DNA from: Pseudomonadota bacterium
Lineage (GTDB): Bacteria > Pseudomonadota > Alphaproteobacteria > Rhizobiales > Rhizobiaceae
Direction: 5' to 3'
Assembly: GCA_023399465.1 (NCBI GenBank)
Contig: JAEWPB010000020.1
Location: forward strand, 22,380-86,379
DNA: 64,000 nt
The position numbers were made by a program, and so were the translations under genes. How positions within the stretch are numbered: the first letter of the stretch is position 1; every line of letters begins with the position of its first letter. The notes under the pieces are model-generated. The model was not told the origin of the DNA and made no database searches. It was given only the letters and a program-made list of their open reading frames with translations. Positions 1-64,000 of the stretch are shown piece after piece.

Positions 1-498
1 CATGACGATGAACAGCTGATAGCCCCAGAAGACGAACCACGGCAGGTTGCCGCCCCACAGGCGTGCGCGCGACGTGCGCTGGACGACATAGAATGAAGTC
101 GCGATCAGCGCGTTGCCACCGAAGGCGAAGATCACCGCCGAGGTGTGCAGCGGACGAACCCGGCCGAAGGTCAGGAACGGCTCGAAGTTGAGCTGCGGGA
201 ACGCCAGCTGAGCGGCGACCACGACGCCGACCAGGAAGCCGACGACGCCCCAGAACACCGTGGCGATGACGCCATAGCGAATGACGTCATCGAAATACTC
301 GGACTTCGGCGACGAAGCCGCCTTCACACCGGCCGGCGCAAAGGAGACCCGGCGAAGCATGAAGATCGAGCTCGCGAGCAACACAAAGAACAGGACCCAC
401 ATATGGGCCTGGAAAAGGCTGTCATGGGCGAAGGCCGCCCCGAGCAGCGCGACAAAGGCGCCAAGCACCAGTGCCATGGTTTCTATCGGATAGTTCAT
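1..498 (-). CDS. fixN: cytochrome cbb3 oxidase subunit I (CcoN/FixN), first 166 codons; the gene runs off the left window edge
   Basis: Absent from the ORF track because it is open at the edge. Reverse-strand translation from the ATG (rc of 496-498) reads [41 protein letters not shown]...[55 protein letters not shown]. This is the conserved N-terminal membrane region of CcoN. An FNR/FixK box lies 113 nt upstream. Confidence 0.85.
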
Positions 499-610
499 CG
501 TTGGATTTCCCCCAACCGCGGTAAAAAAAACATTTTTGAGTAGCCACCTCGACCGATGGCAGAGCCCTCTCTGTCTTGTGCAGGATTGGCATCATCGATT
601 GCAACCCACC

Positions 611-624
611 TTGATATAGATCAA
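611..624. promoter_or_regulatory. FNR/FixK-type anaerobox TTGATATAGATCAA (perfect TTGAT-N4-ATCAA palindrome)
   Basis: Read directly at 611-624. It sits between divergent fixN (start 498, minus) and the hemerythrin-like gene (start 710, plus). An fnrN gene is present in the same window. Confidence 0.8.
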
Positions 625-709
625 TGCGAGAATGGCCCGATGACATGAACATGCAACCAAGAGGGAAATTGGCTGCGCCGGATTGCCGCATGCCATAGGA
701 GACACGGAT

Positions 710-1210
710 ATGTTGAAAGAAACGCTAACTCCAGCGACCGCTGAAAGTCGCCCCGCCGAGGCAGCGCGACCACTTTCCTGGCTTCATGACGCCCACCGCG
801 AGCATCTGGCGCTCTGTCAGGAACTGGAGGAAATCGCCGATTCGCTCCCCTCGAGCGTCAACCGGCAGAAGTGCATCTTCGCCGCCAAGGCTCTGGGTCC
901 GTCGATCCGCGAAATGCAGCATTACGAAGAGACCTTCCTCTATCCGTGGCTGAAGAAGGCAAGCTCCGATCCCGACTTCGACAACACGCTCGAGCGGCTG
1001 AAGTTCGAACATTTCGAGGACATGTGCTTTGCGGAGGAACTGACCGACATCCTGCTGAAGCTCGGCGCGGGTGCGAGCGTCAATACCGAGGCTGTCGGCT
1101 ACATGCTGCGCGGCTATTTCGAGACTGTGCGTCGCCACATCGCCTTTGAACGCGACCATCTGCTGAAGGGCGTCCCCGAGGACACCCTGATCCCTGCGGC
1201 CGCCGGCTGA
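710..1210 (+). CDS. hemerythrin-like (HHE cation-binding) domain protein
   Basis: ORF 683..1210 starts at a TTG. The ATG at 710 is preceded by AGGAGA (696-701). Repeated His/Glu motifs (HREHLALC, HYEETFLYP, EHFED, RRHIAFERDHL) are typical of hemerythrin HHE domains. Confidence 0.65.
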   Translation: MLKETLTPATAESRPAEAARPLSWLHDAHREHLALCQELEEIADSLPSSVNRQKCIFAAKALGPSIREMQHYEETFLYPWLKKASSDPDFDNTLERLKFEHFEDMCFAEELTDILLKLGAGASVNTEAVGYMLRGYFETVRRHIAFERDHLLKGVPEDTLIPAAAG

Positions 1211-1450
1211 GGAGCCGCTTCGGTCCGCAAGCGCGCCGGCACGCTCTGGTTGAGGGCAAAGGTCCCCTTTTCCTACTCCCAAAGTACATCCCGCTGCGAT
1301 TTTGCCGCTCTTGAGCTGGGAAGTTTGGGATGTCAGCTTGAATTCAGCCAGCGGAAACGGCTATCTACAGCCGCCGGTCACGGTTTCGCAGTTTCCGAGC
1401 GGCGTCGCCGGTTTCATGGAAAAGATGCACAGCCACTCAAGGAGACGGGC

Positions 1451-2137
1451 ATGACGGAGACCGTTGAGCATTTTGGCGTCGAGTTGCGACTCGATCCCAA
1501 GTACATGTCCGAGAAGATGATCGGGATCATCCGCGCGAAGCGCTACGAAGTCGAGGAAGCCCGGCACATCCAGAGATTTCTCGCGCAGGACGAGGTCGTT
1601 CTCGAAATCGGCGCCGGTATCGGTTTCGTCGCGACCCTGCTCGCGAAGAACCCGCTGACGAAGCGGGTCGTGTCCTACGAAGCCAACCCCCTTCTCATCG
1701 ATTGCTTCAAGGAAACGGTGTCGGCAAATCTTACCCCCGCCGAGATGGAACGGGTGGAGATTCGCAATGCGGTGCTCAAGACCGGCCACGCAGAGGGGAC
1801 CGTGGATTTCTATATCCATAGCGAATTCTGGGCATCATCGCTCCTGCCCTTCGAGGGTGCGGAGAGGGTCGAAAAGGTCAAGCTCGAGAACTTCAACGCG
1901 GTCGTCGCGGAGATCCGCCCGACATTGATCGTCTGCGACATCGAGGGCGGCGAGCTGGAGCTCTTCAGGAATGCCGACCTCACCGGCGTGAAGAAGGTCT
2001 ATCTCGAGGCTCACCAGAAGCTGCTGGGGCGACGTGGCATGAAATCGCTGTTCGAGATCTTCCATGCCCGCGACTTCCACTACGACCAGCACCATTCCGA
2101 GCGCAGTGTTATCCTGTTCTCCCACGTCGATCGCTAG
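1451..2137 (+). CDS. FkbM-family SAM-dependent methyltransferase
   Basis: ORF 1250..2137, with the ATG at 1451 after AAGGAGA. Contains the glycine-rich SAM loop EIGAGIGFVA and the VCDIEGGELELF motif characteristic of FkbM-type methyltransferases. Confidence 0.7.
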   Translation: MTETVEHFGVELRLDPKYMSEKMIGIIRAKRYEVEEARHIQRFLAQDEVVLEIGAGIGFVATLLAKNPLTKRVVSYEANPLLIDCFKETVSANLTPAEMERVEIRNAVLKTGHAEGTVDFYIHSEFWASSLLPFEGAERVEKVKLENFNAVVAEIRPTLIVCDIEGGELELFRNADLTGVKKVYLEAHQKLLGRRGMKSLFEIFHARDFHYDQHHSERSVILFSHVDR

Positions 2138-2180
2138 CCGAAGCCATCACGAGTACACACGGAGAAGGCGCGTGTCCCCT

Positions 2181-2969
2181 TCACGCGGCGAGAACGCTCG
2201 CCGTGAGACAGGCTTCGTGCAGGTGGATGGTCGCGCCCACCACCTCCTCGTTCGAGCCGCGCAGCGGCGTCATGCGACAACGGATCGTCTCGGTTGCCCC
2301 GCCCTCGCCCTGCCTGTCGTAAAGGTAGTCGCTGGCCTCACCCGCAAAACAGCGATCAAGCCTGGGCTTCGCCCGCTCCATGAAACGCTGGGGCCCGACG
2401 AACTCCATGACATGGCGTCCGACAAGCTCGAACTTGCTTTTCCCGAGATGGGCGCAATTAACCGGGTTCGAATAGAGATAGCGATAGTCGCGGGTGACCA
2501 CCGCAACCCGATCGGGGAGACTGTCGAGAATCACCTCGTTGAGAAGACTGTCATCAGCCGGACGCGGCTGCACATTCGGGCGTCGACCGTCGGGCAAAGC
2601 ATCCGGCATGCCCGCATCGGCGACGATCGACGGGAAATAGCGATCCAGCAGGACCGCCAAGGCCGCGGCATACCTGCTCACGCTGGAGCGGTCGTCACCA
2701 GCGGCGAGGATGAGGCTGTTGACGAACTGAAGTTGCACGTAGATCTCGAAGGCGTTGCCGGCCCCGTGGGCGAGGATCGTCGCGACCAGCGGCTCGATCT
2801 CGCGGTCGAGCAGGCGGACGAGGCCGTCATCTCCCGACCGGATAGCCTGCTGCAATTGTGCGCACTTGAAGGAATAGGTTTCGACGAATGCAAGCAAGCT
2901 CTTTCCCCCAGAACGAGATTGCGCGGAATGCACCGTTGCATCCCTTGTCCGACTCGATAGCAGCGTCAA
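2181..2969 (-). CDS. PAS-domain protein without a recognisable output domain (paralog 1)
   Basis: 262-aa ORF starting at TTG 2969; the true start is uncertain. It has an N-terminal helical region (CAQLQQAIRSGDDGLVRLLDREIEPL) and a C-terminal PAS-like fold (RVAVVTRDYRYLYSNPVNCAHLGKSKFELVGRHVMEFVG...CRMTPLRG). It aligns along its length with the product of 3070..3810. Confidence 0.6.
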   Translation of the reverse strand: MTLLSSRTRDATVHSAQSRSGGKSLLAFVETYSFKCAQLQQAIRSGDDGLVRLLDREIEPLVATILAHGAGNAFEIYVQLQFVNSLILAAGDDRSSVSRYAAALAVLLDRYFPSIVADAGMPDALPDGRRPNVQPRPADDSLLNEVILDSLPDRVAVVTRDYRYLYSNPVNCAHLGKSKFELVGRHVMEFVGPQRFMERAKPRLDRCFAGEASDYLYDRQGEGGATETIRCRMTPLRGSNEEVVGATIHLHEACLTASVLAA

Positions 2970-3069
2970 GGTGAACGAGCTGTTAACGAATCGGGGCGAT
3001 TTCTTGCCGTGGCATCGCGAACATTGTGCCGAAACGATACGGATCCCGCAGGTTTCGCGGGGCGGACAG

Positions 3070-3810
3070 CTAGCGCGCTCTGGTGCGGCGGCGATCGGCC
3101 ATTTCCTTCATGACCAGCAAGGCCCCGATCATCTCGCGTTCCTGCGAATAGCACGGCGTCATCTGGCACTGGATGACGACGGTCCGGTCATCGATCTCCG
3201 CCGCATAGGTGTAGTCGACGATATTGCCCTGGAAGCAGTGCTCCAGCTTTTCCTTCATGCCGAGGCGAAAGCGGTGGAGCCCGACGAGCTCGGCGATATG
3301 CTGGCCGACCAGATCCGCCGGCGCCGCATGGAGCCTTGCCGCATTGACCGAGTTGGTAAACATCACCCGGAAGCTCGGCGCGACCACGACCACCCTGTCG
3401 GCGATCGCCTCCAGCCTCTCCGTATCGAGATCGCCGTGAACCAGTGCCGAACTGTAGGAAGACACATCCTGGTCTTCGTCCATCTCGAGCGGCAGTGCTG
3501 CGTGGGCACCCGGCAGGATGTATCGCTCGACCAGTGCCTGAAGATGCGTGAGATGCCGCGCGATGCAGCTGATATCGTCGGCTTCCTTCTTCATCAGGTC
3601 GATCGCCAGCTGGAACTGCAGCCGCATTTCCATGGCATTCAGCGCCTTGTGCCCGATGACACCGTAGAGGAGCGAGTTCAGCTCGCGGTCGATCCGATCG
3701 CTGAGAGCGTCATTGCCGGTGCCGACAGCCTGCTGCAACTGCGCATACTTGCACCAAAATTGCTCGATTCGTTTCTTCAAACTAGCACTCCGAAGGGGAG
3801 CCGATTTCAT
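3070..3810 (-). CDS. PAS-domain protein without a recognisable output domain (paralog 2)
   Basis: ORF 3070..3813, with TTG at 3813 and ATG at 3810. Same architecture as 2181..2969 (YAQLQQAVGTGNDALSDRIDRELNSL ... RVVVVAPSFRVMFTNSVNAARLHAAPADLVGQHIAELVG...CQMTPCYS). Confidence 0.6.
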   Translation of the reverse strand: MKSAPLRSASLKKRIEQFWCKYAQLQQAVGTGNDALSDRIDRELNSLLYGVIGHKALNAMEMRLQFQLAIDLMKKEADDISCIARHLTHLQALVERYILPGAHAALPLEMDEDQDVSSYSSALVHGDLDTERLEAIADRVVVVAPSFRVMFTNSVNAARLHAAPADLVGQHIAELVGLHRFRLGMKEKLEHCFQGNIVDYTYAAEIDDRTVVIQCQMTPCYSQEREMIGALLVMKEMADRRRTRAR

Positions 3811-4031
3811 CAAACGGACACCACCTCATTCCTGTGCCGCGCATCATGCCCGGAATTATGATCCGGTCACCATGCCCAAAACAGCCTTGAGCATTCTATC
3901 GTCTGCCATGCGCCGGGGATGTGACCCATGAGCGGATCATAGACGCAATCCATAAAGGATCGCTAAACGAAACTGCGTGTGCGTTTCAAATCGCGCCGGC
4001 TTCGACCGGGCCGAGCCCGGCCGGGCGGCGG

Positions 4032-4955
4032 CTACAAGCTGTTCTTGATGTCCCAGCGGTCGTGGTACCACAACCATTGCTCGGGATATTCGCGCACCCA
4101 GCTCTCGACCTTGTCGTTGAGCAGTTGCGCCGTCGCATTGACGTCGATCTGGCCGGCCTCGTTGCGCGGCAACTCGACCTTCGGCTCGATCTCCAGACGG
4201 TAGCGGTTCCCCGGGAGACGAATGCATCGCGCCGGATAGACGTCGCAGTTGAACTGGCGGGCAAGCTTGGCGAGCAGCGGGTTGGTGTGGACATCACGGC
4301 CGAAGAACTTTGTCGTCAGCCCCTTGCGGAACTTCTGGTCGACAAGCACGCCGACGCCGCCGCCGGCCTCGAGCTGGCGCGCCAGCGCAAAGGACGAACC
4401 GGCATGGGACGGCACGAGCTTGCCCATGCGGGCGGCCCGGAACTGGTAGACCTTGTCGGCGATGTAGGGATTGTTCGGCGGCCGGAACAGCACCGTCACG
4501 TAAAGGCCGAACGCCGCGCCCGCGACCGGCAGCAACTCGAAATTGCCGGTATGGCCGGTGAACACGATGAACGGCCGCGGATTGTCACGCAGGTCGAGGA
4601 AGAGCGGAATACCGGACACCTCGATGCGCCCCTCGCCTTCCCGGTAGGGATCGAAATCGAAGAGTTTGTCGAGGAAGACATATTCGGCGGCAAGCCGGCC
4701 CATGTTTCCCCAGCTGCCAAGCGCGATCTCCTCGATCTCGGCGTCGCTCTTGTCGGGAAAGGCATTGCGCAGGTTGGTCAGCATCAGCTTGTGCCGGCGC
4801 GTCTTCGGCCCGATCCACCGGGTCAGACGGTCGGCGAAATTGATCGCCGCGTCGGCCGGGAAGATCTTCAGGAAGTTGAGCAGGCCGAAAGCCAGCTGCG
4901 CGACAAGCCATTGTTGCAGCTTGCGCGCGGCCAGCACGATACGGGTAATCAGCAT
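4032..4955 (-). CDS. lpxXL: lipid A late acyltransferase for the very-long-chain fatty acid (LpxL/HtrB family)
   Basis: ORF 4032..5126. The internal ATG at 4955 lies just downstream of the stop of the preceding gene (4967). Contains the HTGNFE (H-x4-E) acyltransferase motif and the C-terminus YPEQWLWYHDRWD. It is the last gene of the acpXL cluster in the order known from rhizobia. Confidence 0.8.
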   Translation of the reverse strand: MLITRIVLAARKLQQWLVAQLAFGLLNFLKIFPADAAINFADRLTRWIGPKTRRHKLMLTNLRNAFPDKSDAEIEEIALGSWGNMGRLAAEYVFLDKLFDFDPYREGEGRIEVSGIPLFLDLRDNPRPFIVFTGHTGNFELLPVAGAAFGLYVTVLFRPPNNPYIADKVYQFRAARMGKLVPSHAGSSFALARQLEAGGGVGVLVDQKFRKGLTTKFFGRDVHTNPLLAKLARQFNCDVYPARCIRLPGNRYRLEIEPKVELPRNEAGQIDVNATAQLLNDKVESWVREYPEQWLWYHDRWDIKNSL

Positions 4956-4966
4956 CTTCAAGGCGG

Positions 4967-5995
4967 TCAGTCCATCCGCAGTACGATCTTGCCGAACACC
5001 TGCCGGGTCTCCATGCGCTCGAGCGCACGGCCGATGTCCTCGAAACGGACTTCGGTATCGATCACCGGATGCACGAGCCCGCGACCCATCTTCTGCATGG
5101 CGTTGGCCATGTTCTCCATCCGGCAACCGAAGGAGCCGAAGAGCTTCAGCTGCTGCTGGAACAGCATCATCAGGTTCATTTCGGTGGAAACGCCCGAGGT
5201 GGAGCCGCAGGTAACGAGGCGGCCGCCGCGCTTGAGCACGAACATGGAGCCTGCCCAGGTGTCCTTGCCGACATGCTCGAAGACGACGTCGACGCCCTTC
5301 TTCTTGGTCAGCTTGCGAACCACGCCTTCAAAGCGGTCGGTACGGTAGTTGATGACGTGATCGGCGCCGAGGGCCTTGCATCGCTCGATCTTGTCGTCCG
5401 AACCGACCGTGGTGATGACGGTGCAGCCGATCTTCTTGGCCAGCTGGATCGCAGCCGTGCCGATGCCGGAACCACCGGCATGAACGAGGATGGTCTCGCC
5501 CGGCTCGAGCTTGGCGTTGTCGAACAGCATGTGCTCGACCGTGCCGAAGGTGACCGGCGCCAGAGCCGCGCCGACGGCATCGACCCCGGGAGGAGCGGGA
5601 ACCAGCAGGCGGGCCGGAAGATTGACCAGTTCCTGCGCGAAGCCGTCAAGGTGGAAGCCGTGAACGCCGCCGACATGTTCGCACAGGTTGTCGCGGCCTT
5701 CGCGGCACGGACGGCAAAGGCCGCAGGTGCGCGCGCCGTAGATCGAAACCAGCTGGCCGGGCAGCACGTTGGCAACACCCGGGCCGATGGTCTCGACGAC
5801 GCCGGATGCCTCGGCGCCGATGACGAGCGGCATCTTGCGCTTGGCAAACGCCATGCCGCGCCAGCCCCATACGTCGATGTGGTTGAGCGCCACAGCCTTG
5901 ACCCGCAGCGTAACTTCGCCGGGACCCGGAGCCTCCGGCGCGGGCAGGTCGGTGATTTCAAGCTTGCGATCGTCGATCAGTTGCAGAGCGCGCAT
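4967..5995 (-). CDS. adhA2XL: zinc-type alcohol dehydrogenase (MDR family) of the acpXL cluster
   Basis: ORF 4967..6034, likely starting at ATG 5995 (MRALQLIDD...). Contains the structural-zinc Cys cluster CGLCRPCREGRDNLC and the nucleotide loop GGSGIGTAAIQLAK. Confidence 0.75.
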   Translation of the reverse strand: MRALQLIDDRKLEITDLPAPEAPGPGEVTLRVKAVALNHIDVWGWRGMAFAKRKMPLVIGAEASGVVETIGPGVANVLPGQLVSIYGARTCGLCRPCREGRDNLCEHVGGVHGFHLDGFAQELVNLPARLLVPAPPGVDAVGAALAPVTFGTVEHMLFDNAKLEPGETILVHAGGSGIGTAAIQLAKKIGCTVITTVGSDDKIERCKALGADHVINYRTDRFEGVVRKLTKKKGVDVVFEHVGKDTWAGSMFVLKRGGRLVTCGSTSGVSTEMNLMMLFQQQLKLFGSFGCRMENMANAMQKMGRGLVHPVIDTEVRFEDIGRALERMETRQVFGKIVLRMD

Positions 5996-6050
5996 GGCAA
6001 AAGTCCCTCGCCCGAAGGCGTCATCGGTTTTCAAATGGATCGGGAGCCGA

Positions 6051-7337
6051 TTAGGCCGGTTCCCGGGTCATGACAAGGCTTGCGTTCTGTCCGCCGAAGC
6101 CGAAGGAGTTCGAGAGCACGGCAGAAACCTGCTGCTCGCGCTTCACGTTCGGAACGACGTCGAGTTCGATCGTCGGGTCCGGATTGGTGTAGTTGATCGT
6201 CGGCGGCAGGACGCCGGTCAGCATCGTCTGAATCGAGAACACCGCTTCGACGGCGCCGGCAGCGGTCAGCGTATGACCGATCATCGACTTGTTCGAAGAG
6301 ACCGGAATCCCCTTCAGCGCGTCACCGAAGACCGCCGACATTGAGAGGTACTCCATCTTGTCGTTTTCAGGCGTCGAGGTGCCGTGGGCGTTGATATAGC
6401 CGATGCCTTCCTCGGCCATGCCCGCATCGGCCAATGCCGCGCGGATCGTGGCGATCGCAGGTCCCCCGTCGGGCGACGAGCGGGTACGATGGAAGTGGTC
6501 GGCCTTTTCGCCGCAGCCCTTCAGGATGCCGAGCACGCGGGCGCCGCGCGCGACGGCCGATTCCAGAGATTCCAGCACCAGCGTTGCCGCACCTTCGGCG
6601 ATGACGAAACCATCGCGATCCTTGCTGAACGGCTTCGATGCCTTTTCCGGCGGATCGTTCTGGGTCGACAGGGCCGAAAGCAGCGCAAAGCGGATCAGCG
6701 CCTCGGCGCTGACTGAACCGTCGGTCGCAACCGTCAACGCACGGTCGGTACGCCCCTGGCGGATGGCCTCGACGCCGAGCTGGATCGCGGTCGCGCCCGA
6801 AGCGCAGGCCGTCGACAGCGTCACCGGCAGGCCGCGGGTGCCGAAGCGATCGGCAAGCCGCTCCGAGATCGCGCCGAAAAGGCTCGCTTCATGGAAGACC
6901 GGGTCGGCCTTGACGCGCATGGCAGCGAGGAAGCGATCATAGGCGTCGCCATCGCGGGTCGACGGCGGCGAACGATCGGCAAGATCGAAGCGAGCGCTCC
7001 ATTCCGGCTCGATCGGCGGCGCGGCCAGGAACAGCGGGCCGTTGAAATCGCCGGAGATCCCGGCCTGCGCCAGCGCTTCGGCGGTCGTTTCGCGGGCGAA
7101 GGCATAGGAGCGCTCGACCGCGTTCGCAACCGGAATGTCGATGAAATCGACGGTACCGCAGATGCGGGTGGAAAGCCCCTCGGTCGGGAACCGGTTGATC
7201 GCGTGGATGCCGGATACGCCCGATGTCAGCGCCGTCCAGTTGTCGGTGAGCCCCTGGCCCAGCGACGTGAGGACGCCCATGCCGGTCACCGCAACGATCG
7301 GGCGGCCGAGGTGATCCTTGAAATGAGATGCTGTCAT
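6051..7337 (-). CDS. fabF1XL: beta-ketoacyl-ACP synthase II, catalytically complete
   Basis: 428 aa with the active-site LSTACASGATA and the His motifs NAHGTSTP and GHTLTAAG. Its position matches the rhizobial acpXL cluster. Confidence 0.85.
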   Translation of the reverse strand: MTASHFKDHLGRPIVAVTGMGVLTSLGQGLTDNWTALTSGVSGIHAINRFPTEGLSTRICGTVDFIDIPVANAVERSYAFARETTAEALAQAGISGDFNGPLFLAAPPIEPEWSARFDLADRSPPSTRDGDAYDRFLAAMRVKADPVFHEASLFGAISERLADRFGTRGLPVTLSTACASGATAIQLGVEAIRQGRTDRALTVATDGSVSAEALIRFALLSALSTQNDPPEKASKPFSKDRDGFVIAEGAATLVLESLESAVARGARVLGILKGCGEKADHFHRTRSSPDGGPAIATIRAALADAGMAEEGIGYINAHGTSTPENDKMEYLSMSAVFGDALKGIPVSSNKSMIGHTLTAAGAVEAVFSIQTMLTGVLPPTINYTNPDPTIELDVVPNVKREQQVSAVLSNSFGFGGQNASLVMTREPA

Positions 7338-7349
7338 ATCCTTGGCTCC

Positions 7350-8555
7350 TCAATCATTGGCCGTAAGCAGGGCAATGCCCTCGCCGCGCACATGGCCGAT
7401 CGTCGTCACCAGTGCGGCACGCGCGCCTTCAGCCATCGGCTTTTCGTGTTCGGGATCGAATGGCGGCACCTTGGCATGAGCGCCGACGGCCAGTGCGGCA
7501 AAGGCAAGCCCGAGCGGGAACTGTGCTTCCAGCCCGTGACCGGAGACGCCGCTATAGGCGCGAATGGCCGTCTCGGGGAAGCGACGCTCGAGCGAGCGCT
7601 TCTCGCGCGCGGCAAGATCGTGGAAACCGGTCGAACCGCAGAAGATCACGGTATCCCTGGAACCTGCACCGTCGGCACTCTTGTAGAGATGCTCGAGACG
7701 GTTTTCCAGCCTGCCCTCGTCGCGGTTGCCGCGATCGCCCTCGATCGCGTCGATCACCGCATAGATGCGGGCGCCGCGCGCCTCGGCATGGGCGCGCGAT
7801 TCCAGAACGAGGAACGCGCCGACCGATCCCATGATCATGCCGCCGCCGTCTTCCGGCTTGCGCGACCAGAACGGATGCCAATCGCCCCGCGAATGGCCCT
7901 GGAGCGATTCGATCAGCAGGATGAGATCGAGACGTTCCGCCGAAAACGCGCCGCCGACCAGCGTGTGGGTCGACTGCCCGGCCTTGATGCGGGCAAACGC
8001 GGTCTCGACCGCGGAAATGCCGGCGGCCTCTTCGCCCATGAAGGTCCGGGACGAACCGGTGACCTTGTGGACGATGGAGATGTTGCCTGCCAGAAGGTTG
8101 GAAAGCTGCGCCAGGAACAGCGTCGGCCGCAGTTCGGTCGTCAGCTTCTCGTTGAGAAGCAGCTCGCGGTCGTTGCGCTTCAGCCCTTCGTTGACGATCA
8201 TCGAATCGACGTTGATGTCGCGCTCGCCACCGCCGGCCGCGACGATCATGTCCATCGTGCCGCAGGCTTCGAGATCGTCCTTGAACCCGGCGTCATCGAG
8301 CGCGAGGCCCGCCGCGAACACACCGAGGCGCTGCCAGTTTTCCATCTGCCGCTGGTCGCCACGCTTGGGGATCTGCGCAGACCAGTCGATTTCAGGCAGC
8401 GGGTGAACCGGATAGGGCTGGAATTTCTCGGTTTCGATCCTGACCGCAGGCCCTGAAGGCGCCGTCAGCAGGGCGACATGCGGCTCGGTGCCGACACCCT
8501 GACAGGTCACGATACCGACGCCGGTAATCACCACGTCATTCTGTGATTTGCTCAT
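7350..8555 (-). CDS. fabF2XL: beta-ketoacyl-ACP synthase-like protein with a degenerate active site
   Basis: 401 aa with a KS fold (VVITGVGIVTCQGVG...). The position of the catalytic Cys reads FMGEEAAGISAVE and the first His motif reads FCGSTG. Its start overlaps the fabZXL stop by 4 nt. Confidence 0.75.
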   Translation of the reverse strand: MSKSQNDVVITGVGIVTCQGVGTEPHVALLTAPSGPAVRIETEKFQPYPVHPLPEIDWSAQIPKRGDQRQMENWQRLGVFAAGLALDDAGFKDDLEACGTMDMIVAAGGGERDINVDSMIVNEGLKRNDRELLLNEKLTTELRPTLFLAQLSNLLAGNISIVHKVTGSSRTFMGEEAAGISAVETAFARIKAGQSTHTLVGGAFSAERLDLILLIESLQGHSRGDWHPFWSRKPEDGGGMIMGSVGAFLVLESRAHAEARGARIYAVIDAIEGDRGNRDEGRLENRLEHLYKSADGAGSRDTVIFCGSTGFHDLAAREKRSLERRFPETAIRAYSGVSGHGLEAQFPLGLAFAALAVGAHAKVPPFDPEHEKPMAEGARAALVTTIGHVRGEGIALLTAND

Positions 8556-9043
8556 CCCTTGTCCTCTTGTCCTGCCGCTGCGGCAATCGCATCCATCAGT
8601 CCGACTTCGCCGGCGCGCTTGCGTACGATATCGGCCAGCGGAATTTCCTCGAACGGCATGGTGCGCAGCTTCAGTTGCGCGTCGCAGACCTTCTTGCCTG
8701 CAGACGTAATTTTCGCCTTGGTGACCGCGAACCCGGAGCCGTCATGTTCGAGAAACGCCTCGATGTCGAGCACCGCTTCCGGCTCGACGAAGGTGCGCAT
8801 CTTGGCGCCGTCGACCGACATCAGGAAAGGCATCGCCTTGAACCCGGTGGCGGCCAGCACCAGCATGCCGGATGCCTGCGCCATCGTTTCGATCAACAGC
8901 ACGCCGGGCACCAGCGGCATCCCCGGGAAATGGCCTTCGAATACGGGGCTTTTCGCCGGGACCACGGACTGGGCCTTAAGCCAGCCCTTGGCAAGATCCA
9001 CCGCGTCAACCCGATCGATCATCTGGAAGTATTCCAGCAACAT
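8552..9043 (-). CDS. fabZXL: 3-hydroxyacyl-ACP dehydratase (FabZ-like hotdog fold)
   Basis: ORF 8552..9106, with the ATG at 9043 (MLLEYFQMIDRVD...). Contains the motif FEGHFPGMPLVPGVLLIETMAQ. Confidence 0.8.
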   Translation of the reverse strand: MLLEYFQMIDRVDAVDLAKGWLKAQSVVPAKSPVFEGHFPGMPLVPGVLLIETMAQASGMLVLAATGFKAMPFLMSVDGAKMRTFVEPEAVLDIEAFLEHDGSGFAVTKAKITSAGKKVCDAQLKLRTMPFEEIPLADIVRKRAGEVGLMDAIAAAAGQEDKG

Positions 9044-9286
9044 GGGGACTCTCCAGGTCCTAGGCTTGGAACGCCGCCAGCCGGACCTCGATGTCCGCCG
9101 GACCAACCGCCCGAAGCTCTGTGCGCATGGCAGGCAGCACCCTATCCGGCTGCCGCGCCGCCTGCGTCGATTTCATTTTGCCGGTGCTTTCCGGACACCC
9201 GTCGCGAAACAAACTCCGGAAAAACACCAAAGCGCGCGTCGCGCCTGTCCGGCACGTCGCACGCTCGATAACTCGTCAACCGCGCT

Positions 9287-9565
9287 TCAGCCCTTGGCGG
9301 CCCGCAGTTCGTCAATCTTGGCACAGAGGTTTTTCAGCACGAAATACTCTTCCGTGGAAACCTTGCCTTCGTTGACTTCCTGGGTCCACTGCTCGAGCGG
9401 GATCTTGATGCCGAATTCCTTGTCGATGGCAAACACGATGTCAAGGAAGTCGAGGCTGTCGATGCCGAGGTCATCGATCGTATGGCTTTCCGGCGTAATC
9501 GTCTCACGATCGATTTCGCTCGTCTCCGCGATGATGTCGGCAACCTTGTCGAATGTAGCAGTCAC
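9287..9565 (-). CDS. acpXL: specialised acyl carrier protein for 27-OH-C28 lipid A acylation
   Basis: 92 aa with the phosphopantetheine site [14 protein letters not shown] and the longer C-terminus typical of AcpXL. It heads the fabZ/fabF/adh/lpxXL cluster. Confidence 0.85.
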
Positions 9566-9670
9566 GCCCTTACCTCTTCGAATGTCTATTCAGGTTTCCT
9601 CATAGGGAAATCCTGTCCAAAAGCCAATGGGGCTCGCTTCGCATTGCAAAAAATTGGACAACACTGTTGC

Positions 9671-11020
9671 TCAAACAGCAATGGAATGGCGGCCGCGGCC
9701 GTTGCCGAGATAGCTGTCGAATACGGCGGCAACGCTGCGGGCAAACGGCTTGCCGGCCGCTGTCAGCGAGAATTGTTGCGAATCGATGGTGCAGATTCCG
9801 TCGCTGTTGCCGGCCGCAAAGTTGCGCGCCTCGGCGATCACCTCCTCGGCAATACTGGGGAACCGCTGCCGCAGATCATCGAAGGAAAAGCCGAAGTCGC
9901 ACATGATGCGCTCGATCACATGTGCGCGCATCCGGTCTTCGTCGGTCAACTGGATGCCACGCACCGCCGCAAGACCGGTCGAATCCGCCATCCGCTGGTA
10001 TTCCCCGGTCGCCGGCATGTTCTGCACGTAGCCCTGGGGCAACTGGCCGATGGACGACGCACCGAGCCCGATCAGGGCATCGGCGGCGTCGTCGGTATAA
10101 CCCTGGAAATTCCGCCGCAAGGTCCCTTCCCTGTCGGCGACCGCCAGACGATCCGCAGGCTTGGCGAAATGGTCGATGCCGATCGCCTGGTAGCCGCTTG
10201 CCACCAGCATGTCCGCGGCGAGCGTCATCTGCCGGAAGCGCTCGGCGACATCAGGCAGCGCATCTTCCGGGATCAGCGTCTGGTGTTTCTTCATCCACGG
10301 AACGTGGGCATAGCCGAAGAGCGCGATGCGATCAGGATCGAGGGAAATGATGTCCTCGACCGTGCGCTCGAGCGTTGCGAGCGTCTGGTAGGGCAGCCCG
10401 TAGAGTATGTCGCAATTGACCGAGCGCACACCCCTCGCCCGCACCGCCTCGACAACCTCCCTTGTGTGCTCGAAGGTCTGGATGCGGTTGATCGCATTCT
10501 GCACCTTCGGCTCGAAATCCTGGACGCCGAGGCTTGCGCGCGTCATGCCGATCGCAGCCAGCGCATCGTAGCGCGGCGCGTCGAGATCGTTCGGATCCAT
10601 CTCGACGCTGATCTCGGCATCCGCGGCAAAGTTGAACGCACCACGCAGAGCCGCCATCAGGTCGATCAGGTCTTCGGGCCGGACCATGGTCGGCGAACCG
10701 CCGCCGAAATGCAGCGCAGTGACCCGCACATCAGGGGAAACGCGCGCGCCGACGGCTGCGATCTCCCGCTTCAGCGACATGAGATAGGTGGCGATCGGCT
10801 CATATTTCAGCGTATGCTTGGTATGACAGGCACAGAACCAGCACAGCCGGTCACAATAGGGAATGTGGACGTAAAGGGATAAGGTCTGCCCTTTTCCGAG
10901 CGCCGAGAGCCACTGCGCATATATGTCGCAGTCAATACCTTCGTGGAAATGCGGAGCCGTCGGATAGCTGGTATATCGTGGAACTGCACCGGAGTATTTT
11001 TTCAAAAAGTGCTGGTTCAT
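9671..11020 (-). CDS. hemN: oxygen-independent coproporphyrinogen III oxidase (radical SAM)
   Basis: ORF 9671..11218, with the ATG at 11020 (MNQHFLKKYSGAVPRYTSYPTAPHF). Contains the radical-SAM motif YCDRLCWFCAC. An anaerobox lies 74 nt upstream. Confidence 0.85.
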   Translation of the reverse strand: MNQHFLKKYSGAVPRYTSYPTAPHFHEGIDCDIYAQWLSALGKGQTLSLYVHIPYCDRLCWFCACHTKHTLKYEPIATYLMSLKREIAAVGARVSPDVRVTALHFGGGSPTMVRPEDLIDLMAALRGAFNFAADAEISVEMDPNDLDAPRYDALAAIGMTRASLGVQDFEPKVQNAINRIQTFEHTREVVEAVRARGVRSVNCDILYGLPYQTLATLERTVEDIISLDPDRIALFGYAHVPWMKKHQTLIPEDALPDVAERFRQMTLAADMLVASGYQAIGIDHFAKPADRLAVADREGTLRRNFQGYTDDAADALIGLGASSIGQLPQGYVQNMPATGEYQRMADSTGLAAVRGIQLTDEDRMRAHVIERIMCDFGFSFDDLRQRFPSIAEEVIAEARNFAAGNSDGICTIDSQQFSLTAAGKPFARSVAAVFDSYLGNGRGRHSIAV

Positions 11021-11093
11021 CGGCTTCTCCCGGCTTTTTGGGGGCGCATTGCGGATCGTCTGGGAATTTGTAGATTGTCTTGTCGGTTCCGCC

Positions 11094-11107
11094 TTGACTT
11101 CGATCAA
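11094..11107. promoter_or_regulatory. FNR/FixK-type anaerobox TTGACTTCGATCAA in the hemN-fnrN divergent region
   Basis: Read directly. It has one mismatch to TTGAT-N4-ATCAA and lies between hemN (start 11020, minus) and fnrN (start 11248, plus). Confidence 0.7.
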
Positions 11108-11247
11108 ATGCGGCGTTCTGACGAAAACTTGATGAGCATAGCGCCCGCAAGAGAGATATTTCGACGAAATAGCATATATGCGGGCAGGAAAGCTGCGTCG
11201 CAGCAGCGATTGCACCACCCAAGTGACGAATTGGAACCGTACGACCG

Positions 11248-11973
11248 ATGGATATTGCCAGAAAAGACATTCACAACTCCGATATCCCGGTTGTGTGCCG
11301 CTCCTGCGAAGCCCGTCACGGCGGTGTCTGCGGGACGTTGACGGCCGTGCAACTTCTCGAACTGAGCAAGCACTCGACGCGGCGCAAGATCGAGGCCGGC
11401 AGCGAGCTCGTCGGCCAGGGCGAGCGGGTGAATGCCTATTCGAACATCCTCAAGGGCGTGGTCAAACTCAGCAAGATGATGGCGGACGGCCGCCAGCAGA
11501 TCGTTGGGCTGCAATTCGCCCCCGATTTCCTTGGCCGCCCGTTCATGGACGAAAGCACGCTGACCGCCGAAGCCGCCGTCGACACCGAGATCTGCGCGTT
11601 CCCGCGCAACATCATCGATCGCATGGTTGCCGAAACGCCGGAACTGGAACATCGCCTGCACAACCAGGCGCTGAAGGAACTGGACGAAGCCCGCGACTGG
11701 ATGCTGACGCTCGGCCGCAAGACGGCGCAGGAGAAGGTGGCAAGCTTTCTCTATATGATCGCAACCAATGTCGATCCGGAGAGCGTCGACAATTCGACCT
11801 TCGAACTGCCGCTGTCGCGCGCCGACATCGCCGATTTCCTCGGCCTGACCATCGAAACGGTCAGCCGGCAGATGACCAAGCTGCGCAAGGAAAGCATCAT
11901 CCACGTCGAGAACAACCGCAATGTGAGCGTGCCCGACATGGATCGGCTGTGCCGCGCCGCCGGGATCGATTGA
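11248..11973 (+). CDS. fnrN: Crp/Fnr-family oxygen-responsive regulator, FnrN type
   Basis: 241 aa with the N-terminal cysteine cluster VVCRSCEARHGGVC (C-x2-C-x7-C), a central Cys (EICAF), and the C-terminal HTH RADIADFLGLTIETVSRQMTKL. Confidence 0.85.
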   Translation: MDIARKDIHNSDIPVVCRSCEARHGGVCGTLTAVQLLELSKHSTRRKIEAGSELVGQGERVNAYSNILKGVVKLSKMMADGRQQIVGLQFAPDFLGRPFMDESTLTAEAAVDTEICAFPRNIIDRMVAETPELEHRLHNQALKELDEARDWMLTLGRKTAQEKVASFLYMIATNVDPESVDNSTFELPLSRADIADFLGLTIETVSRQMTKLRKESIIHVENNRNVSVPDMDRLCRAAGID

Positions 11974-11990
11974 GCCCGGTAGAACGCGCC

Positions 11991-12965
11991 TCAGAGCAGG
12001 ATCAGGAACAGCCCCAGGGCGATCAGCGCCAGCGTCGAGCAGGCGCCATGGAAGACCGCGATCCCGGCCGTCAGGTCATCGGCGCGGGCGATACCGCGCC
12101 CCGCCCCGTTGATCATCGGCTCGCTTACCCGGTTGCCGCCGTAGATGCGCGGCCCGGCCAACTGGATGTCGAGCGCGCCGGCCATCGCCGCTTCCGGCCA
12201 GCCGGAATTGGGCGAGCGGTGCAGCCCATTGTCCTGAAGGGCGACCAGCAGCGCGTTTCGCGCCCCTGCTGCACCCTTCACCATGGCTGCGCCTGCCGCG
12301 ACGAGCAGGATCGACAGCCTTGCGGCCGGCCAGTTCGCGAGATCGTCCAGCCGAGCGGCAGCCCAGCCGAAATCGATGTATTTCTCTGATTTATGCCCGA
12401 TCATCGAATCGGCGGTGTTCAGCATCTTGTAGGCCAGCAGGCCTGGCAGGCCGAGAAGCGCATACCAGAAGGCGGGCGCGACCACCCCATCGGAAAAATT
12501 CTCGGCAAGGCTTTCGATTGCTGCCCGGCAGACGGCCGGCGTGTCGAGGGTTTCCGGATCGCGGCCGACGATCATCGACACCGCCCTGCGGCCGCCCTCC
12601 AGACCGTCGCTCCGCAACCCGTCGACGACCGCCCCGACGTGATCGGAAAGGCACTTCTGCGCCAGGAACACCGCGACCAGCAGGATCTCGACGAGTATGC
12701 CGATCGGCCCGAGTGCGAACAGCAAGGCGTGAATAGCCCAGCCGACGACGAGACTTGCGACCAGGAGGATGGCGATGGCAAGGACGCCGTTGCGCCTGCG
12801 CACGGAAGCCGGCAGCCTGACATCGTTGAGCCTGTCGTCCAGCGCAGTGATCGCCCTGCCGAACAGCACGACAGGGTGCGGGATGCGGTTCCACAGCCAG
12901 ACCGGATCGCCGACGATGCGGTCGAGGATCAGCGCGAGAAAGAGAACGAGCAGGTTCCCGGTCAT
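11991..12965 (-). CDS. cobD: adenosylcobinamide-phosphate synthase (CobD/CbiB)
   Basis: 324-aa membrane protein with the N-terminus LILDRIVGDPVWLWNRIPHPVVLFGR, typical of CbiB/CobD. Its start overlaps the cobC stop. Confidence 0.85.
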   Translation of the reverse strand: MTGNLLVLFLALILDRIVGDPVWLWNRIPHPVVLFGRAITALDDRLNDVRLPASVRRRNGVLAIAILLVASLVVGWAIHALLFALGPIGILVEILLVAVFLAQKCLSDHVGAVVDGLRSDGLEGGRRAVSMIVGRDPETLDTPAVCRAAIESLAENFSDGVVAPAFWYALLGLPGLLAYKMLNTADSMIGHKSEKYIDFGWAAARLDDLANWPAARLSILLVAAGAAMVKGAAGARNALLVALQDNGLHRSPNSGWPEAAMAGALDIQLAGPRIYGGNRVSEPMINGAGRGIARADDLTAGIAVFHGACSTLALIALGLFLILL

Positions 12966-13969
12966 GAATGGCGGTTCCAGCTTTCGAGCGATGCCGCAAG
13001 CCTCCGATCGCCCGCCTCATCCGGCGAAAGGCCGATGCGCAGCCAGTCGGGCGCATAGTCGAACTTGCGCACGAGAACATGGTCGCGGCAGAGATGGGCG
13101 TGCAATTCAGCAGCCCGGGGATGGGCGACCAGCGCAAACAGCGGCGTGCCGCCGACGACCGCGAGCCCCGCCCCCTCCAGTACCGCCATCAGGCCGCGCT
13201 TGCGGACGGCAATGGCACGGGCAACAGGAGCGGTATCCGCCTCCATCAACTGCGCGGCGACGGACAGCGCCGGGCCGGACACCGCCCACGGACCCAGCCA
13301 GTTGTCCAGCCGTTCGAGGATCGGCTCCTCAGCAATCACGAATCCGAGCCGCATGCCCGCCAGCCCGAAGAACTTGCCGAACGAGCGGAAGATGACCAGA
13401 CCGGGCATGCCTGCGGCACGTGGAGCGAGACTTGCCTCGGGATCTGTGTCACCGAAGGCTTCGTCGACGACGAGGAGCGCCTCCTGCGCCGCAAGTCGCT
13501 GCCGCAGTTTCTCGAGCACTTCAGGCGCGAAAATCCGGCCGTCGGGATTGTTCGGATTGACCACCACGACAAGCCCGTGCTGCGGGCCGATTTCCTCAAG
13601 AGACGTGATCCTGTCGACCGCCATGCCCGCAAGCTCGAAGGCGCGTGCATATTCGCCGTAGGTCGGGAAAAGGATGGCGACGCGGCGCTCCCGGTCCGCC
13701 AGGCGCGGCAGCAGCTGGATCGCCGACTGGGTACCGGGCACGGCAAGCGGCAGGACGTCGCGGCTGCGGTAATAAGCGGCCGCCGCCTTGCGGGCAGCAA
13801 GGACAAGGTGCTGGTCCGGAAGCCGGTGCCAGACATCGATCGCAATCGGCGGGACTGCCACCGGATTCGGATTGATGCCGGTGGAAAGATCGAGCCAGTC
13901 CTGCGGTCTGCCGCCATATGCTGCTGCGGCAGCGGTTATGCCGCCACCGTGAACGATGGCGCCGGTCAT
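12962..13969 (-). CDS. cobC: threonine-phosphate decarboxylase (PLP aminotransferase fold)
   Basis: 335 aa with the PLP-lysine context FRSFGKFFGLAGMRLG. It lies between cobB and cobD with 4-nt overlaps on both sides. Confidence 0.75.
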   Translation of the reverse strand: MTGAIVHGGGITAAAAAYGGRPQDWLDLSTGINPNPVAVPPIAIDVWHRLPDQHLVLAARKAAAAYYRSRDVLPLAVPGTQSAIQLLPRLADRERRVAILFPTYGEYARAFELAGMAVDRITSLEEIGPQHGLVVVVNPNNPDGRIFAPEVLEKLRQRLAAQEALLVVDEAFGDTDPEASLAPRAAGMPGLVIFRSFGKFFGLAGMRLGFVIAEEPILERLDNWLGPWAVSGPALSVAAQLMEADTAPVARAIAVRKRGLMAVLEGAGLAVVGGTPLFALVAHPRAAELHAHLCRDHVLVRKFDYAPDWLRIGLSPDEAGDRRLAASLESWNRHS

Positions 13970-15273
13970 GCCCGGTCACCGGCAAGATCGATCAGATGCA
14001 TGAAGGATCCAGCCACGGAGCCGCGTTGCAAACCGACCTTGCCGAGCGGCGCGTCGAGCGCATCGGCAACGTCGAACAGCCGCTCCGCCTCTCCCTCCGA
14101 AACGATCGTCGCATGGTGGTACTCGTGCGCCGTCATCGGACTGTCGAAGAACGCGCCGGAAAGCGGCTTCACCTTGCGATAGCCGAGATGGCGCTTGCGC
14201 TCGCGGAAGCTGGTCGTCAGCGGCAGCAGCCCCAGCATGCGGTGTTCGCCGCCCGCCCCGTCGATCAGACAGTCGCCGAGCGTCATGTAGCCGCCGCACT
14301 CGCCATAGATGCGAACGCCGCCGGCCGCCGCCTCCACCAGCGCTGTCCGGAACGTATCGGCCGCTGCAAGCGTGCCGGCATGGAGCTCCGGATAGCCACC
14401 GGGCAGGTAGATGGCATCGCTGTCTGCGGGCGGCGCCTCGTCGGCGAGCGGCGAGAAAAAGCGGATCTCCGCCCCGCGACGCCGCCAGCCAAGCAGCATG
14501 TGCTCGTAGCAGAAGGCAAAGGCGAGGTCGCGGGCGACGGCAATGCGCTGGCCGAGCGGTGCGAGCCGGGCAATATTGGCGTCCGAGGCGCGATCTGGCA
14601 CCTGCTTGGCCGCCCGCATCAGCAGCGTCAGGTCGCAATCGGCGGTGACAGCGGCGGCGGCGTGCTCGATGAATTCCTCGAGCGCTGCGTGCTCTCCCGC
14701 CTGGACGAGGCCGAGATGGCGCTCCGGCAGCCCGAGACCGGTATCCGAGCGCACGACGGCGAAGATCGGCATGCGGATCGAGTCGAGCGCGAAACGCAGC
14801 ATGGCCTCGTGCCGGTCGCTGCCGACGCGATTGAGGATGACGCCGGCGATGCGGGTATCGACGCGGAAATTGGCAAAGCCGCTGACCAGTGCCGCCACGG
14901 AATGGGACATCTTCGCGCAATCGACGACGAGCACCACCGAAAGACCGAGCGTCGCGGCGAGATCCGCCGGTGAGCCGGTGCCGTCCGCGGCCCCGTCGAA
15001 CAGCCCCATCATCGCCTCGACGACCAGCGTGCGCCCGCCCGAGCGGTGCAGCGCGGCGTTGGCGAGCAGCAGTTCCGGCCGCATCGCCCATGGATCGAAG
15101 TTGAGGCAGGTCTCGCCGCTCGCCGCGGCATGAAATGCCGGGTCGATATAGTCCGGCCCCGCCTTGCCCGGTGCCAGCGCAATACCTCTCTTGTGCAGGG
15201 CCCGCAGCAGGCCGAGCGTCACGGTCGTCTTGCCGGCACCCGAGGACGGCGCCGCGATCAGCAATCCGCTCAT
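13966..15273 (-). CDS. cobB: cobyrinic/hydrogenobyrinic acid a,c-diamide synthase
   Basis: ORF 13966..15345. The ATG at 15273 overlaps the cobA stop (ATGA). Contains the N-terminal APSSGAGKTTVTLGLL motif and the amidotransferase Cys context YGECGGYM. Confidence 0.85.
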   Translation of the reverse strand: MSGLLIAAPSSGAGKTTVTLGLLRALHKRGIALAPGKAGPDYIDPAFHAAASGETCLNFDPWAMRPELLLANAALHRSGGRTLVVEAMMGLFDGAADGTGSPADLAATLGLSVVLVVDCAKMSHSVAALVSGFANFRVDTRIAGVILNRVGSDRHEAMLRFALDSIRMPIFAVVRSDTGLGLPERHLGLVQAGEHAALEEFIEHAAAAVTADCDLTLLMRAAKQVPDRASDANIARLAPLGQRIAVARDLAFAFCYEHMLLGWRRRGAEIRFFSPLADEAPPADSDAIYLPGGYPELHAGTLAAADTFRTALVEAAAGGVRIYGECGGYMTLGDCLIDGAGGEHRMLGLLPLTTSFRERKRHLGYRKVKPLSGAFFDSPMTAHEYHHATIVSEGEAERLFDVADALDAPLGKVGLQRGSVAGSFMHLIDLAGDRA

Positions 15274-16115
15274 GCGGTCACCTTGCCTTCCCTGCCCGCA
15301 AACGGATCGGGCAACAATTTGCGGCCGCCAAGCGCGCCGAGCCAATCGAGCGAACCCCTCAGCCGCACGACCTCACCGACGACGACGATCGCCGGCGGCT
15401 CGATGCCTGATGAGGCGACGTCGGCAGCCGCCCGGCCGAGTGTTGTCTCAAGCACCGCCTGCCCCGATGTCGCGGCATTGCAGACGAAGGCCACCGGCTC
15501 GTCCGCCGGGCGCCCCGCGGCCATGAGGTTGGTGCTGATCTGGGCGATATGCTTCATCGCCATATACATGACGATGACCGGCGATCCCTTGCCGACGGCA
15601 TCCCAGTCGATCCGGTCCGGCACCAGCCCGGAGGAATCGTGGCCGGTCAGGAAGGTGACGGCGTGATTGATCTCGCGATGCGTCACGGGGATGCCGGCAT
15701 AGGAAAGCCCGCCGATGCCGGCGGTGATGCCGGGCACGATACGAAAGGGAATGTTATGCTCGACCAGCGTCAGGGCTTCCTCGCCGCCACGTCCGAACAC
15801 GAATGGATCGCCGCCCTTGAGACGCAACACCCGATGTCCCTCCCGCGCCAGGTCCACGAGGCGCAGCGAAATATCGCGCTGCCTTGCCGAAGGCTTGCCG
15901 CCGCGCTTGCCGGCATATTCGATTGTCGCATCGGTACGTGCCAGTTTCAGGCACTCGTCGTTCACCAGCGCGTCATAGACGATCACATCGGCTTCGGCGA
16001 GGGCTTTGGCCGCCAGCAGGGTCAGCAGGCCCGGATCGCCGGGCCCCGCTCCGACCAACCACACGCTGCCCGGCGCAATCGCCGGAAGGTGGGAAAAAGC
16101 GGTGTCGTTCATCAT
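15270..16115 (-). CDS. cobA: uroporphyrinogen-III C-methyltransferase (SUMT)
   Basis: ORF 15270..16148, likely starting at ATG 16115 (MMNDTAF...). Contains the tetrapyrrole methylase signature VWLVGAGPGDPGLLTL. Confidence 0.8.
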   Translation of the reverse strand: MMNDTAFSHLPAIAPGSVWLVGAGPGDPGLLTLLAAKALAEADVIVYDALVNDECLKLARTDATIEYAGKRGGKPSARQRDISLRLVDLAREGHRVLRLKGGDPFVFGRGGEEALTLVEHNIPFRIVPGITAGIGGLSYAGIPVTHREINHAVTFLTGHDSSGLVPDRIDWDAVGKGSPVIVMYMAMKHIAQISTNLMAAGRPADEPVAFVCNAATSGQAVLETTLGRAAADVASSGIEPPAIVVVGEVVRLRGSLDWLGALGGRKLLPDPFAGREGKVTA

Positions 16116-16227
16116 AATGGTCCTATGCCCGCATCGGGCAAAATGCAATCGCGGAAGGCCAGCGCAACCTTTCTAAGCCCCCGCACCTGAACTATAAGTG
16201 AACCATTACAAAAGTCATAAGCAGACC

Positions 16228-17349
16228 ATGACGCAAGACGCCGAAATCCCGATCACCGCTCCCGACAACGGCCGCAAGCCGCAAGGCGAACTGCGCCGGG
16301 GCTGGACTACCGGCGCCTGCGCCACCGCCGCCACCAAGGCCGCATTGACAGCGTTTATAACCGGCGAGTTTCCCGATCCGGTGACGATCCGCCTGCCGCG
16401 CGGCGAGGAACCGGCTTTTGCGCTTGCGTTCGAAAGCCTCGGGGACGGTTATGCGACGGCCGGCATCGTCAAGGATGCCGGCGACGATCCGGACGTTACC
16501 CACGGCGCGACGATACTGGCGAGTGTTCGTCCGCTCCCGCCCGGCAGCGGCATCCGCTTCGTCGCGGGCGAAGGTGTGGGCACCGTAACCAAGCCGGGGC
16601 TGCCGGTCGGCGTCGGCGAACCGGCGATCAATCCGGTGCCGCGGGCGATGATGACGGCGGAAATCGAGGCGCTCTGCGGCGAATACGGGCTTCCCGCCGA
16701 TGTCGAGGTGACCGTATCGGTGCCCGGCGGCGAGGACATCGCCGCGCAGACGTGGAACCCGCGGCTCGGCATCGTCGGCGGCCTGTCGATCCTCGGCACG
16801 ACAGGCGTGGTCAACCCCTTCTCCTGTTCGGCCTGGATCCACTCGATCCATAGCGGCATCGACGTCGCGCGCGCCGAAGGCCTCACGCATGTGCTCGGCG
16901 CGACCGGCTCGACCTCGGAAAAGGCGGCGCAGGAACTCTACGGACTGCCGGAGGGCGCGCTTCTCGACATGGGCGACTTCGCCGGGGGGCTGCTCAAATA
17001 TCTGCGAGCCCACCCGATCCCGCGACTGACGATCGCCGGCGGCTTCGCCAAGATGGTGAAGCTGGCCCAGGGCGCACTCGACCTGCATTCCTCGCGAAGC
17101 CAGGTGGACATAGCATTTCTGGAATCGCTGATTGCGCAAGACGAGCTGACTCAATCCCTGAAGGACCGGATTCAATCTGCCAACACAGCGCTGGAAGTGC
17201 TTGAAATCACGAACACCCTCGGGATCGACATCGCCACGCCAGTCGCCGTGAAGGCGCGGGAGACCGCACTTGCCGCGCTGCGCGGCGCGCCGGTCGCGGT
17301 TGATATCGTCGTCACCGACCGCAGCGGAAAGATCATCGCCCGTGCCTGA
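16228..17349 (+). CDS. cbiD: cobalt-precorrin-5B (C1)-methyltransferase CbiD
   Basis: ORF 16198..17349, with the ATG at 16228. Contains the signature LRRGWTTGACATAATKAAL typical of CbiD. Confidence 0.8.
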   Translation: MTQDAEIPITAPDNGRKPQGELRRGWTTGACATAATKAALTAFITGEFPDPVTIRLPRGEEPAFALAFESLGDGYATAGIVKDAGDDPDVTHGATILASVRPLPPGSGIRFVAGEGVGTVTKPGLPVGVGEPAINPVPRAMMTAEIEALCGEYGLPADVEVTVSVPGGEDIAAQTWNPRLGIVGGLSILGTTGVVNPFSCSAWIHSIHSGIDVARAEGLTHVLGATGSTSEKAAQELYGLPEGALLDMGDFAGGLLKYLRAHPIPRLTIAGGFAKMVKLAQGALDLHSSRSQVDIAFLESLIAQDELTQSLKDRIQSANTALEVLEITNTLGIDIATPVAVKARETALAALRGAPVAVDIVVTDRSGKIIARA

Positions 17350-18019
17350 AGACAAGATCCTCATTCTCGGCGGCACCAGGGAGGCGGCCGAACTGGCCGC
17401 AAAACTGGTTGGCGAAGGCGGGGCCCATGTCATCACCTCGCTCGCCGGCCGCACCCGCGAACCGGCGCCGGTTGCCGGATCGGTGCGCGTCGGCGGCTTC
17501 GGCGGCGCCGATGGCCTTGCCGCCTATCTTGCAGAAAACCGCATCACCCGCGTAATCGACGCGACGCATCCTTTTGCTCGCACAATCTCGGCAAATGCCG
17601 CGATCGCTTGCCGCGAAACAGGCGTGCAGCTCGAAACGCTTGCCCGCCCGCAATGGGAGCCCGAAGCCGCAGACAGTTGGACCCGTGTCGGCTCCCTGGA
17701 ACAGGCAGCCGCGAAACTCCCCGTCGGCGCTCGCGTATTCCTTGCGCTTGGAAAGCAGCATCTCTCCGCATTCGAACCCCTGCAGGGTCGCCACTTCATA
17801 GTCCGCATGGTCGATGCGCCGGAGACACCATTGTGTTTCGCCAGCCACACGCTGATTCTCGGCAGGCCGGCAATCGATCCGGCGGAGGAAGAGGCGCTTT
17901 TTCGCGAGCACCGCGTCACCCACCTCGTCTGCCGGAACTCCGGCGGATCGGGCGGTCATGCAAAGATCGCCGCCGCCCGTCGCATGGGCCTGCCGGTGAT
18001 CATGATCGAACGACCATGA
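17342..18019 (+). CDS. cobK: precorrin-6A reductase
   Basis: Same frame as ORF 17270..18019. The GTG at 17342 overlaps the cbiD stop. The N-terminus KILILGGTREAAELAAKL is typical of CobK/CbiJ. Confidence 0.75.
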   Translation: MPEDKILILGGTREAAELAAKLVGEGGAHVITSLAGRTREPAPVAGSVRVGGFGGADGLAAYLAENRITRVIDATHPFARTISANAAIACRETGVQLETLARPQWEPEAADSWTRVGSLEQAAAKLPVGARVFLALGKQHLSAFEPLQGRHFIVRMVDAPETPLCFASHTLILGRPAIDPAEEEALFREHRVTHLVCRNSGGSGGHAKIAAARRMGLPVIMIERP

Positions 18020-18063
18020 GGGCAGCCGCGCCACCTTCCGCGGCGCGGCTACGAAACAACCGT

Positions 18064-19014
18064 TCAGTGTGCGAGGATCGTCCGGCGGATCAGCGCCAGC
18101 ACGGCTTCGGAATCGACCTCCAGGCAGGCGAGCTGGCTTGGATAGTTGTCCCAGTCGCCCGGCGGGAAGCGGCGGCCGTCCGGCTTCTGGATGGTCTGGC
18201 CGTCGGCAATGCCGCCGCAGACGACGCGGATCGGACCGCTGCGGGTTGTGAACAGCTCCGGCGCCACGACGTAGACGCAGGCGCAGCTGTCATGGACCAT
18301 CATGCCGTCGTCGACGATGTGGGCGTAGAAGTCGATGTAGAACTGCGAGATGCTGTTGAGCAGTTCGACGTGCTCGCCGCCCTCTTCCGCCATCTCGGCC
18401 AGGAAGGTGCGGCTCATGGTGGTCACGCCCGTTACGTCGAGACCGACGACGACGACATTCCAGGGCGCGGTCATCACCACGTCGGCGGCCTCGGGATCAC
18501 CGTGGATATTGGCCTCGGCCACCGGCGTGACGTTGCCGGGGACGTGGAAGTTCCCGCCCATGATGACGACATCCTTGACCAGGCCGGCGATCTCGGGATC
18601 GTGCTTCAGCGCCAGCGCCAGATTGGTCATGCGGCCGACGGCGACCAGACGGACCTCGCCGGGATGGGCGCGCACCGTGTCGATGATGAACTGATAGGCC
18701 GGACGCGGATCCACCGGAGCCTCGATGATTGCGGGCACATCGATATTGCCGAGGCCGTCGTCGCCATGGACGAAGGTCGGCCACTGGCCGGACGGCCGCG
18801 CCGGATCGAAGGTCTCGTTGGCGCCACGGGCGACCGGCACGTCGATCTTCCACTCGCGCTTCAGGAACAAGGCATTGCGGGTCGTGGTCTCGACCGAGGC
18901 GTTTCCGAAAACGGTGGTGATACCGAGGAGATCGATTTCAGGATGACGATGCAGGAACAGCAGCGCCATGGCGTCATCGACGCCGGGATCGGTATCAAAA
19001 ATGACCTTATGCAT
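18064..19014 (-). CDS. nucleoside hydrolase (inosine/uridine-preferring family)
   Basis: ORF 18064..19083, with the ATG at 19014. The N-terminus VIFDTDPGVDDAMALLFL carries the DxDxxxDD motif of IUNH-family hydrolases. Confidence 0.8.
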   Translation of the reverse strand: MHKVIFDTDPGVDDAMALLFLHRHPEIDLLGITTVFGNASVETTTRNALFLKREWKIDVPVARGANETFDPARPSGQWPTFVHGDDGLGNIDVPAIIEAPVDPRPAYQFIIDTVRAHPGEVRLVAVGRMTNLALALKHDPEIAGLVKDVVIMGGNFHVPGNVTPVAEANIHGDPEAADVVMTAPWNVVVVGLDVTGVTTMSRTFLAEMAEEGGEHVELLNSISQFYIDFYAHIVDDGMMVHDSCACVYVVAPELFTTRSGPIRVVCGGIADGQTIQKPDGRRFPPGDWDNYPSQLACLEVDSEAVLALIRRTILAH

Positions 19015-19110
19015 TGGATATGTCCTTCTGATTGTCATGCGCGACGGCGCTGCCAAACGGCCCGCGACAGGGCCAACGACCATAGCCGCAAAAGCATTTG
19101 CCGCAAGGGG

Positions 19111-19890
19111 TCAGACGACGGCGCTCTTCTTCTTGCCCCTGTTGCGCAGCACATGGCTGAAACCGGAATTGTAGAGATCGCTGTCGCGGAAGCTGACCTC
19201 GCCGAAGACCTTGCCGACCATGATCAGCGCGGTGCGGGTGATCTTCGCCTTGCGCACTTCCTCCTGCATGTCCTTCAGCGTCGTGCGGATGAAGAGTTCA
19301 TCCGGCCAGGTCGCGCGGTAGGCCACGATAACAGGGCAATCCTCGCCGTAATACGGCGTCAGCACCTCGCGGACATGGGTGAGGTTGCGGATCGACAGGT
19401 GGATGGCGAGCGTCGCCCGCGACCGCCCGAGAATTTCCAGCGTCTCGAATTCCGGCATCGACGATGCCTTCATCTCCGTGCGGGTGATGATGATCGTCTG
19501 GGCAATCTCGGGAAGCGTCAGCTCGGTCTTCAGCCGCGCGGCGGTGGCGGCAAAGGCCGGGACCCCCGGCACCACCTCATAGGGAATGCCGAGCGCATCG
19601 AGGCGGCGCATCTGTTCGGCGGTCGCGCCATAGATCGAGGGATCGCCGGAATGCACCCGAGCCACGTCCTCGCCGCGCTCGTCAGCCGCGACGATCTCGG
19701 CGATGATCTCGTCGAGATGCATCGGCGCTGTGTCCCGGACGATCGCGCCTTCCGGGGCGGCCCTGACGATCTCCTCCGGCACCAGCGATCCGGCATAGAG
19801 GCAGACCGGGCAGCGCTCGATGAGCTTCAGGCCGCGCACGGTGATGAGGTCGGGCGCGCCGGGGCCGGCACCGATGAAATAGACGGTCAT
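19111..19890 (-). CDS. cobM: precorrin-4 C11-methyltransferase
   Basis: ORF 19111..19956. The ATG at 19890 overlaps the upstream stop. Contains the signature VYFIGAGPGAPDLITVRG. Confidence 0.85.
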   Translation of the reverse strand: MTVYFIGAGPGAPDLITVRGLKLIERCPVCLYAGSLVPEEIVRAAPEGAIVRDTAPMHLDEIIAEIVAADERGEDVARVHSGDPSIYGATAEQMRRLDALGIPYEVVPGVPAFAATAARLKTELTLPEIAQTIIITRTEMKASSMPEFETLEILGRSRATLAIHLSIRNLTHVREVLTPYYGEDCPVIVAYRATWPDELFIRTTLKDMQEEVRKAKITRTALIMVGKVFGEVSFRDSDLYNSGFSHVLRNRGKKKSAVV

Positions 19891-21713
19891 TCTGCTGCTT
19901 CCTTCTTCATGCCGGTCCCGGACTTGCCGGAATAGCCGCGCGGCGTGAACACCCAAGTCTTGCCGTCACCGGTCTTCACGGTGCGGCTTTCAGACGAGCC
20001 GACCACGACGACCGTCAGCATGTCGACATCATCGACGTTAAGTTCGCCGAGCGGCACGACCCGGACCTTCTCGCCATCGCGGCCGAGATTGGTGGCAAGG
20101 ATCACCGGCGTCGAATGCGGCCGGTATTCGAGCAGCGTGTCGCGGGCATAGGCGAGTTGGGTGCGCCGCTTCATCGAAACAGGATTGTAGAAGGCGATGA
20201 CGAAATCGCCCTCGCCCGCCGCCTTCACCCGCCGCTGGATATCCTCCCACGGCGTCAAAAGATCGGAGAGCGAAATGGTGCAGAAGTCATGGGCGAGCGG
20301 CGCGCCGGCGCGGGCGGCAGCCGCCTGCAGAGCTGAGATGCCCGGCGACACCTGCACCTCGATGCGCCGCGCGGCATCAGAAATGCCACCCTTCTCGAAA
20401 AGCTCGAAGACCAGCGTCGCCATCGCATAGATGCCGGCGTCGCCCGAGCAGACGAGCGCCACGTCGCGACCCTGGCCGGCGAGTTCCATCGCGTGGACGA
20501 CGCGCGCCTCCTCCTTGCCGAGGTCGAAGTCATGGCGGATCTTGCCCGCGGCCAGCGGCCCGAGCAGATCGAGGTAGAGCGAATAGCCGACGAGATCGGT
20601 CGAGGCCGCGACCATTGCCGAAACCGCCGGCGAGCGCCAGCGATCGGCGCCGGGACCGATGCCGACGACGAACAGCCTGCCGCGCGAACGGCCGATGGCA
20701 TCGGGATCGACGATCGAGGGCGAGCGGGCAATCGCCGCCGTCGCCCCCTTCGATTTGATCTTCGGAAAAACGAGCTCGCCCTCCGGTCCGGCAGCGGCGA
20801 GCGCCGCGCCCTCTGCGACGCCATGGCAACCGACCTCGGCGAACACCACCTCCGACGGTTTTTTCAGGCGCGGTGTCTGAGCTTCCAGCGTTTCGGCATT
20901 GAAGAAACGCGCCGGCACACCGAGGCTGGCGGCAACCGCATGGATCGCCGTCTCGTCGGCCTTGAGGTCAATGGAGGTCACCGCTGCAATGCTTCTCGCA
21001 GCATAACCGCTTTCGGCAACGGCCCTTTGCGCAAGCGCGATTGCCTCCTCCGTCGATGCGCCGCGCTCGCAGCCCATACCGAGCACCAGCGTCTTCGGAT
21101 AATAGACGAGATCGAGCGGTCCGGCGTCTTCCGGCCGCTCGGAGACGGTAATCGTCACCGCGCCGTCATCGGCAAGGGGGATCCCGCTCGCCGACAGCCA
21201 TCCGGCTTTGCCGACGAGGCGCGCGGTCGCGCCTGCAACCAGTTCGGCCATGACGGACTTGGCATTCTCCGGATTGGCAAGGACGTAACCCGGTGGCGGC
21301 TCGTCGAGCGCCACGCCGAAGCGGATATCGCCTGAAGTCGTCACCGCCGCGTGCCCTTCCAGTCCGGCGGCAAGGAGACGGGCGAGTTCGTTGGCGCCAT
21401 GATGGCCACCGAGCAGCGGCACGACGGAGGCGCCATCCTCGCTGACGGCGAGAACCGGCGGCTCGCGCATCTTGTCGGCAAGCACCGGCGCCAGAAGGCG
21501 GATGACGGCCCCCGAGGCCATGACCGCGATGATCGGCCGGCCCTCGAGGAACAGTCGTTGCAGGTGCGGCTTGAGTTGATCGAAGAGCACGTCGGCGCCG
21601 GCGACGCGCGCGGATGCGCCGTGGAATTCGCCGCCGCTGAGTGCCGCGACCCGGCGTCCGATGGCGAGGGCGGCATCGGACAGAATGACGACGGCCGGTT
21701 TGGTGACGTTCAT
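19887..21713 (-). CDS. cobJ: fusion of full-length CbiG-like protein (N-terminal ~340 aa) with precorrin-3B C17-methyltransferase CobJ/CbiH (C-terminal ~250 aa)
   Basis: 608 aa. The N-terminal part has IIAVMASGAVIRLLAP...VVPLLGGHHGANELARLLA and LVLGMGCERG, which are CbiG N and C domain signatures. The C-terminal part has RLFVVGIGPGADRW...VCSGDAGIYAM, a tetrapyrrole methylase signature. Confidence 0.8.
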   Translation of the reverse strand: MNVTKPAVVILSDAALAIGRRVAALSGGEFHGASARVAGADVLFDQLKPHLQRLFLEGRPIIAVMASGAVIRLLAPVLADKMREPPVLAVSEDGASVVPLLGGHHGANELARLLAAGLEGHAAVTTSGDIRFGVALDEPPPGYVLANPENAKSVMAELVAGATARLVGKAGWLSASGIPLADDGAVTITVSERPEDAGPLDLVYYPKTLVLGMGCERGASTEEAIALAQRAVAESGYAARSIAAVTSIDLKADETAIHAVAASLGVPARFFNAETLEAQTPRLKKPSEVVFAEVGCHGVAEGAALAAAGPEGELVFPKIKSKGATAAIARSPSIVDPDAIGRSRGRLFVVGIGPGADRWRSPAVSAMVAASTDLVGYSLYLDLLGPLAAGKIRHDFDLGKEEARVVHAMELAGQGRDVALVCSGDAGIYAMATLVFELFEKGGISDAARRIEVQVSPGISALQAAAARAGAPLAHDFCTISLSDLLTPWEDIQRRVKAAGEGDFVIAFYNPVSMKRRTQLAYARDTLLEYRPHSTPVILATNLGRDGEKVRVVPLGELNVDDVDMLTVVVVGSSESRTVKTGDGKTWVFTPRGYSGKSGTGMKKEAAE

Positions 21714-22453
21714 GAGCGGGTTCCATCGGATTGGGCGGGGTGAAGCGCCGAGATCCAGCCCTCCTGCCCCTTGTAGATCAGGATGATCGAGAAGTAGGGC
21801 GCGGCGTCTTCGATGACCTCGGCGAGCGGCAGCACGCGCTGCTCGGGCAGGCTGATGCGCTCGAGATAACCGGCAACGCCAACCAGATTCATTTCCTCAA
21901 GCAATTGCCGTATCCTGATGAAATGACGGCCAACCTTGATGATCGCCACCGCGTCGCTGGCATCGATGCGGGCACGCATCAGTTCTGTGTCGAGCGGCCC
22001 AGGAATGATCGTCAGCACATCGTTGCGGGCCGCGAGCGGCCGCCCTAAGGCGGCAGCGCCCGCCATGATCGACGAGACGCCGGGAACGATCTCGGTCTCG
22101 TAACGGCCAGCCAGCCGCTCGAAGAGATACATGAACGAACCATAGAAGAAGGGATCACCTTCGCAGAGCACCGCGACATCGGACCCGGCATCGAGATGAC
22201 GCGACAGGTTTTCAGCGGCCGCGTCATAGACCTCCTGCGCCGGATAGCGCTCGACGCGCATTGGCACCACCATCGGCACTTCCAACTGGCTCGCCGTGAG
22301 GTAAGACGCCGCAATCTGCCGGGCGAAGCTCGGGCCCGTATCCGGCGCGGGATAGGCGACGACGGGCGCGGAGGTCAGTATCCGGTGCGCTTTCAGGGTG
22401 AGCAGTTCCGGATCGCCGGGCCCGAGGCCGAGGCCATAGAGTTTTCCGGTCAT
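21710..22453 (-). CDS. cobI: precorrin-2 C20-methyltransferase
   Basis: 247 aa with KLYGLGLGPGDPELLTLKA and LCEGDPFFYGSF. Its stop and start overlap the neighbouring cob genes. Confidence 0.85.
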   Translation of the reverse strand: MTGKLYGLGLGPGDPELLTLKAHRILTSAPVVAYPAPDTGPSFARQIAASYLTASQLEVPMVVPMRVERYPAQEVYDAAAENLSRHLDAGSDVAVLCEGDPFFYGSFMYLFERLAGRYETEIVPGVSSIMAGAAALGRPLAARNDVLTIIPGPLDTELMRARIDASDAVAIIKVGRHFIRIRQLLEEMNLVGVAGYLERISLPEQRVLPLAEVIEDAAPYFSIILIYKGQEGWISALHPAQSDGTRS

Positions 22454-23682
22454 GCATCCCTCCCCTTGGTCAGGCTCAGGAGCGTCACCGGCATCAGCGA
22501 TTTCCAGCCGCAGTAGCGCCCGACCGGGGCGGCGCGCGCGACCGATATGCGGGTCAGTTCGCCGCCGTACAGGCCGCGAAGTTCGGCAAGGCGCGCCTCG
22601 CCCTCGATGGTGACGGCATTGGCAACCAGTCGCCCGCCGGGCTTCAGTCCCCGCCAGCAGGCATCGAACAGGCCGTCGACGGTGATACCGCCGCCGATGA
22701 ACACGACATCAGGTGCCTCGAGACCATCGAGCGCCGCGGGAGCCTCGCCTTCGATGGTCACAAGATCCGGTGCGCCGAGCGCAACTGCGTTCTCGCGGAT
22801 CATCGCCAGTCGTTCCGGCTTGCTTTCGATCGCAATCGCCCGCGTGCCCATGCCCGAACGCATCCACTCGATGGCGACTGAGCCACAACCGGCGCCGACA
22901 TCCCAGAGAAGCGCGTTCGGAAAGGGCTGGAGCAGCGACAGCGTTGCGGCGCGCACCTCGCGCTTGGTCAGCTGGCCATCATGGCGAAAGGCGTCGTCGG
23001 GCAGGCCCGGCACCGGCGACAGCAGAGCCCCGTCGCTGGCGCAATCGATGGCCAGCGTGTTGAATTGCGCGATATCGGGTGCCTGGGCAAGCAGTTCGCC
23101 GGCGGTCATGCGCAGGATGCGCTCCTCCGGTCCGCCCATGTGCTCGAGAACATGCAGCACGGAAGCACCGAAGCCGCGATCGACAAGGATTCGGGCCACC
23201 TTGCCGACCGTGCTCCCGTCGGAGGTCAGCGCCAGAATGCGCGCGCCCGGCAACAGATGGCGGTTAATCAGTTCGACGGGGCGGGCATGCAGCGAGATCT
23301 GCACCGCCGATTGCAGCGGCCAGCCGAGCCGCGCGGCGGCCAGGGAAAATGCCGATGGCGACGGCAGCACCCGCGCTTCCGCCACATCGAAATAGGTCAG
23401 CAGCGTCGCCCCGATCCCGAAATGCATCGGATCTCCGGTCGCAAGCACCGTGACCGGCCGGCCGCGCCTTTGACGGATCGCCTCGACGGTGTTGTCGAAG
23501 CCGTCTGCCCAGCGCAGGACATCCTTGCCGGCGAGCGGCACGGCCTGTTCCACCCGCTCGGCGACGACGACGGTTTCCGCGGCATCCAGATAGGCTTGTC
23601 CCTCGGGCGTCAGGCTGGCAAGGCCATTGTCGCCGATACCGATGATCGTCAGCCACGGCGTTGAAAATGTTGTGTCAGACAT
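22450..23682 (-). CDS. cobL: precorrin-6Y C5,15-methyltransferase (decarboxylating), CbiE+CbiT fusion
   Basis: ORF 22450..24015, with the ATG at 23682 (MSDTTFSTPWLTIIGIGDNG). Contains the CbiE-type motif ATGDPMHFGIG and the CbiT-type SAM loop LWDVGAGCGSVAIE. Confidence 0.85.
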   Translation of the reverse strand: MSDTTFSTPWLTIIGIGDNGLASLTPEGQAYLDAAETVVVAERVEQAVPLAGKDVLRWADGFDNTVEAIRQRRGRPVTVLATGDPMHFGIGATLLTYFDVAEARVLPSPSAFSLAAARLGWPLQSAVQISLHARPVELINRHLLPGARILALTSDGSTVGKVARILVDRGFGASVLHVLEHMGGPEERILRMTAGELLAQAPDIAQFNTLAIDCASDGALLSPVPGLPDDAFRHDGQLTKREVRAATLSLLQPFPNALLWDVGAGCGSVAIEWMRSGMGTRAIAIESKPERLAMIRENAVALGAPDLVTIEGEAPAALDGLEAPDVVFIGGGITVDGLFDACWRGLKPGGRLVANAVTIEGEARLAELRGLYGGELTRISVARAAPVGRYCGWKSLMPVTLLSLTKGRDA

Positions 23683-25213
23683 TGGTTCCGAGCCTTCCTG
23701 CGAGCGCATTGACGGCGGCTGACGCCATCGCCGAGCCGCCGCGGCGACCTCGAACGGCGATGAACGGTACTCCGCGGGGGTTGGCGACCAGGGCCTCCTT
23801 CGATTCCGCCGCACCGACGAACCCGACCGGAAAGCCGAGGATGATCGCCGGTCTCGGCGCGCCCTGATCGAGAAGTTCGAGCAGGCGGAACAGGGCGGTC
23901 GGGGCATTGCCGATGGCAACGACAGCGCCCTCCATCCGATCGGCCCAGAGGTCGACCTGCGCCGCCGAGCGGGTGTTTTCGATCTCGGCGGCGAGCGGCC
24001 GCACCCGCTCGTCATTGAGGAGGCATATTACATCGTTGTCGGCTGGCAGCAGCCTGCGGATGATGCCATGGCGCACCATCTCGGCGTCGCAAAGAACCGG
24101 CGCCCCGTTTTGCAGCGCCGCCGCGCCTGCTTCGAACGCGCCTTCAGAAAAGGCTATGTCGTCCGCGAGGTCGACCATGCCGCAGGCATGGACCAACCGG
24201 ACGGCAAGGTCCGCCATCCCCTCAGGGAACCGCGCCAGATCCGCTTCCGCACGGATCGTCGCAAACGACTGCGCATAGATTGCGGCCGGGTCGCGGACGT
24301 AGTCGACGACAGGCGCCGGCGGAACGAGATCCTCGTGCCCGAGGCCAAGCATCCAGCCCTCCTCGTTGACCAGAGTGGAGAGGTCTTCCCCGGAAAGCCC
24401 CTTCGGCGGCTGCAGGAGCGTGCGCAACTGCCCGGCGGCATCGAAGCTGGCGAAGGCAAGCGCTGCCGTGCGCACCTGCGCCTCGTCCTTCACCTCGCCA
24501 TGCTTCGGCCGAACCGGAAACAGCGACGGATAGATCTCGGCAAGGACGCAAGGGCCATCGAGAGCCCGGTCGAAATGCGTTTCGAACGGCCAGACGCGAA
24601 CATGTTTCCCAAGAGGACTTTCATCGATGAAGCGCGAAAGGCGCGCGATGCCGAGCATCGCCTGCCCGCCGACGGAACCCGCATAGCAGAGCTTCCACAC
24701 CGGCTGCGCCGTGCGCGCCCGTTGCTCGACAAGCCGACGTTCAGGGATGCCCAACCCGGCGTAATCAGGACGCCTGGGCGCAAGCCCTTCTACCGACCGG
24801 CCATTCGGCACGCCCCAGAACATCGGAGCGGCCGCGAAATGCCGGCGGTTCAACTGCGCTGCCACCTCGAAGCGGTTGTTGGCATTGTCGTCGTCATCCC
24901 GCACCTCTGCCGCAAGCCGCCGCCACAGCGAACGCCAGCTTGCCTCCCCCGACAGACGCTCAGCCGCCCCCTTCGGATAGCCGAAGGCGAAATCGAAACC
25001 GGCAAGCAGCCGCCGCCCCTCGGCAACCGATTTGGCAAGCAGCGTGTCGAGTTCATCCATGAAATCGCGACGCGTCGGAAAATTCCGGGTCCAGACGACT
25101 TCGCTGGTCCTCTCCCGGCGTTCGACCAGGCATGCCCAGATCGAATCCTCGCCGCGCCGGGGAACGCTCGCCGCGGACCAGTCGACCATCAGGTATCGAT
25201 CGAACAGCGCCAT
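23675..25213 (-). CDS. cobH: precorrin-8X methylmutase (CobH/CbiC, C-terminal ~210 aa) fused to a ~300-aa N-terminal domain of unknown function
   Basis: 513-aa ORF. The ATG at 25211-25213 overlaps the cbiX stop (TGATG). The C-terminal part (DYVRDPAAIYAQSFATIRAE...AIGNAPTALFRLLELL...PVGFVGAAESKE) is CobH. The N-terminal 300 aa (MALFDRYLMVDWSAASVPRRGEDSIWACLVER...LAGFDFAFGYPKG...) has a protein-like composition and was not recognised. Confidence 0.8.
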   Translation of the reverse strand: MALFDRYLMVDWSAASVPRRGEDSIWACLVERRERTSEVVWTRNFPTRRDFMDELDTLLAKSVAEGRRLLAGFDFAFGYPKGAAERLSGEASWRSLWRRLAAEVRDDDDNANNRFEVAAQLNRRHFAAAPMFWGVPNGRSVEGLAPRRPDYAGLGIPERRLVEQRARTAQPVWKLCYAGSVGGQAMLGIARLSRFIDESPLGKHVRVWPFETHFDRALDGPCVLAEIYPSLFPVRPKHGEVKDEAQVRTAALAFASFDAAGQLRTLLQPPKGLSGEDLSTLVNEEGWMLGLGHEDLVPPAPVVDYVRDPAAIYAQSFATIRAEADLARFPEGMADLAVRLVHACGMVDLADDIAFSEGAFEAGAAALQNGAPVLCDAEMVRHGIIRRLLPADNDVICLLNDERVRPLAAEIENTRSAAQVDLWADRMEGAVVAIGNAPTALFRLLELLDQGAPRPAIILGFPVGFVGAAESKEALVANPRGVPFIAVRGRRGGSAMASAAVNALAGRLGTNV

Positions 25214-26544
25214 CACGTCTTCTTCATCGATTTCGGCCCGAGCGGATGATCCGCATGCGGATAGGGCGCGTGGTGATGATGGTGATGCCCGTGATCATGG
25301 TGATGGTCGTGATGACCATGGTCGTGGTCGTGGTCGTGATGATGGTGGCCATGGGCATGGCTGTGGTCGTGATTATGATGGTGACCGCAACCGCAGTTCG
25401 GGCCATGCTCGTGCCCGCCGTGCCTGCCGCTCGACGGGGCATCGATCACGGCTTGTAGTTCGTCATCGGGCGCCGCATCGGCAAGGTGGGCATATCTGCC
25501 GCCGAGCGTGAACGAGGCGGAATAGTCGAAGACCGGCTGCAGATCGTTCGGCGCTGCGTGCGAATGCACCGGCGTCCAAGGCAGGCCATGCTCACGGCAA
25601 AACTCCTCCTCTCGGCAGGACGCATCGCAGTCGCCCTTGCACGGACAGTCTTCCAGTCCGCCGCCGATGCCTTCGACGTGGTGGTGATGGCTTTCCTGCG
25701 GCTGGCCGAGATCCGCTTCGAAGCCGAGCACCTGCTCGCGATACTTGCACATCTGGCAGTTCATCACCGCCGCACCGTCGAGGATCTCCTGCACGCGATC
25801 CTGGAAGGTGTCGAGCACGAGCGGATGGTCATTGAGATAGCTCGCCTTGACGAACTGGATGTCGGGATGCCGCGCCGCCACCTCGTCGGTATAGCTGTAG
25901 ATGCGCTTCACCAGCACGCCGGTGAAAAGGAAATACGGGAAGACGATGATGCGCTTGTAGCCGAGTCTCGCGGCATGCGTCAGGCCCGGTTCGACCAGCG
26001 GGAAGGTCACGCCCGAATAGCAGGTCTCGCCCCAGCCGAAGCCCATGCCTTCCCAGAGCATGCGCATCACCTTGGTGGCGTTCGAATTGGCGTCCGGATC
26101 GGACGACCCGCGCCCGACGACCATCAGCAGCGTGTCGTGCCTGTCGATAAATCCGTGCTCGTTGTTGGCCTGATCCACGGCCTCCTGGATGCGATCACCG
26201 GCGGCGCGGATCATCTTCAGGTCGATGCCGAGTTCGCGGCCATAATTGATGACCATCCCAGGGTTCTGGGCCTGGTAGGTGTTGAGCACGGAAGGAATAT
26301 CGTTCTTGGCGTGGCCGGCGGCAAACAGCATGCCCGGCACCGCGAGCACGCGGGTCACGCCTTCGGCGCGCAGCCTGTCGAGGCCGGAGGCGATCACCGG
26401 GTTGCAGAATTCGAGATAGCCGTATTCGACCGGCATGTCGGGATTGCGCGCCTTCAGCGCCTCGGCGATCACGGCGAACTCACGCGCCGCGTTCTGGTTG
26501 CGGCTTCCGTGTCCGCACACCATGATTCCGAGTTTTTCCGTCAT
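25213..26544 (-). CDS. cbiX: long-form CbiX-type sirohydrochlorin cobaltochelatase with Fe-S motif and histidine-rich tail
   Basis: ORF 25213..26574, with the ATG at 26544 after GGAGG. It has two CbiX half-domains (GIMVCGHGSRN and LLMVVGRGSSDP), the Cys motif MNCQMCKY, and a C-terminal tail of about 60 aa (HGGHEHGPNCGCGHHHNHDHSHAHGHHHHDHDHDHGHHDHHHDHGHHHHHH). Confidence 0.8.
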   Translation of the reverse strand: MTEKLGIMVCGHGSRNQNAAREFAVIAEALKARNPDMPVEYGYLEFCNPVIASGLDRLRAEGVTRVLAVPGMLFAAGHAKNDIPSVLNTYQAQNPGMVINYGRELGIDLKMIRAAGDRIQEAVDQANNEHGFIDRHDTLLMVVGRGSSDPDANSNATKVMRMLWEGMGFGWGETCYSGVTFPLVEPGLTHAARLGYKRIIVFPYFLFTGVLVKRIYSYTDEVAARHPDIQFVKASYLNDHPLVLDTFQDRVQEILDGAAVMNCQMCKYREQVLGFEADLGQPQESHHHHVEGIGGGLEDCPCKGDCDASCREEEFCREHGLPWTPVHSHAAPNDLQPVFDYSASFTLGGRYAHLADAAPDDELQAVIDAPSSGRHGGHEHGPNCGCGHHHNHDHSHAHGHHHHDHDHDHGHHDHHHDHGHHHHHHAPYPHADHPLGPKSMKKT

Positions 26545-26720
26545 TTCAAAAGGCCTCCAATGCTTCGTCTTCAACAGGATGCACGAAGCGCCGGAGCTGG
26601 AAAACCAGCTCCGCGGCCATTGGGACAGCTCCGGATCAGACCCCCTGTATGGGTCGGTCGCACCGGAATCTCTTAAGCCTGAAAATCAGGCGCCGTCGCA
26701 CATTGAAAAAAGGTGTAGCC
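26545..26720 (-). promoter_or_regulatory. probable cobalamin riboswitch (atypical) in the cbiX operon leader
   Basis: The minus-strand RNA reads GGCGCCUGAUUUUCAGGCUUAAGAGAUUCCGGUGCGACCGACCCAUACAGGGGGUCUGAUCCGGAGCUGUCCC. This resembles the GGUGCC...AAnAGGGAA..GGUG..AUCC..GCUGnCCC core. Two hairpins follow, immediately upstream of the GGAGG ribosome-binding site. No canonical GCCACUG B12 box is seen. It shares the 12-mer ACCCAUACAGGG with the clear riboswitch at 36510..36795. Confidence 0.5.
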
Positions 26721-26852
26721 GAGGCGGTGATACGGGTCAAACCGGATTGCGGCATATCAAGCGATAGTTGCGCCGCGACTGACTGTGAGCTTCCGCCACG
26801 GCCTTTCCATTTCTCGCAATCCGGCGTTCGTCGCCGACATTTGGCTCGAATT

Positions 26853-27830
26853 TCAGGGACGTAGCAGGATCTTGCCGTGCCGCCCGGCCGTCACTGCCGC
26901 CGATGCCGCTTTGGCGATATCGGACAATGGGAAGACGCCGCCCACCTGCAGCCTGACCACTCCCGCTTCCACCAGGCGCAGCAGCTCGCCGATCATCGCG
27001 GCGATTTGCTGTGGCGGGGTGGTCTGCAGCATCCGGGAAAGCCAGAAGCCCTTCACCACCGCCTGCTTGAAGATCAGGTCGCCGGCGGAAATCTGCATCG
27101 GCTTGCCCGACATCGCTCCGAAGGAAACCAGCAGACCATTCTCGCCAACCAGCGAAAGCAGCTCCCCCGAGGCCTCGCCGCCGACCCCGTCGATCGCGCT
27201 GGCGATCGCGTTGCCGCCGACGATCGCCTCGACCTTGGCCCGCCAGTCGGCATCGGAGGTGGACACGATATTGGCTATCCCGAGACCGGCGAGTTCCGCG
27301 ACCGCCTCCGGGCGGCGGACGAGATTGATGACGTTGATGCCGCGACTTTTCGCAACCATCGCCAGTACCTTGGCAACGGCGCCATTGGCGGCATTCTGCA
27401 CGACCCACTGCCCCGGCCGTGCATCCGTGAACTTGAGGACGCACAAGGCACTGAGCGGCATGCTGATCAGTTGCGCCGCCGTCCCGTCATCGATGCCGTC
27501 AGGCACCGGCACGGCAGAGGTTGCATTGGCGATGAAGTATTCGGCCCAGGCGCCGTGCACGCCGCTGACCGAAACACGCTGGCCGACCGCAAGGCCGCTG
27601 ACCCCGTCGCCGAGCGCATCGATGACACCGACGGCCTCGCTGCCGCCGATCGCCGGCAGTTGCGGCTTGTATCCGTAGCGACCGGCGACCGTCAGCAGGT
27701 CGTGATTGTGGATCGCCGAAAGGATCGTCTTCACCCGGACCTGCCCCGCCCCGGGTTCCGGAAGCGCGCAATCCTCGACCTTGAGGACCATGGAGGGATC
27801 GCCGAAAGAGTGGTGGACTGCGCCGAGCAT
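26853..27830 (-). CDS. MDR-family NAD(P)H quinone oxidoreductase / enoyl reductase-like protein
   Basis: ORF 26853..27872, with the ATG at 27830. Contains PEPGAGQVRVKTILSAIHNHDLLTVAGRYGYKP and the nucleotide loop QNAANGAVAKVLAM. Confidence 0.7.
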   Translation of the reverse strand: MLGAVHHSFGDPSMVLKVEDCALPEPGAGQVRVKTILSAIHNHDLLTVAGRYGYKPQLPAIGGSEAVGVIDALGDGVSGLAVGQRVSVSGVHGAWAEYFIANATSAVPVPDGIDDGTAAQLISMPLSALCVLKFTDARPGQWVVQNAANGAVAKVLAMVAKSRGINVINLVRRPEAVAELAGLGIANIVSTSDADWRAKVEAIVGGNAIASAIDGVGGEASGELLSLVGENGLLVSFGAMSGKPMQISAGDLIFKQAVVKGFWLSRMLQTTPPQQIAAMIGELLRLVEAGVVRLQVGGVFPLSDIAKAASAAVTAGRHGKILLRP

Positions 27831-28053
27831 GGACTTTCCTTTTTTTTTCGCGGCTTCGCGCCTGCGCTTCAAGCTCTGGAATGGCTATTCACGACATAGG
27901 ACGGGCTCGGCAACGTTCAAGCCGGCCGGACACCTGTCCCTCCCGTCATTGACGCACCGACTTCCCAAAGGGGGCGTCAGATGCTCTTTCTGGCTGCTGT
28001 ACTTTCTGCCATAAGGCTGAACTCTCTTTTTTGCTCATATCCGAGTCTGTACC

Positions 28054-28839
28054 TTGACCGATATTCTGCCCCAAGTCCTGCTGTTCCTCGTCCTTGTCGC
28101 ATTCATCGCCGGCTTCATCGATTCAATTGCGGGTGGTGGCGGCCTGATCACCATTCCGGCGATGCTGCTTGCCGGGATCCCGCCGCTGGAAACGCTCGGC
28201 ACCAACAAGCTCCAGGGACTGTTCGGATCGGGCTCGGCGACCCTCGCCTATGCGCGCCATGGCCATGTCGACCTTGGCGAACAATGGCCTCTGGCCGCCA
28301 TGACGATCCTCGGCGGCGGCCTTGGCGCGATCCTTGCCACCGTCGTGCCCGCCGAGGTGCTGAGCGGCATGCTGCCGTTCCTGCTGGTGGCGATCGCTCT
28401 CTATTTCGGCTTCAAGCCCAATCTCAGCGATATCGACAAGCACCGGCGGATGGCGCCGCTCGCCTTCGGCCTGACCGTCGTGCCGGCGATTGGCTTCTAT
28501 GACGGGGTGTTCGGGCCGGGCACCGGTTCGTTCTTCATGCTCGCCTTCGTGGCGCTTGCCGGTTTCGGCGTGCTCAAGGCCACGGCGCACACGAAGCTTC
28601 TGAACTTCGGCTCCAATATCGGCGCCTTTGCCGTGTTCCTCGGTTTCGGCGTGATATTGTGGAAAGTCGGCCTGCTGATGGGCATCGGCCAGTTCCTCGG
28701 CGCGCAACTCGGCTCGCGCTTCGCGATGAAGAACGGCGCCAGGATCATCAAGCCGCTGCTTGTCGTTACCTGCCTGGCGCTCGCCGTAAAGCTGGCCTCC
28801 GACCCCGCCAATCCGGTCAGGGTCTGGCTCGGTTTCTAG
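28054..28839 (+). CDS. TSUP (TauE/SafE) family membrane transporter
   Basis: 261 aa starting at TTG. It is multi-TM, with FIAGFIDSIAGGGGLITIPAMLLAGIPPLETLGTNKL typical of TSUP/YfcA-like proteins. Confidence 0.75.
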   Translation: MTDILPQVLLFLVLVAFIAGFIDSIAGGGGLITIPAMLLAGIPPLETLGTNKLQGLFGSGSATLAYARHGHVDLGEQWPLAAMTILGGGLGAILATVVPAEVLSGMLPFLLVAIALYFGFKPNLSDIDKHRRMAPLAFGLTVVPAIGFYDGVFGPGTGSFFMLAFVALAGFGVLKATAHTKLLNFGSNIGAFAVFLGFGVILWKVGLLMGIGQFLGAQLGSRFAMKNGARIIKPLLVVTCLALAVKLASDPANPVRVWLGF

Positions 28840-29261
28840 AAGATCGCCAGAAGCACCGCGCCGGTCGCGATCAGGGCGACCGCGAACCAGTGGATAAGGT
28901 TGAGTTTCTCACCAAGGAAGATGACGCCGAAAATGGCGACCAGCACGATCGACAGCTTGTCGACCGGGGCGACACGCGCGGCATCGCCGAGCTTCAGCGC
29001 CCGGAAATAGGCAAGCCAGGACGCGCCGGTGGCAAGCCCGGAAAGCGTCAGGAAGATCCAGGTCTTCGCCGAGATGGTCGACGGCGACTGCCACTGCCCG
29101 GTCGCCAGCACGATGGCGCCGAGGGTGAAGAAGATCACCACCGTGCGGATGAGGGTCGCGAGATCGGAATTGACGCCCGCCACGCCGATCTTGCCGAAGA
29201 TCGCCGTGAGCGCAGCGAAGGCGGCGGAAAGAAGCGCCCAGAATACCCAGCCGTTGCTCAT
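28836..29261 (-). CDS. half-size EamA-domain membrane protein (141 aa)
   Basis: MSNGWVFWALLSAAFAALTAIFGKIGVAGV... forms a single EamA-like 4-5 TM unit. Its ATG (29259-29261) overlaps the cobO stop (TGATG). Confidence 0.7.
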   Translation of the reverse strand: MSNGWVFWALLSAAFAALTAIFGKIGVAGVNSDLATLIRTVVIFFTLGAIVLATGQWQSPSTISAKTWIFLTLSGLATGASWLAYFRALKLGDAARVAPVDKLSIVLVAIFGVIFLGEKLNLIHWFAVALIATGAVLLAIF

Positions 29262-29947
29262 CAGAATTCGACGCCGACCTGTGCCTTGATCCCCGAGCGG
29301 AAGGGATGCTTCAGCAATTCCATTTCGGTCGCCAGATCGGCGATCTCGAGCAGTTCGTCGCTGGCGTTGCGGCCGGTCAGCACGACATGGGTCATGTAGG
29401 GTTTTTCTTCTTTCAGGAATGTCACCACATCGTTGATGTCGATGTAGTCGTAGCGGATGGCGATGTTGATCTCGTCGAGCAGCACCATCGTGTTATTCTC
29501 GTCGCGGATCAGTTCCTTGGCCTTCTCCCAGGCGGCCTGCGCCATGGCCACGTCGCGCGCGCGGTCCTGGGTTTCCCAGGTAAAACCCTCGCCCATGGTG
29601 TGGAACTGGCAGATATCGGAAAAGTGCTTCAGGATCAGGTCGCGTTCGCCGGTCGACTTCGCGCCCTTGATGAACTGCACGACGGCGCAGCGCCTGCCGT
29701 GCGCGATGTGCCGGAAGATCATCCCGAAGGCGGCCGAAGACTTGCCCTTGCCCTTGCCGGTATGGACGATGACCAGCCCCTTCTCGTCGGTCTTGGTCGC
29801 CATGATCTTGTCCCGGGCGGCCTTCTTCTTGGCCATCTTCTCGGCGTGACGGGCGAGTTCCTCGGGGCTGATGGTCTCGTTGGTTACAGGGTTGTCCGTC
29901 ATGCTTTCCATCTCCGCGAATGCCAGCAGCTCTTTCGTGGCATCCAT
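29261..29947 (-). CDS. cobO: cob(I)yrinic acid a,c-diamide adenosyltransferase
   Basis: 228-aa ORF; the start may instead be an internal Met at residue 13 or 16. Contains the P-loop VIVHTGKGKGKSSAAFG and conserved HAEKMAKKKAARDKIMATKTDEKG, as in CobO. Confidence 0.85.
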   Translation of the reverse strand: MDATKELLAFAEMESMTDNPVTNETISPEELARHAEKMAKKKAARDKIMATKTDEKGLVIVHTGKGKGKSSAAFGMIFRHIAHGRRCAVVQFIKGAKSTGERDLILKHFSDICQFHTMGEGFTWETQDRARDVAMAQAAWEKAKELIRDENNTMVLLDEINIAIRYDYIDINDVVTFLKEEKPYMTHVVLTGRNASDELLEIADLATEMELLKHPFRSGIKAQVGVEF

Positions 29948-29967
29948 TATTCATTCTCTCAGAAGAG

Positions 29968-32900
29968 TCACGCTTTTGCGATACCACCACGCGCCGTCGC
30001 CATGGAAGCGGCTTCCGCAAGCGCGGCGAGATCGAACCTCGCCGAGTTCGAGCGCGGGTTCCAGAGCCCCCGGTCGATCGCTTCCTGCAGCCGCTCGGCC
30101 ATTTCCTTCAGCGCGAGGGGGTTCTTGTCGGCCATGAAATCCCGGACCTCGGCATCCACCACGAAGGCCCGGTAGACGGCTTCGAAGTGATGGTCGCGCA
30201 CGGCACCCGTGGTCGCCGAGAAGGCGAACATGTAATCGACCGTGGCGGCAATCTCGAAAGCGCCCTTGTAGCCGTGACGCATGACGCCGGCGATCCACTT
30301 CGGATTGACCACCCGGGCCCGGACGACCCGGCCGATCTCCTCCTCCAGCGATCGGATCACCGGCTTTTCCGGCCGCGAGTGATCGTTGTGGTAAACGGCA
30401 GGGCGGGCGCCGGAGACATGCTCGATCGCCGCGGTCATGCCGCCCTCGAACTGGTAATAGTCGTCACTGTCGAGAAGGTCATGCTCGCGGTTGTCCTGGT
30501 TCTGCACCACGGCTTCGACAGAACGCAACCGCTCCTCGAAAAGCCCGCGTTCGGCCTTGCCTTCCTCGCCGGCGCCATAGGCATAGCCGCCCCAGACGAG
30601 ATAGGCTTCGGCGAGATCGCCGCGGCGCTCCCAGCCCTTCTCGTCGATCAGCGCCTGCAGGCCAGCGCCGTAAGCGCCCGGCTTCGAGCCGAAGACGCGG
30701 TAGCCGGCGCGGCGGGACGCGGCCTTCGCGTCCATCCCCTCCGCCACCAGACCGGCCGCTTCACGGCGCATGCGGGCTGCAATCGGGTTGTCGGCCTCGT
30801 CCTCGTCGAGTTGGCCGATGGCGCGGATCGCCTTGTCGATGAGCGCGATCTGCTCGGGGAATGCATCGCGGAAAAAGCCGGAGATCCGGAGCGTGACGTC
30901 GACCCGCGGCCGGCGAAGCATGGCGGGCGGAACGATCTCGTAGCCGGTGACGCGGCGCGAGGCATTGTCCCAGACTGGCTTGACGCCGATCAGGGCCAGC
31001 GCCTGGGCGATATCGTCGCCGCCGGTGCGCATGTTCGAGGTGCCCCAGGCGGTCAGGCCGAACGAGGTCGGCCATTCGCCGTGGTCCTGCACGTAGCGGG
31101 TGATGAGAAGTTCGGCCGATTTCTTTCCCAGCTCATAGGCCGCCGCCGTCGGCACCGCGCGACTGTCGACCGAATAGAAATTCCTGCCCGTCGGCAACAC
31201 GTCGGGCCGTCCACGGGTCGGGGCCCCGGATGGCCCGGGCGCCACGAAGCGGCCGGCAAGCCCCGTCAGCAGCGCCTCGATTTCCGCCGGACCGGATTGC
31301 CGGACCGAGGGCGCCAATCGTTGCTCAATCTCATCGAGAACCGCTCTCGTACGCGGCCACGCCTCAGGGCAAGCGCAGGCGCCCTCCACGAGGTTCGCGG
31401 CGAGCAGTTCTATGCGTTCGACAGTGTCGCCATGGGAACGCCACGGGCTTTCCGAGACCGCGACCAGCAGCTCCGGCCTCGGCCCCTGCCATGCGGCCGC
31501 CATGTCGCAATCGAGCGGATCGAAGCCGTCGAGGCCGGCGTCCGCCGCGATCGCCCGCTGCAGGCTGGCGTCACCGCCCTCGCCAAGACCGCGCGGCACG
31601 CGTGCCAGAGCCACGACAAGATCGGTCAGCAGACGGCCTTCGGGAGCGAGCCCGAAGATATGCAGGCCGTCGCGGATCTGCATTTCCTTGAGATCGCAGA
31701 GATAGGCGTCGAGCTTGGCGAGTGCCGTATCCTCCGCCTCGCCCGTTGCGATGCCGGCATCCCGGTCGAGACCGATATCGGTGACGAGTTCGAGGATCTG
31801 CTTCTTCAGCAACCGGAGACGTCGCGGATCGCCGCCCGCCGCTTCGTAGTACTCGTCGACCAGCGCCTCGAGATCCTTGAGCGGCCCATAGCTTTCGGCA
31901 CGCGTCAGCGGCGGCGTCAGATGGTCGATGATGACCGCGCTGGTCCGGCGCTTGGCCTGCGTGCCTTCACCCGGATCGTTGACGATAAAGGGATAGAGAT
32001 GCGGCAGCGGCCCGAACACCGCCTCGGGATAGCAGTTCTCCGAAAGCGCCAGCGCCTTGCCGGGCAGCCATTCGAGGTTGCCGTGCTTGCCCATGTGCAC
32101 GATCGCATGGGCACCATAGACGGTCCGCAGATACGCATAGAACGCGAGATAGCCGTGCGGGGGCACCAGATCCGGCGAGTGATAGGTTTCCTTCGGATCG
32201 ATGTTGTAGCCGCGCGCCGGCTGGATGCAGACCAGCACCTCGCCGAAGCGGGAAAGCGGCAGGGCGAAGCGCCCGTCGATGAAGAATGGGTCAGTCTCAG
32301 GACGTCCCCAGCGGGCGGTGACTTCGCCTTGAATCCTTTCTGGAAGGGTTTTGAAGAACGCATTGTATTGATTCAGCGAAATCGTTTCGCGGATCTCGCG
32401 ATCATGGTTCTCCGCGTTCGTCGGGCCGGCCATCAGGTGGCGCATCAGCGCGTCGCTATCGGCGGGAAGATTGGCGATAGCGTAGCCCTCCCGCGCCATC
32501 GCCCTCAGTACTTCCATGGTGCCCGCGGGCGTATCGAGGCCGACGCCGTTTCCGAGCCGCCCGTCGCGGTTCGGATAGTTGGCCATGATAAGCGCCACGC
32601 GCCGATCCCCGACCGGAGCGCGCCTGAGCCGCGCCCAGTTGGCCGCCAGCTGCGCCACGAAACGGATCCGGTCGTCGAGCGGCTCGTGGCTGACGATGTT
32701 CGTCTGCGTCAGTTCGTCGAAGCGGGCTGCCGACTTGAACGACACCGCCCGCGACAGCACCCGTCCGTCGACCTCCGGGAGCGCCACGTTCATCGCCAGG
32801 TCGCGGGCGGAAAGCCCCTGCGTCGACGTTTCCCAGGCCTCGCGGCTCGAACCGGAGAAGATCGCCTGCAGCACCACGGCGCCGCCTTCGTCGAGCACCG

Positions 32901-33741
32901 TCGGCTGGCGCTCGGCGCCGGGCGCCGAAACGGCAAAACCGGTGGCATTGATCACCACATCCGGTGAGGCTTCGGAAAAGATCGACGTCAGGGTTCCGAC
33001 CGAGACCGCGTCCTTGAGGCTGGCGACGAATACCGGCAGCGGCCGCAGGCCCTCCGCGGCAAGGGCAGCGCACAGGGCTTCAACCGGTCTGGTTTCACCG
33101 CTCTGCACCAGCGCCCGGTAGAAGCAGATGGCCGCGACCGGTGCGATCGCCGGCGAAGACGCACGCTGCTCCCATTCCGCAAGCCCGATCACGCCGCTCC
33201 CCGGCCACCAGATCCCGGCCTTCAGCAGGGGCACGGCCGGTTCCGGGCGCTCGCCACAGTCAAGCATCGCCCTGGCATAGGCCAGGAAGGTGCGGGAATT
33301 GGCCTGACCGCCCTCGATAAGGTAGCTCCACAGCGCGTTGAGATCCGCTTCGGCGACATTGGAGAAAGGGGCAAGCCCCGCATCCGGCTTGTCGTCGCCG
33401 GGCAGCACGGCAATCTTCATGCCGCCGCGCTGGGCGGCCGCATGAAGGGCTTCGAGCGCGTAGTGGAAATAGCTGGCGCCACCGAGCGCGCGGACGATGA
33501 TCAGCCGCGCATGACGCGCGGTGCGCTCGATGTAGGTATCGACCGACATCGGGTGCTTCAGCGCCATCAGGCTCGCCAGTCTCAGGGAAACGGCTCCGGG
33601 CTCAAGCGCGTGCGCGGCGGCGATGGCCGCAAGCTCGGTATCGGCGGCCGAGAGAAACAGGACGTCGCCGGGCGTCTGGCCGAGGTCGATGGCCTCGTCG
33701 CCATCGGCAATCGAACCTTTCTGGGCGAGCAAAAGATGCAT
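29968..33741 (-). CDS. cobN: cobaltochelatase large subunit CobN
   Basis: ORF 29968..33774, likely starting at ATG 33741 (MHLLLAQKGSI...). About 1257 aa of the CobN/Mg-chelatase H family (e.g. HMGKHGNLEWLPGK), located after cobW. Confidence 0.9.
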   Translation of the reverse strand: MHLLLAQKGSIADGDEAIDLGQTPGDVLFLSAADTELAAIAAAHALEPGAVSLRLASLMALKHPMSVDTYIERTARHARLIIVRALGGASYFHYALEALHAAAQRGGMKIAVLPGDDKPDAGLAPFSNVAEADLNALWSYLIEGGQANSRTFLAYARAMLDCGERPEPAVPLLKAGIWWPGSGVIGLAEWEQRASSPAIAPVAAICFYRALVQSGETRPVEALCAALAAEGLRPLPVFVASLKDAVSVGTLTSIFSEASPDVVINATGFAVSAPGAERQPTVLDEGGAVVLQAIFSGSSREAWETSTQGLSARDLAMNVALPEVDGRVLSRAVSFKSAARFDELTQTNIVSHEPLDDRIRFVAQLAANWARLRRAPVGDRRVALIMANYPNRDGRLGNGVGLDTPAGTMEVLRAMAREGYAIANLPADSDALMRHLMAGPTNAENHDREIRETISLNQYNAFFKTLPERIQGEVTARWGRPETDPFFIDGRFALPLSRFGEVLVCIQPARGYNIDPKETYHSPDLVPPHGYLAFYAYLRTVYGAHAIVHMGKHGNLEWLPGKALALSENCYPEAVFGPLPHLYPFIVNDPGEGTQAKRRTSAVIIDHLTPPLTRAESYGPLKDLEALVDEYYEAAGGDPRRLRLLKKQILELVTDIGLDRDAGIATGEAEDTALAKLDAYLCDLKEMQIRDGLHIFGLAPEGRLLTDLVVALARVPRGLGEGGDASLQRAIAADAGLDGFDPLDCDMAAAWQGPRPELLVAVSESPWRSHGDTVERIELLAANLVEGACACPEAWPRTRAVLDEIEQRLAPSVRQSGPAEIEALLTGLAGRFVAPGPSGAPTRGRPDVLPTGRNFYSVDSRAVPTAAAYELGKKSAELLITRYVQDHGEWPTSFGLTAWGTSNMRTGGDDIAQALALIGVKPVWDNASRRVTGYEIVPPAMLRRPRVDVTLRISGFFRDAFPEQIALIDKAIRAIGQLDEDEADNPIAARMRREAAGLVAEGMDAKAASRRAGYRVFGSKPGAYGAGLQALIDEKGWERRGDLAEAYLVWGGYAYGAGEEGKAERGLFEERLRSVEAVVQNQDNREHDLLDSDDYYQFEGGMTAAIEHVSGARPAVYHNDHSRPEKPVIRSLEEEIGRVVRARVVNPKWIAGVMRHGYKGAFEIAATVDYMFAFSATTGAVRDHHFEAVYRAFVVDAEVRDFMADKNPLALKEMAERLQEAIDRGLWNPRSNSARFDLAALAEAASMATARGGIAKA

Positions 33742-33818
33742 GCGGCCTCTCCGGGAAATGCCTTGCCGCTCCATCCGACCGTGGCCGGAGGAGCGGCGAT
33801 ATGTCGATCGGTCGCGGC

Positions 33819-34889
33819 TTACAGACCGGCGATCGCCGAGCGCACGGCAGCCTCATCCATGTCATGCAGGCCGATCACGACCAGCCGGGTGGCGCGGGTC
33901 TCCCCCGGCGCCCAGGCACGGTCGAAATAGTGATCGATGCGGCTGCCTACGGCCTGGACGACGAGGCGCATCGGCTTGCCCGGCACATCGGCAAAGCCCT
34001 TGAGGCGCAGGATGTCGTTGGCCTCGATGACCGCCTTCAGCCCGTCCACGAAGGCCGCGGGGTCGCCGACCGCGCCATGCTCGATAACGAAGCTGTCGAA
34101 TTCGTCATGGTCGTGGTGATGGTCGTGCGGCTCGCCGCTCTCGTGCAGCGCCTCATGTTCCCGCTCGTGGTGGGATTTTCGGTTGTCGATATCGCCTTCG
34201 GTGCCGATTCCGAGCCCGAGCAGCACGGCAGCCGAAACCTCGCCGTTTCGGGCCTCGATCATCGCCGGCCGGCGGTCGATCCGCGACGCCACTTCCGCCT
34301 TCACCCGGCTCATGCCATCGGCATCGAGAAGGTCAGACTTGTTGAGCACGATCAGGTCGGCGCAGGTAAGCTGGTCCTCGAAGAGCTCTTCCAGCGGGCT
34401 TTCGTGGTCGAGGCTTTCGTCCCCGGCGCGCGCTGCCTCCACCCTGTCATGATCGTCGGCAAAGCGGCCGGCCGCGACAGCGGCGCTGTCGACGACAGTG
34501 ACCACGCCGTCGACCGTCACCTGGGTACGAATGTCAGGCCAGTTGAAGGCGGCGACAAGCGGCTGCGGCAATGCCAGCCCCGAGGTTTCGATGACGATGT
34601 GATCGGGGCGGTTGTGCCTTTCCAGAAGCTTCGTCATCGTCGGGATGAAATCGTCGGCCACCGTGCAGCAGATGCAGCCGTTGGTCAGCTCGATGATGTC
34701 GTCCTCGCTGCAGTTTTCCGCACCGCAGCCCTTCAGCACGTCGCCATCGACGCCGAGATCGCCGAATTCATTGATGATCAGCGCGATCTTCCTGCCATTG
34801 GCGTTCTCCAGAAGGTTGCGGATCATCGTCGTCTTGCCGGCGCCGAGAAAGCCGGTGATGACGGTTGCGGGGATCTTTCCCTGCATCAT
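33819..34889 (-). CDS. cobW: CobW GTPase metallochaperone
   Basis: 356 aa with the P-loop VITGFLGAGKTTMI, the metal motif NGCICCTV, and the His-rich insert HHEREHEALHESGEPHDHHHDHDE. Confidence 0.9.
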   Translation of the reverse strand: MMQGKIPATVITGFLGAGKTTMIRNLLENANGRKIALIINEFGDLGVDGDVLKGCGAENCSEDDIIELTNGCICCTVADDFIPTMTKLLERHNRPDHIVIETSGLALPQPLVAAFNWPDIRTQVTVDGVVTVVDSAAVAAGRFADDHDRVEAARAGDESLDHESPLEELFEDQLTCADLIVLNKSDLLDADGMSRVKAEVASRIDRRPAMIEARNGEVSAAVLLGLGIGTEGDIDNRKSHHEREHEALHESGEPHDHHHDHDEFDSFVIEHGAVGDPAAFVDGLKAVIEANDILRLKGFADVPGKPMRLVVQAVGSRIDHYFDRAWAPGETRATRLVVIGLHDMDEAAVRSAIAGL

Positions 34890-34893
34890 GGGT

Positions 34894-35418
34894 TCAACCC
34901 TTCATTTTCAACGGCAGACCGGCCGCGATGAAATAGACTTCCGCGACCGTGGCGGCTACGAGCTGGTGAAGCCGGCCGGCATGATCGCGAAACTCACGCG
35001 CCATGCGGTGTTCGGGAACGATCCCGAGACCGACTTCATTGGAGACGAGAACGAGCCGGGCCGAGGCGCGCGGCAGCCAGTCGGCAAGTGCCTGTGCTTC
35101 GGTGGCAATGTCCCGTCCATCCATCATCAGGTTGGTGACCCACAGCGTCAGGCAGTCGACCAGGATCGCCCGGTCGGGGGCATCGATACGCTGCAAGGTC
35201 CCGACGAGATCGAGCGGCTCCTCATGCGTCGTCCAGCCATCGCCGCGATCGGCCTGGTGACGGGAAATGCGATCGCGCATTTCCTCATCAAAGGCCCGGC
35301 CGGTCGCCACATAGTGCCGTTCGAGACCCGAGGCGCGCACCAGCGCCTCGGAGAAACCGGACTTTCCCGAACGCGCGCCGCCCAGAACGAGGACGGCACC
35401 GGGAGTTACACTGCTCAT
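34894..35418 (-). CDS. cobP: bifunctional adenosylcobinamide kinase / cobinamide-phosphate guanylyltransferase
   Basis: ORF 34894..35682. The ATG at 35418 overlaps the cbtA stop (ATGA). Contains the P-loop [16 protein letters not shown]. 174 aa. Confidence 0.85.
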
Positions 35419-36182
35419 CGGGAGGTCCTTGCCATTCGTTCGTTGAGCAAGCCGAGGGCGAAGCCCAGCACCACCCAGAAGAACAGCGCGGTCACGAGCG
35501 CTGCCACCGCGAACTCGGCGGCAAGCAATGCCGGCACGTTGCTGTCGATGCTGTCGGGCTGGGGCGCTCCCCAGACCTGCGGCGCGGCGATCAGGGCGAT
35601 ACCGGCGATCTTTGCCGGAAGTTCCTTGCGCAATGCCAGCAGGTAGATGCCGGCGGCGGAAAGAACGACCGCGAAGAACCACCAGACCTGGCGGACGCCA
35701 AGATCGGCGGCCGGGAACCCCGGAAGTTCCGGCGGCAGGCCGGCAGCAGGCAGGAAATGAACGGCAAGCCAGCCGGCCGCCCCCCAGAGCACACCATTCG
35801 CGGCGGTGACGGGATTGCCCGAGAGCAGGCTCACCGCCGCCAGCAGCAGGCCGAAGCCGGCACCGATGACCAGATTGGCGGCAAGCGTGCCGGAAAAGCG
35901 GCTCATGCCGAACAGCAGTCCGCCGTCCTCCTCCGCATCGCCCGCCACCGTCGGATGGTCATGGGCGTAGGCGGGGGTGACGATGTAGAGCGAGGCCGCC
36001 AGCGGGCCGAAGGTCGAATAGCCGGAAGCCGCACCATGGGAATGGTCGCTCGCGGGTGCATCACCCTCGAATTCCTCGGCATGGAGAATGAGCGGCACGA
36101 CCCGCCACTGCTGCGCCGCAGTCATGAGCACGCCAGCGACCAGCCCGGCCACGAGAGCAGCCAGAATATGTCTGATAACCAT
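35415..36182 (-). CDS. cbtA: cobalt transporter subunit CbtA
   Basis: 255-aa membrane protein with the N-terminus [34 protein letters not shown] and a His-containing loop. It follows cbtB behind a cobalamin riboswitch. Confidence 0.8.
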
Positions 36183-36200
36183 TTCGATATCCCCTTGAGG

Positions 36201-36380
36201 TCAGTGGCAGGGGAAGCCGAATGCGTGACGGGTATCGTGCGCGGTATCGTGCAGCACTGCCGAATTGGCAAGGCCGGCGCCGAATACCAGGAACGAACCG
36301 AGAAGCAGGGCAATCAGACCGGCAACGAGCCGGTCGCTTGCCGAGAGGACAAGAGACGAAGAAACAGTACTATGAGCCAT
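36201..36380 (-). CDS. cbtB: cobalt transporter subunit CbtB (59 aa)
   Basis: ORF 36201..36443, with the ATG at 36380 after GGAGG. It has one TM segment and the C-terminus HDTAHDTRHAFGFPCH characteristic of CbtB. Confidence 0.8.
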   Translation of the reverse strand: MAHSTVSSSLVLSASDRLVAGLIALLLGSFLVFGAGLANSAVLHDTAHDTRHAFGFPCH

Positions 36381-36509
36381 GACAACCTCCGTGCTGGCCG
36401 TATGGGGAAACCTCCCCAAGGGGTTCGGGCGTATGCCCGGCACGCATGGCAGGTTTCCTGGCTCGCGGTTTTCAGGCGCAATGCGCCAACGGCTCTCCCT
36501 CGCCTTCCC

Positions 36510-36795
36510 GGAGAATAAAAGGCTTCACGAAAGGGCGGACGATTCGTAGACATAGAGGCGTCCAGCCCCGGCAGATCGTGAAGCCACTCCAGTGGCTTTT
36601 CCGGTCCTCGAACCGCCGATGCCCGCCTGCCCCATGCAGACTGTCGACAACGACGCACGCAAACCGGATGGAAGACCCTGACCACTCTACAGTCGCGGGG
36701 TCGGCTGTGATGAGAGCGCCCTGTATGGGTCCGCCCCTTCACATTCCCTTTTACTCCCGTAACGCTCGCGCGGTCCGGGAACCATTCGTGAGGTC
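36510..36795 (-). promoter_or_regulatory. cobalamin riboswitch with intrinsic terminator, leader of cbtB-cbtA-cobP-cobW-cobN-cobO
   Basis: The minus-strand RNA contains GGUUCCCGG...AAAAGGGAAUGUGAAGG...ACAGCCGACCCCGCGACUGUAGAG (conserved core), the B12 box AAGCCACUGGAG (rc of 36589-36596), and then GGCUUCACGA...UCGUGAAGCC followed by UUUUAUU, a terminator ending near 36514. Confidence 0.85.
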
Positions 36796-36988
36796 ATGTT
36801 AGCGGTCCGCCGGAGTAAAAGTCAATTGCGAGGGACGAACGATGCCGCTCCCCTCACCGGGGATGCGGATTATCCACACCTGCGCGCCCCCCTATAAACC
36901 GGCGCATTTTCTGATATACGCCCCCTACCGAGAGGTTTTGAAGGCCTCCACACACTAGGAACCATCCTCTGTTGACAAGTGCATCTCC

Positions 36989-38011
36989 ATGAGCGCCGCC
37001 ACCCGTCTTTGGGTCTCGCGGATGAACCCTTACAAAAAACCCGACGATAGAAGAGCAGTTTTCGAAATTGCGGCCACCATCATCCCGTTCGTCGCGCTAT
37101 GGCTTGCGACCTGGGCATTGCTGGAAGTCAATCTCCTGCTCGCTCTTCTGACTGCGATTCTGGCGGCCGGATTGATGGTCCGCATGTTCATCATTCAGCA
37201 CGATTGCGGTCACGGCTCGCTGTTGACGTCAAAGGAAGCCAACGATTGGCTTGGGCGCGCAATCGGCGTTCTGACCCTTACGCCCTACGACTACTGGCGC
37301 CATTCGCATGCGCTCCATCATGCAAGCTCCGGCAATCTCGACAAGCGCGGCTTCGGAGACATCGATACGCTGACCGTCGACGAATACATGGCACTGCCGC
37401 GCATGGGGCGCCTGCGCTACCGGCTCTACCGCCATCCGTTGGTGATGTTCGGAATCGGACCGACCTATCTCTTTGTTATCCAGCACCGCTGGCCGGTCGG
37501 CGCAATGAACAAGGGCCACATCCCCTGGGTCAGCACTCTGGCGACGAATGCCGGCATTGTCGCACTCTACGGCCTGCTGATCTACGTTTTCGGCCTGAAG
37601 GCCTTTCTGATGGTCCAGGTACCAATTGTGGTGATCGGCGCATCGATCGGCGTTTGGCTGTTCTATGTGCAGCATCAGTTCGAACATGCGCATTGGGAAC
37701 GAGCCGATGAATGGCAGCGCGACAATGCCGCCCTCCACGGCAGCTCGTTCTACGACCTGCCGCGACCGCTGATGTGGCTGACGGGCAATATCGGTATCCA
37801 TCACGTGCACCATCTGTCCAGCCGCATCCCGTTCCACCGGCTGCCGCAAATCCTCAAGGATTACCCGGAACTGAAGGAAATCGGACGCCTGACGTTCTGG
37901 CAAAGCCTGAAATGCGTGCCGCTGACGCTGTGGGACGAACAGGCCAAACGACTGATATCGTTCCGCGAGGCAAAAAATCGCCAACCAGCGCCGCCGTTCG
38001 CTGCGGCCTAG
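36989..38011 (+). CDS. membrane fatty acid desaturase
   Basis: 340 aa; the start could instead be Met12 at 37022. Contains the three His boxes HDCGH, HALHH and HHVHH. Confidence 0.8.
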   Translation: MSAATRLWVSRMNPYKKPDDRRAVFEIAATIIPFVALWLATWALLEVNLLLALLTAILAAGLMVRMFIIQHDCGHGSLLTSKEANDWLGRAIGVLTLTPYDYWRHSHALHHASSGNLDKRGFGDIDTLTVDEYMALPRMGRLRYRLYRHPLVMFGIGPTYLFVIQHRWPVGAMNKGHIPWVSTLATNAGIVALYGLLIYVFGLKAFLMVQVPIVVIGASIGVWLFYVQHQFEHAHWERADEWQRDNAALHGSSFYDLPRPLMWLTGNIGIHHVHHLSSRIPFHRLPQILKDYPELKEIGRLTFWQSLKCVPLTLWDEQAKRLISFREAKNRQPAPPFAAA

Positions 38012-38035
38012 AGTAGACAGGGCATCCTGGAACAA

Positions 38036-38066
38036 AGAGACCAGCACGGTTGCCGTCCTGGTCTCT
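38036..38066 (+). terminator. hairpin downstream of the desaturase gene (AGAGACCAG-N13-CTGGTCTCT), no T-run
   Basis: A 9-bp perfect inverted repeat read directly, 25 nt after the stop at 38011. Confidence 0.35.
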
Positions 38067-38199
38067 CCTGCTGTTCCGGGCGAAGCCCGTGACCGCCCTC
38101 GCCTGTATGGCCTCAGCGGGTCGGCGCATGCATCAATCCGGGGGCGGCCTGAAGGCGGAGATAGCGGTTTCCCCATTGTTTTCGGCGTCGCTGGCTGAC

Positions 38200-39030
38200 C
38201 TAACCGATCGCAGTGACGACATAGGCCCTGCTCCTGCCCTCGATCTGACCGGCTCCGAACCGCTGCTCGAGCGCCGCGCCCACATGCCGGGTTGCGGCCA
38301 GAAGTTCGCCCGACGCCGCCCGCGCCTCGATCTCGTGTCGAAGCGGCGTTCCCTGGCAGATGGCGATGGCGACATCGCCGGTAGAACCCGCCCTTGTGGG
38401 CATTTCCACAGCGTCGATTTCTACGGATCGGAAGCCGGCTGCGACTGCCGCCTCACGAATTGCAGCCTTGTCGCCATAGCCGTGCGGCGTGCGTGCGATG
38501 AAGCGTGGCGGGTCCCGCGGGAAGAATTCCTGCAGCGCTTCGTCCACGGTTCTCGCAAAATCATTCGACGCGAGACCGTCCCAGACGCTGAAGACATAGC
38601 GCCCGCCCGGCTTCAGCACGCGACGGGCCTCGGCGTGTCCCCTCGTCTTGTCCGGATAGAACATCACCCCGAACTGGCAGACAACCACGTCGAACATCGC
38701 ATCGTCGAACGGCAGCGCCAGGGCATCGGCCTGCTGCCAGGCAATTCGTCCATCCCCGCCGAGCCTCGCCCGTGCCCGATCCAGCATCGGCTGATTGAGG
38801 TCGGTGGCCACCATGCTCGCCCGCGGACCGAGCCGGGAGGCGACCGCGCGCGTCAGCACGCCGGTGCCGGCCGCCACCTCCAGCAGCGTCTGCGGGCGAA
38901 GTGTTTCGATGCGGTCCGCGAGATCGCGCGCATAGGGTTCGAAAAAGATCGGGACCATGAGACGGTCATAGATATCCGGGATCGCGCCGGAGAAGACCTT
39001 GTCTTCCCTGGCATTGTCTGGCGAGGCCAT
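38200..39030 (-). CDS. class I SAM-dependent methyltransferase
   Basis: ORF 38200..39324, with the ATG at 39030 (MASPDNAREDKVFSG...). Contains the SAM loop LLEVAAGTGVLTRAV and motif LKPGGRYVFSVWD. Confidence 0.75.
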   Translation of the reverse strand: MASPDNAREDKVFSGAIPDIYDRLMVPIFFEPYARDLADRIETLRPQTLLEVAAGTGVLTRAVASRLGPRASMVATDLNQPMLDRARARLGGDGRIAWQQADALALPFDDAMFDVVVCQFGVMFYPDKTRGHAEARRVLKPGGRYVFSVWDGLASNDFARTVDEALQEFFPRDPPRFIARTPHGYGDKAAIREAAVAAGFRSVEIDAVEMPTRAGSTGDVAIAICQGTPLRHEIEARAASGELLAATRHVGAALEQRFGAGQIEGRSRAYVVTAIG

Positions 39031-39106
39031 GGTGCTCCTCCCTTCGACAACCGAAGCTGAAGGAAGATTACACCCACCGAAACCGCGACAAAAGACGCCC
39101 CGAATG

Positions 39107-40570
39107 TCAGCCGCCAGCGATGAGGCGGTCGAGCCAGCGCTTGTCGAGAACATCTTCGAGTTCGGCGGCGATCGCGTCCAGCGCGTAGTCGACGCTCTGG
39201 CGATAGTTGCCCCGGCCTCCCTCGATGCCGAAGCTGCCGAGCAGCGCCGCCCGATAGGCGTCGCTGGCAAAGAGCCCGTGCAGATAGGTGCCGAGGACCC
39301 GCCCGCTGGCGGAGACGGCACCATCCGGGCGTCCGTCGATCAACACCGCCGGGCGGTCGCAATCGGGGCCGCTGGTGACGCCGAGATGGATTTCATAGCC
39401 CGAAAGTTCGACACCGTATTCGGTCGACCGGGCACTGCTGTTGCGCACCGTCTTTTCCGGGGCCATTTCGGTCTCGACATCGAGGAGGCCGAGCCCCGGC
39501 GCCTCGCGCACACCACCTTCCAGCCCCAGCGGATCACGAACGGTCCGCCCCAGCATCTGGTAGCCGCCGCAGATACCGATGACACGGCCGCCGCGGCGGA
39601 CGTGGGCAGCGATATCGCGGTCCCAGCCCTGCTGCCGGAGATCTTCGAGGTCGCCGATGGTCGACTTGGAACCGGGAATGACGATCAGGCCGCAATCGGC
39701 GGGAATGGCCTCACCCGCCCGGACATGGACGAGTTCGACATCGGGTTCGGCGGCAAGCGGATCGAGATCATCGAAATTGGCGATGCGCGACAGTACCGGG
39801 ACCGCGACCTTGAGCGCTCCGGCGGTGTTCCGGCGGGAAAGGCGCTCGAGCACGACGGAATCTTCTGCCGGCAGGCGCGCGGCCGCCTTCAGCCACGGCA
39901 CCACGCCGAAGCAGGGCCAGCCGGTGAAGCTGCCGATGGCCGAAATACCGTCATCGAACAGCGAAACGTCGCCGCGGAACTTGTTGATGATGTAACCGGC
40001 GATCATCTTTCGGTCGCCTTCGGGAAGGATCGCATGGGTGCCGACGAGCGAGGCGATGACGCCGCCGCGGTCAATGTCGCCGACCAGTACGACCGGCACG
40101 TCGGCGCGCGTGGCAAATCCCATGTTGGCGATGTCGCCGGCGCGCAGGTTGATTTCGGCAGGCGACCCCGCGCCCTCGACGATGACGAGATCCGCCCCCG
40201 AGCCGACGATCTCGAAGCTCTCGAGCACGGCATCGAGCAAGCGGGGCTTCAGGCGCTGGTAGTCGCGCCCTCTCGCCTCGCCCACGACCTTCCCCTGCAG
40301 CACGATCTGGCTGCCGACGTTCGACTGCGGCTTGAGCAGAACCGGGTTCATGTGCACCGAGGACGGAACCCGCGACGCCCATGCCTGCAGCCATTGCGCC
40401 CGGCCGATCTCTCCGCCGTCATCGGCGACCGCGGCATTGTTCGACATGTTCTGCGGCTTGAACGGGCGCACCGAAAGGCCGCGATTGGCCGCGAGCCGGC
40501 AGAGCCCGGCGACGAGTACCGTTTTTCCGACATCCGAGCCGGTACCCTGCAGCATGATCGCCCGCGTCAT
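39107..40570 (-). CDS. cobQ: cobyric acid synthase
   Basis: ORF 39107..40576 starts at a GTG. The ATG at 40570 gives MTRAIMLQGTGSDVGKTVLVAGLCR. It has a C-terminal glutamine amidotransferase domain (GICGGYQMLG). Confidence 0.9.
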   Translation of the reverse strand: MTRAIMLQGTGSDVGKTVLVAGLCRLAANRGLSVRPFKPQNMSNNAAVADDGGEIGRAQWLQAWASRVPSSVHMNPVLLKPQSNVGSQIVLQGKVVGEARGRDYQRLKPRLLDAVLESFEIVGSGADLVIVEGAGSPAEINLRAGDIANMGFATRADVPVVLVGDIDRGGVIASLVGTHAILPEGDRKMIAGYIINKFRGDVSLFDDGISAIGSFTGWPCFGVVPWLKAAARLPAEDSVVLERLSRRNTAGALKVAVPVLSRIANFDDLDPLAAEPDVELVHVRAGEAIPADCGLIVIPGSKSTIGDLEDLRQQGWDRDIAAHVRRGGRVIGICGGYQMLGRTVRDPLGLEGGVREAPGLGLLDVETEMAPEKTVRNSSARSTEYGVELSGYEIHLGVTSGPDCDRPAVLIDGRPDGAVSASGRVLGTYLHGLFASDAYRAALLGSFGIEGGRGNYRQSVDYALDAIAAELEDVLDKRWLDRLIAGG

Positions 40571-40812
40571 CGGCACCTCGCCGAGTGGCCCATCGCCACA
40601 CGAGAACCGTTACGTTGCAGTCGTTTCGCGCCAATTCGGGCTGCATCAGGCTCGATGGGCGGCGCGATGGGGAGACCGGGCTGCAACTTATTCATGGATT
40701 TGTCCGTTTGCGACATGGAATGGCGATTCCTCCGGTTGCCGCAAGGATTGAACGGGATTATCTCCGCGTCAATTCGCACGACAATCCCTGCCGGCGGCAG
40801 GATGAGGAACTC

Positions 40813-40956
40813 ATGATCTATATCTTTAACAGGAACAACTCCGTCCAGATCGCCTGGGGCTCGAAGGCACCGAAACTCCGGACCGAGAGCCGCCTAGAGG
40901 AACTCGACCTCGGCATGGATCCGGTCAGGCTGATCCGCTCGTTCATCGCCGGCTGA
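40813..40956 (+). CDS. hypothetical small protein (47 aa)
   Basis: An ATG after GAGGAA. The sequence is MIYIFNRNNSVQIAWGSKAPKLRTESRLEELDLGMDPVRLIRSFIAG. Third-codon positions are about 85 percent G/C, matching the coding bias of this genome. No family was recognised. Confidence 0.4.
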   Translation: MIYIFNRNNSVQIAWGSKAPKLRTESRLEELDLGMDPVRLIRSFIAG

Positions 40957-41029
40957 CGCCCGCCGCCTCTTCCCCGCCCGGACCGCCATGTCAATTTTCG
41001 TGGCAGTTCTTTTTTGTCCGCCGCCTGCG

Positions 41030-41078
41030 CTGACAGCAAAACGAAAAACCGCGCACGGCCATGACAGCCGGCGCGGTT
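41030..41078 (-). terminator. intrinsic terminator on the minus strand with no annotated gene upstream of it
   Basis: The hairpin AACCGCGC-a-CGGC-catgaca-GCCG-GCGCGGTT spans 41047-41078. On the minus strand it is followed by TTTTTCGTTTTG (rc of 41035-41046). Confidence 0.6.
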
Positions 41079-41444
41079 GATCAAAACACTAACATAGCCT
41101 CGAAAACACTCACGAGGCGAACTTTAGCTCCGGGACGCAATACCTGATCCGGAGTCTGGCGGTGGTTTCCCTCGCCACGGCCAATCAATAACCGCACATC
41201 GTTACCGGAGAGTTATTGAGGGCTTAACCAAAGGTGAATTTTGACTTTTTTTGGTCATTACGTCGTTCACCGGCGGGTGCGGCGAATTTGTCGCGGGTTT
41301 GTCAGGCGCTGGACCAGCTACGGTCCCGGGAAAGGTTGATTTATCCGATCAGCTCCCTAGTTTTATCGAGCTTGCGTCCGGCGCCGCCGAAAGGCTGCCC
41401 ACGATGCGAACACCATCCGCTGCGACGACTGGAGGTCGGACCAC

Positions 41445-42440
41445 ATGAAGACGCTCATCGCCTCGACATTTCTCGCCACCGGTCTTCTGGCGTTGGCCGG
41501 CACGGCCCATGCCGAATGTGGCGACGTATCGATCGCCGAGATGAACTGGGCTTCAGCGGGTGTCGCCGCGCAGGTCGACAAGATCATTCTCGAAAAGGGC
41601 TACGGCTGCAATGTGACGCTGGTGACCGGCGACACGATGCCGACCTTCACCTCGATGAACGAGAAGGGCCAGCCCGACATCGCGCCGGAGATGTGGATCG
41701 ATTCCTTCCGCACGGTGCTCGACAACGCCGTCGCCGAGGGCCGGCTGATCCGCGCGGCACCGCTTTTGAGCGAGGGCGGCGTCCAGGGCTGGTGGATCCC
41801 GAAATTCATCGCCGATGCTCATCCCGACATCAAGACGGTCGAGGACGCACTGAAGCATCCCGAACTGTTTCCCGCGCCGGAGGACCCGTCCAAGGCCGCG
41901 GTGCACAACTGCCCGTCCGGATGGAGCTGCCAGGTCTCCACCGCCAACCTCTTCAAGGCGATCGGCGCCGACAATGCCGGTTTCGAACTCGTCGACCCCG
42001 GATCGGCGGCCGGCCTCGACGGCTCTATCGCCAATGCCTTCGAAAAGAAGGCCGGCTGGCTCGGTTACTACTGGGCCCCGACCGCGATCCTCGGCAAGTA
42101 CGACATGACCAAGCTCGGCTTTGGCGTCGAGTTCAACAAGAGTGAATGGGACCGCTGCACCGCGGTTGCCGATTGCGCTGCGCCCAAGGTCAATTCCTAC
42201 CCGACCGCCGGCGTTTACACGCTGGTGACCAAGGATTTCGCCGACAAGGCCGGCGTCGCGATGGATTATGTCAAGACGCGGCAATGGGACAACCAGACCG
42301 TCAGCAAGGTTCTCGCCTGGATGGACGAGAACCAGGCTTCGAACGAGGATGCCGCGAAGTACTTCCTCGAAACCTTCCCCGAACTGTGGACCGCCTGGGT
42401 ACCGGCCGATGTCGCCGCCAAGGTTCAGGGTACGCCCTGA
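41445..42440 (+). CDS. glycine betaine/proline betaine-type ABC transporter substrate-binding protein
   Basis: 331 aa with the signal peptide MKTLIASTFLATGLLALAGTAHA. Contains CGDVSIAEMNWASAGVAAQVDKIILEKGYGC, typical of OpuAC/ProX-like binding proteins. Confidence 0.8.
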   Translation: MKTLIASTFLATGLLALAGTAHAECGDVSIAEMNWASAGVAAQVDKIILEKGYGCNVTLVTGDTMPTFTSMNEKGQPDIAPEMWIDSFRTVLDNAVAEGRLIRAAPLLSEGGVQGWWIPKFIADAHPDIKTVEDALKHPELFPAPEDPSKAAVHNCPSGWSCQVSTANLFKAIGADNAGFELVDPGSAAGLDGSIANAFEKKAGWLGYYWAPTAILGKYDMTKLGFGVEFNKSEWDRCTAVADCAAPKVNSYPTAGVYTLVTKDFADKAGVAMDYVKTRQWDNQTVSKVLAWMDENQASNEDAAKYFLETFPELWTAWVPADVAAKVQGTP

Positions 42441-42604
42441 TCCGGGGTTGCGCAGCCTGACCATCTCCGCGCCTATGGAACCCAGGGGCGCGCAGGCGAG
42501 TTCATCAGTTCGGATGCGACGGGCGGCTGCAACGATGCTCGATGGCGGCCTGTCGCATGGCGGAGGGGCAACTGATGGCTTTGACCTGCAACCACCTGCC
42601 GGAA

Positions 42605-43486
42605 ATGCTGTGCAGTTTTCCGGCGATCAGCGACAGCGTCATGCGCGAAGTCAAGAAGTCGGTCGATCTCGGCTTCAAGAATCTGGTGCGCACCTACGGT
42701 GACGTACTGAACCAGGCGATGCAGCCTCTTCAGTGGTTTCTCAACTGGTTGCAGGATCTGTTCGTATCGACCCCGTGGTTCATCTTCCTGCTTGTCATGC
42801 TGGCGATCGTCTTTGTCGTCAGCCAGAGCGTCAGGATCACCCTCGGCACCGCGCTCGCGATGCTGGCGATCGGCCTGGTCGGTCTCTGGCAGGATACGAT
42901 GATCACGCTCGCCATGGTCACGGTCTGCACCGCGATCGCGGTGGTGCTCGGCATACCGATCGGCATCCTCATGGCGCGCTCGGACCGCGTACAGTCCTTC
43001 GTGAACCCGGTGCTCGACGTGATGCAGACCATGCCGAGCTTCGTCTATCTCATCCCTGTGGTGATGATCTTCGGCATCGGCAAGGTTCCGGGACTGATCG
43101 CCGTCGTCATCTATGCCGTCCCCCCGATGATCCGACTGACCAATCTCGGCATCCGGCAGGTCGACAAGGACGTGCTCGAGGCGGCCGACGCCTTCGGCTC
43201 GTCGAACCGCCAGAAGCTCCTCGACGTGCAGATCCCCCTGGCGATGCCGACGATCATGGCCGGCATCAACCAGACGATCATGATGTCGCTGGCGATGGTG
43301 GTGGTGGCGTCGATGATCGGCGTCGGCGGGCTGGGCAAGAACGTGCTGCAGGCGATCACCAACCAGTTCTTCACCATCGGTTTCCTCAACGGTTTCGCGC
43401 TCGTCGTCATCGCCATCATCTTCGACCGCACAAGCCAGGCCTATGGCCGCCGCCTGCAGAAGCACACCGCGATCATCCACGGCTGA
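42605..43486 (+). CDS. glycine betaine/proline betaine-type ABC transporter permease
   Basis: ORF 42542..43486; the start was chosen at ATG 42605 (MLCSFPAISDSVMREVKKSVDLGFKNLVRTYGD) and is uncertain. Contains the EAA-type loop LEAADAFGSSNRQKLLDVQIPLAMPTIMAG. Confidence 0.8.
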   Translation: MLCSFPAISDSVMREVKKSVDLGFKNLVRTYGDVLNQAMQPLQWFLNWLQDLFVSTPWFIFLLVMLAIVFVVSQSVRITLGTALAMLAIGLVGLWQDTMITLAMVTVCTAIAVVLGIPIGILMARSDRVQSFVNPVLDVMQTMPSFVYLIPVVMIFGIGKVPGLIAVVIYAVPPMIRLTNLGIRQVDKDVLEAADAFGSSNRQKLLDVQIPLAMPTIMAGINQTIMMSLAMVVVASMIGVGGLGKNVLQAITNQFFTIGFLNGFALVVIAIIFDRTSQAYGRRLQKHTAIIHG

Positions 43487-43585
43487 GAAATTCGGCATCG
43501 GCAGCCGGTGCCGCCGCTCTTTGCGGTTGCGCCGACATAAAGACATCTTTATATGATCATTCCAATTGAGATCGAGGATGTCGCC

Positions 43586-44599
43586 ATGACCGTCAATGCC
43601 AATCCGCTTTCCGAACTCCTGGCCGAAAAGGGCGTCCTGCTTGCGGACGGCGCCACCGGCACCAGCCTTTTCGCCATGGGCCTTGAGGCCGGCGAAGCGC
43701 CGGAGCTGTGGAACGAGGCGCATCCGGACCGGATCACCAAGCTGCACCAGGATTTCGTCGACGCCGGCGCCGACATCATCCTCACCAACACCTTCGGCGG
43801 TACCCGCCATCGCCTGAAGCTGCATCAGGCGCAGGACCGCGTCCACGACCTGAACCGCAAGGCCGCCGAAATCGCCCGCGCAGTTGCCGAAAACGCCGGT
43901 CGCAAGGTCATCGTCGCCGGTTCGGTCGGCCCGACCGGCGAACTCCTGATCCCGCTCGGCGCACTGTCCTACGAGGACGCCGTCGCGGCGTTTGCCGAAC
44001 AGATGGAAGGCCTGAAGGCTGGCGGCGTCGATATCGCCTGGATCGAGACGATGTCGTCGCCGGACGAAATCCGCGCGGCCGCTGAAGCCGCGATCAAGGT
44101 CGGCCTGCCCTACACCTATACCGGCTCCTTCGACACCGCCGGCAAGACAATGATGGGCCTGCATCCGAAGGACATCCACGGCGTTGCCGGCGAACTAGAC
44201 AGCGGACCCGTCGCCGTCGGCGCCAATTGCGGTGTCGGCGCCTCGGACATTCTCGCAAGCCTGCTCGACATGTCGAACGCCGCCCCGGATGCGACGATCA
44301 TCGTCAAGGGCAATTGTGGCATCCCCGAATTCCGCGGTTCGGAAATCTACTATTCCGGCACCCCGCCGCTGATGGCCGAATATGCCCGCCTTGCCCGCGA
44401 TGCCGGTGCCCGGATCATCGGCGGATGCTGCGGCACGTCGTGCAATCACCTGGCCGCGATGCGCGAGGCTCTCGACGGCTATACGCCGCGTCCGCGCCCG
44501 ACGCTCGAGACCATCATCGAGAAGATCGGCCCGCTGCGTAACAAGACCGCCGACGAAGCCGCCCCGGCCCGCGAACGCGGCAGCCGTCGTCGCGGCTGA
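43586..44599 (+). CDS. bmt: betaine-homocysteine S-methyltransferase-like (Hcy-binding domain, zinc Cys triad)
   Basis: ORF 43553..44599, with the ATG at 43586. Contains LLADGATGTSLF, ILTNTFGG, and the zinc ligands GANCG and IIGGCCGT of the homocysteine S-methyltransferase fold. It is single-domain with no B12 domain. Confidence 0.75.
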   Translation: MTVNANPLSELLAEKGVLLADGATGTSLFAMGLEAGEAPELWNEAHPDRITKLHQDFVDAGADIILTNTFGGTRHRLKLHQAQDRVHDLNRKAAEIARAVAENAGRKVIVAGSVGPTGELLIPLGALSYEDAVAAFAEQMEGLKAGGVDIAWIETMSSPDEIRAAAEAAIKVGLPYTYTGSFDTAGKTMMGLHPKDIHGVAGELDSGPVAVGANCGVGASDILASLLDMSNAAPDATIIVKGNCGIPEFRGSEIYYSGTPPLMAEYARLARDAGARIIGGCCGTSCNHLAAMREALDGYTPRPRPTLETIIEKIGPLRNKTADEAAPARERGSRRRG

Positions 44600-44613
44600 G
44601 AACGCAATCACCG

Positions 44614-44638
44614 GTGGCGCGGCAAACGACCGCGCCAC
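44614..44638 (+). terminator. hairpin after bmt (GTGGCGCGG-N7-CCGCGCCAC), no T-run
   Basis: A 9-bp perfect inverted repeat, 15 nt after the stop at 44599. Confidence 0.35.
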
Positions 44639-44711
44639 TCCAGCTTCGCACAGGCTGCCCCGCCTATCTCGCTCTGCAAGATTTTGATTATTGCATTTCA
44701 GGAGACCTTCG

Positions 44712-45059
44712 ATGCCGGGCACTTCCGCCGCCTTTCCCGACCGCGACACCGTTGCAGCCAAGCTTGCCACCCTCACCGACGCCGACGGCGCGTTCCTGAA
44801 GCTGGTGTTCGAGAACCCGCAGCAGGACGAAAATCTCCTCGAGGGCCTGAACCTTTTCCTGAACCAGGCATCCGAAGCGCCGTTCCTCAACACCCTGAAG
44901 CTGGAAAAGTGCGGCACATGGGTCGGCAGCAACGCCCCGGCCCGCCTGCAGATCCGGCTGATGGAAAGCGCCCGCTCGAGCCAGCATCCGGCCTACGCCG
45001 CCTTCCGCGCCGGCCTGACGAAGTCGGGCGGACTGGAGCAGGCCTACCCGCAGGTCTGA
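44712..45059 (+). CDS. hypothetical protein (115 aa)
   Basis: ORF 44691..45059, with the ATG at 44712 after CAGGAGA. The composition is protein-like (MPGTSAAFPDRDTVAAKLATLTDADGAFLKLVFENPQQDENLLEGLNLFLNQ...). No family was recognised. Confidence 0.5.
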   Translation: MPGTSAAFPDRDTVAAKLATLTDADGAFLKLVFENPQQDENLLEGLNLFLNQASEAPFLNTLKLEKCGTWVGSNAPARLQIRLMESARSSQHPAYAAFRAGLTKSGGLEQAYPQV

Positions 45060-45063
45060 ACGC

Positions 45064-45825
45064 CTAGCCCGGCCCGCCGCCCACGACGGCGATGATCGGT
45101 CCGAGCGGAAAGCGCGACCCACGCCGCCCGCCGTCTGGCCAGTAGAGGCTCGAGATCGTGCCGTCGAGATAGAGCGCATTGCGGCATCCCAGGATGTCGC
45201 GATAGAGGGTCGCGAAATCGTAAAAGCGCACCGGCGCTTCCGATATGGCCAGATGCACACGCCCGTGCGCATCGACACCGACGCCGTTACGGATCTTGAA
45301 ACTGTCGCTCTGCGGCAGGAACTTCGGATGCAGCCGGCCATCGATGACCAGCATCGGCCCGGACTGGGTGGCAAAGCGCGGCCTCATTCCGGATGCCAGG
45401 AACGCCCTGGTTTCCATGACCCCGGCCTTGCCTCGCGCAAGATAGAACACGCCGTTCGGCAGCAGGTGGAAGTTTCCCCAGCCGCCGCCGGTGCTCGCCG
45501 GCACCTTCACGATCCCGTTTTCTATCAGCAATCCGACCGGCCGCTTGTCGGCGTGATACATGCCGCCATTGGTGGCAAACAGCAGGTCCTGACCCTTCAA
45601 TGCCAGTTCCGCCTGAAGCGCTCCGAAACTGCCGAACGGCCTGCCATCGTCACCGGCATTGTAGATGCGGATGTCCGAGGCGGCCGGATCGAAGGTGCAG
45701 ACGGTATAGGGCGTGCCGAGATAGTTGAGGTAGCGGCATGGCTCGCCGGCCGAAGCGGCGGCCGCGGCAAGCAGCAGGACGAACAATGCCAGCAGTACTC
45801 GCAGTACTCGCACCAATCGCATCAC
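45064..45825 (-). CDS. secreted phosphodiester glycosidase-family (DUF2233-like) protein
   Basis: 253 aa with the signal peptide MMRLVRVLRVLLALFVLLLAAAAASA and the FATNGGMY motif. The family assignment is from memory. Confidence 0.55.
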   Translation of the reverse strand: MMRLVRVLRVLLALFVLLLAAAAASAGEPCRYLNYLGTPYTVCTFDPAASDIRIYNAGDDGRPFGSFGALQAELALKGQDLLFATNGGMYHADKRPVGLLIENGIVKVPASTGGGWGNFHLLPNGVFYLARGKAGVMETRAFLASGMRPRFATQSGPMLVIDGRLHPKFLPQSDSFKIRNGVGVDAHGRVHLAISEAPVRFYDFATLYRDILGCRNALYLDGTISSLYWPDGGRRGSRFPLGPIIAVVGGGPG

Positions 45826-45856
45826 CCAGCTCCCGTTGTGACAGGCAGTAGCGCGT

Positions 45857-46552
45857 TTATAGCTTCAATGCCGCCATATGGAAACGCAGTTGATCCCGGG
45901 GGTAACGGTACTCGGCTCCGACCGGGCAGGCATTGCGCGCTGCGCAGCCGCCGTCCATGCATCCCGCTTGCCCCGCTGGCGTGGCGAGATGCATCCGGCA
46001 CATACCGACATCGAACCCTTTCTCCGAGACGGCGTTCGCCGGGCAATGCGAAAGGCAGGGCCTGTCCGCGCAACCGTCGCAGGGGTGGCTGGCTGGAGAA
46101 GTCCCCGCCGGCTCCGAGATGACCTCGGCAAAGCCGAGCGCGCCGCGATAGCCGTGCCAGAGCCCGTAAACCGGATGAACGAGAATGCCGAGCGGCGAAG
46201 CCTTCAGGCCCTCGGCCTGCATCGCCCAGCGCTGGAACGGCTGCCAGGGAGGATCGGAAGGAAACCATGCGGTTGCGGCAAGATCGTTGGCGACAGGCCG
46301 GATCACGACCTTCGACCAGGTGTCTAGCGGATCGGCGCCGCCGGCATCGGCCTGCTCCTGCCGCCATCGGGTGAAGGGTTCCCAGAGCGAACCGCCGACA
46401 TTGCCGAGAAGAACAACGGAACGCGCGCGCCGGCCATCCGTGAGGTGCGGACCATCGACATCATCGCCAAGATCGACGACGCCGCGGACAAGAATTCCGT
46501 GCGGCCCGAAGACCGCACGGAGATGATCGAGAATGGCGGAACCGCGGCTCAT
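45857..46552 (-). CDS. cysteine-rich putative Fe-S protein (ferredoxin-like C-terminus)
   Basis: 231 aa. The C-terminal third has HPCDGCADRPCLSHCPANAV and CRMHLATPAGQAGCMDGGCAARNACPVG, which look like two iron-sulfur-type clusters. The N-terminal part was not recognised. Confidence 0.5.
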   Translation of the reverse strand: MSRGSAILDHLRAVFGPHGILVRGVVDLGDDVDGPHLTDGRRARSVVLLGNVGGSLWEPFTRWRQEQADAGGADPLDTWSKVVIRPVANDLAATAWFPSDPPWQPFQRWAMQAEGLKASPLGILVHPVYGLWHGYRGALGFAEVISEPAGTSPASHPCDGCADRPCLSHCPANAVSEKGFDVGMCRMHLATPAGQAGCMDGGCAARNACPVGAEYRYPRDQLRFHMAALKL

Positions 46553-46653
46553 CGCGGTCCCTTGTACTCATAGTGCGGACGCCAGACTTCCTTCTGGATC
46601 CAGTCGGCGACGCTCTTCGCCCCGCCTTGCTCCCTGGCGGGATCGGGCTCTCT

Positions 46654-48231
46654 TCAGGTGAACGCGTCCGGCATGGAATCCTTGCGCTCCTGGATGAACT
46701 TCAGGAGTGCCTGGTCGATTGCCGGGTCGAGTTCCGGTGCCTCGTAGTGATCGAGCCAGGTGCGGCAGAGCGCATTGGCGCGGTCCTCGATCCGCTTCTG
46801 GCCTTCGACCTCCCACTGTTCGAAGGAGTTGTTGTCGGAAATCACCGACCGGTAGAACGCCGACTGGAAGTTCGCCTGGGTATGGGCGCAGCCAAGATAG
46901 TGGCTGCCCGGGCCGACTTCACGGATCGCATCCATCGCCTGGCCGTTTTCCGACAGGTCGACGCCCTCGGCGAAACGCTGCAGCATGCCGAGCTGGTCCT
47001 GGTCGATCATGAACTTCTCGTAGGAGCTGACGAGACCGCCTTCGAGCCAGCCGGCGGCATGCAGCACGAAGTTGGTGCCGGCCAGCAGCGTGGTGTTGAG
47101 CGTATTGGAGGTCTCGTGCGCGGCCTGCGCGTCCGGAACCTTGGAGCCGCAGAGCGAGCCGCCGGTACGGAACGGCAGTCCGAGGCGGCGGGCAAGCTGT
47201 GCCGCGCCGTAGGAGACTAGCGACGGCTCCGGCGTTCCGAAGGTCGGTGCACCCGACTGCATCGAGATCGAGGCGGCGAAGGTGCCGAACAGCACCGGCG
47301 CACCCTTGCGGATAAGCTGGGTGAAGGCAGCGCCGGCGAGCACCTCGGCAAGGATCTGCGTCAGCGTACCGGCAACCGTGACCGGGCTCATCGCGCCCGA
47401 CAGGATGAACGGCGAGAGCACGCAGGCCTGGTTGTGGCGGGCGTAGACCTTGAGCGCGCCGACCATGGTCTCGTCGAAGACCATCGGCGAGTTGGCGTTG
47501 ATCAGGTTCAGCGTCACGCAGTTGTTCTCGACGAACTCGTCACCGAAAACCATCTTCGCCATGGCGATCGTGTCTTCGGCGCGCTCGGGCGCGGTGACCG
47601 AGCCCATGAACGGCTTGTCGGAATACTTGATGTGGCTGTAGACCATGTCGAGGTGGCGCTTGTTCACCGGAACATCGACCGGCTCACAGACGGTGCCGCC
47701 CGAGGAATGCATCGACGGCGCCATGTAGGAGAGCTTCACGAAATTGCGGAAGTCCTCGATGGTCGCGTAACGGCGGTTGCCGTCGAGATCGCGCACGAAG
47801 GGAGGGCCGTAGACCGGCGCGAACACTGTCGCATTTCCGCCGATCTGGACGCTGCGGGCCGGATTGCGGGCATGCCAGGTGAAGGTCGACGGTGCGGTCT
47901 TCAGCAGTTCGCGGCAAAGGCCCTTCGGGAAGCGGACGCGCTCGCCCTGCACGTCGGCGCCGGCCTGCTTCCACAATGCCAGCGCTTCGGCGTCATCGCG
48001 AAACTCGATGCCGACCTCTTCGAGGATGGTATCGGCATTGCGTTCGATCAGCTGCAGGCCTTCCTCGTCAAGGACTTCATAGACCGGGATCTTGCGCTGG
48101 ATATAGGGAAGCGAGGGGCCCGGGCCGCCGCCGGTGCGCGATGCGCGACGCGCCGCAGCTCCCCGACCTTCGCCGCGTGAACGCCGGCCGCCTTCTCCTG
48201 TGGAACCCGTCTGCTCGTTGATTTCGTCCAT
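46654..48231 (-). CDS. MttB-superfamily (trimethylamine methyltransferase family) protein, non-pyrrolysine type; putative quaternary amine:corrinoid methyltransferase
   Basis: 525-aa uninterrupted ORF with no in-frame TAG. The ATG at 48231 follows GAGGA. After an Arg/Gly-rich N-terminal 45 aa come LPYIQRKIPVYEVLDEEGLQLIERNADTILEEVGIEFRDDAEAL and the rest of the MttB TIM-barrel family pattern. Confidence 0.85.
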   Translation of the reverse strand: MDEINEQTGSTGEGGRRSRGEGRGAAARRASRTGGGPGPSLPYIQRKIPVYEVLDEEGLQLIERNADTILEEVGIEFRDDAEALALWKQAGADVQGERVRFPKGLCRELLKTAPSTFTWHARNPARSVQIGGNATVFAPVYGPPFVRDLDGNRRYATIEDFRNFVKLSYMAPSMHSSGGTVCEPVDVPVNKRHLDMVYSHIKYSDKPFMGSVTAPERAEDTIAMAKMVFGDEFVENNCVTLNLINANSPMVFDETMVGALKVYARHNQACVLSPFILSGAMSPVTVAGTLTQILAEVLAGAAFTQLIRKGAPVLFGTFAASISMQSGAPTFGTPEPSLVSYGAAQLARRLGLPFRTGGSLCGSKVPDAQAAHETSNTLNTTLLAGTNFVLHAAGWLEGGLVSSYEKFMIDQDQLGMLQRFAEGVDLSENGQAMDAIREVGPGSHYLGCAHTQANFQSAFYRSVISDNNSFEQWEVEGQKRIEDRANALCRTWLDHYEAPELDPAIDQALLKFIQERKDSMPDAFT

Positions 48232-48485
48232 GATGTATCCTCAATACCTGCGCCGGAGCGCCTTAGACGGCCTATGCTATAGGATTTCGCATATGGAACA
48301 TTCCTCAATGCGCCACGAACTTGCATAAGGCAGACATCAGCATCCGCTCAAGTGGTTAGCCCGTCGCTTTTCAATTGCTGCAACGTCGCATTCGAAAAGA
48401 ATTTTGAAGCGATTGAGGTTTAACTCTAGATGAGGCAAGTTCACTAGCGACGGCCGCAAGGCGTGCATCAACCGGGATACAGCAC

Positions 48486-49190
<705 letters not shown>

Positions 49191-49204
49191 TTATCGAACG
49201 GATG

Positions 49205-49231
49205 TTCCGCTGCGGGTCTTCCGCAGCGGAA
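49205..49231. terminator. hairpin between convergent corrinoid-protein and entericidin-like genes (TTCCGCTGCGG-N5-CCGCAGCGGAA)
   Basis: An 11-bp perfect inverted repeat read directly. There is no clear T-run on either side. Confidence 0.4.
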
Positions 49232-49240
49232 TGTCAGCCG

Positions 49241-49399
49241 TTACTGAGCCGCGTGCACGACCCGCTTGCCGGCGTTTTCAGTAGCGTTGACCGTATTGGC
49301 AGTGTCCTGCCCGATGCCTCTGATCGTGTTGGCACATCCGCCGAGCAGTGAGAGCGCAACGCATACGAGACTGATCCTGGCGATCGTCGATTTGGTCAT
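49241..49399 (-). CDS. entericidin A/B-family small lipoprotein
   Basis: ORF 49241..49453, with the ATG at 49399. The sequence MTKSTIARISLVCVALSLLGGCANTIRGIGQD carries a lipobox (LLGGC). 52 aa. Confidence 0.65.
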   Translation of the reverse strand: MTKSTIARISLVCVALSLLGGCANTIRGIGQDTANTVNATENAGKRVVHAAQ

Positions 49400-49467
49400 G
49401 ATCGGGGTCCTCTGCGATGGATATTCAATCGATGGCAATTTACGATGGTACAATGCCTGATGAACGC

Positions 49468-50067
49468 ATGACGGGCAAAAAAGTTCAAATCATCGCGTGT
49501 GGCGCCATCGCCCGCGAGATTCTCGCCGTCATCCGCCTGAACCGGCTCGACCATCTCGAACTCCAGTGCCTGCCCGCCATCCTCCACGCCCGCCCGGAAC
49601 GGATTGCACCGGCCCTCGAGGCGGCAATCTCCGAGGCCAGGGCCGGCGGCGCTACGGATATCTTCGTCGGCTATGCCGATTGCGGCACCGGCGGAGCGAT
49701 CGACCGCATCTGCGAGCGCGAGGGCATCACCCGCCTTTCGGGACCGCACTGCTACTCCTTCTTCGCCGGCAACGACGAGTTCGCCGCCCGCTGGGAAGAC
49801 GACATCACCGCCTTCTTCCTCACCGATTTCCTCGCGCGACAATTCGAAGCCTTCGTCATCGAACCGCTTGGCCTCGACCGGCACCCAGAACTGAAGGACA
49901 TGTATTTTTCCAATTACACCAAGCTGGTCTACCTCTCGCAGGAGGAAGACCCGACCCTCGAGGCCAAGGCCCGCGCGGCAGCCGACTATCTCGGCCTCCA
50001 GTATGAGTACCGCTTTACCGGTTATGGCGACCTCGGTGCGGAACTGGCCCGCGCCGGGCAGGCTTAA
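49468..50067 (+). CDS. DUF1638-like protein (family recurrently linked to corrinoid methyltransferase genes)
   Basis: ORF 49417..50067, with the ATG at 49468 (MTGKKVQIIACGAIAREILAVI...FVGYADCGTGG...). The family assignment is from memory of the sequence pattern and gene context. Confidence 0.55.
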   Translation: MTGKKVQIIACGAIAREILAVIRLNRLDHLELQCLPAILHARPERIAPALEAAISEARAGGATDIFVGYADCGTGGAIDRICEREGITRLSGPHCYSFFAGNDEFAARWEDDITAFFLTDFLARQFEAFVIEPLGLDRHPELKDMYFSNYTKLVYLSQEEDPTLEAKARAAADYLGLQYEYRFTGYGDLGAELARAGQA

Positions 50068-50145
50068 CCTTTTCTTCGATATTCCCGCCGACAGTGCGTC
50101 TTCAAGTGGCCATGCCACCGGTTTCCACGTCGAGCAATCAGGCGC

Positions 50146-50955
50146 ATGTCCGATCCCCTCCCTGAGCATTCCCGGCCCGAATTTCCCTGGCGCCAGCGCC
50201 GCGTGGTCATACTCACCGCAGGCGGCGCCAATCCGCAGATCCTGATCAACGCGCTGGCCCACCAGTTTCCCGACATCGCCGTCATTCGCGAACGCCCGGA
50301 ATCCAAGTGGACGATCCTGAAGCGTCGCGCCCGCCGTCTCGGCTGGATCGAAGCGATGGGCCAGATCGCGACCATGGTGGTCTCGCGCCTCGGAAAGAAG
50401 TTCGCCACCCGCCGCGCCGATGAAATCATCGAAGAGTACGGGCTGTCGACGAAGATCGATCCGGCAATCCCGGTCCACGACGTTTTATCGGTCAACGACC
50501 CGGCCTGCCTTGCCGCAATCGGGAAGCTCCAGCCCGCAGTCGTTGTCGTCCTCAGCACCCGCCTGCTGAGCGGCGAGACGCTTGCCCGCATTCCCTGCCC
50601 GGTGATCAACTTCCACGCCGGGGTCAATCCCGGCTATCGCGGCCAGATGGGCGGCTACTGGGCGCTGGTGAACGGCGATCCGGAGAATTTCGGCGCCACG
50701 GTCCATCTCGTTGATACCGGCGTCGACACCGGCGCGACCCTCCATGTCCAGAAGGTCACACCGTCCAGAAGCGATACGATGCTGACCTATCCGCTGCTCC
50801 TGACCGCCGCCTCGACCGGCATCGCGATCCGCGCCGTCGACGACGTGCTCGCCGGCCGGATGCGTCCTTATGCGCCTGAAGGACCGTCGAAAATGCACTA
50901 CAATCCGGCGGTCTGGACGTGGCTCCGGCATGGATTGACAAAACGCATCTGGTAA
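50146..50955 (+). CDS. formyltransferase-fold protein (PurN/Fmt N-terminal domain family)
   Basis: 269 aa with INFHAGVNPGYRGQMG and VHLVDTGVDTGATL, matching the HxSLLPxxRG and DxGxDxG patterns of folate-dependent formyltransferases. Confidence 0.7.
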   Translation: MSDPLPEHSRPEFPWRQRRVVILTAGGANPQILINALAHQFPDIAVIRERPESKWTILKRRARRLGWIEAMGQIATMVVSRLGKKFATRRADEIIEEYGLSTKIDPAIPVHDVLSVNDPACLAAIGKLQPAVVVVLSTRLLSGETLARIPCPVINFHAGVNPGYRGQMGGYWALVNGDPENFGATVHLVDTGVDTGATLHVQKVTPSRSDTMLTYPLLLTAASTGIAIRAVDDVLAGRMRPYAPEGPSKMHYNPAVWTWLRHGLTKRIW

Positions 50956-51052
50956 TTTTTCGCCGCGTCGCTTTTCGCCGCATGCGACGTCGTGGCGAGC
51001 CAAGTCCCCACCCCGCCAGACGTGCAATCTGCGCGAAAGAGGAGAATTCGCC

Positions 51053-51355
51053 ATGGCGGATCGCATTGTCGTATACTGGCGGGACATCCCCGCGCAGGTG
51101 ATCATCAAACAGGGGCGCAAGACCGCCAAGCGCGAACTGTCGCTGCGCTTCACCGAGGCGATCGACATGTGCGCCATGCGCACCGGCGCCGCCGAGACCG
51201 ACGACTATCTCGCCGAGTGGCGCAAGGCCGATCCGGTTCCGGTATCGGACGATCTCGAGGCGGAGGCAGACAAGGCTGCCGCCGAGCTGGAAGCGGCCTA
51301 TGACAAGGAGCGTCTCGTCACGCTGGTCAAGGCCGGAGGACGCGACAATGGCTGA
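51053..51355 (+). CDS. small conserved protein (100 aa), tentatively the family annotated as 'virulence factor' that accompanies MTHFR_C genes
   Basis: An ATG after AGAGGAGA, with sequence MADRIVVYWRDIPAQVIIKQGRKTAKRELSLRFTEAIDMCAMR... Its stop overlaps the next gene's start. The family name is recalled from memory and not verified. Confidence 0.6.
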   Translation: MADRIVVYWRDIPAQVIIKQGRKTAKRELSLRFTEAIDMCAMRTGAAETDDYLAEWRKADPVPVSDDLEAEADKAAAELEAAYDKERLVTLVKAGGRDNG

Positions 51356-51932
51356 GCCGAAGGTCGTAACCGGCAATGCCGCGCCCGCCAAGAAGTCGGC
51401 TACCGGCGCCTTTACGCCTGCCGGGGTATCGCCGAGCCGGCGCGCCCGCCACAAATATACGGTGCGTCTCTGGGCGGTGCGCCACTCGCGCTTTCTCGAG
51501 TGGTTCTACAGCCGCTTCGCCGACACCTTCCTGCTGCTCCATCCGCTGTGGAAGAAGATCGGCTACCAGCGTGTTGAGCGTCCGGTCACCTTCGTCGAGC
51601 GCCACGTCAAGGGCTTCCTTTTCGACTGTCGCATGTGCGGCCAGTGCGCCCTGTCCTCGACCGGCATGTCCTGCCCGATGAACTGTCCGAAGCAGTTGCG
51701 CAACGGCCCCTGCGGCGGCGTGCGCGCCAACGGCAACTGCGAGGTCGAGCCCGACATGCCCTGCGTCTGGGTGCAGGCGTGGAAGGGCTCGCAGAACATG
51801 GTGAAGGGCGACGCGATCATGAACGTGCAGAAGCCGGTCAACCAGTCGCTGCGCGAGACCTCGTCCTGGCTGCGCGTGACCGCCGAAGCCGCAGCGGCCC
51901 GCGAAGCCGCCGAGAAGGAAAGAAACGCATGA
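51348..51932 (+). CDS. methylenetetrahydrofolate reductase C-terminal-domain (MetV-like, Cys-rich) protein
   Basis: ORF 51300..51932, with the ATG at 51348. The cysteine cluster is FDCRMCGQCALSSTGMSCPMNCPKQLRNGPCGGVRANGNCE. Its stop overlaps the MTHFR start (ATGA). Confidence 0.7.
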   Translation: MAEPKVVTGNAAPAKKSATGAFTPAGVSPSRRARHKYTVRLWAVRHSRFLEWFYSRFADTFLLLHPLWKKIGYQRVERPVTFVERHVKGFLFDCRMCGQCALSSTGMSCPMNCPKQLRNGPCGGVRANGNCEVEPDMPCVWVQAWKGSQNMVKGDAIMNVQKPVNQSLRETSSWLRVTAEAAAAREAAEKERNA

Positions 51933-53020
51933 GCCCCGATATCAATCCGCACGATCCCGGCGCTCCGCTCGATCCGCTGCCCGGCCACTCCTCGCGCGGT
52001 CGCCTCGAACGCGTTCTCCGGCGCGGCGAATTCGCCGTTACGGCCGAACTCAATCCGCCCGACAGCGCCAATCCGCAGGACGTCTATGAACGCGCCGCGA
52101 TCTTCGACGGCTGGGTGGACGGCATCAACGCCGTCGATGCCTCTGGCGCAAACTGCCACATGTCATCTGTCGGCATCTGCGCGCTGCTGACCCGCATGGG
52201 CTACGCGCCGATCATGCAGATCGCCTGCCGCGACAAGAACCGCATCGCCATCCAGGGCGACGTCCTCGGCGCATCGGCCATGGGCGTGCAGAACATCATG
52301 TGCCTGACCGGTGACGGCGTCCAGGCCGGCGACCAACCCGGCGCCAAGCCGGTCTTCGACCTCGACTGCATGTCGCTGCTCGAAACCGTGCGCATCATGC
52401 GCGACAATTCCAAGTTCCTTTCCGGTCGCAAGCTGACGACGCCGCCGCAGGTCTTCCTCGGCGCGGCGATCAACCCCTTTGCCCCGCCCTACGACTTCCG
52501 CCCCTACCGGCTCGCCAAGAAGATCGAGGCCGGCGCCCAGTTCGTCCAGAGCCAGTACTGCTTCGACGTTCCGATGTTCCGCGAATACATGAAGAAGGTC
52601 CGCGACCTCGGCCTGCACGAGAAATGCTTCATCCTCGTCGGTGTCGGCCCGATGGCGTCGGCCAAGACCGCGAAGTGGATCCGCTCCAACGTTCCCGGCA
52701 TCCACATTCCCGATGCGGTGATCAAGCGCCTCGAAGGCGCGGAGGACCAGAAGAAGGAAGGCAAGCAGCTCTGCATCGACATCATCAACGAGGTGAAGGA
52801 GATCGAGGGCGTTTCCGGCATTCACGTCATGGCCTACCGCCAGGAAGAGTATGTCGCCGAGATCGTCCACGAATCCGGCGTGCTGAAGGGCCGCAAGCCC
52901 TGGAAGCGCGAGGCCAACCCGGTCGACAGCATGATCGCCGAACGCCTCGAGCAGTTGCGCGAGGGCAAGGAAGAAAACCAGCAGCAGATGGCGGAGATCG
53001 CCGCCCATCATCAGCCGTGA
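51929..53020 (+). CDS. methylenetetrahydrofolate reductase (MetF-like)
   Basis: ORF 51635..53020, with the ATG at 51929. Contains FAVTAELNPPDS, the MetF TIM-barrel pattern IMQIACRDKNRIAIQGDVLGA, and AGAQFVQSQYCFD. Confidence 0.8.
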   Translation: MSPDINPHDPGAPLDPLPGHSSRGRLERVLRRGEFAVTAELNPPDSANPQDVYERAAIFDGWVDGINAVDASGANCHMSSVGICALLTRMGYAPIMQIACRDKNRIAIQGDVLGASAMGVQNIMCLTGDGVQAGDQPGAKPVFDLDCMSLLETVRIMRDNSKFLSGRKLTTPPQVFLGAAINPFAPPYDFRPYRLAKKIEAGAQFVQSQYCFDVPMFREYMKKVRDLGLHEKCFILVGVGPMASAKTAKWIRSNVPGIHIPDAVIKRLEGAEDQKKEGKQLCIDIINEVKEIEGVSGIHVMAYRQEEYVAEIVHESGVLKGRKPWKREANPVDSMIAERLEQLREGKEENQQQMAEIAAHHQP

Positions 53021-53117
53021 ACAGCTACCTGAACGACAAGGCGGCGGAAGCGCTCCACCTTGTATCGGACAACCCGGCGCGATAGACCAACCTCAGCGCC
53101 TGACCAGAGGACCATAA

Positions 53118-54086
53118 ATGACCCGCACCATCGTTGCTTCCGCCACCCGCGAAATCGTGATCGGCTTCGACCAGCCGTTTTGCGTCATCGGCGAGCGCAT
53201 CAATCCGACCGGCCGCAAGAAGCTGGCGGCGGAAATGATCGAGGGCAATTTCGAAACCGTCATCAAGGACGCGCTGGAACAGGTTGCCGCCGGTGCCACG
53301 ATGCTCGACGTCAACGCCGGCGTGACCTCGGTCAACCCGAACGAGACCGAGCCGGGCCTGCTCGTTCAAACCATGGAAATCGTCCAGGGTCTGGTCGACG
53401 TGCCGCTGTCGATCGACAGTTCGGTCACGGCCGCCATCGAGGCCGCTCTGAAAGTCGCCAAGGGCCGTCCGCTGGTCAATTCGGTCACCGGCGAGGAGGA
53501 AAAGCTCGAGGCCATCCTGCCGCTGTGCAAGAAGTACGACGTGCCGGTTGTCGCCATCTCCAACGACGAGACCGGCATTTCCATGGACCCGGATGTGCGT
53601 TTCGCCGTTGCCAAGAAGATCGTCGAGCGCGCCATGGACTACGGCATCAAGCCGCACGACGTCGTCGTCGACCCGCTGGTCATGCCGATCGGCGCCCTTG
53701 GCGATGCCGGTCGCCAGGTGTTCGCGCTGCTGCGCCGCCTACGCGACGAACTCAAGGTCAACACCACCTGCGGGCTTTCCAACATCTCCTTCGGCCTGCC
53801 GCATCGCCATGGCATCAATGCCGGCTTCATCCCGATGGTCATCGGCGCCGGCATGACGTCCGCGATCATGAACCCCTGCCGTCCGCAGGAAATGGAAGCG
53901 GTGCGCGCCGCCAACGTACTGAACGGCACCGACGCCAACTGCACCAACTGGATCATGACCTATCGCGATCACAAGCCCGCCGAAGCCGGTGCCGGTGCTG
54001 CTCCGGTCGCAGCAGCGCCAGCGGCTGGAGGCGGTCGTCGCGGCGGCCGCGCAGCCCGTGCCGGCGCCGGCGCCCGCTCGGAATAA
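53118..54086 (+). CDS. pterin-binding methyltransferase (methyl-corrinoid:tetrahydrofolate, MtgA/AcsE/MtrH-like)
   Basis: 322 aa with FCVIGERINPTGRKKLAAEM and MLDVNAGV, the dihydropteroate synthase-like pterin-binding fold. Confidence 0.8.
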   Translation: MTRTIVASATREIVIGFDQPFCVIGERINPTGRKKLAAEMIEGNFETVIKDALEQVAAGATMLDVNAGVTSVNPNETEPGLLVQTMEIVQGLVDVPLSIDSSVTAAIEAALKVAKGRPLVNSVTGEEEKLEAILPLCKKYDVPVVAISNDETGISMDPDVRFAVAKKIVERAMDYGIKPHDVVVDPLVMPIGALGDAGRQVFALLRRLRDELKVNTTCGLSNISFGLPHRHGINAGFIPMVIGAGMTSAIMNPCRPQEMEAVRAANVLNGTDANCTNWIMTYRDHKPAEAGAGAAPVAAAPAAGGGRRGGRAARAGAGARSE

Positions 54087-54289
54087 CATACCGCGTGCCG
54101 GCATCTGCCGGACGACTACCGTCAGATCACCTTGCGCTGCCCGCAAGGTGATCTTTGCATGTCGGGAATTGACCATCGTCAAACCCGTTTCGGATGCAGA
54201 CTGACGCCAGCACCCGGAGATCGCCCCGCCACAGGCGGCGATCTCCGATCCCGGCCATCGGGTCCTGTCCCGGAGGAGACATTTTGGAA

Positions 54290-56368
54290 ATGCGCATCGA
54301 AGGCACGTCAGAGAACCAGAGCACCATGAGCGAAGCTCCTGAAAAAGATCCCCTCGTCCTGTTCATGCCATCCGGCAAGCGCGGCCGCTTTCCGGTCGGC
54401 ACACCGGTCCTCGATGCGGCACGCCAGCTCGGCGTCTATGTCGAAAGCGTGTGCGGCGGACGCGCCACCTGCGGCCGCTGTCAGATCGAGGTGCAGGAAG
54501 GCAATTTCGCCAAGCACAAGATCGTCTCGTCGCTCGACCACATCTCGGAAAAGGGCCCCAAGGAAGAACGCTACGAGAAGATCCGCGGCCTGCCCGAAGG
54601 CCGACGCCTGTCCTGCTCGGCCCAGATCCTGGGCGACCTCGTCGTCGACGTGCCGCAGGATACCGTCATCAATGCGCAGGTGGTCCGCAAGGCGGCGAGC
54701 GATCGCGTCATCGAGCGCAACGCCGCCATCCAGCTCTGCTATGTCGAGGTCGACGAGCCCGACATGCACAAGCCGCTCGGCGATCTCGACCGCCTGAAGG
54801 TCATGCTCGAAAAGGACTGGGGCTTCAAGGACCTGCTGGTCGCACCCCACCTGATCCCGCAGGTGCAGGGCATCCTGCGCAAGGGCAACTGGGGCGTCAC
54901 CGCTGCCATCCATCGCGACATGGATTCCTCTCGTCCGTTCATCGTCGGCCTGTGGCCCGGCCTCAAGAACGAGGCTTACGGCATCGCCTGCGACATCGGC
55001 TCGACGACGATCGCCATGCATCTCGTGTCGCTTTTGTCCGGCCGCATCGTCGGCTCCTCGGGCACCTCGAACCCGCAGATACGCTTCGGCGAGGATCTGA
55101 TGAGCCGCGTTTCCTACGTGATGATGAACCCCGACGGACGCGAGGCCATGACCAAGGCCGTGCGCGAGGCCGTCAACGGGCTGATCGCCAAGGTCTGCGA
55201 GGAAGGCGAAGTCGACCGCCACGACATCCTCGACGCGGTGTTCGTCGCCAACCCGATCATGCACCATCTGTTCCTCGGCATCGATCCGACCGAACTCGGC
55301 CAGGCGCCGTTTGCGCTCGCCGTCTCCGGCGCGCTTCAATACTGGGCCCATGACATCGACATCGAGGTCAATCGCGGCGGCCGCGTCTACATGCTCCCCT
55401 GCATCGCCGGCCATGTCGGCGCCGACGCAGCAGGCGCCACGCTGTCCGAGGGACCCTATCGCCAGGACCAGATGATGCTGCTCGTCGATGTCGGCACCAA
55501 CGCTGAAATCGTGCTCGGCAACAAGGATCGCGTCGTCGCGGCTTCGTCGCCGACCGGCCCCGCCTTCGAGGGCGCGGAAATCTCCTCCGGCCAGCGCGCC
55601 GCCCCCGGCGCCATCGAGCGCGTGCGCATCGATCCGGTGACGCTGGAGCCGCGCTTCCGCGTCATCGGCGTCGACAAGTGGTCGGACGAGGAAGGCTTCT
55701 ACGATGATGCCGCCGCGGTCGGCGTCACCGGAATCTGCGGCTCGGCCGTCATCGAGGTCGTCGCCGAGATGTACCTCGCGGGGATCATCTCGGAAGACGG
55801 CGTCGTCGACGGCGCGATGGCGGCGCGCAGCCCGCGCATCATCGCGAACGGCCGCACCTTCTCCTACCTGCTGCATGACGGCGAGCCGCGCATCACGGTG
55901 ACGCAGAACGACATCCGCGCCATCCAGCTGGCCAAGGCCGCGCTTTACGCCGGCATCAAGCTGTTGATGGAGAAGCAGGGCGTCGAGCATGTCGATACCA
56001 TCCGCTTCGCCGGCGCCTTCGGCTCGTTCATCGATCCGAAATACGCCATGGTGCTCGGCCTCATCCCGGATTGCGATCTCGCCGAGGTCAAGGCGGTCGG
56101 CAACGCCGCCGGCACCGGCGCGCTGATGGCGCTGCTCAACCGCGATCACCGCCGCGAGATCGAAACCGTGGTCAACCGGATCGAAAAGATCGAGACCGCG
56201 CTGGAGCCGAATTTCCAGCAACTCTTCGTCAACGCCATGGCACTGCCGAACAAGGTGGACGCCTTCCCGGAACTCGCCAAGGTCGTCACCCTGCCGGAAC
56301 GCAAGCTCCTCAGCGACGACGGCGGTGGCGAGGGCGGTGGTCGCCGTCGCCGGCGCAGCCGCGAATAG
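54290..56368 (+). CDS. corrinoid reductive activase (RACo-like): [2Fe-2S] ferredoxin domain + ASKHA ATPase domain
   Basis: ORF 54194..56368. The start is ATG 54290 (after GGAGGAG) or ATG 54326. Contains the plant-type ferredoxin motif CGGRATCGRCQIEV and the ASKHA/DUF4445-type core (IACDIGSTTIAMHLV, LLVDVGTNAEIVLG). Confidence 0.8.
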   Translation: MRIEGTSENQSTMSEAPEKDPLVLFMPSGKRGRFPVGTPVLDAARQLGVYVESVCGGRATCGRCQIEVQEGNFAKHKIVSSLDHISEKGPKEERYEKIRGLPEGRRLSCSAQILGDLVVDVPQDTVINAQVVRKAASDRVIERNAAIQLCYVEVDEPDMHKPLGDLDRLKVMLEKDWGFKDLLVAPHLIPQVQGILRKGNWGVTAAIHRDMDSSRPFIVGLWPGLKNEAYGIACDIGSTTIAMHLVSLLSGRIVGSSGTSNPQIRFGEDLMSRVSYVMMNPDGREAMTKAVREAVNGLIAKVCEEGEVDRHDILDAVFVANPIMHHLFLGIDPTELGQAPFALAVSGALQYWAHDIDIEVNRGGRVYMLPCIAGHVGADAAGATLSEGPYRQDQMMLLVDVGTNAEIVLGNKDRVVAASSPTGPAFEGAEISSGQRAAPGAIERVRIDPVTLEPRFRVIGVDKWSDEEGFYDDAAAVGVTGICGSAVIEVVAEMYLAGIISEDGVVDGAMAARSPRIIANGRTFSYLLHDGEPRITVTQNDIRAIQLAKAALYAGIKLLMEKQGVEHVDTIRFAGAFGSFIDPKYAMVLGLIPDCDLAEVKAVGNAAGTGALMALLNRDHRREIETVVNRIEKIETALEPNFQQLFVNAMALPNKVDAFPELAKVVTLPERKLLSDDGGGEGGGRRRRRSRE

Positions 56369-56385
56369 TCGTCTGGCAAGATACG

Positions 56386-56419
56386 AAAAGGCCTGCGCCC
56401 CAGCCGGGACGCAGGCCTT
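56386..56419. terminator. bidirectional terminator hairpin between the RACo-like gene and the LysR gene
   Basis: The hairpin is AAAGGCCTGCG-N12-CGCAGGCCTTT. On the minus strand it is followed by TTTTCGTATCTT. Confidence 0.6.
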
Positions 56420-56439
56420 TCAGATAAGATTGCGGGATA

Positions 56440-57333
56440 TCAGGCCGCGAGCGCCATCTCGCCGAAAGCTTCGCGGATGCTCTCCGCAACGATCCTGACC
56501 GGATCGGAAAACTTCTGCGGCGTCAGCAGGCGAATGTCGAAGCCGCCGAGTTCGGGCAAGCCATCGCGTTCGCCGAGAATCCGCATCTCATCGGTGACAT
56601 AGGACCGCGGCATGGGTGCCACCGCCAGGTCCGAGATGACCGCCGCGCGCTGGGCCATGGTATGGCCGCTGAGATAGGCAACCCGGTAGGCGCGCTTGCT
56701 CTTTTCCAGTTGCGCCAGAGCTTCGCTGCGCCAGATGCAGCCCTCCTCCCAGATCGAGATCGGCAGCGGGTCCTTGCGATGCGCGGTGCCGCATTTCGCT
56801 CCCACCCACACGAGCCGCTCGCGGAAGACCACTTCCCCGCCCGACGGCACTGACCGGCTGGCGCAATTGATCAGGGCCAGGTCGAGGCGCTGCTCCTCCA
56901 TCCGCCGGCGGAGGCCCGCGCTCATGTCGATGGTCACGTCGACGGTGATCCCCGGGCAGATGTCGGCAAACCGCCTGAGAACGCTCGGCAGCAGCCGCTC
57001 GCCGATATCTTCCGGCGCGCCAAGGCGCACGACGCCGCTCAGTTCGGGAATGATGAAGCGCGATACCGCCTCGTTCGACAATTGCAGCATCCGCCGCGCA
57101 TAGGAGAGCAGGACTTCACCGCCCTGGGTCAGCGTGACCGAACGCGCGTCGCGCAGGAACAGCACGGTGTTCAGCTGCTCCTCAAGCTTCTTGATCTGCA
57201 TGGAAACCGCCGAGGGCGTACGATAGACCGCCTCCGCCGCGGTGGAGAAATTGCCGGTCTCCGCAATCGCCACGAAGGTCCTGAGAACGTCGTTGTCGAG
57301 CAGAGGCAAGGGCTGGCGAAAGGTGACGGTCAT
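56440..57333 (-). CDS. LysR-family transcriptional regulator
   Basis: ORF 56440..57414, with the ATG at 57333. Contains the N-terminal wHTH LRTFVAIAETGNFSTAAEAVYRTPSAVSMQIKKLEEQL. Confidence 0.85.
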   Translation of the reverse strand: MTVTFRQPLPLLDNDVLRTFVAIAETGNFSTAAEAVYRTPSAVSMQIKKLEEQLNTVLFLRDARSVTLTQGGEVLLSYARRMLQLSNEAVSRFIIPELSGVVRLGAPEDIGERLLPSVLRRFADICPGITVDVTIDMSAGLRRRMEEQRLDLALINCASRSVPSGGEVVFRERLVWVGAKCGTAHRKDPLPISIWEEGCIWRSEALAQLEKSKRAYRVAYLSGHTMAQRAAVISDLAVAPMPRSYVTDEMRILGERDGLPELGGFDIRLLTPQKFSDPVRIVAESIREAFGEMALAA

Positions 57334-57452
57334 GGCGCTATCTTTCACTTTTATTGATCCTATGCACCATATCATTTCATTTGATTGAAAGTCAATTCGG
57401 ACGGACAATGGCAATCATCGAAGCAGATCGGAAGCGTGGAAGGAGAATTGCA

Positions 57453-57668
57453 ATGCCGTTCATGCCACATCTGTTCGACGGTACTCATCGCCCCGGCCTG
57501 ATCGAGACGATGCGTGCCGAACGGGCAAGGCGAAGCGTCGCGAGCGAAATCGCGCGCTTGCCCGACGCCATCCGCAGCGACGTCGGCATGTCAGGAGAAG
57601 CACTTCCCGATGCCAAAATCGACGGATGGAGTTACGCAGCAACTCTTTCCATGCATCACCAAAGTTGA
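57453..57668 (+). CDS. small DUF1127-like protein (71 aa)
   Basis: ORF 57354..57668, with the ATG at 57453 after AGGAGA. The Arg-rich segment followed by EIARLPDAIRSDVGMS resembles the DUF1127 core. Confidence 0.5.
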   Translation: MPFMPHLFDGTHRPGLIETMRAERARRSVASEIARLPDAIRSDVGMSGEALPDAKIDGWSYAATLSMHHQS

Positions 57669-57766
57669 TCGAAGCCATAAAATCTATTCTCTTGAGTGAT
57701 ATCAAGTACAGGAGCATAGATCGACTGGATCAGACACGGCTTCGCTACAGGCGAGAGGATACGACA

Positions 57767-57958
57767 ATGGCAACTCGTGCACATCACTCGGGCAATTCGT
57801 CGAAATTTATCTGGTCGACAGGCGGAATCGCATCGCGCGTGGCGACGCACTGGCGTCGCTGGCGTACCCAGCGGATGATCGAGAACCTCCCGGCCGACAT
57901 CCGCAAGGATATCGGATGGCCGACCAGCGACGCGGACGACCGTCACCAGCAGTTTTGA
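57767..57958 (+). CDS. small DUF1127-domain protein (63 aa)
   Basis: ORF 57626..57958, with the ATG at 57767 after AGAGGA. WRRWRTQRMIENLPADIRKDIGWP matches the DUF1127 pattern (basic helix, then L-x-D-x-x-L-x-D-I-G). Confidence 0.65.
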   Translation: MATRAHHSGNSSKFIWSTGGIASRVATHWRRWRTQRMIENLPADIRKDIGWPTSDADDRHQQF

Positions 57959-57980
57959 CGGAAGAACAATTGCACAACGA

Positions 57981-58019
57981 GGGCGATGGCGCCTGGCAAA
58001 GAGCCAGACGCCATCGCCC
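57981..58019 (+). terminator. long hairpin after the DUF1127 gene (GGGCGATGGCG..CTGGC-N5-GCCAG..CGCCATCGCCC), no T-run
   Basis: An inverted repeat of 11+5 bp read directly, 23 nt after the stop at 57958. Confidence 0.4.
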
Positions 58020-58237
58020 CTGATCTCGCATTGCACAATTAGTATTATTTCTCAATCAGTTGCAGAAACAATACCAACTACGGCCGCAGTGGTCGCCGCC
58101 ATGCTGCGACCGTCATTGGCGCAAGCTGAATTTGCCCCTCACAGACGCAATTTGCCATGCAAATGTCGCATTTGGAACACCGAATATGGTTGTTCCAAGA
58201 GAGGATCACCTACCCTCCTCGAGCATGGGCAACCCAC

Positions 58238-59257
58238 ATGAGCAAAGCGCCTGCCAAGAAACGTTCCCTGGTCTTCTTCCTCGTTCCGCATTTTTCCATG
58301 CTGCCCTTTTCCGCGGCAATTGAAACCTTGCGCATTGCCAACCGCATGCTCGGCTACAACGCCTATGAATGGCGCCTGGCGTCGGTCGATGGCCAGAAGA
58401 TCAATTCCTCGAGCGGTATCAGCATCGAGGTCAATTCGTCGCTTGCCGAGGAGCGGCGCTATCTTGGCGGCGAAAATCGCCCGAACATGGTGCTCGTCTG
58501 TTCGGGGGTCTATGTCGAGGAATTCAACAACAAGTCGGTCAATGCCTGGCTGCGCGAGGTCTACAACCGCGGCGTCGCCGTCGGCAGCCTCTGTACCGGC
58601 GCCCATATCCTGGCCCAGGCCGGCCTCCTGAACGGCAAGCGCTGCGCCATCCACTGGGAAAACCTTCCGGGCTTTGCCGAAGCCTTCCCGCAGGCCGAGG
58701 TCTATGCCGATCTCTACGAGGTCGACAGCAATCTCTACACCTGCGCCGGCGGCACCGCTTCGCTCGACATGATGCTGAACCTGATCGGCCAGGATTTCGG
58801 CGAGAACCTCGTCAACAGGATCTGCGAACAGGCGCTCACCGATCGCGTCCGCAGCGCCAACGACCGCCAGCGCCTGCCGCTTCGCGCCCGCCTCGGCGTC
58901 CAGAATTCCAAGGTGCTGTCGATCATCGAACTGATGGAGAGCAATCTCGCCGAGCCGTTGTCGCTGCTCGAGATCGCTGATAGCGCCGGCCTTTCGCGCC
59001 GCCAGATCGAGCGCCTGTTCCGCCAGGAGATGGGACGCTCCCCTGCCCGATACTATCTCGAGATCCGGCTCGACCGCGCCCGCCACCTTCTCGTCCAGTC
59101 GGCAATGCCGGTGGTCGAAGTCGCGGTCGCCTGCGGCTTCGTCTCGGCCTCGCATTTTTCCAAGTGTTATCGCGAACTGTACAACCGCTCGCCGCAGCAG
59201 GAACGCGCAGAACGCAAGATCACGATGGCGACGGCACGGACTGGCGTCGTCGTCTGA
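58238..59257 (+). CDS. GlxA-family (DJ-1/PfpI + AraC HTH) transcriptional regulator, GbdR/CdhR-like architecture
   Basis: ORF 58157..59257, with the ATG at 58238. The N-terminal domain has SLVFFLVPHFSMLPFSAAIETLRIAN and SLCTGAHILAQAGLLNGKRCAIHWE. The C-terminal AraC HTH has LSLLEIADSAGLSRRQIERLFRQEMGRSPARYY. Confidence 0.8.
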   Translation: MSKAPAKKRSLVFFLVPHFSMLPFSAAIETLRIANRMLGYNAYEWRLASVDGQKINSSSGISIEVNSSLAEERRYLGGENRPNMVLVCSGVYVEEFNNKSVNAWLREVYNRGVAVGSLCTGAHILAQAGLLNGKRCAIHWENLPGFAEAFPQAEVYADLYEVDSNLYTCAGGTASLDMMLNLIGQDFGENLVNRICEQALTDRVRSANDRQRLPLRARLGVQNSKVLSIIELMESNLAEPLSLLEIADSAGLSRRQIERLFRQEMGRSPARYYLEIRLDRARHLLVQSAMPVVEVAVACGFVSASHFSKCYRELYNRSPQQERAERKITMATARTGVVV

Positions 59258-59321
59258 GCCGTATCGATGAGACATGGCCGACCTCCGGCGAGGTCGGCTT
59301 CGAAAACGAAGAAAGCCGCGG

Positions 59322-59351
59322 CATTGCACCGCGGCTTTTTTCGTAGGTTGC
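59322..59351. terminator. intrinsic terminator between convergent glxA-like and response-regulator genes
   Basis: The hairpin AAGCCGCGG-cattgca-CCGCGGCTT is followed by TTTTTT on the plus strand. Confidence 0.7.
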
Positions 59352-59360
59352 GTCAGCTGT

Positions 59361-60197
59361 TCAGGCCCGGGCGGCGCGCACACGCTGCGCCGACTTTATC
59401 TGCACCAGCGTGTCGAGGTTCTGGTTCACCCGGCAGTAGAATTCCTCGTCGATGAACGGCCGCAGCATGAAGTCGTTGCCGCCGGCCTTGAGGAAACGTG
59501 CCGACAGCAGGCGGTCGGTCGACGACGAAACGCCGATGATGCGCAGCTCGTGCGAACCGATCTGGGCGGCGCGAATGCGGCGCGTCAGCTCGAAGCCGTC
59601 GATGTCGGGCATGTTGTAGTCGGTGATCATCAGGCCGATGTCACGGTTCGCCTTCAGGATTTCCAGTGCCTTGGCGCCGTTCTCCGCCGTGGAGACGCGG
59701 AAATTGTAGCGCTTCAGGCGGCTCGACAGCAGCGCCCTCGCGGTGGCGCTGTCATCGACGATCAGCACGTGGTGGCGTTCGTTGGTCAGGAACCGGCAGA
59801 CGGACTCGGCAAGCAGATCGACCGCGTAGATGTTGTCCTTGATGATGTAGTCGACGATTTCCTTCGACAGCAACTGGTCGCGCGTGCCCTCGTGGAAGGT
59901 TCCGGTGAAGACGATCGTCGGGACGCTGAGGTCGAGGAGGTATTCGAGTGCCTCTCCCTTCTCGGCGCCGGGGAGGTTAATGTTCGAGATCGCAAGTGTA
60001 ATCGGCTCGCTCGACTTGTCATAGGCAAGCTGCAGGTCATCGAAACTGCGGCAAATCTCGACGTCGATATTAAAGAGTTCCTTCATCCGCGTTCCGATCA
60101 TCGACGTGAACACGTTGGAATCTTCCGCGACAAGGATACGGGGGTGTCCGAGGGTTTCGCCGGAGTACAGCATTCCGGAAATGCCAAGAAAGTTCAT
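59361..60197 (-). CDS. response regulator with two receiver domains and no output domain
   Basis: 278 aa. In REC1 (ILVAEDS...LAISNINLPG...IVFTG...YIIKD) the phospho-acceptor position is Asn. REC2 (VLIVDDS...LMITDYNMPDIDG...GVSSS...FMLRPF) has the Asp, but Arg replaces the conserved Lys. Confidence 0.8.
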   Translation of the reverse strand: MNFLGISGMLYSGETLGHPRILVAEDSNVFTSMIGTRMKELFNIDVEICRSFDDLQLAYDKSSEPITLAISNINLPGAEKGEALEYLLDLSVPTIVFTGTFHEGTRDQLLSKEIVDYIIKDNIYAVDLLAESVCRFLTNERHHVLIVDDSATARALLSSRLKRYNFRVSTAENGAKALEILKANRDIGLMITDYNMPDIDGFELTRRIRAAQIGSHELRIIGVSSSTDRLLSARFLKAGGNDFMLRPFIDEEFYCRVNQNLDTLVQIKSAQRVRAARA

Positions 60198-60408
60198 GAC
60201 CTGCCTACACTTTTGAATATACAGGTCTTTCTAGGACGGAACCATTTTCCGAATGATTAACTTCGCGCCTATCTTTGCACGCCGGCAAAAGATGTCTTCG
60301 AACCGGCATTCTCGTCCATCCCGGCCGGCCCGGGAGGTGCGCCAACGCCACGTCGGCAGGCAGAAGCTGCACTTTGCACCGGCAGTCGCGGATGAAGCCG
60401 TCCGCGCT

Positions 60409-60672
60409 TCAATCGATCTCGCCCGCGCCGTTGACGATCCTGATGACCTCGCTGCCTTCGAGCCCTATCCTGTCGCCGTTGGGGAAGGTGATGAAGCAGC
60501 CGGAGGGACAGATGTACTCGGTGGTGCCCGCATCGATCGTCACTTCCGCGCGCTTGCCGTTCGCAACGATGACCACCACGACCGAGCCCTTGTCCGTATT
60601 GGTGACCATCGCCGCCGGGGCGGCGGTTGCTGCCGAAATCGCAACCAGCATTGCGAATACAAGTCGTCGCAT
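60409..60672 (-). CDS. small exported hypothetical protein
   Basis: ORF 60409..60687, starting at ATG 60672 or 60687. It has the signal peptide MRRLVFAMLVAISAATAAPAA followed by a beta-rich mature part with two Cys (YICPSGCF). Confidence 0.5.
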   Translation of the reverse strand: MRRLVFAMLVAISAATAAPAAMVTNTDKGSVVVVIVANGKRAEVTIDAGTTEYICPSGCFITFPNGDRIGLEGSEVIRIVNGAGEID

Positions 60673-60778
60673 CGCGCTGCGGCGCAAATGCGCCGCTCCC
60701 TGCTTGCGGACGAGATCCCGTCTGTCAGCCCGGGCCGGGATCGAAATTGCGCCCCGGGCAACATGTGCTGATGCCCGC

Positions 60779-63313
60779 TCAGGCCTTCAGTGTGCCATCC
60801 TCCCCGACCGACCGCAACGTCTCCGTCCCCTTTTTGCGGGTACCGGAACCGCTGGCCCTCAGGCCCTCGGCAACATGTTCGGTGGAAAGCGTCGTGCTGC
60901 CGTCTTCGACGCGAACCGTGAGGCTGCGATGCGGGAACGGAATCTCGATCCCTTCCGCCTTGAAGCGTTCGAAGATCGCGACGCGCACCTCGTTTCGCAC
61001 CGGCAGTGCATCGAAGAGGTCGGGCAGGAAGAAGCGCAGCTCGAAATCGAGGGAAGAGTCGCCGAAGCGGAGGAACTCCACAACCGGCGCCGGGTTCTTC
61101 AGGATCTGCGGATTGCTGTTGGCGATCTCAAGCAGGATGCTCATGACCTGGCGGGGATCGGCGTCATAGCTGGCGGAAATCGGGATTTCCGAACGGCCGA
61201 GCCGGTTGCGGTGCGTCCAGTTGCCGACCGAGGCGTTGATCAGTTCCGAGTTCGGCACGATGATCGACTGGCGACGGAAAGTCTCGATTTCGGTCGCACG
61301 AACGGAGATGCGCTTGACCAGGCCCTCGGTGGTGCCGGTGACCACCCAGTCGCCCACCTTGAATGGCCGCTCGACCAGAAGGATCAGGCCGGAGACGAAG
61401 TTCGAGACGATATTCTGCAGGCCGAAACCGATACCGAGCGAGAGAGCACCGGCAACGAGCGCCAGGCTGGACAGATTGAGCCCGGCCGCCGAAATGCCGA
61501 TCAGGCCGGCGACCGCGATCCCGAGATAGCCGATGCCGGTCTTGACCGAGTTGCGAACACCCGCATCGACATGCGAACGCGCCATGATATTGCTGTCGAG
61601 CCATTTCTGGAACCAGCGCGTGCCGATGATACCGACACCGAAGAGCAGCAGGCCGCTCAGGATCCCGACCAGCGATATGGAAATGCTGCCGATCGAGATT
61701 TCGGTGAACAGGCGGATCGCCCATTGCTCGAGGTCCTTGAGCTGGAAGCCCCAGGTCAGGAGGATCAGCGGGAGGCCGGTCGCGAAGGCGATCACGTAGA
61801 TACCTAGACCGGCAACGAGACCGGCCTGGTCGATTGCAACCGGGCCAAGATTGAGCTTGCGGCGCAGATACTGCCCGAACTGGGTATCCGCGAAGCTGTC
61901 CTGTTTCGAAACCGCCTTTCCGGAGAGCACGCCGATATAGATCGTGGCCAGCACCGCGCCGGTCATCACGATCTGGGTAGCGGCGAACCGCGCAAGGCCG
62001 ATATAACCGATCAGGGCCGCGATGATCAGCGCGATCCCGGCCAGCTGCAGCACCACCCGCAGCCAGCGCGGCCACGGCAGGCCGGTATCTTCAGGATCGC
62101 CGGACGTGTTGAGGATCGGCTTGGCAAACGAGACGATGATCAGGATCGAACCGATGATCAGCGAGGCGATCAGGCTCTTGATGACGGTCAGCACCACCGG
62201 CGAGCCGAGCATGACCGAAATGGCGCCGAGCACATAGTCGAAGCTGTTCACCACCGCCATGGCGATCACCGCCGCCGCCAGGATGCGCGCGCCGTGATTG
62301 GAGATGCGCACCAGACGCCAGCTCGGCTCCCAGGGCGTGAGCACCGCCAGCGTCAGCTTCGAGACGAAATAGACGATGCCGATGAAGCCGAAGGTGGCGA
62401 GCACGAATGGCACGATGTCGGTGCGAAGCACACCGAACGTGTCCATGAAGAAAAACGATGCCGTCAGGAAGGCGATCAGCGACGCCGTCTGGATGATCGT
62501 CGACCAGAAGGCGACGGAAAGACGGGTTATGTAGGGCGGATTGGCAACATTCCTGTCGCGTCTGATATAGGATCCGAACAAGCGGTAGCCGCCGGCAAGG
62601 AAGACCAGGGCCGCAGCCAGCGACAGGAACACCGTTACGACGAGCGGGATGCGCTTGAACTTCCAGACGAAGGTCGTCCATCCGCCGATGGTCTGCTGGA
62701 ACAGCTCGGCTTCGTGCGCGATCGATCTCGCTCCCTCCCTCAGCGTATCGAACGACACGGCCGTGCGGTCGAACAGCCTGTCGGTAAAGAGCTGGCGACG
62801 GATCTCGGTGATTTCGTTGGAGAATGCGGTGATCTCGATCGACAGGTTTTCAGCCTCGCCGATGACGGCGTTGATTTCGGCACGCTCGGCGATCAGCCGG
62901 TTGCGCTCCTCGGTGACGATCGGTGCTTCCTCCGGTTGCCCCTCCTTCGGCGGCTCGCCGAGTTCGACAAGGCGGCTCTTGATCTCATCCGCTCGCGGCC
63001 GCAGTGCGACGGTCGCCTTGATGACGTTGCGTCCGACCTCGTCCACCTTGCCCTTGATGTCGACCAGCCGCAGGTCGTCGTCCCTGGACTCCTCGACCTG
63101 CTTGCGGAACTCGGCGATCTGCTCGCGCTCCTTGGCAATCTCCTGGGCGGCCTGATCGGAAAGGCTCTGCTGCGCGGACAGCGCCGCCGGATCCTGCGCA
63201 TGAACCGGATGGGCAATTCCCCCGACCATGGCGAAAGCCATCGTCAGACAAAACACCAACATTGCCAGATACCGGATTACGGGAGTGTCACTGCGCAAGA
63301 AATTGCCCTTCAT
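60779..63313 (-). CDS. large mechanosensitive channel of the MscS/MscK (KefA-like) family
   Basis: 844 aa. It has a signal peptide, a long coiled-coil periplasmic region and multiple TM helices. The C-terminal MscS core has GLILLVERPFKVGDWV...GLVKRISVRATEIETF. Confidence 0.8.
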   Translation of the reverse strand: MKGNFLRSDTPVIRYLAMLVFCLTMAFAMVGGIAHPVHAQDPAALSAQQSLSDQAAQEIAKEREQIAEFRKQVEESRDDDLRLVDIKGKVDEVGRNVIKATVALRPRADEIKSRLVELGEPPKEGQPEEAPIVTEERNRLIAERAEINAVIGEAENLSIEITAFSNEITEIRRQLFTDRLFDRTAVSFDTLREGARSIAHEAELFQQTIGGWTTFVWKFKRIPLVVTVFLSLAAALVFLAGGYRLFGSYIRRDRNVANPPYITRLSVAFWSTIIQTASLIAFLTASFFFMDTFGVLRTDIVPFVLATFGFIGIVYFVSKLTLAVLTPWEPSWRLVRISNHGARILAAAVIAMAVVNSFDYVLGAISVMLGSPVVLTVIKSLIASLIIGSILIIVSFAKPILNTSGDPEDTGLPWPRWLRVVLQLAGIALIIAALIGYIGLARFAATQIVMTGAVLATIYIGVLSGKAVSKQDSFADTQFGQYLRRKLNLGPVAIDQAGLVAGLGIYVIAFATGLPLILLTWGFQLKDLEQWAIRLFTEISIGSISISLVGILSGLLLFGVGIIGTRWFQKWLDSNIMARSHVDAGVRNSVKTGIGYLGIAVAGLIGISAAGLNLSSLALVAGALSLGIGFGLQNIVSNFVSGLILLVERPFKVGDWVVTGTTEGLVKRISVRATEIETFRRQSIIVPNSELINASVGNWTHRNRLGRSEIPISASYDADPRQVMSILLEIANSNPQILKNPAPVVEFLRFGDSSLDFELRFFLPDLFDALPVRNEVRVAIFERFKAEGIEIPFPHRSLTVRVEDGSTTLSTEHVAEGLRASGSGTRKKGTETLRSVGEDGTLKA

Positions 63314-63404
63314 GCCTGATTGAATTGCGTGAACAGATCATAGGTCCGCGTCTTTCTAAACGAAAGCAAGGCGAGAGAAAGGCGATTCCCGCACGACTTT
63401 CCAT

Positions 63405-63965
63405 TCAAAAACCGGCGCCGGGCATGGCGAGATACCTGAGCTCGGCCTCGGTCGACTGGCGCCCCAGCACCGCATTGCGATGCGGAAACCGGCCGAACTC
63501 GCGGATCACCATGCGGTGGCGCTCGGCGTAGCTCGTCACGTCGTCGATGCCGAGATCGGAAAACAGGACGACCGAACGGTTCTGGTCGGCCATTTCCTCG
63601 GAATGCTCGAACGGAAGATACATGAAGATGCGCTGCTGCTTCGAAAGCGCATCGTCCGCCTTGGCCGCAAGCGCAAGCCGGGCTTCCTGAAGCGCCAGCC
63701 CGTCGGTCGCGAAGGCATGCCCCGTCCCGCGGTAGATGTTGCGCGGAAACTGGTCGAGCACGATGATGGCGGCAAGCCTGCCTTCGGGCGTCGCCCGCCA
63801 TTCCTCGCTCACGCCGCGCGCCAGAGCCAGATGGGTCTCGCCAAAACGCGCCCGTACCATCTCGTCGACCTCGGGCGTGGCGTTGAAGCACTGCTCGAAC
63901 GTCAGTTCGCCAAACCAGAAATCGAGAATCTCCTTCGGGCTTCGCATATTCGCAGTCTCCTTCAT
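63405..63965 (-). CDS. DUF924-family protein
   Basis: 186 aa with ILDFWFG, LDQFPRNIYRGT and FGRFPHRNAVLGR, the characteristic DUF924 motifs. Confidence 0.8.
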   Translation of the reverse strand: MKETANMRSPKEILDFWFGELTFEQCFNATPEVDEMVRARFGETHLALARGVSEEWRATPEGRLAAIIVLDQFPRNIYRGTGHAFATDGLALQEARLALAAKADDALSKQQRIFMYLPFEHSEEMADQNRSVVLFSDLGIDDVTSYAERHRMVIREFGRFPHRNAVLGRQSTEAELRYLAMPGAGF

Positions 63966-64000
63966 GCCGTCACGGCCTGTTGTCCATCGCGGCGTAGTAA

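Follow-up and report, generated by a model that had tools for sequence, protein, structure and literature searches.

Gene organization at the locus

In the 64,000-nucleotide window that we analyzed, the minus strand carries an open reading frame from 25213 to 23675, including the stop codon, which encodes 512 aa counted from its ATG and joins an N-terminal domain, called X here, to CobH/CbiC. The initial annotation gave 513 aa for this frame; the long form is genuine, but 513 residues are obtained only from an in-frame GTG at 25216, an alternative start. The same annotation saw the ATG of this single long frame overlapping the stop codon of cbiX (TGATG), and we read it in the same way: the minus strand has GTGATG, in which the cbiX stop TGA (25215-25213) and the ATG of X (25213-25211) have one base in common. 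This 1-nt overlap between the cbiX stop and the X start is also found in most Rhizobiaceae and Devosia loci. The features of the locus are as follows.

25213..26574, minus: cbiX, long form (PF01903, E=1e-53), with a pair of CbiX domains followed by a Cys-rich segment (MNCQMCK...) and a tail rich in His
24326..25213, minus: X domain, aa 1-296, with evidence from conservation and an AF2 model (pLDDT 94.4, pTM 0.93); predicted RNase-H-like core with a helical insertion
25183-25181 (D11), 24994-24992 (D74), 24538-24536 (E226) and 24487-24485 (D243), minus: conserved carboxylates of X
24350..24352, minus: internal ATG (Met288), candidate secondary start for a 225-aa CobH, preceded by GAGGAGG (GGAGG 5 nt upstream)
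24305..24325, minus: short flexible linker, aa 297-303, where pLDDT falls to 74-79
23678..24304, minus: CobH/CbiC precorrin-8X (cobalt-precorrin-8) methylmutase domain, aa 304-512 (PF02570, NF006136)
23677-23675, minus: stop codon of X-cobH
22450..23682, minus: cobL (cbiE+cbiT; TIGR02467, TIGR02469), with an ATG at 23682 and an 8-nt overlap with the cobH stop
21710..22453, minus: cobI/cbiL (TIGR01467)
19887..21713, minus: cbiG-cobJ(cbiH) fusion (CbiG_N, CbiG_C, TP_methylase; NCBIfam matches)
19111..19956, minus: cobM/cbiF (TIGR01465)
16198..17349, plus: cbiD (PF01888, E=1e-90)
17270..18019, plus: cbiJ/cobK (PF02571, E=1e-66)

As the initial annotation had it, only the C-terminal 210 aa or so are CobH-like. 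PF02570 (CbiC) at aa 312-505 is the sole Pfam match of the 512-aa protein (E=2e-71, 239.9 bits against a cutoff of 22.5), and NF006136 (precorrin-8X methylmutase) at aa 303-506 exceeds its curated cutoff (331.7 bits against 276). In 37 fused homologs the motif R-x-x-H-A-C-G-M keeps a near-invariant histidine, H342, which is a candidate equivalent of the conserved active-site histidine (His43 in P. denitrificans CobH). In the full-length model each of the two domains is rigid and the linker between them loose (pTM 0.67, against 0.93 for X alone), and the linker length differs by about 70 aa between homologs. The C-terminal half is an ordinary CobH/CbiC methylmutase, and the 512-aa protein arose by fusion of the genes for two independent proteins. 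Lacking its own stop codon, X can be made solely as a fusion. A short CobH could be translated from the Met288 ATG beside the fusion form; this position is mostly Ile in the homologs.

The cluster, in which cobN and cobW are also present alongside cbiX, encodes every ring step of the early-cobalt route: cbiX, cbiL/cobI, cbiG-cbiH, cbiF, cbiD, cbiJ, cbiET, cbiC and cbiA. We found no cobG, cobF or cobZ among the ORFs scanned in the window, in agreement with the initial annotation. Its suggestion that X might fill the catalytic gap left by these genes is weak and not supported, since the early-cobalt route is complete, with cbiX, cbiG and cbiD present.

X is a widespread protein family

The N-terminal 300 aa or so had been proposed to be a real coding domain without a recognized family, and both parts of this proposal are borne out. 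X is matched by 3,029 database proteins (E<=1e-3), the family comprises 1,788 clusters at 50% identity, and the GC3 of X is 0.76. Comparison with one 95%-identical relative yields a dN/dS of 0.118 for X and of 0.190 for the CobH part, which indicates that X is under purifying selection and conserved at the protein level in relatives, as the earlier reading required of a translated domain. A Pfam search of residues 1-301 gave nothing at E<=10, and our literature searches found no published description of X. Public sequencing runs contained relatives only, which shared no more than 26% of the k-mers, and the search turned up no RNA run.

The slot between cbiX and cbiC is occupied by X in 64 of 80 related species genomes, with cbiX directly upstream, and the order cbiX-X-cbiC-cobL-cobI-cbiG/cobJ-cobM is kept in these genomes across Rhizobiales, Rhodospirillales, Acetobacteraceae and Rhodobacterales. 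Whether orthologous clusters encode X as a separate gene had been raised as a question by the initial annotation; they do so in 21 loci, against 46 loci, some of them in complete genomes, where X is fused to CbiC. In Rhizobium and Devosia the separate X gene has overlapping stop and start codons with its neighbour, and B12-linked X is also present in Agrobacterium vitis and Magnetospirillum. X is an autonomous, widespread and uncharacterized family and not an appendage of CobH.

Across the Pfam, NCBIfam and PDB sequence searches, X matched only NF011066 and a 39-residue stretch of ribosomal protein uL5. The uL5 match (E=0.001) disappears with a profile query and is attributed to chance. The NF011066 match (E=1e-53) covers profile positions 167-445 only, the 'unknown domain', and scores 182.7 bits against a cutoff of 596; full membership is rejected, as the score is below the cutoff and the MobB P-loop part is absent from the window protein. 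DUF429 (PF04250) was also rejected, its HMM being silent on 87 diverse X members at E<=10 and on a distant X paralog at E<=1. CbiG was rejected as well: an hhalign comparison of the X profile with the CbiG encoded in the window gave a probability of 0.08%, and X has no CbiG Pfam match. The CbiG name that some stand-alone X proteins carry at NCBI probably spread from X-CbiG_C fusions. X is found in the databases under three contradictory labels, i.e. 'precorrin-8X methylmutase', 'CbiG' and 'molybdopterin guanine dinucleotide synthesis'.

Fusions and genomic contexts of X

X has been fused independently to three corrin proteins: CbiC, CbiG_C/CobE (P0191, P0242) and a tetrapyrrole methylase (P0205, P0216, P0244). 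The gene for P0216 lies away from cbiX, so the link of X to metal insertion is not universal. X also occurs in molybdenum-cofactor operons. Phaeobacter and Ruegeria (Roseobacteraceae) have fdhD-mobA-mobB-X-moeA with 4-nt overlaps, Alloyangia and Rubrimonas encode an X-MoeA fusion, and NF011066 is itself a MobB-X fusion. At the 16 genome loci that lack cob genes, no molybdenum-cofactor genes lie near X.

Near-identical X proteins are also encoded outside any cofactor cluster: genomes labelled Marinicaulis, Parvularculaceae and Caulobacterales have X between an S4/pseudouridine-synthase gene and rsmD, with translational coupling. A distant X paralog follows parE. These gene neighbourhoods hint at a nucleic-acid role for X. 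The B12-linked, molybdenum-cofactor-linked and other X proteins have the same invariant residues, and a search for residues peculiar to the cob-linked subfamily found none. The idea that X is specific to CobH is not supported, as X with these conserved residues appears in molybdenum-cofactor operons and beside rRNA-modification genes. A scaffolding or extra activity, which the initial annotation had proposed, is plausible for X as a general module and not as an extension of CobH.

Predicted fold and conserved residues

The AF2 model of X alone is a single confident RNase-H-like core. Its predicted secondary structure (E6-11, E25-33, E36-45, H48-64, E69-73 ... E222-226, H242-259) fits the topology of the RNase-H-like superfamily core, i.e. 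strand1-strand2-strand3-helix-strand4 ... strand5-helix. Alignments of 40, 87 and 10 sequences show D11, D74, E226 and D243 to be either invariant or conserved in 90% or more of the members. In the model D11 follows strand 1, D74 follows strand 4, E226 follows strand 5 and D243 starts the next helix, which places the carboxylates at the canonical divalent-metal positions of the predicted fold (strand 1, strand 4 and C-terminal helix). R48, R114 and R160 are invariant, and many aromatic residues are conserved besides. We infer that X binds metal and that the three Arg residues with the aromatics would suit an anionic, planar ligand. Conserved Cys or His residues are absent from the X alignments, as is any redox-cofactor motif.

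No significant structural neighbour of X emerged from Foldseek searches of PDB and BFVD. The best E values are 0.028 (PDB) and 0.007 (BFVD), with weak TM scores of 0.13-0.2 over about 70-90 residues. All the top weak matches are RNase-H-like or ASKHA folds, and those in PDB are Ppx/GppA phosphatases.

Possible roles of X

Our analysis suggests that X may serve metallocofactor assembly lines as an accessory enzyme or adaptor, in this case tethered to CobH, a reading to which we give about an even chance. Its basis is the predicted fold class, the conservation, the selection, the synteny, the coupling and the repeated fusions in two cofactor pathways. X would dock on late-stage or metal-insertion enzymes, i.e. 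CbiX, CobH, CobL and CobE in the B12 pathway and MobB and MoeA in the molybdenum-cofactor pathway, would use a metal-dependent site to bind or process an anionic intermediate of the cofactor, and would aid the hand-off of the intermediate between enzymes. In the window protein the flexible linker would tie X to CobH, and this tethering implies a 1:1 ratio of the two activities in close proximity. By analogy, a MoeA-MobB metal-insertion platform has been described in an alpha-proteobacterium, with MobB proposed to organize or channel intermediates (PMC13197769); the MobB of that 2026 M. extorquens MoeA1-MobB study probably lacks X.

Several points count against the accessory reading. Near-identical copies lie outside any cofactor cluster, and the P0216 fusion is away from cbiX. 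Phosphoryl or hydrolytic chemistry is not known to be required at any ring-stage step of B12 synthesis, no fixed X-CobH interface is seen in the full-length model, and the intact carboxylate tetrad is a nuclease-like trait.

We further speculate that X could be a factor shared by the cobalamin and the molybdenum/tungsten cofactor pathways. As a metal-dependent enzyme or carrier, it would link the enzyme of metal insertion (CbiX; MoeA-MobB) to the one that follows, and alpha-proteobacteria would need it for efficient cofactor output. This broader proposal is tentative, and we consider it somewhat improbable; if true, it would define a new class of cofactor-assembly factor on an RNase-H fold. 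The pathways to B12 and to the molybdenum cofactor are considered essentially complete, yet in many alpha-proteobacteria a translationally coupled gene of no assigned function sits in the core of both. Should X prove to be required or to boost flux, it would bear on pathway reconstruction from genomes, on the engineering of B12 or FDH production, and on how labile metal-cofactor intermediates pass between enzymes.

An alternative hypothesis, which we think unlikely, is that X is a true nuclease of the RNase-H/RuvC/YqgF type, with RNA or RNA:DNA hybrids as its substrates, a regulatory (mRNA processing) or incidental place in the operon and a biochemically meaningless fusion to CobH. The predicted RNase-H-like fold, in which strands 1 and 4 and the C-terminal helix bear carboxylates, agrees with it, as do the translational coupling of an rsuA-like gene, X and rsmD and the pairing of the X paralog with parE. 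RNase HII activity has been reported for the RNase-H-like orphan DUF429, and an RNase HI-CobC fusion is known (PMC4429107, PMC3985635); under this hypothesis that fusion, Rv2228c of M. tuberculosis, would parallel X-CobH. However, all five independent fusion partners of X are B12 or molybdenum-cofactor synthesis enzymes, and X holds a fixed slot in two different cofactor operons across families. The 87 X members match no Pfam nuclease family, DUF429 included, at E<=10, and the structural matches have only the short span and low TM scores given above. If X is a nuclease, its repeated fusions would be a warning against inferring function from gene fusions.

It is less probable still that X works as a small-molecule phosphoesterase or nucleotidyl-transferase whose substrates are intermediates or by-products of cofactor synthesis that bear a nucleotide (candidates being MPT-AMP, MGD, GTP/PPi, cobinamide-GDP), e.g. 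a MogA analogue or a pyrophosphate remover. A two-metal-like carboxylate site with an Arg triad, the exact position of X between MobB and MoeA with fusions to either, and the Ppx/GppA phosphatases at the top of the PDB list, though weak, would suit such an enzyme. Moreover, mog is dispensable for the tungsten branch in M. extorquens, so an alternative activation chemistry may exist (PMC13197769). The B12 clusters speak differently: there X accompanies the ring-stage proteins CbiX, CobH, CobL and CobE, none of which uses nucleotides, and does not accompany cobU, cobS or cobT. The Foldseek probabilities are also low.

We consider it very improbable that X and the long CbiX together supply a missing ring step, replacing CobG/CobZ (precorrin-3B synthase) or another enzyme in cobN+ cobG- alpha-proteobacteria. 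The argument for it is positional: cbiX-X stands in the slot directly upstream of cobH, the place of cobG in the classical clusters of Azospirillum and R. phaseoli, and in the window the cobG, cobF and cobZ genes were missing from the ORFs scanned while cobN and cobW lie beside cbiX. Against it stand the complete early-cobalt route, the lack of conserved Cys/His or a redox-cofactor motif in X, and the retention of the same residues in the molybdenum-cofactor and non-cofactor copies.

That the long frame is an artefact of a wrong start or a frameshift, with only a CobH of ~210-225 aa being made, is effectively refuted: the Met288 ATG 5 nt downstream of GGAGG and the frequency of long spurious ORFs in a window of 64% GC would allow it, but the dN/dS of X, the 46 independent fused loci (some in complete genomes), the homolog-like overlap of the start with the cbiX stop and the confident fold prediction all oppose it.

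Comparison with known systems

The closest known systems include NF011066 (PRK14495, 'putative MGD biosynthesis protein MobB/unknown domain fusion protein') and those Roseobacteraceae proteins listed at NCBI as 'molybdopterin guanine dinucleotide synthesis'. They are homologous to X over its whole length, with the E value given above, 36-41% identity (tblastn) and the same invariant residues. Their partner is MobB or MoeA instead of CobH and their pathway that of the molybdenum cofactor; their names come from genomic context only.

The archaeal CbiX-CbiC proteins (NF004449, sirohydrochlorin cobaltochelatase/precorrin-8X methylmutase) are likewise CbiC fusions that join the chelatase end to the last ring enzyme, and the CbiC domain of the window matches NF004449 at 2e-31. 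The N-terminal partner in NF004449 is the chelatase, whereas in the window CbiX is a separate gene and the unrelated X lies in between.

An RNase-H-fold domain is likewise attached to a cobalamin enzyme in Rv2228c of M. tuberculosis and MSMEG_4305, which combine RNase HI with a CobC-like phosphatase (PMC4429107). Their domain is a canonical RNase HI of demonstrated activity; X, in contrast, has no RNase HI sequence match and has ring-stage partners. DUF429, an RNase-H-like clade D orphan family, shares with X a predicted single RNase-H-like domain whose strands 1 and 4 carry conserved acidic residues; both families consist mostly of single-domain proteins and have a conserved, non-mobile genomic context (PMC3985635). 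The likeness is at the level of fold class, as X does not match the Pfam model.

The non-catalytic accessory proteins of the CobE/MobB type, for which organizing or carrier roles have been proposed, are encoded in the same operons as X and are fused to it in some genomes. Their folds are unrelated to that of X, and X differs from them in having an enzyme-like set of invariant polar residues.

The X-cobH frame and the B12 genes around it

X, the N-terminal 296 aa of the X-cobH fusion, lies within a long minus-strand frame in the following set of B12 genes:

25213..23675, minus: X-cobH frame, 512 aa counted from the ATG
25213-26574, minus: cbiX, long form, with a Cys-rich segment (MxCxxC) and a ~60-residue His-rich tail
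19887-21713, minus: cbiG-cobJ(cbiH) fusion, 608 aa, kept in all X-type clusters examined
18064-19083, minus: inosine-uridine-type nucleoside hydrolase (RihC-like), directly after cobM
Also in the set with X-cobH: cobL, cobI, cobM; cbiJ, cbiD, cobA, cobB, cobD, cbiB; a cobalamin riboswitch, then cbtB-cbtA-cobU-cobW-cobN-cobO; cobQ

The initial annotation had the cbiX stop overlapping the ATG of the long frame, and the minus strand bears this out: at the junction (...GAAGAAGACGTGATGGCG) the TGA of cbiX and the ATG of X have one base in common. Downstream, cobL begins at 23682, which gives an 8-nt overlap with the cobH stop. With overlaps at both junctions, cbiX, X-cobH and cobL form one translationally coupled chain. 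Only the C-terminal part is CobH-like, as had been proposed. PF02570 (CbiC) at aa 312-505 (E=2e-71) is the sole Pfam match in the full 512-aa protein, NCBIfam NF006136 spans aa 303-506 with a score above its curated cutoff, and for aa 1-301 Pfam yields nothing even at E<=10.

X lacks its own stop codon in the window. Internal initiation at Met288 might yield an additional short CobH of 225 aa, as its ATG is found 5 nt 3' of a GGAGG (within GAGGAGG) that the codons for the invariant EEGW create (24350-24366, minus, for GGAGG and ATG together). This Met is not conserved, the position being Ile in most homologs.

The riboswitch (36431-36801, minus), the sole one in the window, is unusually long (371 nt versus a 189-position model), and the cbiX-X-cobH operon has none. 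Two cobalt-insertion systems occur together, i.e. the long CbiX and cobN with cobW (29968-34889, minus), as in many related loci. The position of the RihC-like gene is conserved across nearly all cob loci of Rhizobiaceae.

Conservation and predicted fold of X

Searches with aa 1-301 matched 3,029 proteins (E<=1e-3) in a 90%-clustered collection and 1,788 clusters in a 50% library, 628 of these below 1e-30. Compared with a relative at 95% identity (L092), X (aa 1-296) has a dN/dS of 0.118 and the rest of the protein 0.190; the constraint on X is at least equal to that on CobH. AlphaFold2 modelled X from a 40-sequence alignment with pLDDT 94.4 and pTM 0.93. These matches, the dN/dS and the confident model indicate that the N-terminal region is real and conserved at the protein level.

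The model has strands at 6-11, 25-33 and 36-45, a helix at 48-64 and a strand at 69-73, followed by a mostly helical insertion of ~130 residues, a strand at 222-226 and a helix at 242-259. Its core is predicted to be RNase-H-like. Foldseek gave no significant match to X in PDB or BFVD, and the weak matches, aligning only ~70-90 residues, are all RNase-H/ASKHA folds (Ppx/GppA, FtsA, YqgF, RuvC, UvrC-C and terminase nuclease).

Residues conserved in the X family, judged over 87 diverse members
D11-W12-S13: end of strand 1
R48
D74-F75-x-F-G-Y-P80: end of strand 4
N110, N113, R114, N122, R160
G182, Q184
W208-P209-F210
E226-x-x-P-S: end of strand 5
D243, Q246: helix start
E284-E285-G-W287

Judged by position, the four carboxylates of X (D11, D74, E226, D243) would occupy the metal-ligand places of the RNase-H fold, consistent with Majorek et al. 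2014 (PMC3985635). Some stand-alone copies are named CbiG by NCBI; that assignment was rejected, hhalign against the CbiG of the window giving a probability of 0.08%. DUF429 is not detectable, its Pfam model matching none of the 87 members nor a distant paralog.

X sequences are public under contradictory names derived from genomic context, and one NCBIfam model itself labels the region 'unknown domain'. Our literature search found no paper describing X. As far as we can tell, its unity as a single family, its predicted RNase-H-like fold and its sharing between B12 and Moco operons are new. We rate X as an orphan branch of this fold recruited to cofactor pathways.

X as a separate gene and as a fusion

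Orthologous clusters also carry X as its own gene. In Rhizobium sp. AG855 and a Devosia genome it encodes 299-301 aa and sits exactly between cbiX and cbiC (207-214 aa), with overlapping stop and start codons. A scan of one genome per species gave 533 relatives, of which the best 80 loci were analysed. cbiX is directly upstream of X in 64 of these 80, followed after X by cbiC-cobL-cobI-cbiG/cobJ-cobM as far as the contig extends (Rhizobiaceae, Devosiaceae, Aureimonas, Ahrensia, Magnetospirillum, Defluviicoccus, Stellaceae, Asaia and Oceanibium). Since X and cbiC are fused in 46 and split in 21 of the 67 loci holding both, fusion is the commoner state and has been repeatedly made or broken.

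The full-length model keeps high confidence in both domains, with pTM down to 0.67 and a pLDDT dip at aa 290-310, and points to a flexible tether joining two rigid bodies, between which it predicts no fixed interface. Linker length varies by ~70 aa among homologs. Several Allorhizobium and Rhizobium genomes (loci L008, L016, L019, L021, L022 and L026, about 10890-11130) have 160-240 nt extra between X and cbiC, an in-frame, low-complexity linker of ~70 aa; in L008 the segment splits X from cbiC, giving a 372-aa form of X (database protein P0033).

X is also fused to CbiG_C/CobE (P0191, with a cobM-like gene after it, and P0242), to tetrapyrrole methylases (P0205, P0216, P0244), to MoeA (P0178; Rubrimonas, Alloyangia, Salipiger), to MobB (NF011066), to a class II aldolase and to several undefined N-terminal extensions. 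Ruegeria sp. TM1040 and Phaeobacter inhibens have the order fdhD-mobA-mobB-X-moeA, with 4-nt overlaps at each junction of mobA-mobB-X-moeA in P. inhibens; Alloyangia keeps the order but fuses X to moeA, and fdhF is nearby. This subgroup takes in over 100 proteins nearest to the X of Ruegeria, which NCBI names 'molybdopterin guanine dinucleotide synthesis'; those with a source name are Roseobacteraceae. These Moco-linked copies keep every invariant residue.

Around the other 16 of the 80 loci, cob genes are absent within 10 kb and Moco genes are likewise missing. In Marinicaulis-, Parvularculaceae- and Caulobacterales-labelled genomes X sits, with translational coupling, between an S4/pseudouridine-synthase gene and rsmD. 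In R. leguminosarum, pRlX5 (L091, 5001-5786) encodes a distant paralog (261 aa, 26% identity) that starts on the last base of the upstream parE and keeps DWS, D-F-x-F-G-x-P, E-x-Y-P and EGW. No position was found to set cob-linked X apart from other X, which makes a single biochemical activity probable in all contexts.

Possible role of X

On the weight of evidence, X probably plays a functional role in metallocofactor assembly and is not there by chance. It has been fused independently five times to enzymes of the B12 or Moco pathway, and in two cofactor operons that are unrelated to each other it holds a fixed slot with translational coupling. What its partners (CbiX, CobL, CobH, CobE; MobB, MoeA) have in common is that they are late-stage or metal-insertion enzymes. 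The intermediates of these enzymes are anionic, labile and metal-bearing. A MoeA-MobB platform has been shown in Methylorubrum, where an accessory partner was proposed to channel or organise intermediates (PMC13197769). Based on these partners, their intermediates and this precedent, we favour, with roughly half of our confidence, X being an accessory enzyme or adaptor whose putative divalent-metal site and arginine-lined anion site would assist the processing or hand-off of cofactor intermediates.

A genuine nucleic-acid nuclease would suit the predicted RNase-H-like fold and the rsmD and parE contexts of X and its paralog, and we regard it as unlikely. A small-molecule phosphoesterase or nucleotidyl-transferase is rather improbable. 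The initial annotation suggested that missing genes leave a gap for X. Indeed no cobG, cobF or cobZ was found in the window, and cbiX-X lies immediately 5' of cobH, where classical clusters have cobG; the gap argument itself fails, since with cbiX, cbiG and cbiD present the early-cobalt route is complete on paper. X standing in for a missing ring step is very improbable. That the long frame is an artefact is hardly credible.

Neighbouring features

Bordering the cob cluster, hemN (oxygen-independent coproporphyrinogen oxidase) is divergent from a Crp/Fnr-family regulator (9671-11973). Two ORFs with coding-like GC3 inside or beside the cluster, 15549-16190 (+, 213 aa) and 38050-39060 (+, 336 aa), matched no Pfam or NCBIfam family. 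A corrinoid-dependent methyl-transfer module adjoins the cluster:

46654-48231, minus: non-Pyl MttB-family methyltransferase
48486-49190: corrinoid protein
53118-54086: pterin-binding methyltransferase
54194-56368: RamA/AcsV-like reductive activase
Within 41445-59257: betaine-type ABC transporter (OpuAC, ProW-like); betaine-homocysteine methyltransferase; DUF1638, formyltransferase-like and MTHFR-like genes; GbdR

The module (41445-59257) probably serves glycine-betaine or quaternary-amine demethylation, which would account for a high B12 demand.

Follow-up and report, generated by a model that had tools for sequence, protein, structure and literature searches.

A rhizobial copy of the MtgBCDE-type cobalamin-dependent methyltransferase system, with glycine betaine as its likely substrate

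Gene content of the locus

The window, that is, the whole 64,000-nucleotide stretch of Rhizobiaceae DNA analyzed here, contained a cluster of genes for corrinoid-dependent methyl transfer adjoining a region for cobalamin biosynthesis. The following features were identified (coordinates, strand, description, basis of assignment).

11991-40576: region for cobalamin biosynthesis (aerobic route, CobN type) and cobalt uptake (Pfam assignments)
36431-36801, minus: cobalamin riboswitch
41445-43486, plus: betaine-type ABC transporter genes (PF04069, PF00528)
43553-44599, plus: Bmt/MtgE, homocysteine-binding S-methyltransferase module (PF02574)
45857-46552, minus: "FdxL", apparently CblC/MMACHC-like, 231 aa (predicted fold and C-terminal Cys motifs)
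46654-48231, minus: MttB-superfamily non-pyrrolysine methyltransferase, MtgB-like, 525 aa (PF06253)
48363-48393, plus: direct repeat GTCGC-N17-GTCGCNTTC, conserved block in the mttB-mtgC divergent promoter region
48486-49190, plus: MtgC, corrinoid (cobalamin-binding) protein with DxHxxG motif (PF02607 and PF02310)
49417-50067, plus: DUF1638 protein, putative accessory of corrinoid reactivation (PF07796, E 7e-28)
50146-50955, plus: Formyl_trans_N-family protein (PF00551, E 1e-13)
51053-51355, plus: PF13769 "Virulence_fact" small protein (PF13769, E 3e-27)
51348-51932, plus: Cys-rich MetV-like MTHFR partner, MTHFR_C (PF12225, E 6e-28)
51929-53020, plus: methylenetetrahydrofolate reductase, MetF/MetF2 type (PF02219, E 1e-33)
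53118-54086, plus: MtgD, pterin-binding methyl-corrinoid:THF methyltransferase (PF00809, E 1e-27)
54326-56368, plus: RACo/RamA-like ATP-dependent reductive activase, [2Fe-2S] and ASKHA (Fer2, RACo_linker, Raco_middle, RACo_C_ter)
56440-57414, minus: LysR-family regulator, convergent with the RACo gene (PF00126 and PF03466)
58157-59257, plus: GbdR-like regulator of the GlxA family, DJ-1/PfpI and AraC HTH (Pfam domains)

The MttB-family enzyme, corrinoid protein, pterin-binding methyltransferase, MTHFR with its Cys-rich partner, and activase had been reported in an earlier note made from the sequence, and all of them were borne out, coordinates included, by Pfam and NCBIfam matches and translations. 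The genomic context that it described was found as well. The upstream betaine-type transporter and BHMT were recovered as an OpuAC binding protein (41445-42440), a permease (42542-43486), and Bmt, and no homologue of the ABC ATPase gene for this transporter was found within the window. Bmt exceeded the NF005718 cutoff (569 bits against 338) and has been reinterpreted as MtgE (PMC12478193). The downstream DJ-1/PfpI and AraC regulator had GbdR as its top NCBIfam match (355 bits, under the cutoff of 480). The adjoining B12 and cobalt genes, put at about 25 kb, extended over about 28 kb and included cbiB, a cobC/D-type aminotransferase, cobB, several TP_methylases, CbiD, a CbiG-methylase fusion, CbiC, CbiX, cobO, cobN, cobW, cbtA, and cobQ, with a few unrelated genes scattered among them. 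The DUF1638, Formyl_trans_N, PF13769, and LysR genes and the gene for the 231-aa Fe-S protein were absent from the earlier note.

The predicted MtgC combined B12-binding_2 and B12-binding domains and contained GDIHDIG in its translation; MtgC models were its top NCBIfam matches, all under their cutoffs. MtgD exceeded the NF005719 cutoff (397 bits against 259), and the activase matched the AcsV model with an E value of 6e-115. The activase ORF is open from 54194, and 54326 is likely the true start. The PF13769 ORF overlaps the MTHFR_C gene by 8 bp, an arrangement identical in Sinorhizobium meliloti, and the MTHFR_C gene overlaps the MTHFR gene (start MSPDINPH in the start check) by 4 bp. The P. 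inhibens orthologue of the DUF1638 protein is required for split MetH function (PMC5764234). The Formyl_trans_N protein gave weak matches to PurN, Fmt, and PurU, and its translation carries INFH...VDTGVDTG motifs, suggesting that it is possibly a 10-formyl-THF hydrolase or transferase.

The mttB and mtgC genes are divergent, with 254 bp between them. Alignment of this intergenic region revealed the conserved block GTCGC-N17-GTCGCNTTC, which has a single occurrence in the window; each of 21 Rhizobiaceae loci contained one copy and no more, invariably within the mttB-mtgC intergenic region. This repeat is a candidate operator.

Identity and residues of the MttB-family enzyme

The mttB product matched PF06253 from end to end (777 bits). 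No internal stop or in-frame UAG was found in its ORF of 525 aa, which indicates that it contains no pyrrolysine. The protein scored 416 bits against MtgB, 133 bits against Methanosarcina MttB, and 281 bits against TIGR02369, the pyrrolysine TMA-methyltransferase equivalog (cutoff 525). It shares 89% identity with the S. meliloti protein of PDB 4YYC and 44% with Desulfitobacterium hafniense MtgB (2QNE/9YCE), and alphaproteobacterial MttB paralogues, presumably of other specificity, are 46-59% identical to it.

In D. hafniense MtgB, R312 and H348 are the carboxylate-binding residues, and Y97 and F356 form the aromatic pair of the glycine-betaine cage. Three of these four contact residues are retained in the window enzyme (Y97, R312, and H348 as Y141, R355, and H391) and are invariant in 81 of 81 orthologues. 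F356 is replaced by G399, a glycine in all 81 orthologues, and W395, four residues before G399, is likewise invariant. The mttB product is a putative glycine betaine:corrinoid methyltransferase.

Conserved neighbourhood

We surveyed 81 loci from other species centred on orthologous mttB, whose products share 73-91% amino acid identity. The mtgC gene lay nearby in 70 of the 81 loci and was divergent in all 70. The DUF1638 gene was found in 61 loci, the PF13769 gene in 59, mtgD in 57, the RACo gene in 53, and the Formyl_trans_N gene in 38; bmt lay within 10 kb of mttB in 53. Since the same neighbours recur around orthologous mttB, the gene arrangement is not due to chance. A Paracoccus aminovorans plasmid carries a compact version of the cluster, and the GlxA regulator adjoining it is 72% identical to the GbdR-like regulator of the window.

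FdxL, the Fe-S protein encoded beside mttB

The fdxL gene lies 101 bp 3' of mttB. In the survey it was near orthologous mttB in 65 of 81 loci, always on the same strand (65/65) and separated from it by a median of about 108 bp. FdxL alone had zero matches in Pfam. Its AlphaFold2 model (pLDDT 83, pTM 0.79) retrieved exclusively CblC, QueG, or reductive dehalogenases among the top 50 Foldseek matches, and PF16690 (MMACHC) gave sub-threshold matches in 49 of 107 family representatives, with none of the 107 reaching the threshold. The C-terminus bears two [4Fe-4S]-type Cys motifs. From its predicted structure, the 231-aa "ferredoxin" thus appears to combine a B12 fold resembling that of CblC/MMACHC with a pair of [4Fe-4S] motifs. 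The predicted fold is common to CblC/MMACHC, QueG, and reductive dehalogenases. QueG and RdhA likewise have two [4Fe-4S]-type motifs after the core, but they are far larger than FdxL, whereas CblC, unlike FdxL, carries no Fe-S clusters; cobalamin binding by FdxL is a prediction.

Proposed function and alternative explanations

We consider it probable that this locus specifies a rhizobial cobalamin-dependent methyltransferase system of the MtgBCDE type, with glycine betaine as the foremost candidate substrate. The MtgB-like enzyme would demethylate a quaternary amine that bears a carboxylate, glycine betaine being the most probable one, placing the methyl group on Co(I) of MtgC and leaving dimethylglycine, and MtgD would pass the methyl group of methyl-Co(III)-MtgC to tetrahydrofolate. 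MetF, proposed to work here as a methyl-THF oxidiser, would then convert methyl-THF to methylene-THF with the Cys-rich MetV-like partner and the PF13769 protein, for C1 oxidation or assimilation. In the reverse direction, MtgC and MtgD could methylate homocysteine with Bmt/MtgE as a split methionine synthase. The [2Fe-2S]/ASKHA RACo-type activase would return Co(II) to Co(I), and DUF1638 would be a second helper, acting by an undefined mechanism; the CblC-like Fe-S protein may serve in cobalamin processing or loading, and expression is probably under the GbdR-like regulator. This proposal draws on the genes present, their domain architectures, and the conservation of synteny and of residues in our analysis, and on the mtgB1, mtgC, and mtgD genetics of others in roseobacters; what we infer from these is the substrate, the regulation, which way MetF runs, and what DUF1638, FdxL, and the Fmt-like protein do. 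The methyl route of the earlier note, from quaternary amine through methyl-Co(III) and methyl-THF to methylene-THF, in which reactivation is reductive and ATP-dependent and cofactor-supply genes lie alongside, agrees with homology, synteny, and the literature. Its purely catabolic view, in which Bmt was mere context, falls short, as MtgC, MtgD, and Bmt/MtgE also act as a methionine synthase. S. meliloti carries GbcAB as well as MetH, which bears on how much physiological weight the system has in that species.

The substrate is the point at which the readings diverge. The same machinery might serve an MttB-family enzyme specific for a different quaternary amine, such as the legume compound proline betaine (stachydrine), carnitine, gamma-butyrobetaine, choline or phosphocholine, or trigonelline, which we regard as rather unlikely. 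The uniform replacement of F356 by glycine, with the invariant tryptophan four residues earlier, favours such a specificity and counts against glycine betaine, and aligned MttB-family enzymes that act on other quaternary amines do not share the MtgB aromatic pair (JBC 2026). With D. hafniense MtgB, whose activity is biochemically proven, identity is 44%, no higher than with the paralogues, and this points the same way, as do the up to seven MttB paralogues per genome, which are expected to feed other substrates through the same MtgC. However, the carboxylate-binding R355 and H391 are retained together with Y141, and W395/G399 could rebuild the cage by a large-for-small swap one helical turn apart. 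Across orders, it is the window-type paralogue that is found alongside mtgC, bmt, and a GbdR-like regulator, while the other MttB paralogues are located elsewhere, near their own transporters and oxidoreductases. Glycine betaine is further favoured by the nearby betaine-type binding protein, Bmt, and GbdR-like regulator, and the S. meliloti gene was labelled MtgB by Mausz et al. (PMC12478193). On these comparisons, glycine betaine is likely the substrate of the window enzyme.

It is improbable that the rhizobial cluster is mainly anabolic or housekeeping, with MtgC, MtgD, and Bmt/MtgE as a split methionine synthase plus reactivation and MttB in a minor role. The frequent proximity of bmt to mttB would fit such a role, but S. 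meliloti possesses a complete MetH that includes a reactivation domain of its own, and mttB, very strongly conserved in sequence, shows tighter linkage to mtgC than any other gene. Moreover, an MTHFR gene is embedded in the cluster, and MetF2 of Ruegeria pomeroyi, a proposed methyl-THF oxidiser, showed the largest differential synthesis of any protein, on all three N-osmolytes tested (PMC12478193), which indicates catabolic flux. A system for trimethylamine or another methylamine is suggested by the family name of PF06253 and by the GenBank name "trimethylamine methyltransferase family protein", but the low scores against the pyrrolysine equivalog and Methanosarcina MttB and the lack of an in-frame UAG argue against it, and TMA, DMA, and MMA are not substrates of D. 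hafniense MtgB. The chloromethane (cmu) pathway likewise uses MetF2 and PurU, which speaks for a cmu-like system. So does the grouping of MtgC near CmuA corrinoid domains (PMC12478193); a CmuA-type fused methyltransferase-corrinoid protein is, however, absent. We hold the methylamine and chloromethane readings together to be very improbable.

Comparison with known systems

The S. meliloti cluster from bmt (SMc04325) to SMc0433x-0434x, including the gene for PDB 4YYC, matches the window in gene order and orientation, with about 85% nucleotide identity. It differs in having an ABC ATPase gene, a larger number of genes separating bmt from mttB, and additional small genes inserted (hypotheticals, a BA14K gene, and two for entericidins). 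Mausz et al. (PMC12478193) already stated for S. meliloti that the cob operon is colocalized with MtgBCDE and the two reactivation modules, so the juxtaposition of B12-user and B12-supply genes, a leading observation of the earlier note, had been described before. That note would have given up novelty if the enzyme clustered tightly with a characterised one of identical context; the 4YYC protein has the identical context, but it is itself without an assigned substrate.

Genetic studies by Mausz et al. (PNAS 2025) and Hammer et al. (bioRxiv 2025) demonstrated glycine betaine demethylation by MtgBCD in aerobic roseobacters (PMC12478193; 10.64898/2025.12.19.695462), and these R. pomeroyi and P. 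inhibens mutants make outdated the view that characterised non-pyrrolysine MttB homologues come from strict anaerobes alone. The mtgC and mtgD mutants of R. pomeroyi no longer grew on glycine betaine and had become methionine auxotrophs, and MtgC, MtgD, and MtgE (Bmt) also form a split methionine synthase (PMC12478193). In Phaeobacter inhibens, mtgB1, mtgC, and gbcAB mutants were made, and growth on glycine betaine was abolished in the mtgB1 gbcAB double mutant (bioRxiv 10.64898/2025.12.19.695462).

The three-component logic of the window is also common to MtgB/MtgC/MtgA of D. hafniense (glycine betaine:THF methyl transfer), but that organism is a strict anaerobe, its system has no methionine synthase link, and its corrinoid protein is phylogenetically distinct (PMC12478193). 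In Eubacterium limosum, several MttB paralogues (MtpB, MtcB, MtyB, MthB) likewise feed one corrinoid protein, and R312 is conserved in its MttB-family enzymes, H348 less so; this anaerobic acetogen differs in its substrates and in lacking the glycine-betaine aromatic pair. [quoted passage not shown] Both also share the dual role proposed for the system and its connection with cobalamin synthesis. The roseobacter genes are scattered, whereas those of the window and S. meliloti are clustered and adjoin the cob genes. FdxL, the formyltransferase-like gene, and PF13769 are without mention in the roseobacter papers (PMC12478193, 10.64898/2025.12.19.695462, PMC5764234). The window locus is a real and complete rhizobial copy of the MtgBCDE system described in 2025, and its one new element is FdxL, an unstudied B12-processing-like iron-sulfur protein.

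Gene content of the methyl-transfer cluster

Judged by homology, the methyl-transfer cluster in the window is the MtgBCDE system described in 2025, a cobalamin-dependent glycine betaine demethylase with a split methionine synthase. The system is already known and, since it was proposed in 2025, the window contributes merely another orthologue. An earlier note, made from the sequence alone, had presented as novel a corrinoid module lying next to B12 synthesis genes on the chromosome of an aerobic rhizobial bacterium, and this arrangement had already been published (PMC12478193). The ORF list and the Pfam and NCBIfam scans recovered the methyl-transfer genes named in that note at their positions, including the BHMT gene upstream (Bmt). 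Its list lacked DUF1638 (an accessory reactivation protein), a Formyl_trans_N protein, a PF13769 ORF, a LysR regulator, and FdxL, an Fe-S protein.

Genes of the methyl-transfer cluster (window positions, strand in brackets)
43553-44599, Bmt/MtgE, homocysteine S-methyltransferase module, NF005718 at 569 bits (cutoff 338)
45857-46552 (-), FdxL, 231 aa, 101 bp downstream of mttB
46654-48231 (-), MttB-family ORF, 525 codons, PF06253 at 777 bits
48486-49190 (+), corrinoid protein MtgC, B12-binding cap and B12-binding domains, GDIHDIG
49417-50067, DUF1638
50146-50955 (+), Formyl_trans_N protein
51053-51355, PF13769 ORF, overlapping the MetV-like gene by 8 bp
51348-51932 (+), Cys-rich PF12225 MetV-like protein
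51929-53020 (+), MTHFR (MetF), PF02219
53118-54086 (+), pterin-binding methyltransferase MtgD, NF005719 at 397 bits (cutoff 259)
ORF open from 54194, likely start 54326 (+), RACo-type activase of the corrinoid protein

All domain types of the aerobic MtgBCDE were identified (PF06253; PF02607 and PF02310; PF00809; PF02574). The mttB and mtgC genes are divergently transcribed across 254 bp, and the DIHDIG motif that the earlier note had reported for the divergent corrinoid protein was found in the translation as GDIHDIG. The PF02219 subunit is translationally coupled to its PF12225 partner by a 4-bp ATGA overlap, as in the MetFV type, and the activase carries the four RACo domains, namely [2Fe-2S] ferredoxin (Fer2, PF00111), linker (PF17650), middle (PF17651), and ASKHA (PF14574). 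The AlphaFold2 model of DUF1638 was mediocre (pLDDT 75, pTM 0.50), and Foldseek returned heterogeneous, insignificant alpha/beta matches (E > 0.03, TM < 0.33).

The Formyl_trans_N protein fits no specific equivalog, and its translation retains the N-x-H and Asp motifs, which we take to be the catalytic motifs of formyl-THF enzymes. More speculatively, and by analogy, it may hydrolyse or transfer 10-formyl-THF in a PurU-like role in C1 oxidation; PurU acts in the chloromethane pathway.

The divergent intergenic region upstream of mtgC contains a direct repeat, GTCGC-N17-GTCGCNTTC (GTCGC-N17-GTCGC), at 48363-48393 (+). In each of 21 Rhizobiaceae loci this repeat is present as a single copy, at the same intergenic site; the Paracoccus intergenic region lacks it, and it is therefore lineage-restricted. 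It is a candidate operator or regulator binding site. A scan of 43000-59500 for sigma-70 promoters and terminators gave sites no commoner than in shuffled sequence, and is therefore uninformative on operon structure.

Class of the MttB-family enzyme

The PF06253 TIM-barrel domain was covered end to end in the window MttB (profile positions 3-500 of 500). The ORF is uninterrupted over its 525 codons and has no in-frame UAG, and the protein scored 281 bits against TIGR02369, the pyrrolysine trimethylamine-methyltransferase equivalog, under the cutoff of 525. These results bear out the non-pyrrolysine assignment of the earlier note. Two further readings of the locus, as a trimethylamine methyltransferase or as part of a chloromethane (cmu) pathway, were ruled out by the absent pyrrolysine together with the model scores.

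A crystal structure already exists for the rhizobial enzyme: PDB 4YYC ("putative trimethylamine methyltransferase"), a protein from S. meliloti, has 89% identity to the window MttB in a BLAST-type alignment. Identity to D. hafniense MtgB was 44%, a value not above that of some paralogues. Residues 1-45 of the window MttB form an Arg/Gly-rich N-terminal extension (~45 residues) that is absent from D. hafniense MtgB. In tblastn, matches to most related loci start only at query residue ~31-43, and the extension appears to be poorly conserved or absent there.

Conservation and synteny

A scan of species-representative genomes gave at least 580 stretches with MttB relatives. The best 80 of these had 73-91% identity and belonged mostly to Hyphomicrobiales, with some Kiloniellales and Inquilinus. 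Plasmid-borne orthologues were found in Paracoccus (78-79%) and Azoarcus (68%). A homologue search from the orthologue of the one 'Rhodobacteraceae' MAG gave no roseobacters; its matches were Hyphomicrobiales (including Phyllobacteriaceae) and Paracoccus. The best 80 loci and the S. meliloti locus were searched with the window proteins.

Window proteins found in the 81 loci (best 80 of at least 580 plus S. meliloti)
MtgC, 70/81; divergent from mttB in 70/70, median ~295 bp between starts
FdxL, 65/81; same strand as mttB in 65/65, median gap ~108 bp
DUF1638, 61/81
PF13769, 59/81
MtgD, 57/81
Bmt, 53/81
RACo, 53/81
MetV, 49/81
MetF, 48/81
Formyltransferase-like protein, 38/81

The combination of RamA/RACo-like activase, DUF1638, and MetF2 was present in the window, and these were kept together in 53-61 of the same 81 loci (best 80 of at least 580 plus S. 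meliloti). A plasmid of Paracoccus aminovorans carries a compact RACo-MtgD-MetF-MetV-DUF1638-MtgC cluster divergent from MttB-FdxL, adjoined by a GlxA/GbdR-like regulator with 72% identity to that of the window. More distant MttB paralogues (46-59% identity) are encoded elsewhere. In the one paralogue locus examined (L083, Mesorhizobium plasmid, 981-11251), the gene for a 59%-identity MttB is accompanied by genes for two large FAD-dependent oxidoreductases and for a complete betaine/proline/choline ABC transporter, and MtgC and FdxL are absent. Such paralogues probably rely on a corrinoid protein from another locus.

By megablast and from the annotated region, the window was syntenic with Shinella and Sinorhizobium chromosomes, at nucleotide identities of ~85% over the methyltransferase cluster versus ~78% over the cob genes. 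This synteny extends to the S. meliloti locus named MtgBCDE by Mausz et al. 2025. The nearest database genome over the methyltransferase cluster was no closer than ~82%, and the source Rhizobiaceae species is therefore unrepresented at species level.

Proposed mechanism

By homology, the cluster would act in five steps. The MtgB-like enzyme would convert betaine and Co(I)-MtgC to dimethylglycine and CH3-Co(III)-MtgC, and MtgD would then pass the methyl group reversibly to THF, giving CH3-THF and Co(I)-MtgC. MetF, the MetV-like protein, and the PF13769 protein would convert CH3-THF to CH2=THF. In an alternative branch, Bmt/MtgE would use CH3-Co(III)-MtgC and homocysteine for methionine. RACo, using ATP and its [2Fe-2S] cluster, would rescue the Co(II) form together with DUF1638. 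The route from methylammonium substrate to methylene-THF proposed in the earlier note thus appears essentially right, and matches the published MtgBCDE scheme.

Substrate of the MttB-family enzyme

In D. hafniense MtgB, glycine betaine is contacted by Y97 and F356 (cation-pi) and by R312 and H348 (carboxylate), and the aromatic pair is not kept in enzymes for other quaternary amines (JBC 2026, PMC13080624). By HMMER alignment of the window MttB to 9YCE, Y97, F356, R312, and H348 map to Y141, G399, R355, and H391. In all 81 orthologues (best 80 of at least 580 plus S. meliloti), the carboxylate-binding R355 and H391 were invariant and Y141 was kept; the F356 position was Gly in all of them, and the MtgB-type aromatic pair is not present. 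W395, four residues before G399, was likewise invariant in 81/81, where MtgB has Ile. The two exchanges, Ile to Trp and Phe to Gly, lie one helical turn apart and could together restore the cation-pi cage.

Glycine betaine is probably the substrate of the window MttB, because the carboxylate site and one aromatic residue are conserved, because only this paralogue pairs with mtgC, bmt, a betaine-type binding protein, and a GbdR-like regulator, and because the published assignment agrees. It is also possible, though not favored, that the G399/W395 variant marks a substrate other than glycine betaine, such as legume stachydrine. We regard the narrower proposal of another carboxylated quaternary amine as rather unlikely.

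FdxL, a putative cobalamin-processing protein

Homologues of FdxL are annotated elsewhere merely as 'ferredoxin'. The sequence has two Cys motifs of the [4Fe-4S] type in its C-terminal part, and its N-terminal ~150 residues are unassigned; sequence and profile searches against the PDB detected the generic ferredoxin motif alone. An AlphaFold2 model built with 38 homologues was reasonably confident (pLDDT 83, pTM 0.79), and the top 50 PDB entries matched to it by Foldseek were all CblC/MMACHC, QueG (epoxyqueuosine reductase), or reductive dehalogenases, at modest scores (E 9e-4 to 0.1, TM 0.35-0.51). These proteins form a class of B12 enzymes sharing a nitroreductase-like cobalamin-binding core. 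Searching 1.84 billion cluster representatives with a profile gave 1774 family members. Among 107 diverse representatives, 49 had sub-threshold matches to PF16690 (MMACHC; best E 2e-4), more than matched any ferredoxin model; the window FdxL itself had no PF16690 match and did not reach the gathering score. Several family members carry an XRE-type HTH domain fused at the N-terminus, which suggests that the FdxL domain can serve as a ligand sensor.

Because of the fold search and the sub-threshold Pfam matches, we tentatively link FdxL to CblC: it may represent a bacterial version of the CblC/MMACHC cobalamin-processing proteins, with two [4Fe-4S] clusters acquired in addition, a reading to which we give somewhat less than even weight. 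The CobO-dependent route supplies corrinoid in the adenosylated form. A plausible job for FdxL, offered as a lead and not as a result, would be the removal of the upper ligand or the reduction of new cobalamin and its loading onto MtgC, much as human CblC supplies methionine synthase. If true, FdxL would be dedicated to tailoring and loading B12 for a corrinoid methyltransferase that is exposed to oxygen. The literature search returned no paper describing a CblC-like Fe-S protein in bacteria, and the gene is unmentioned in both MtgBCD papers (Mausz et al. 2025, PMC12478193; Hammer et al., bioRxiv). FdxL could therefore be a new B12-handling component.

Flanking genes, regulators, and the B12 region

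Flanking features (window positions, strand in brackets)
4032-9106 (-), lipid A acyltransferase, Zn-dehydrogenase, two ketoacyl synthases, and FabA-like dehydratase, at the left window end
11991-40576, B12/cobalt region: cbiB, cobC/D-type aminotransferase, cobB, several corrin methylases, CbiD, CbiG-methylase fusion, CbiC, CbiX, cobO, cobN, cobW, cbtA, cobQ
36431-36801 (-), cobalamin riboswitch
41445-43486 (+), OpuAC-type binding protein and permease of a betaine-type ABC transporter
44691-45059 (+), 122-aa ORF downstream of bmt, no family match
56440-57414 (-), LysR regulator
58157-59257 (+), GbdR-like regulator

The betaine-type ABC transporter that the earlier note had placed upstream was recovered in part: the binding protein and permease were present, and no ABC ATPase gene for it was found anywhere in the 64-kb window, whereas the corresponding transporter locus of S. 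meliloti has one. Homologues of the 122-aa ORF occurred near bmt in 27 of the 81 loci (best 80 of at least 580 plus S. meliloti). The regulator downstream of the cluster has the DJ-1/PfpI and AraC HTH architecture of GbdR, and its best NCBIfam match was GbdR, at 355 bits and thus below the equivalog cutoff of 480. As the earlier note had proposed, it is GbdR-like; it falls short of a confirmed equivalog.

The adjacent B12 synthesis and cobalt genes were likewise found as that note had described. The cob region is interspersed with unrelated genes for inosine-uridine nucleoside hydrolase, zinc-type alcohol dehydrogenase, TauE/SafE exporter, and EamA transporter (18064-19083 (-), 26853-29261). 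The cobalamin riboswitch was the sole Rfam match in the window and lies ahead of the cobalt-transporter gene cbtA, by which B12 riboswitch control of the mtg cluster was ruled out. There being no riboswitch in the methyltransferase cluster, the user genes are therefore not directly B12-riboswitch-controlled here. The genes at 4032-9106 belong to the lipid A very-long-chain fatty acid cluster that Rhizobiaceae chromosomes typically carry, which supports a chromosomal rhizobial origin.

Comparison with known systems

In P. inhibens, methionine is made by a three-part B12-dependent synthase of PF02574, PF00809, and corrinoid proteins that also requires RamA-like and DUF1638 proteins; S. meliloti has the latter two despite a complete MetH (Price et al. 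2018, PMC5764234). Mutation of mtgC or of mtgD in R. pomeroyi abolishes growth on glycine betaine and makes the strain auxotrophic for methionine, and MtgB homologues, MetF2, RamA, DUF1638, and cobalamin-synthesis proteins increase on N-osmolytes (Mausz et al. 2025, PMC12478193). The same study recast the Bmt protein of S. meliloti as the MtgE module and reported that S. meliloti MtgBCDE is colocalised with cob genes (PMC12478193). Deletion of mtgB1 in P. inhibens showed that this gene and gbcAB together account for growth on glycine betaine, cobalamin production rose 25-fold on glycine betaine, and S. meliloti carries both mtgBCD and gbcAB (Hammer et al., bioRxiv December 2025). Our literature search turned up no experiments that address S. 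meliloti SMc0433x/0434x in the breakdown of betaine.

In rhizobia, MtgBCDE would account for the "second glycine betaine demethylation pathway" whose existence Barra et al. (2006) had inferred. The system explains glycine betaine demethylation in bacteria without, or besides, a working betaine monooxygenase, and couples it to methionine synthesis and B12 supply. Betaine stimulates B12 overproduction in industrial Ensifer/"Pseudomonas denitrificans" strains, an effect that MtgBCDE could underlie.
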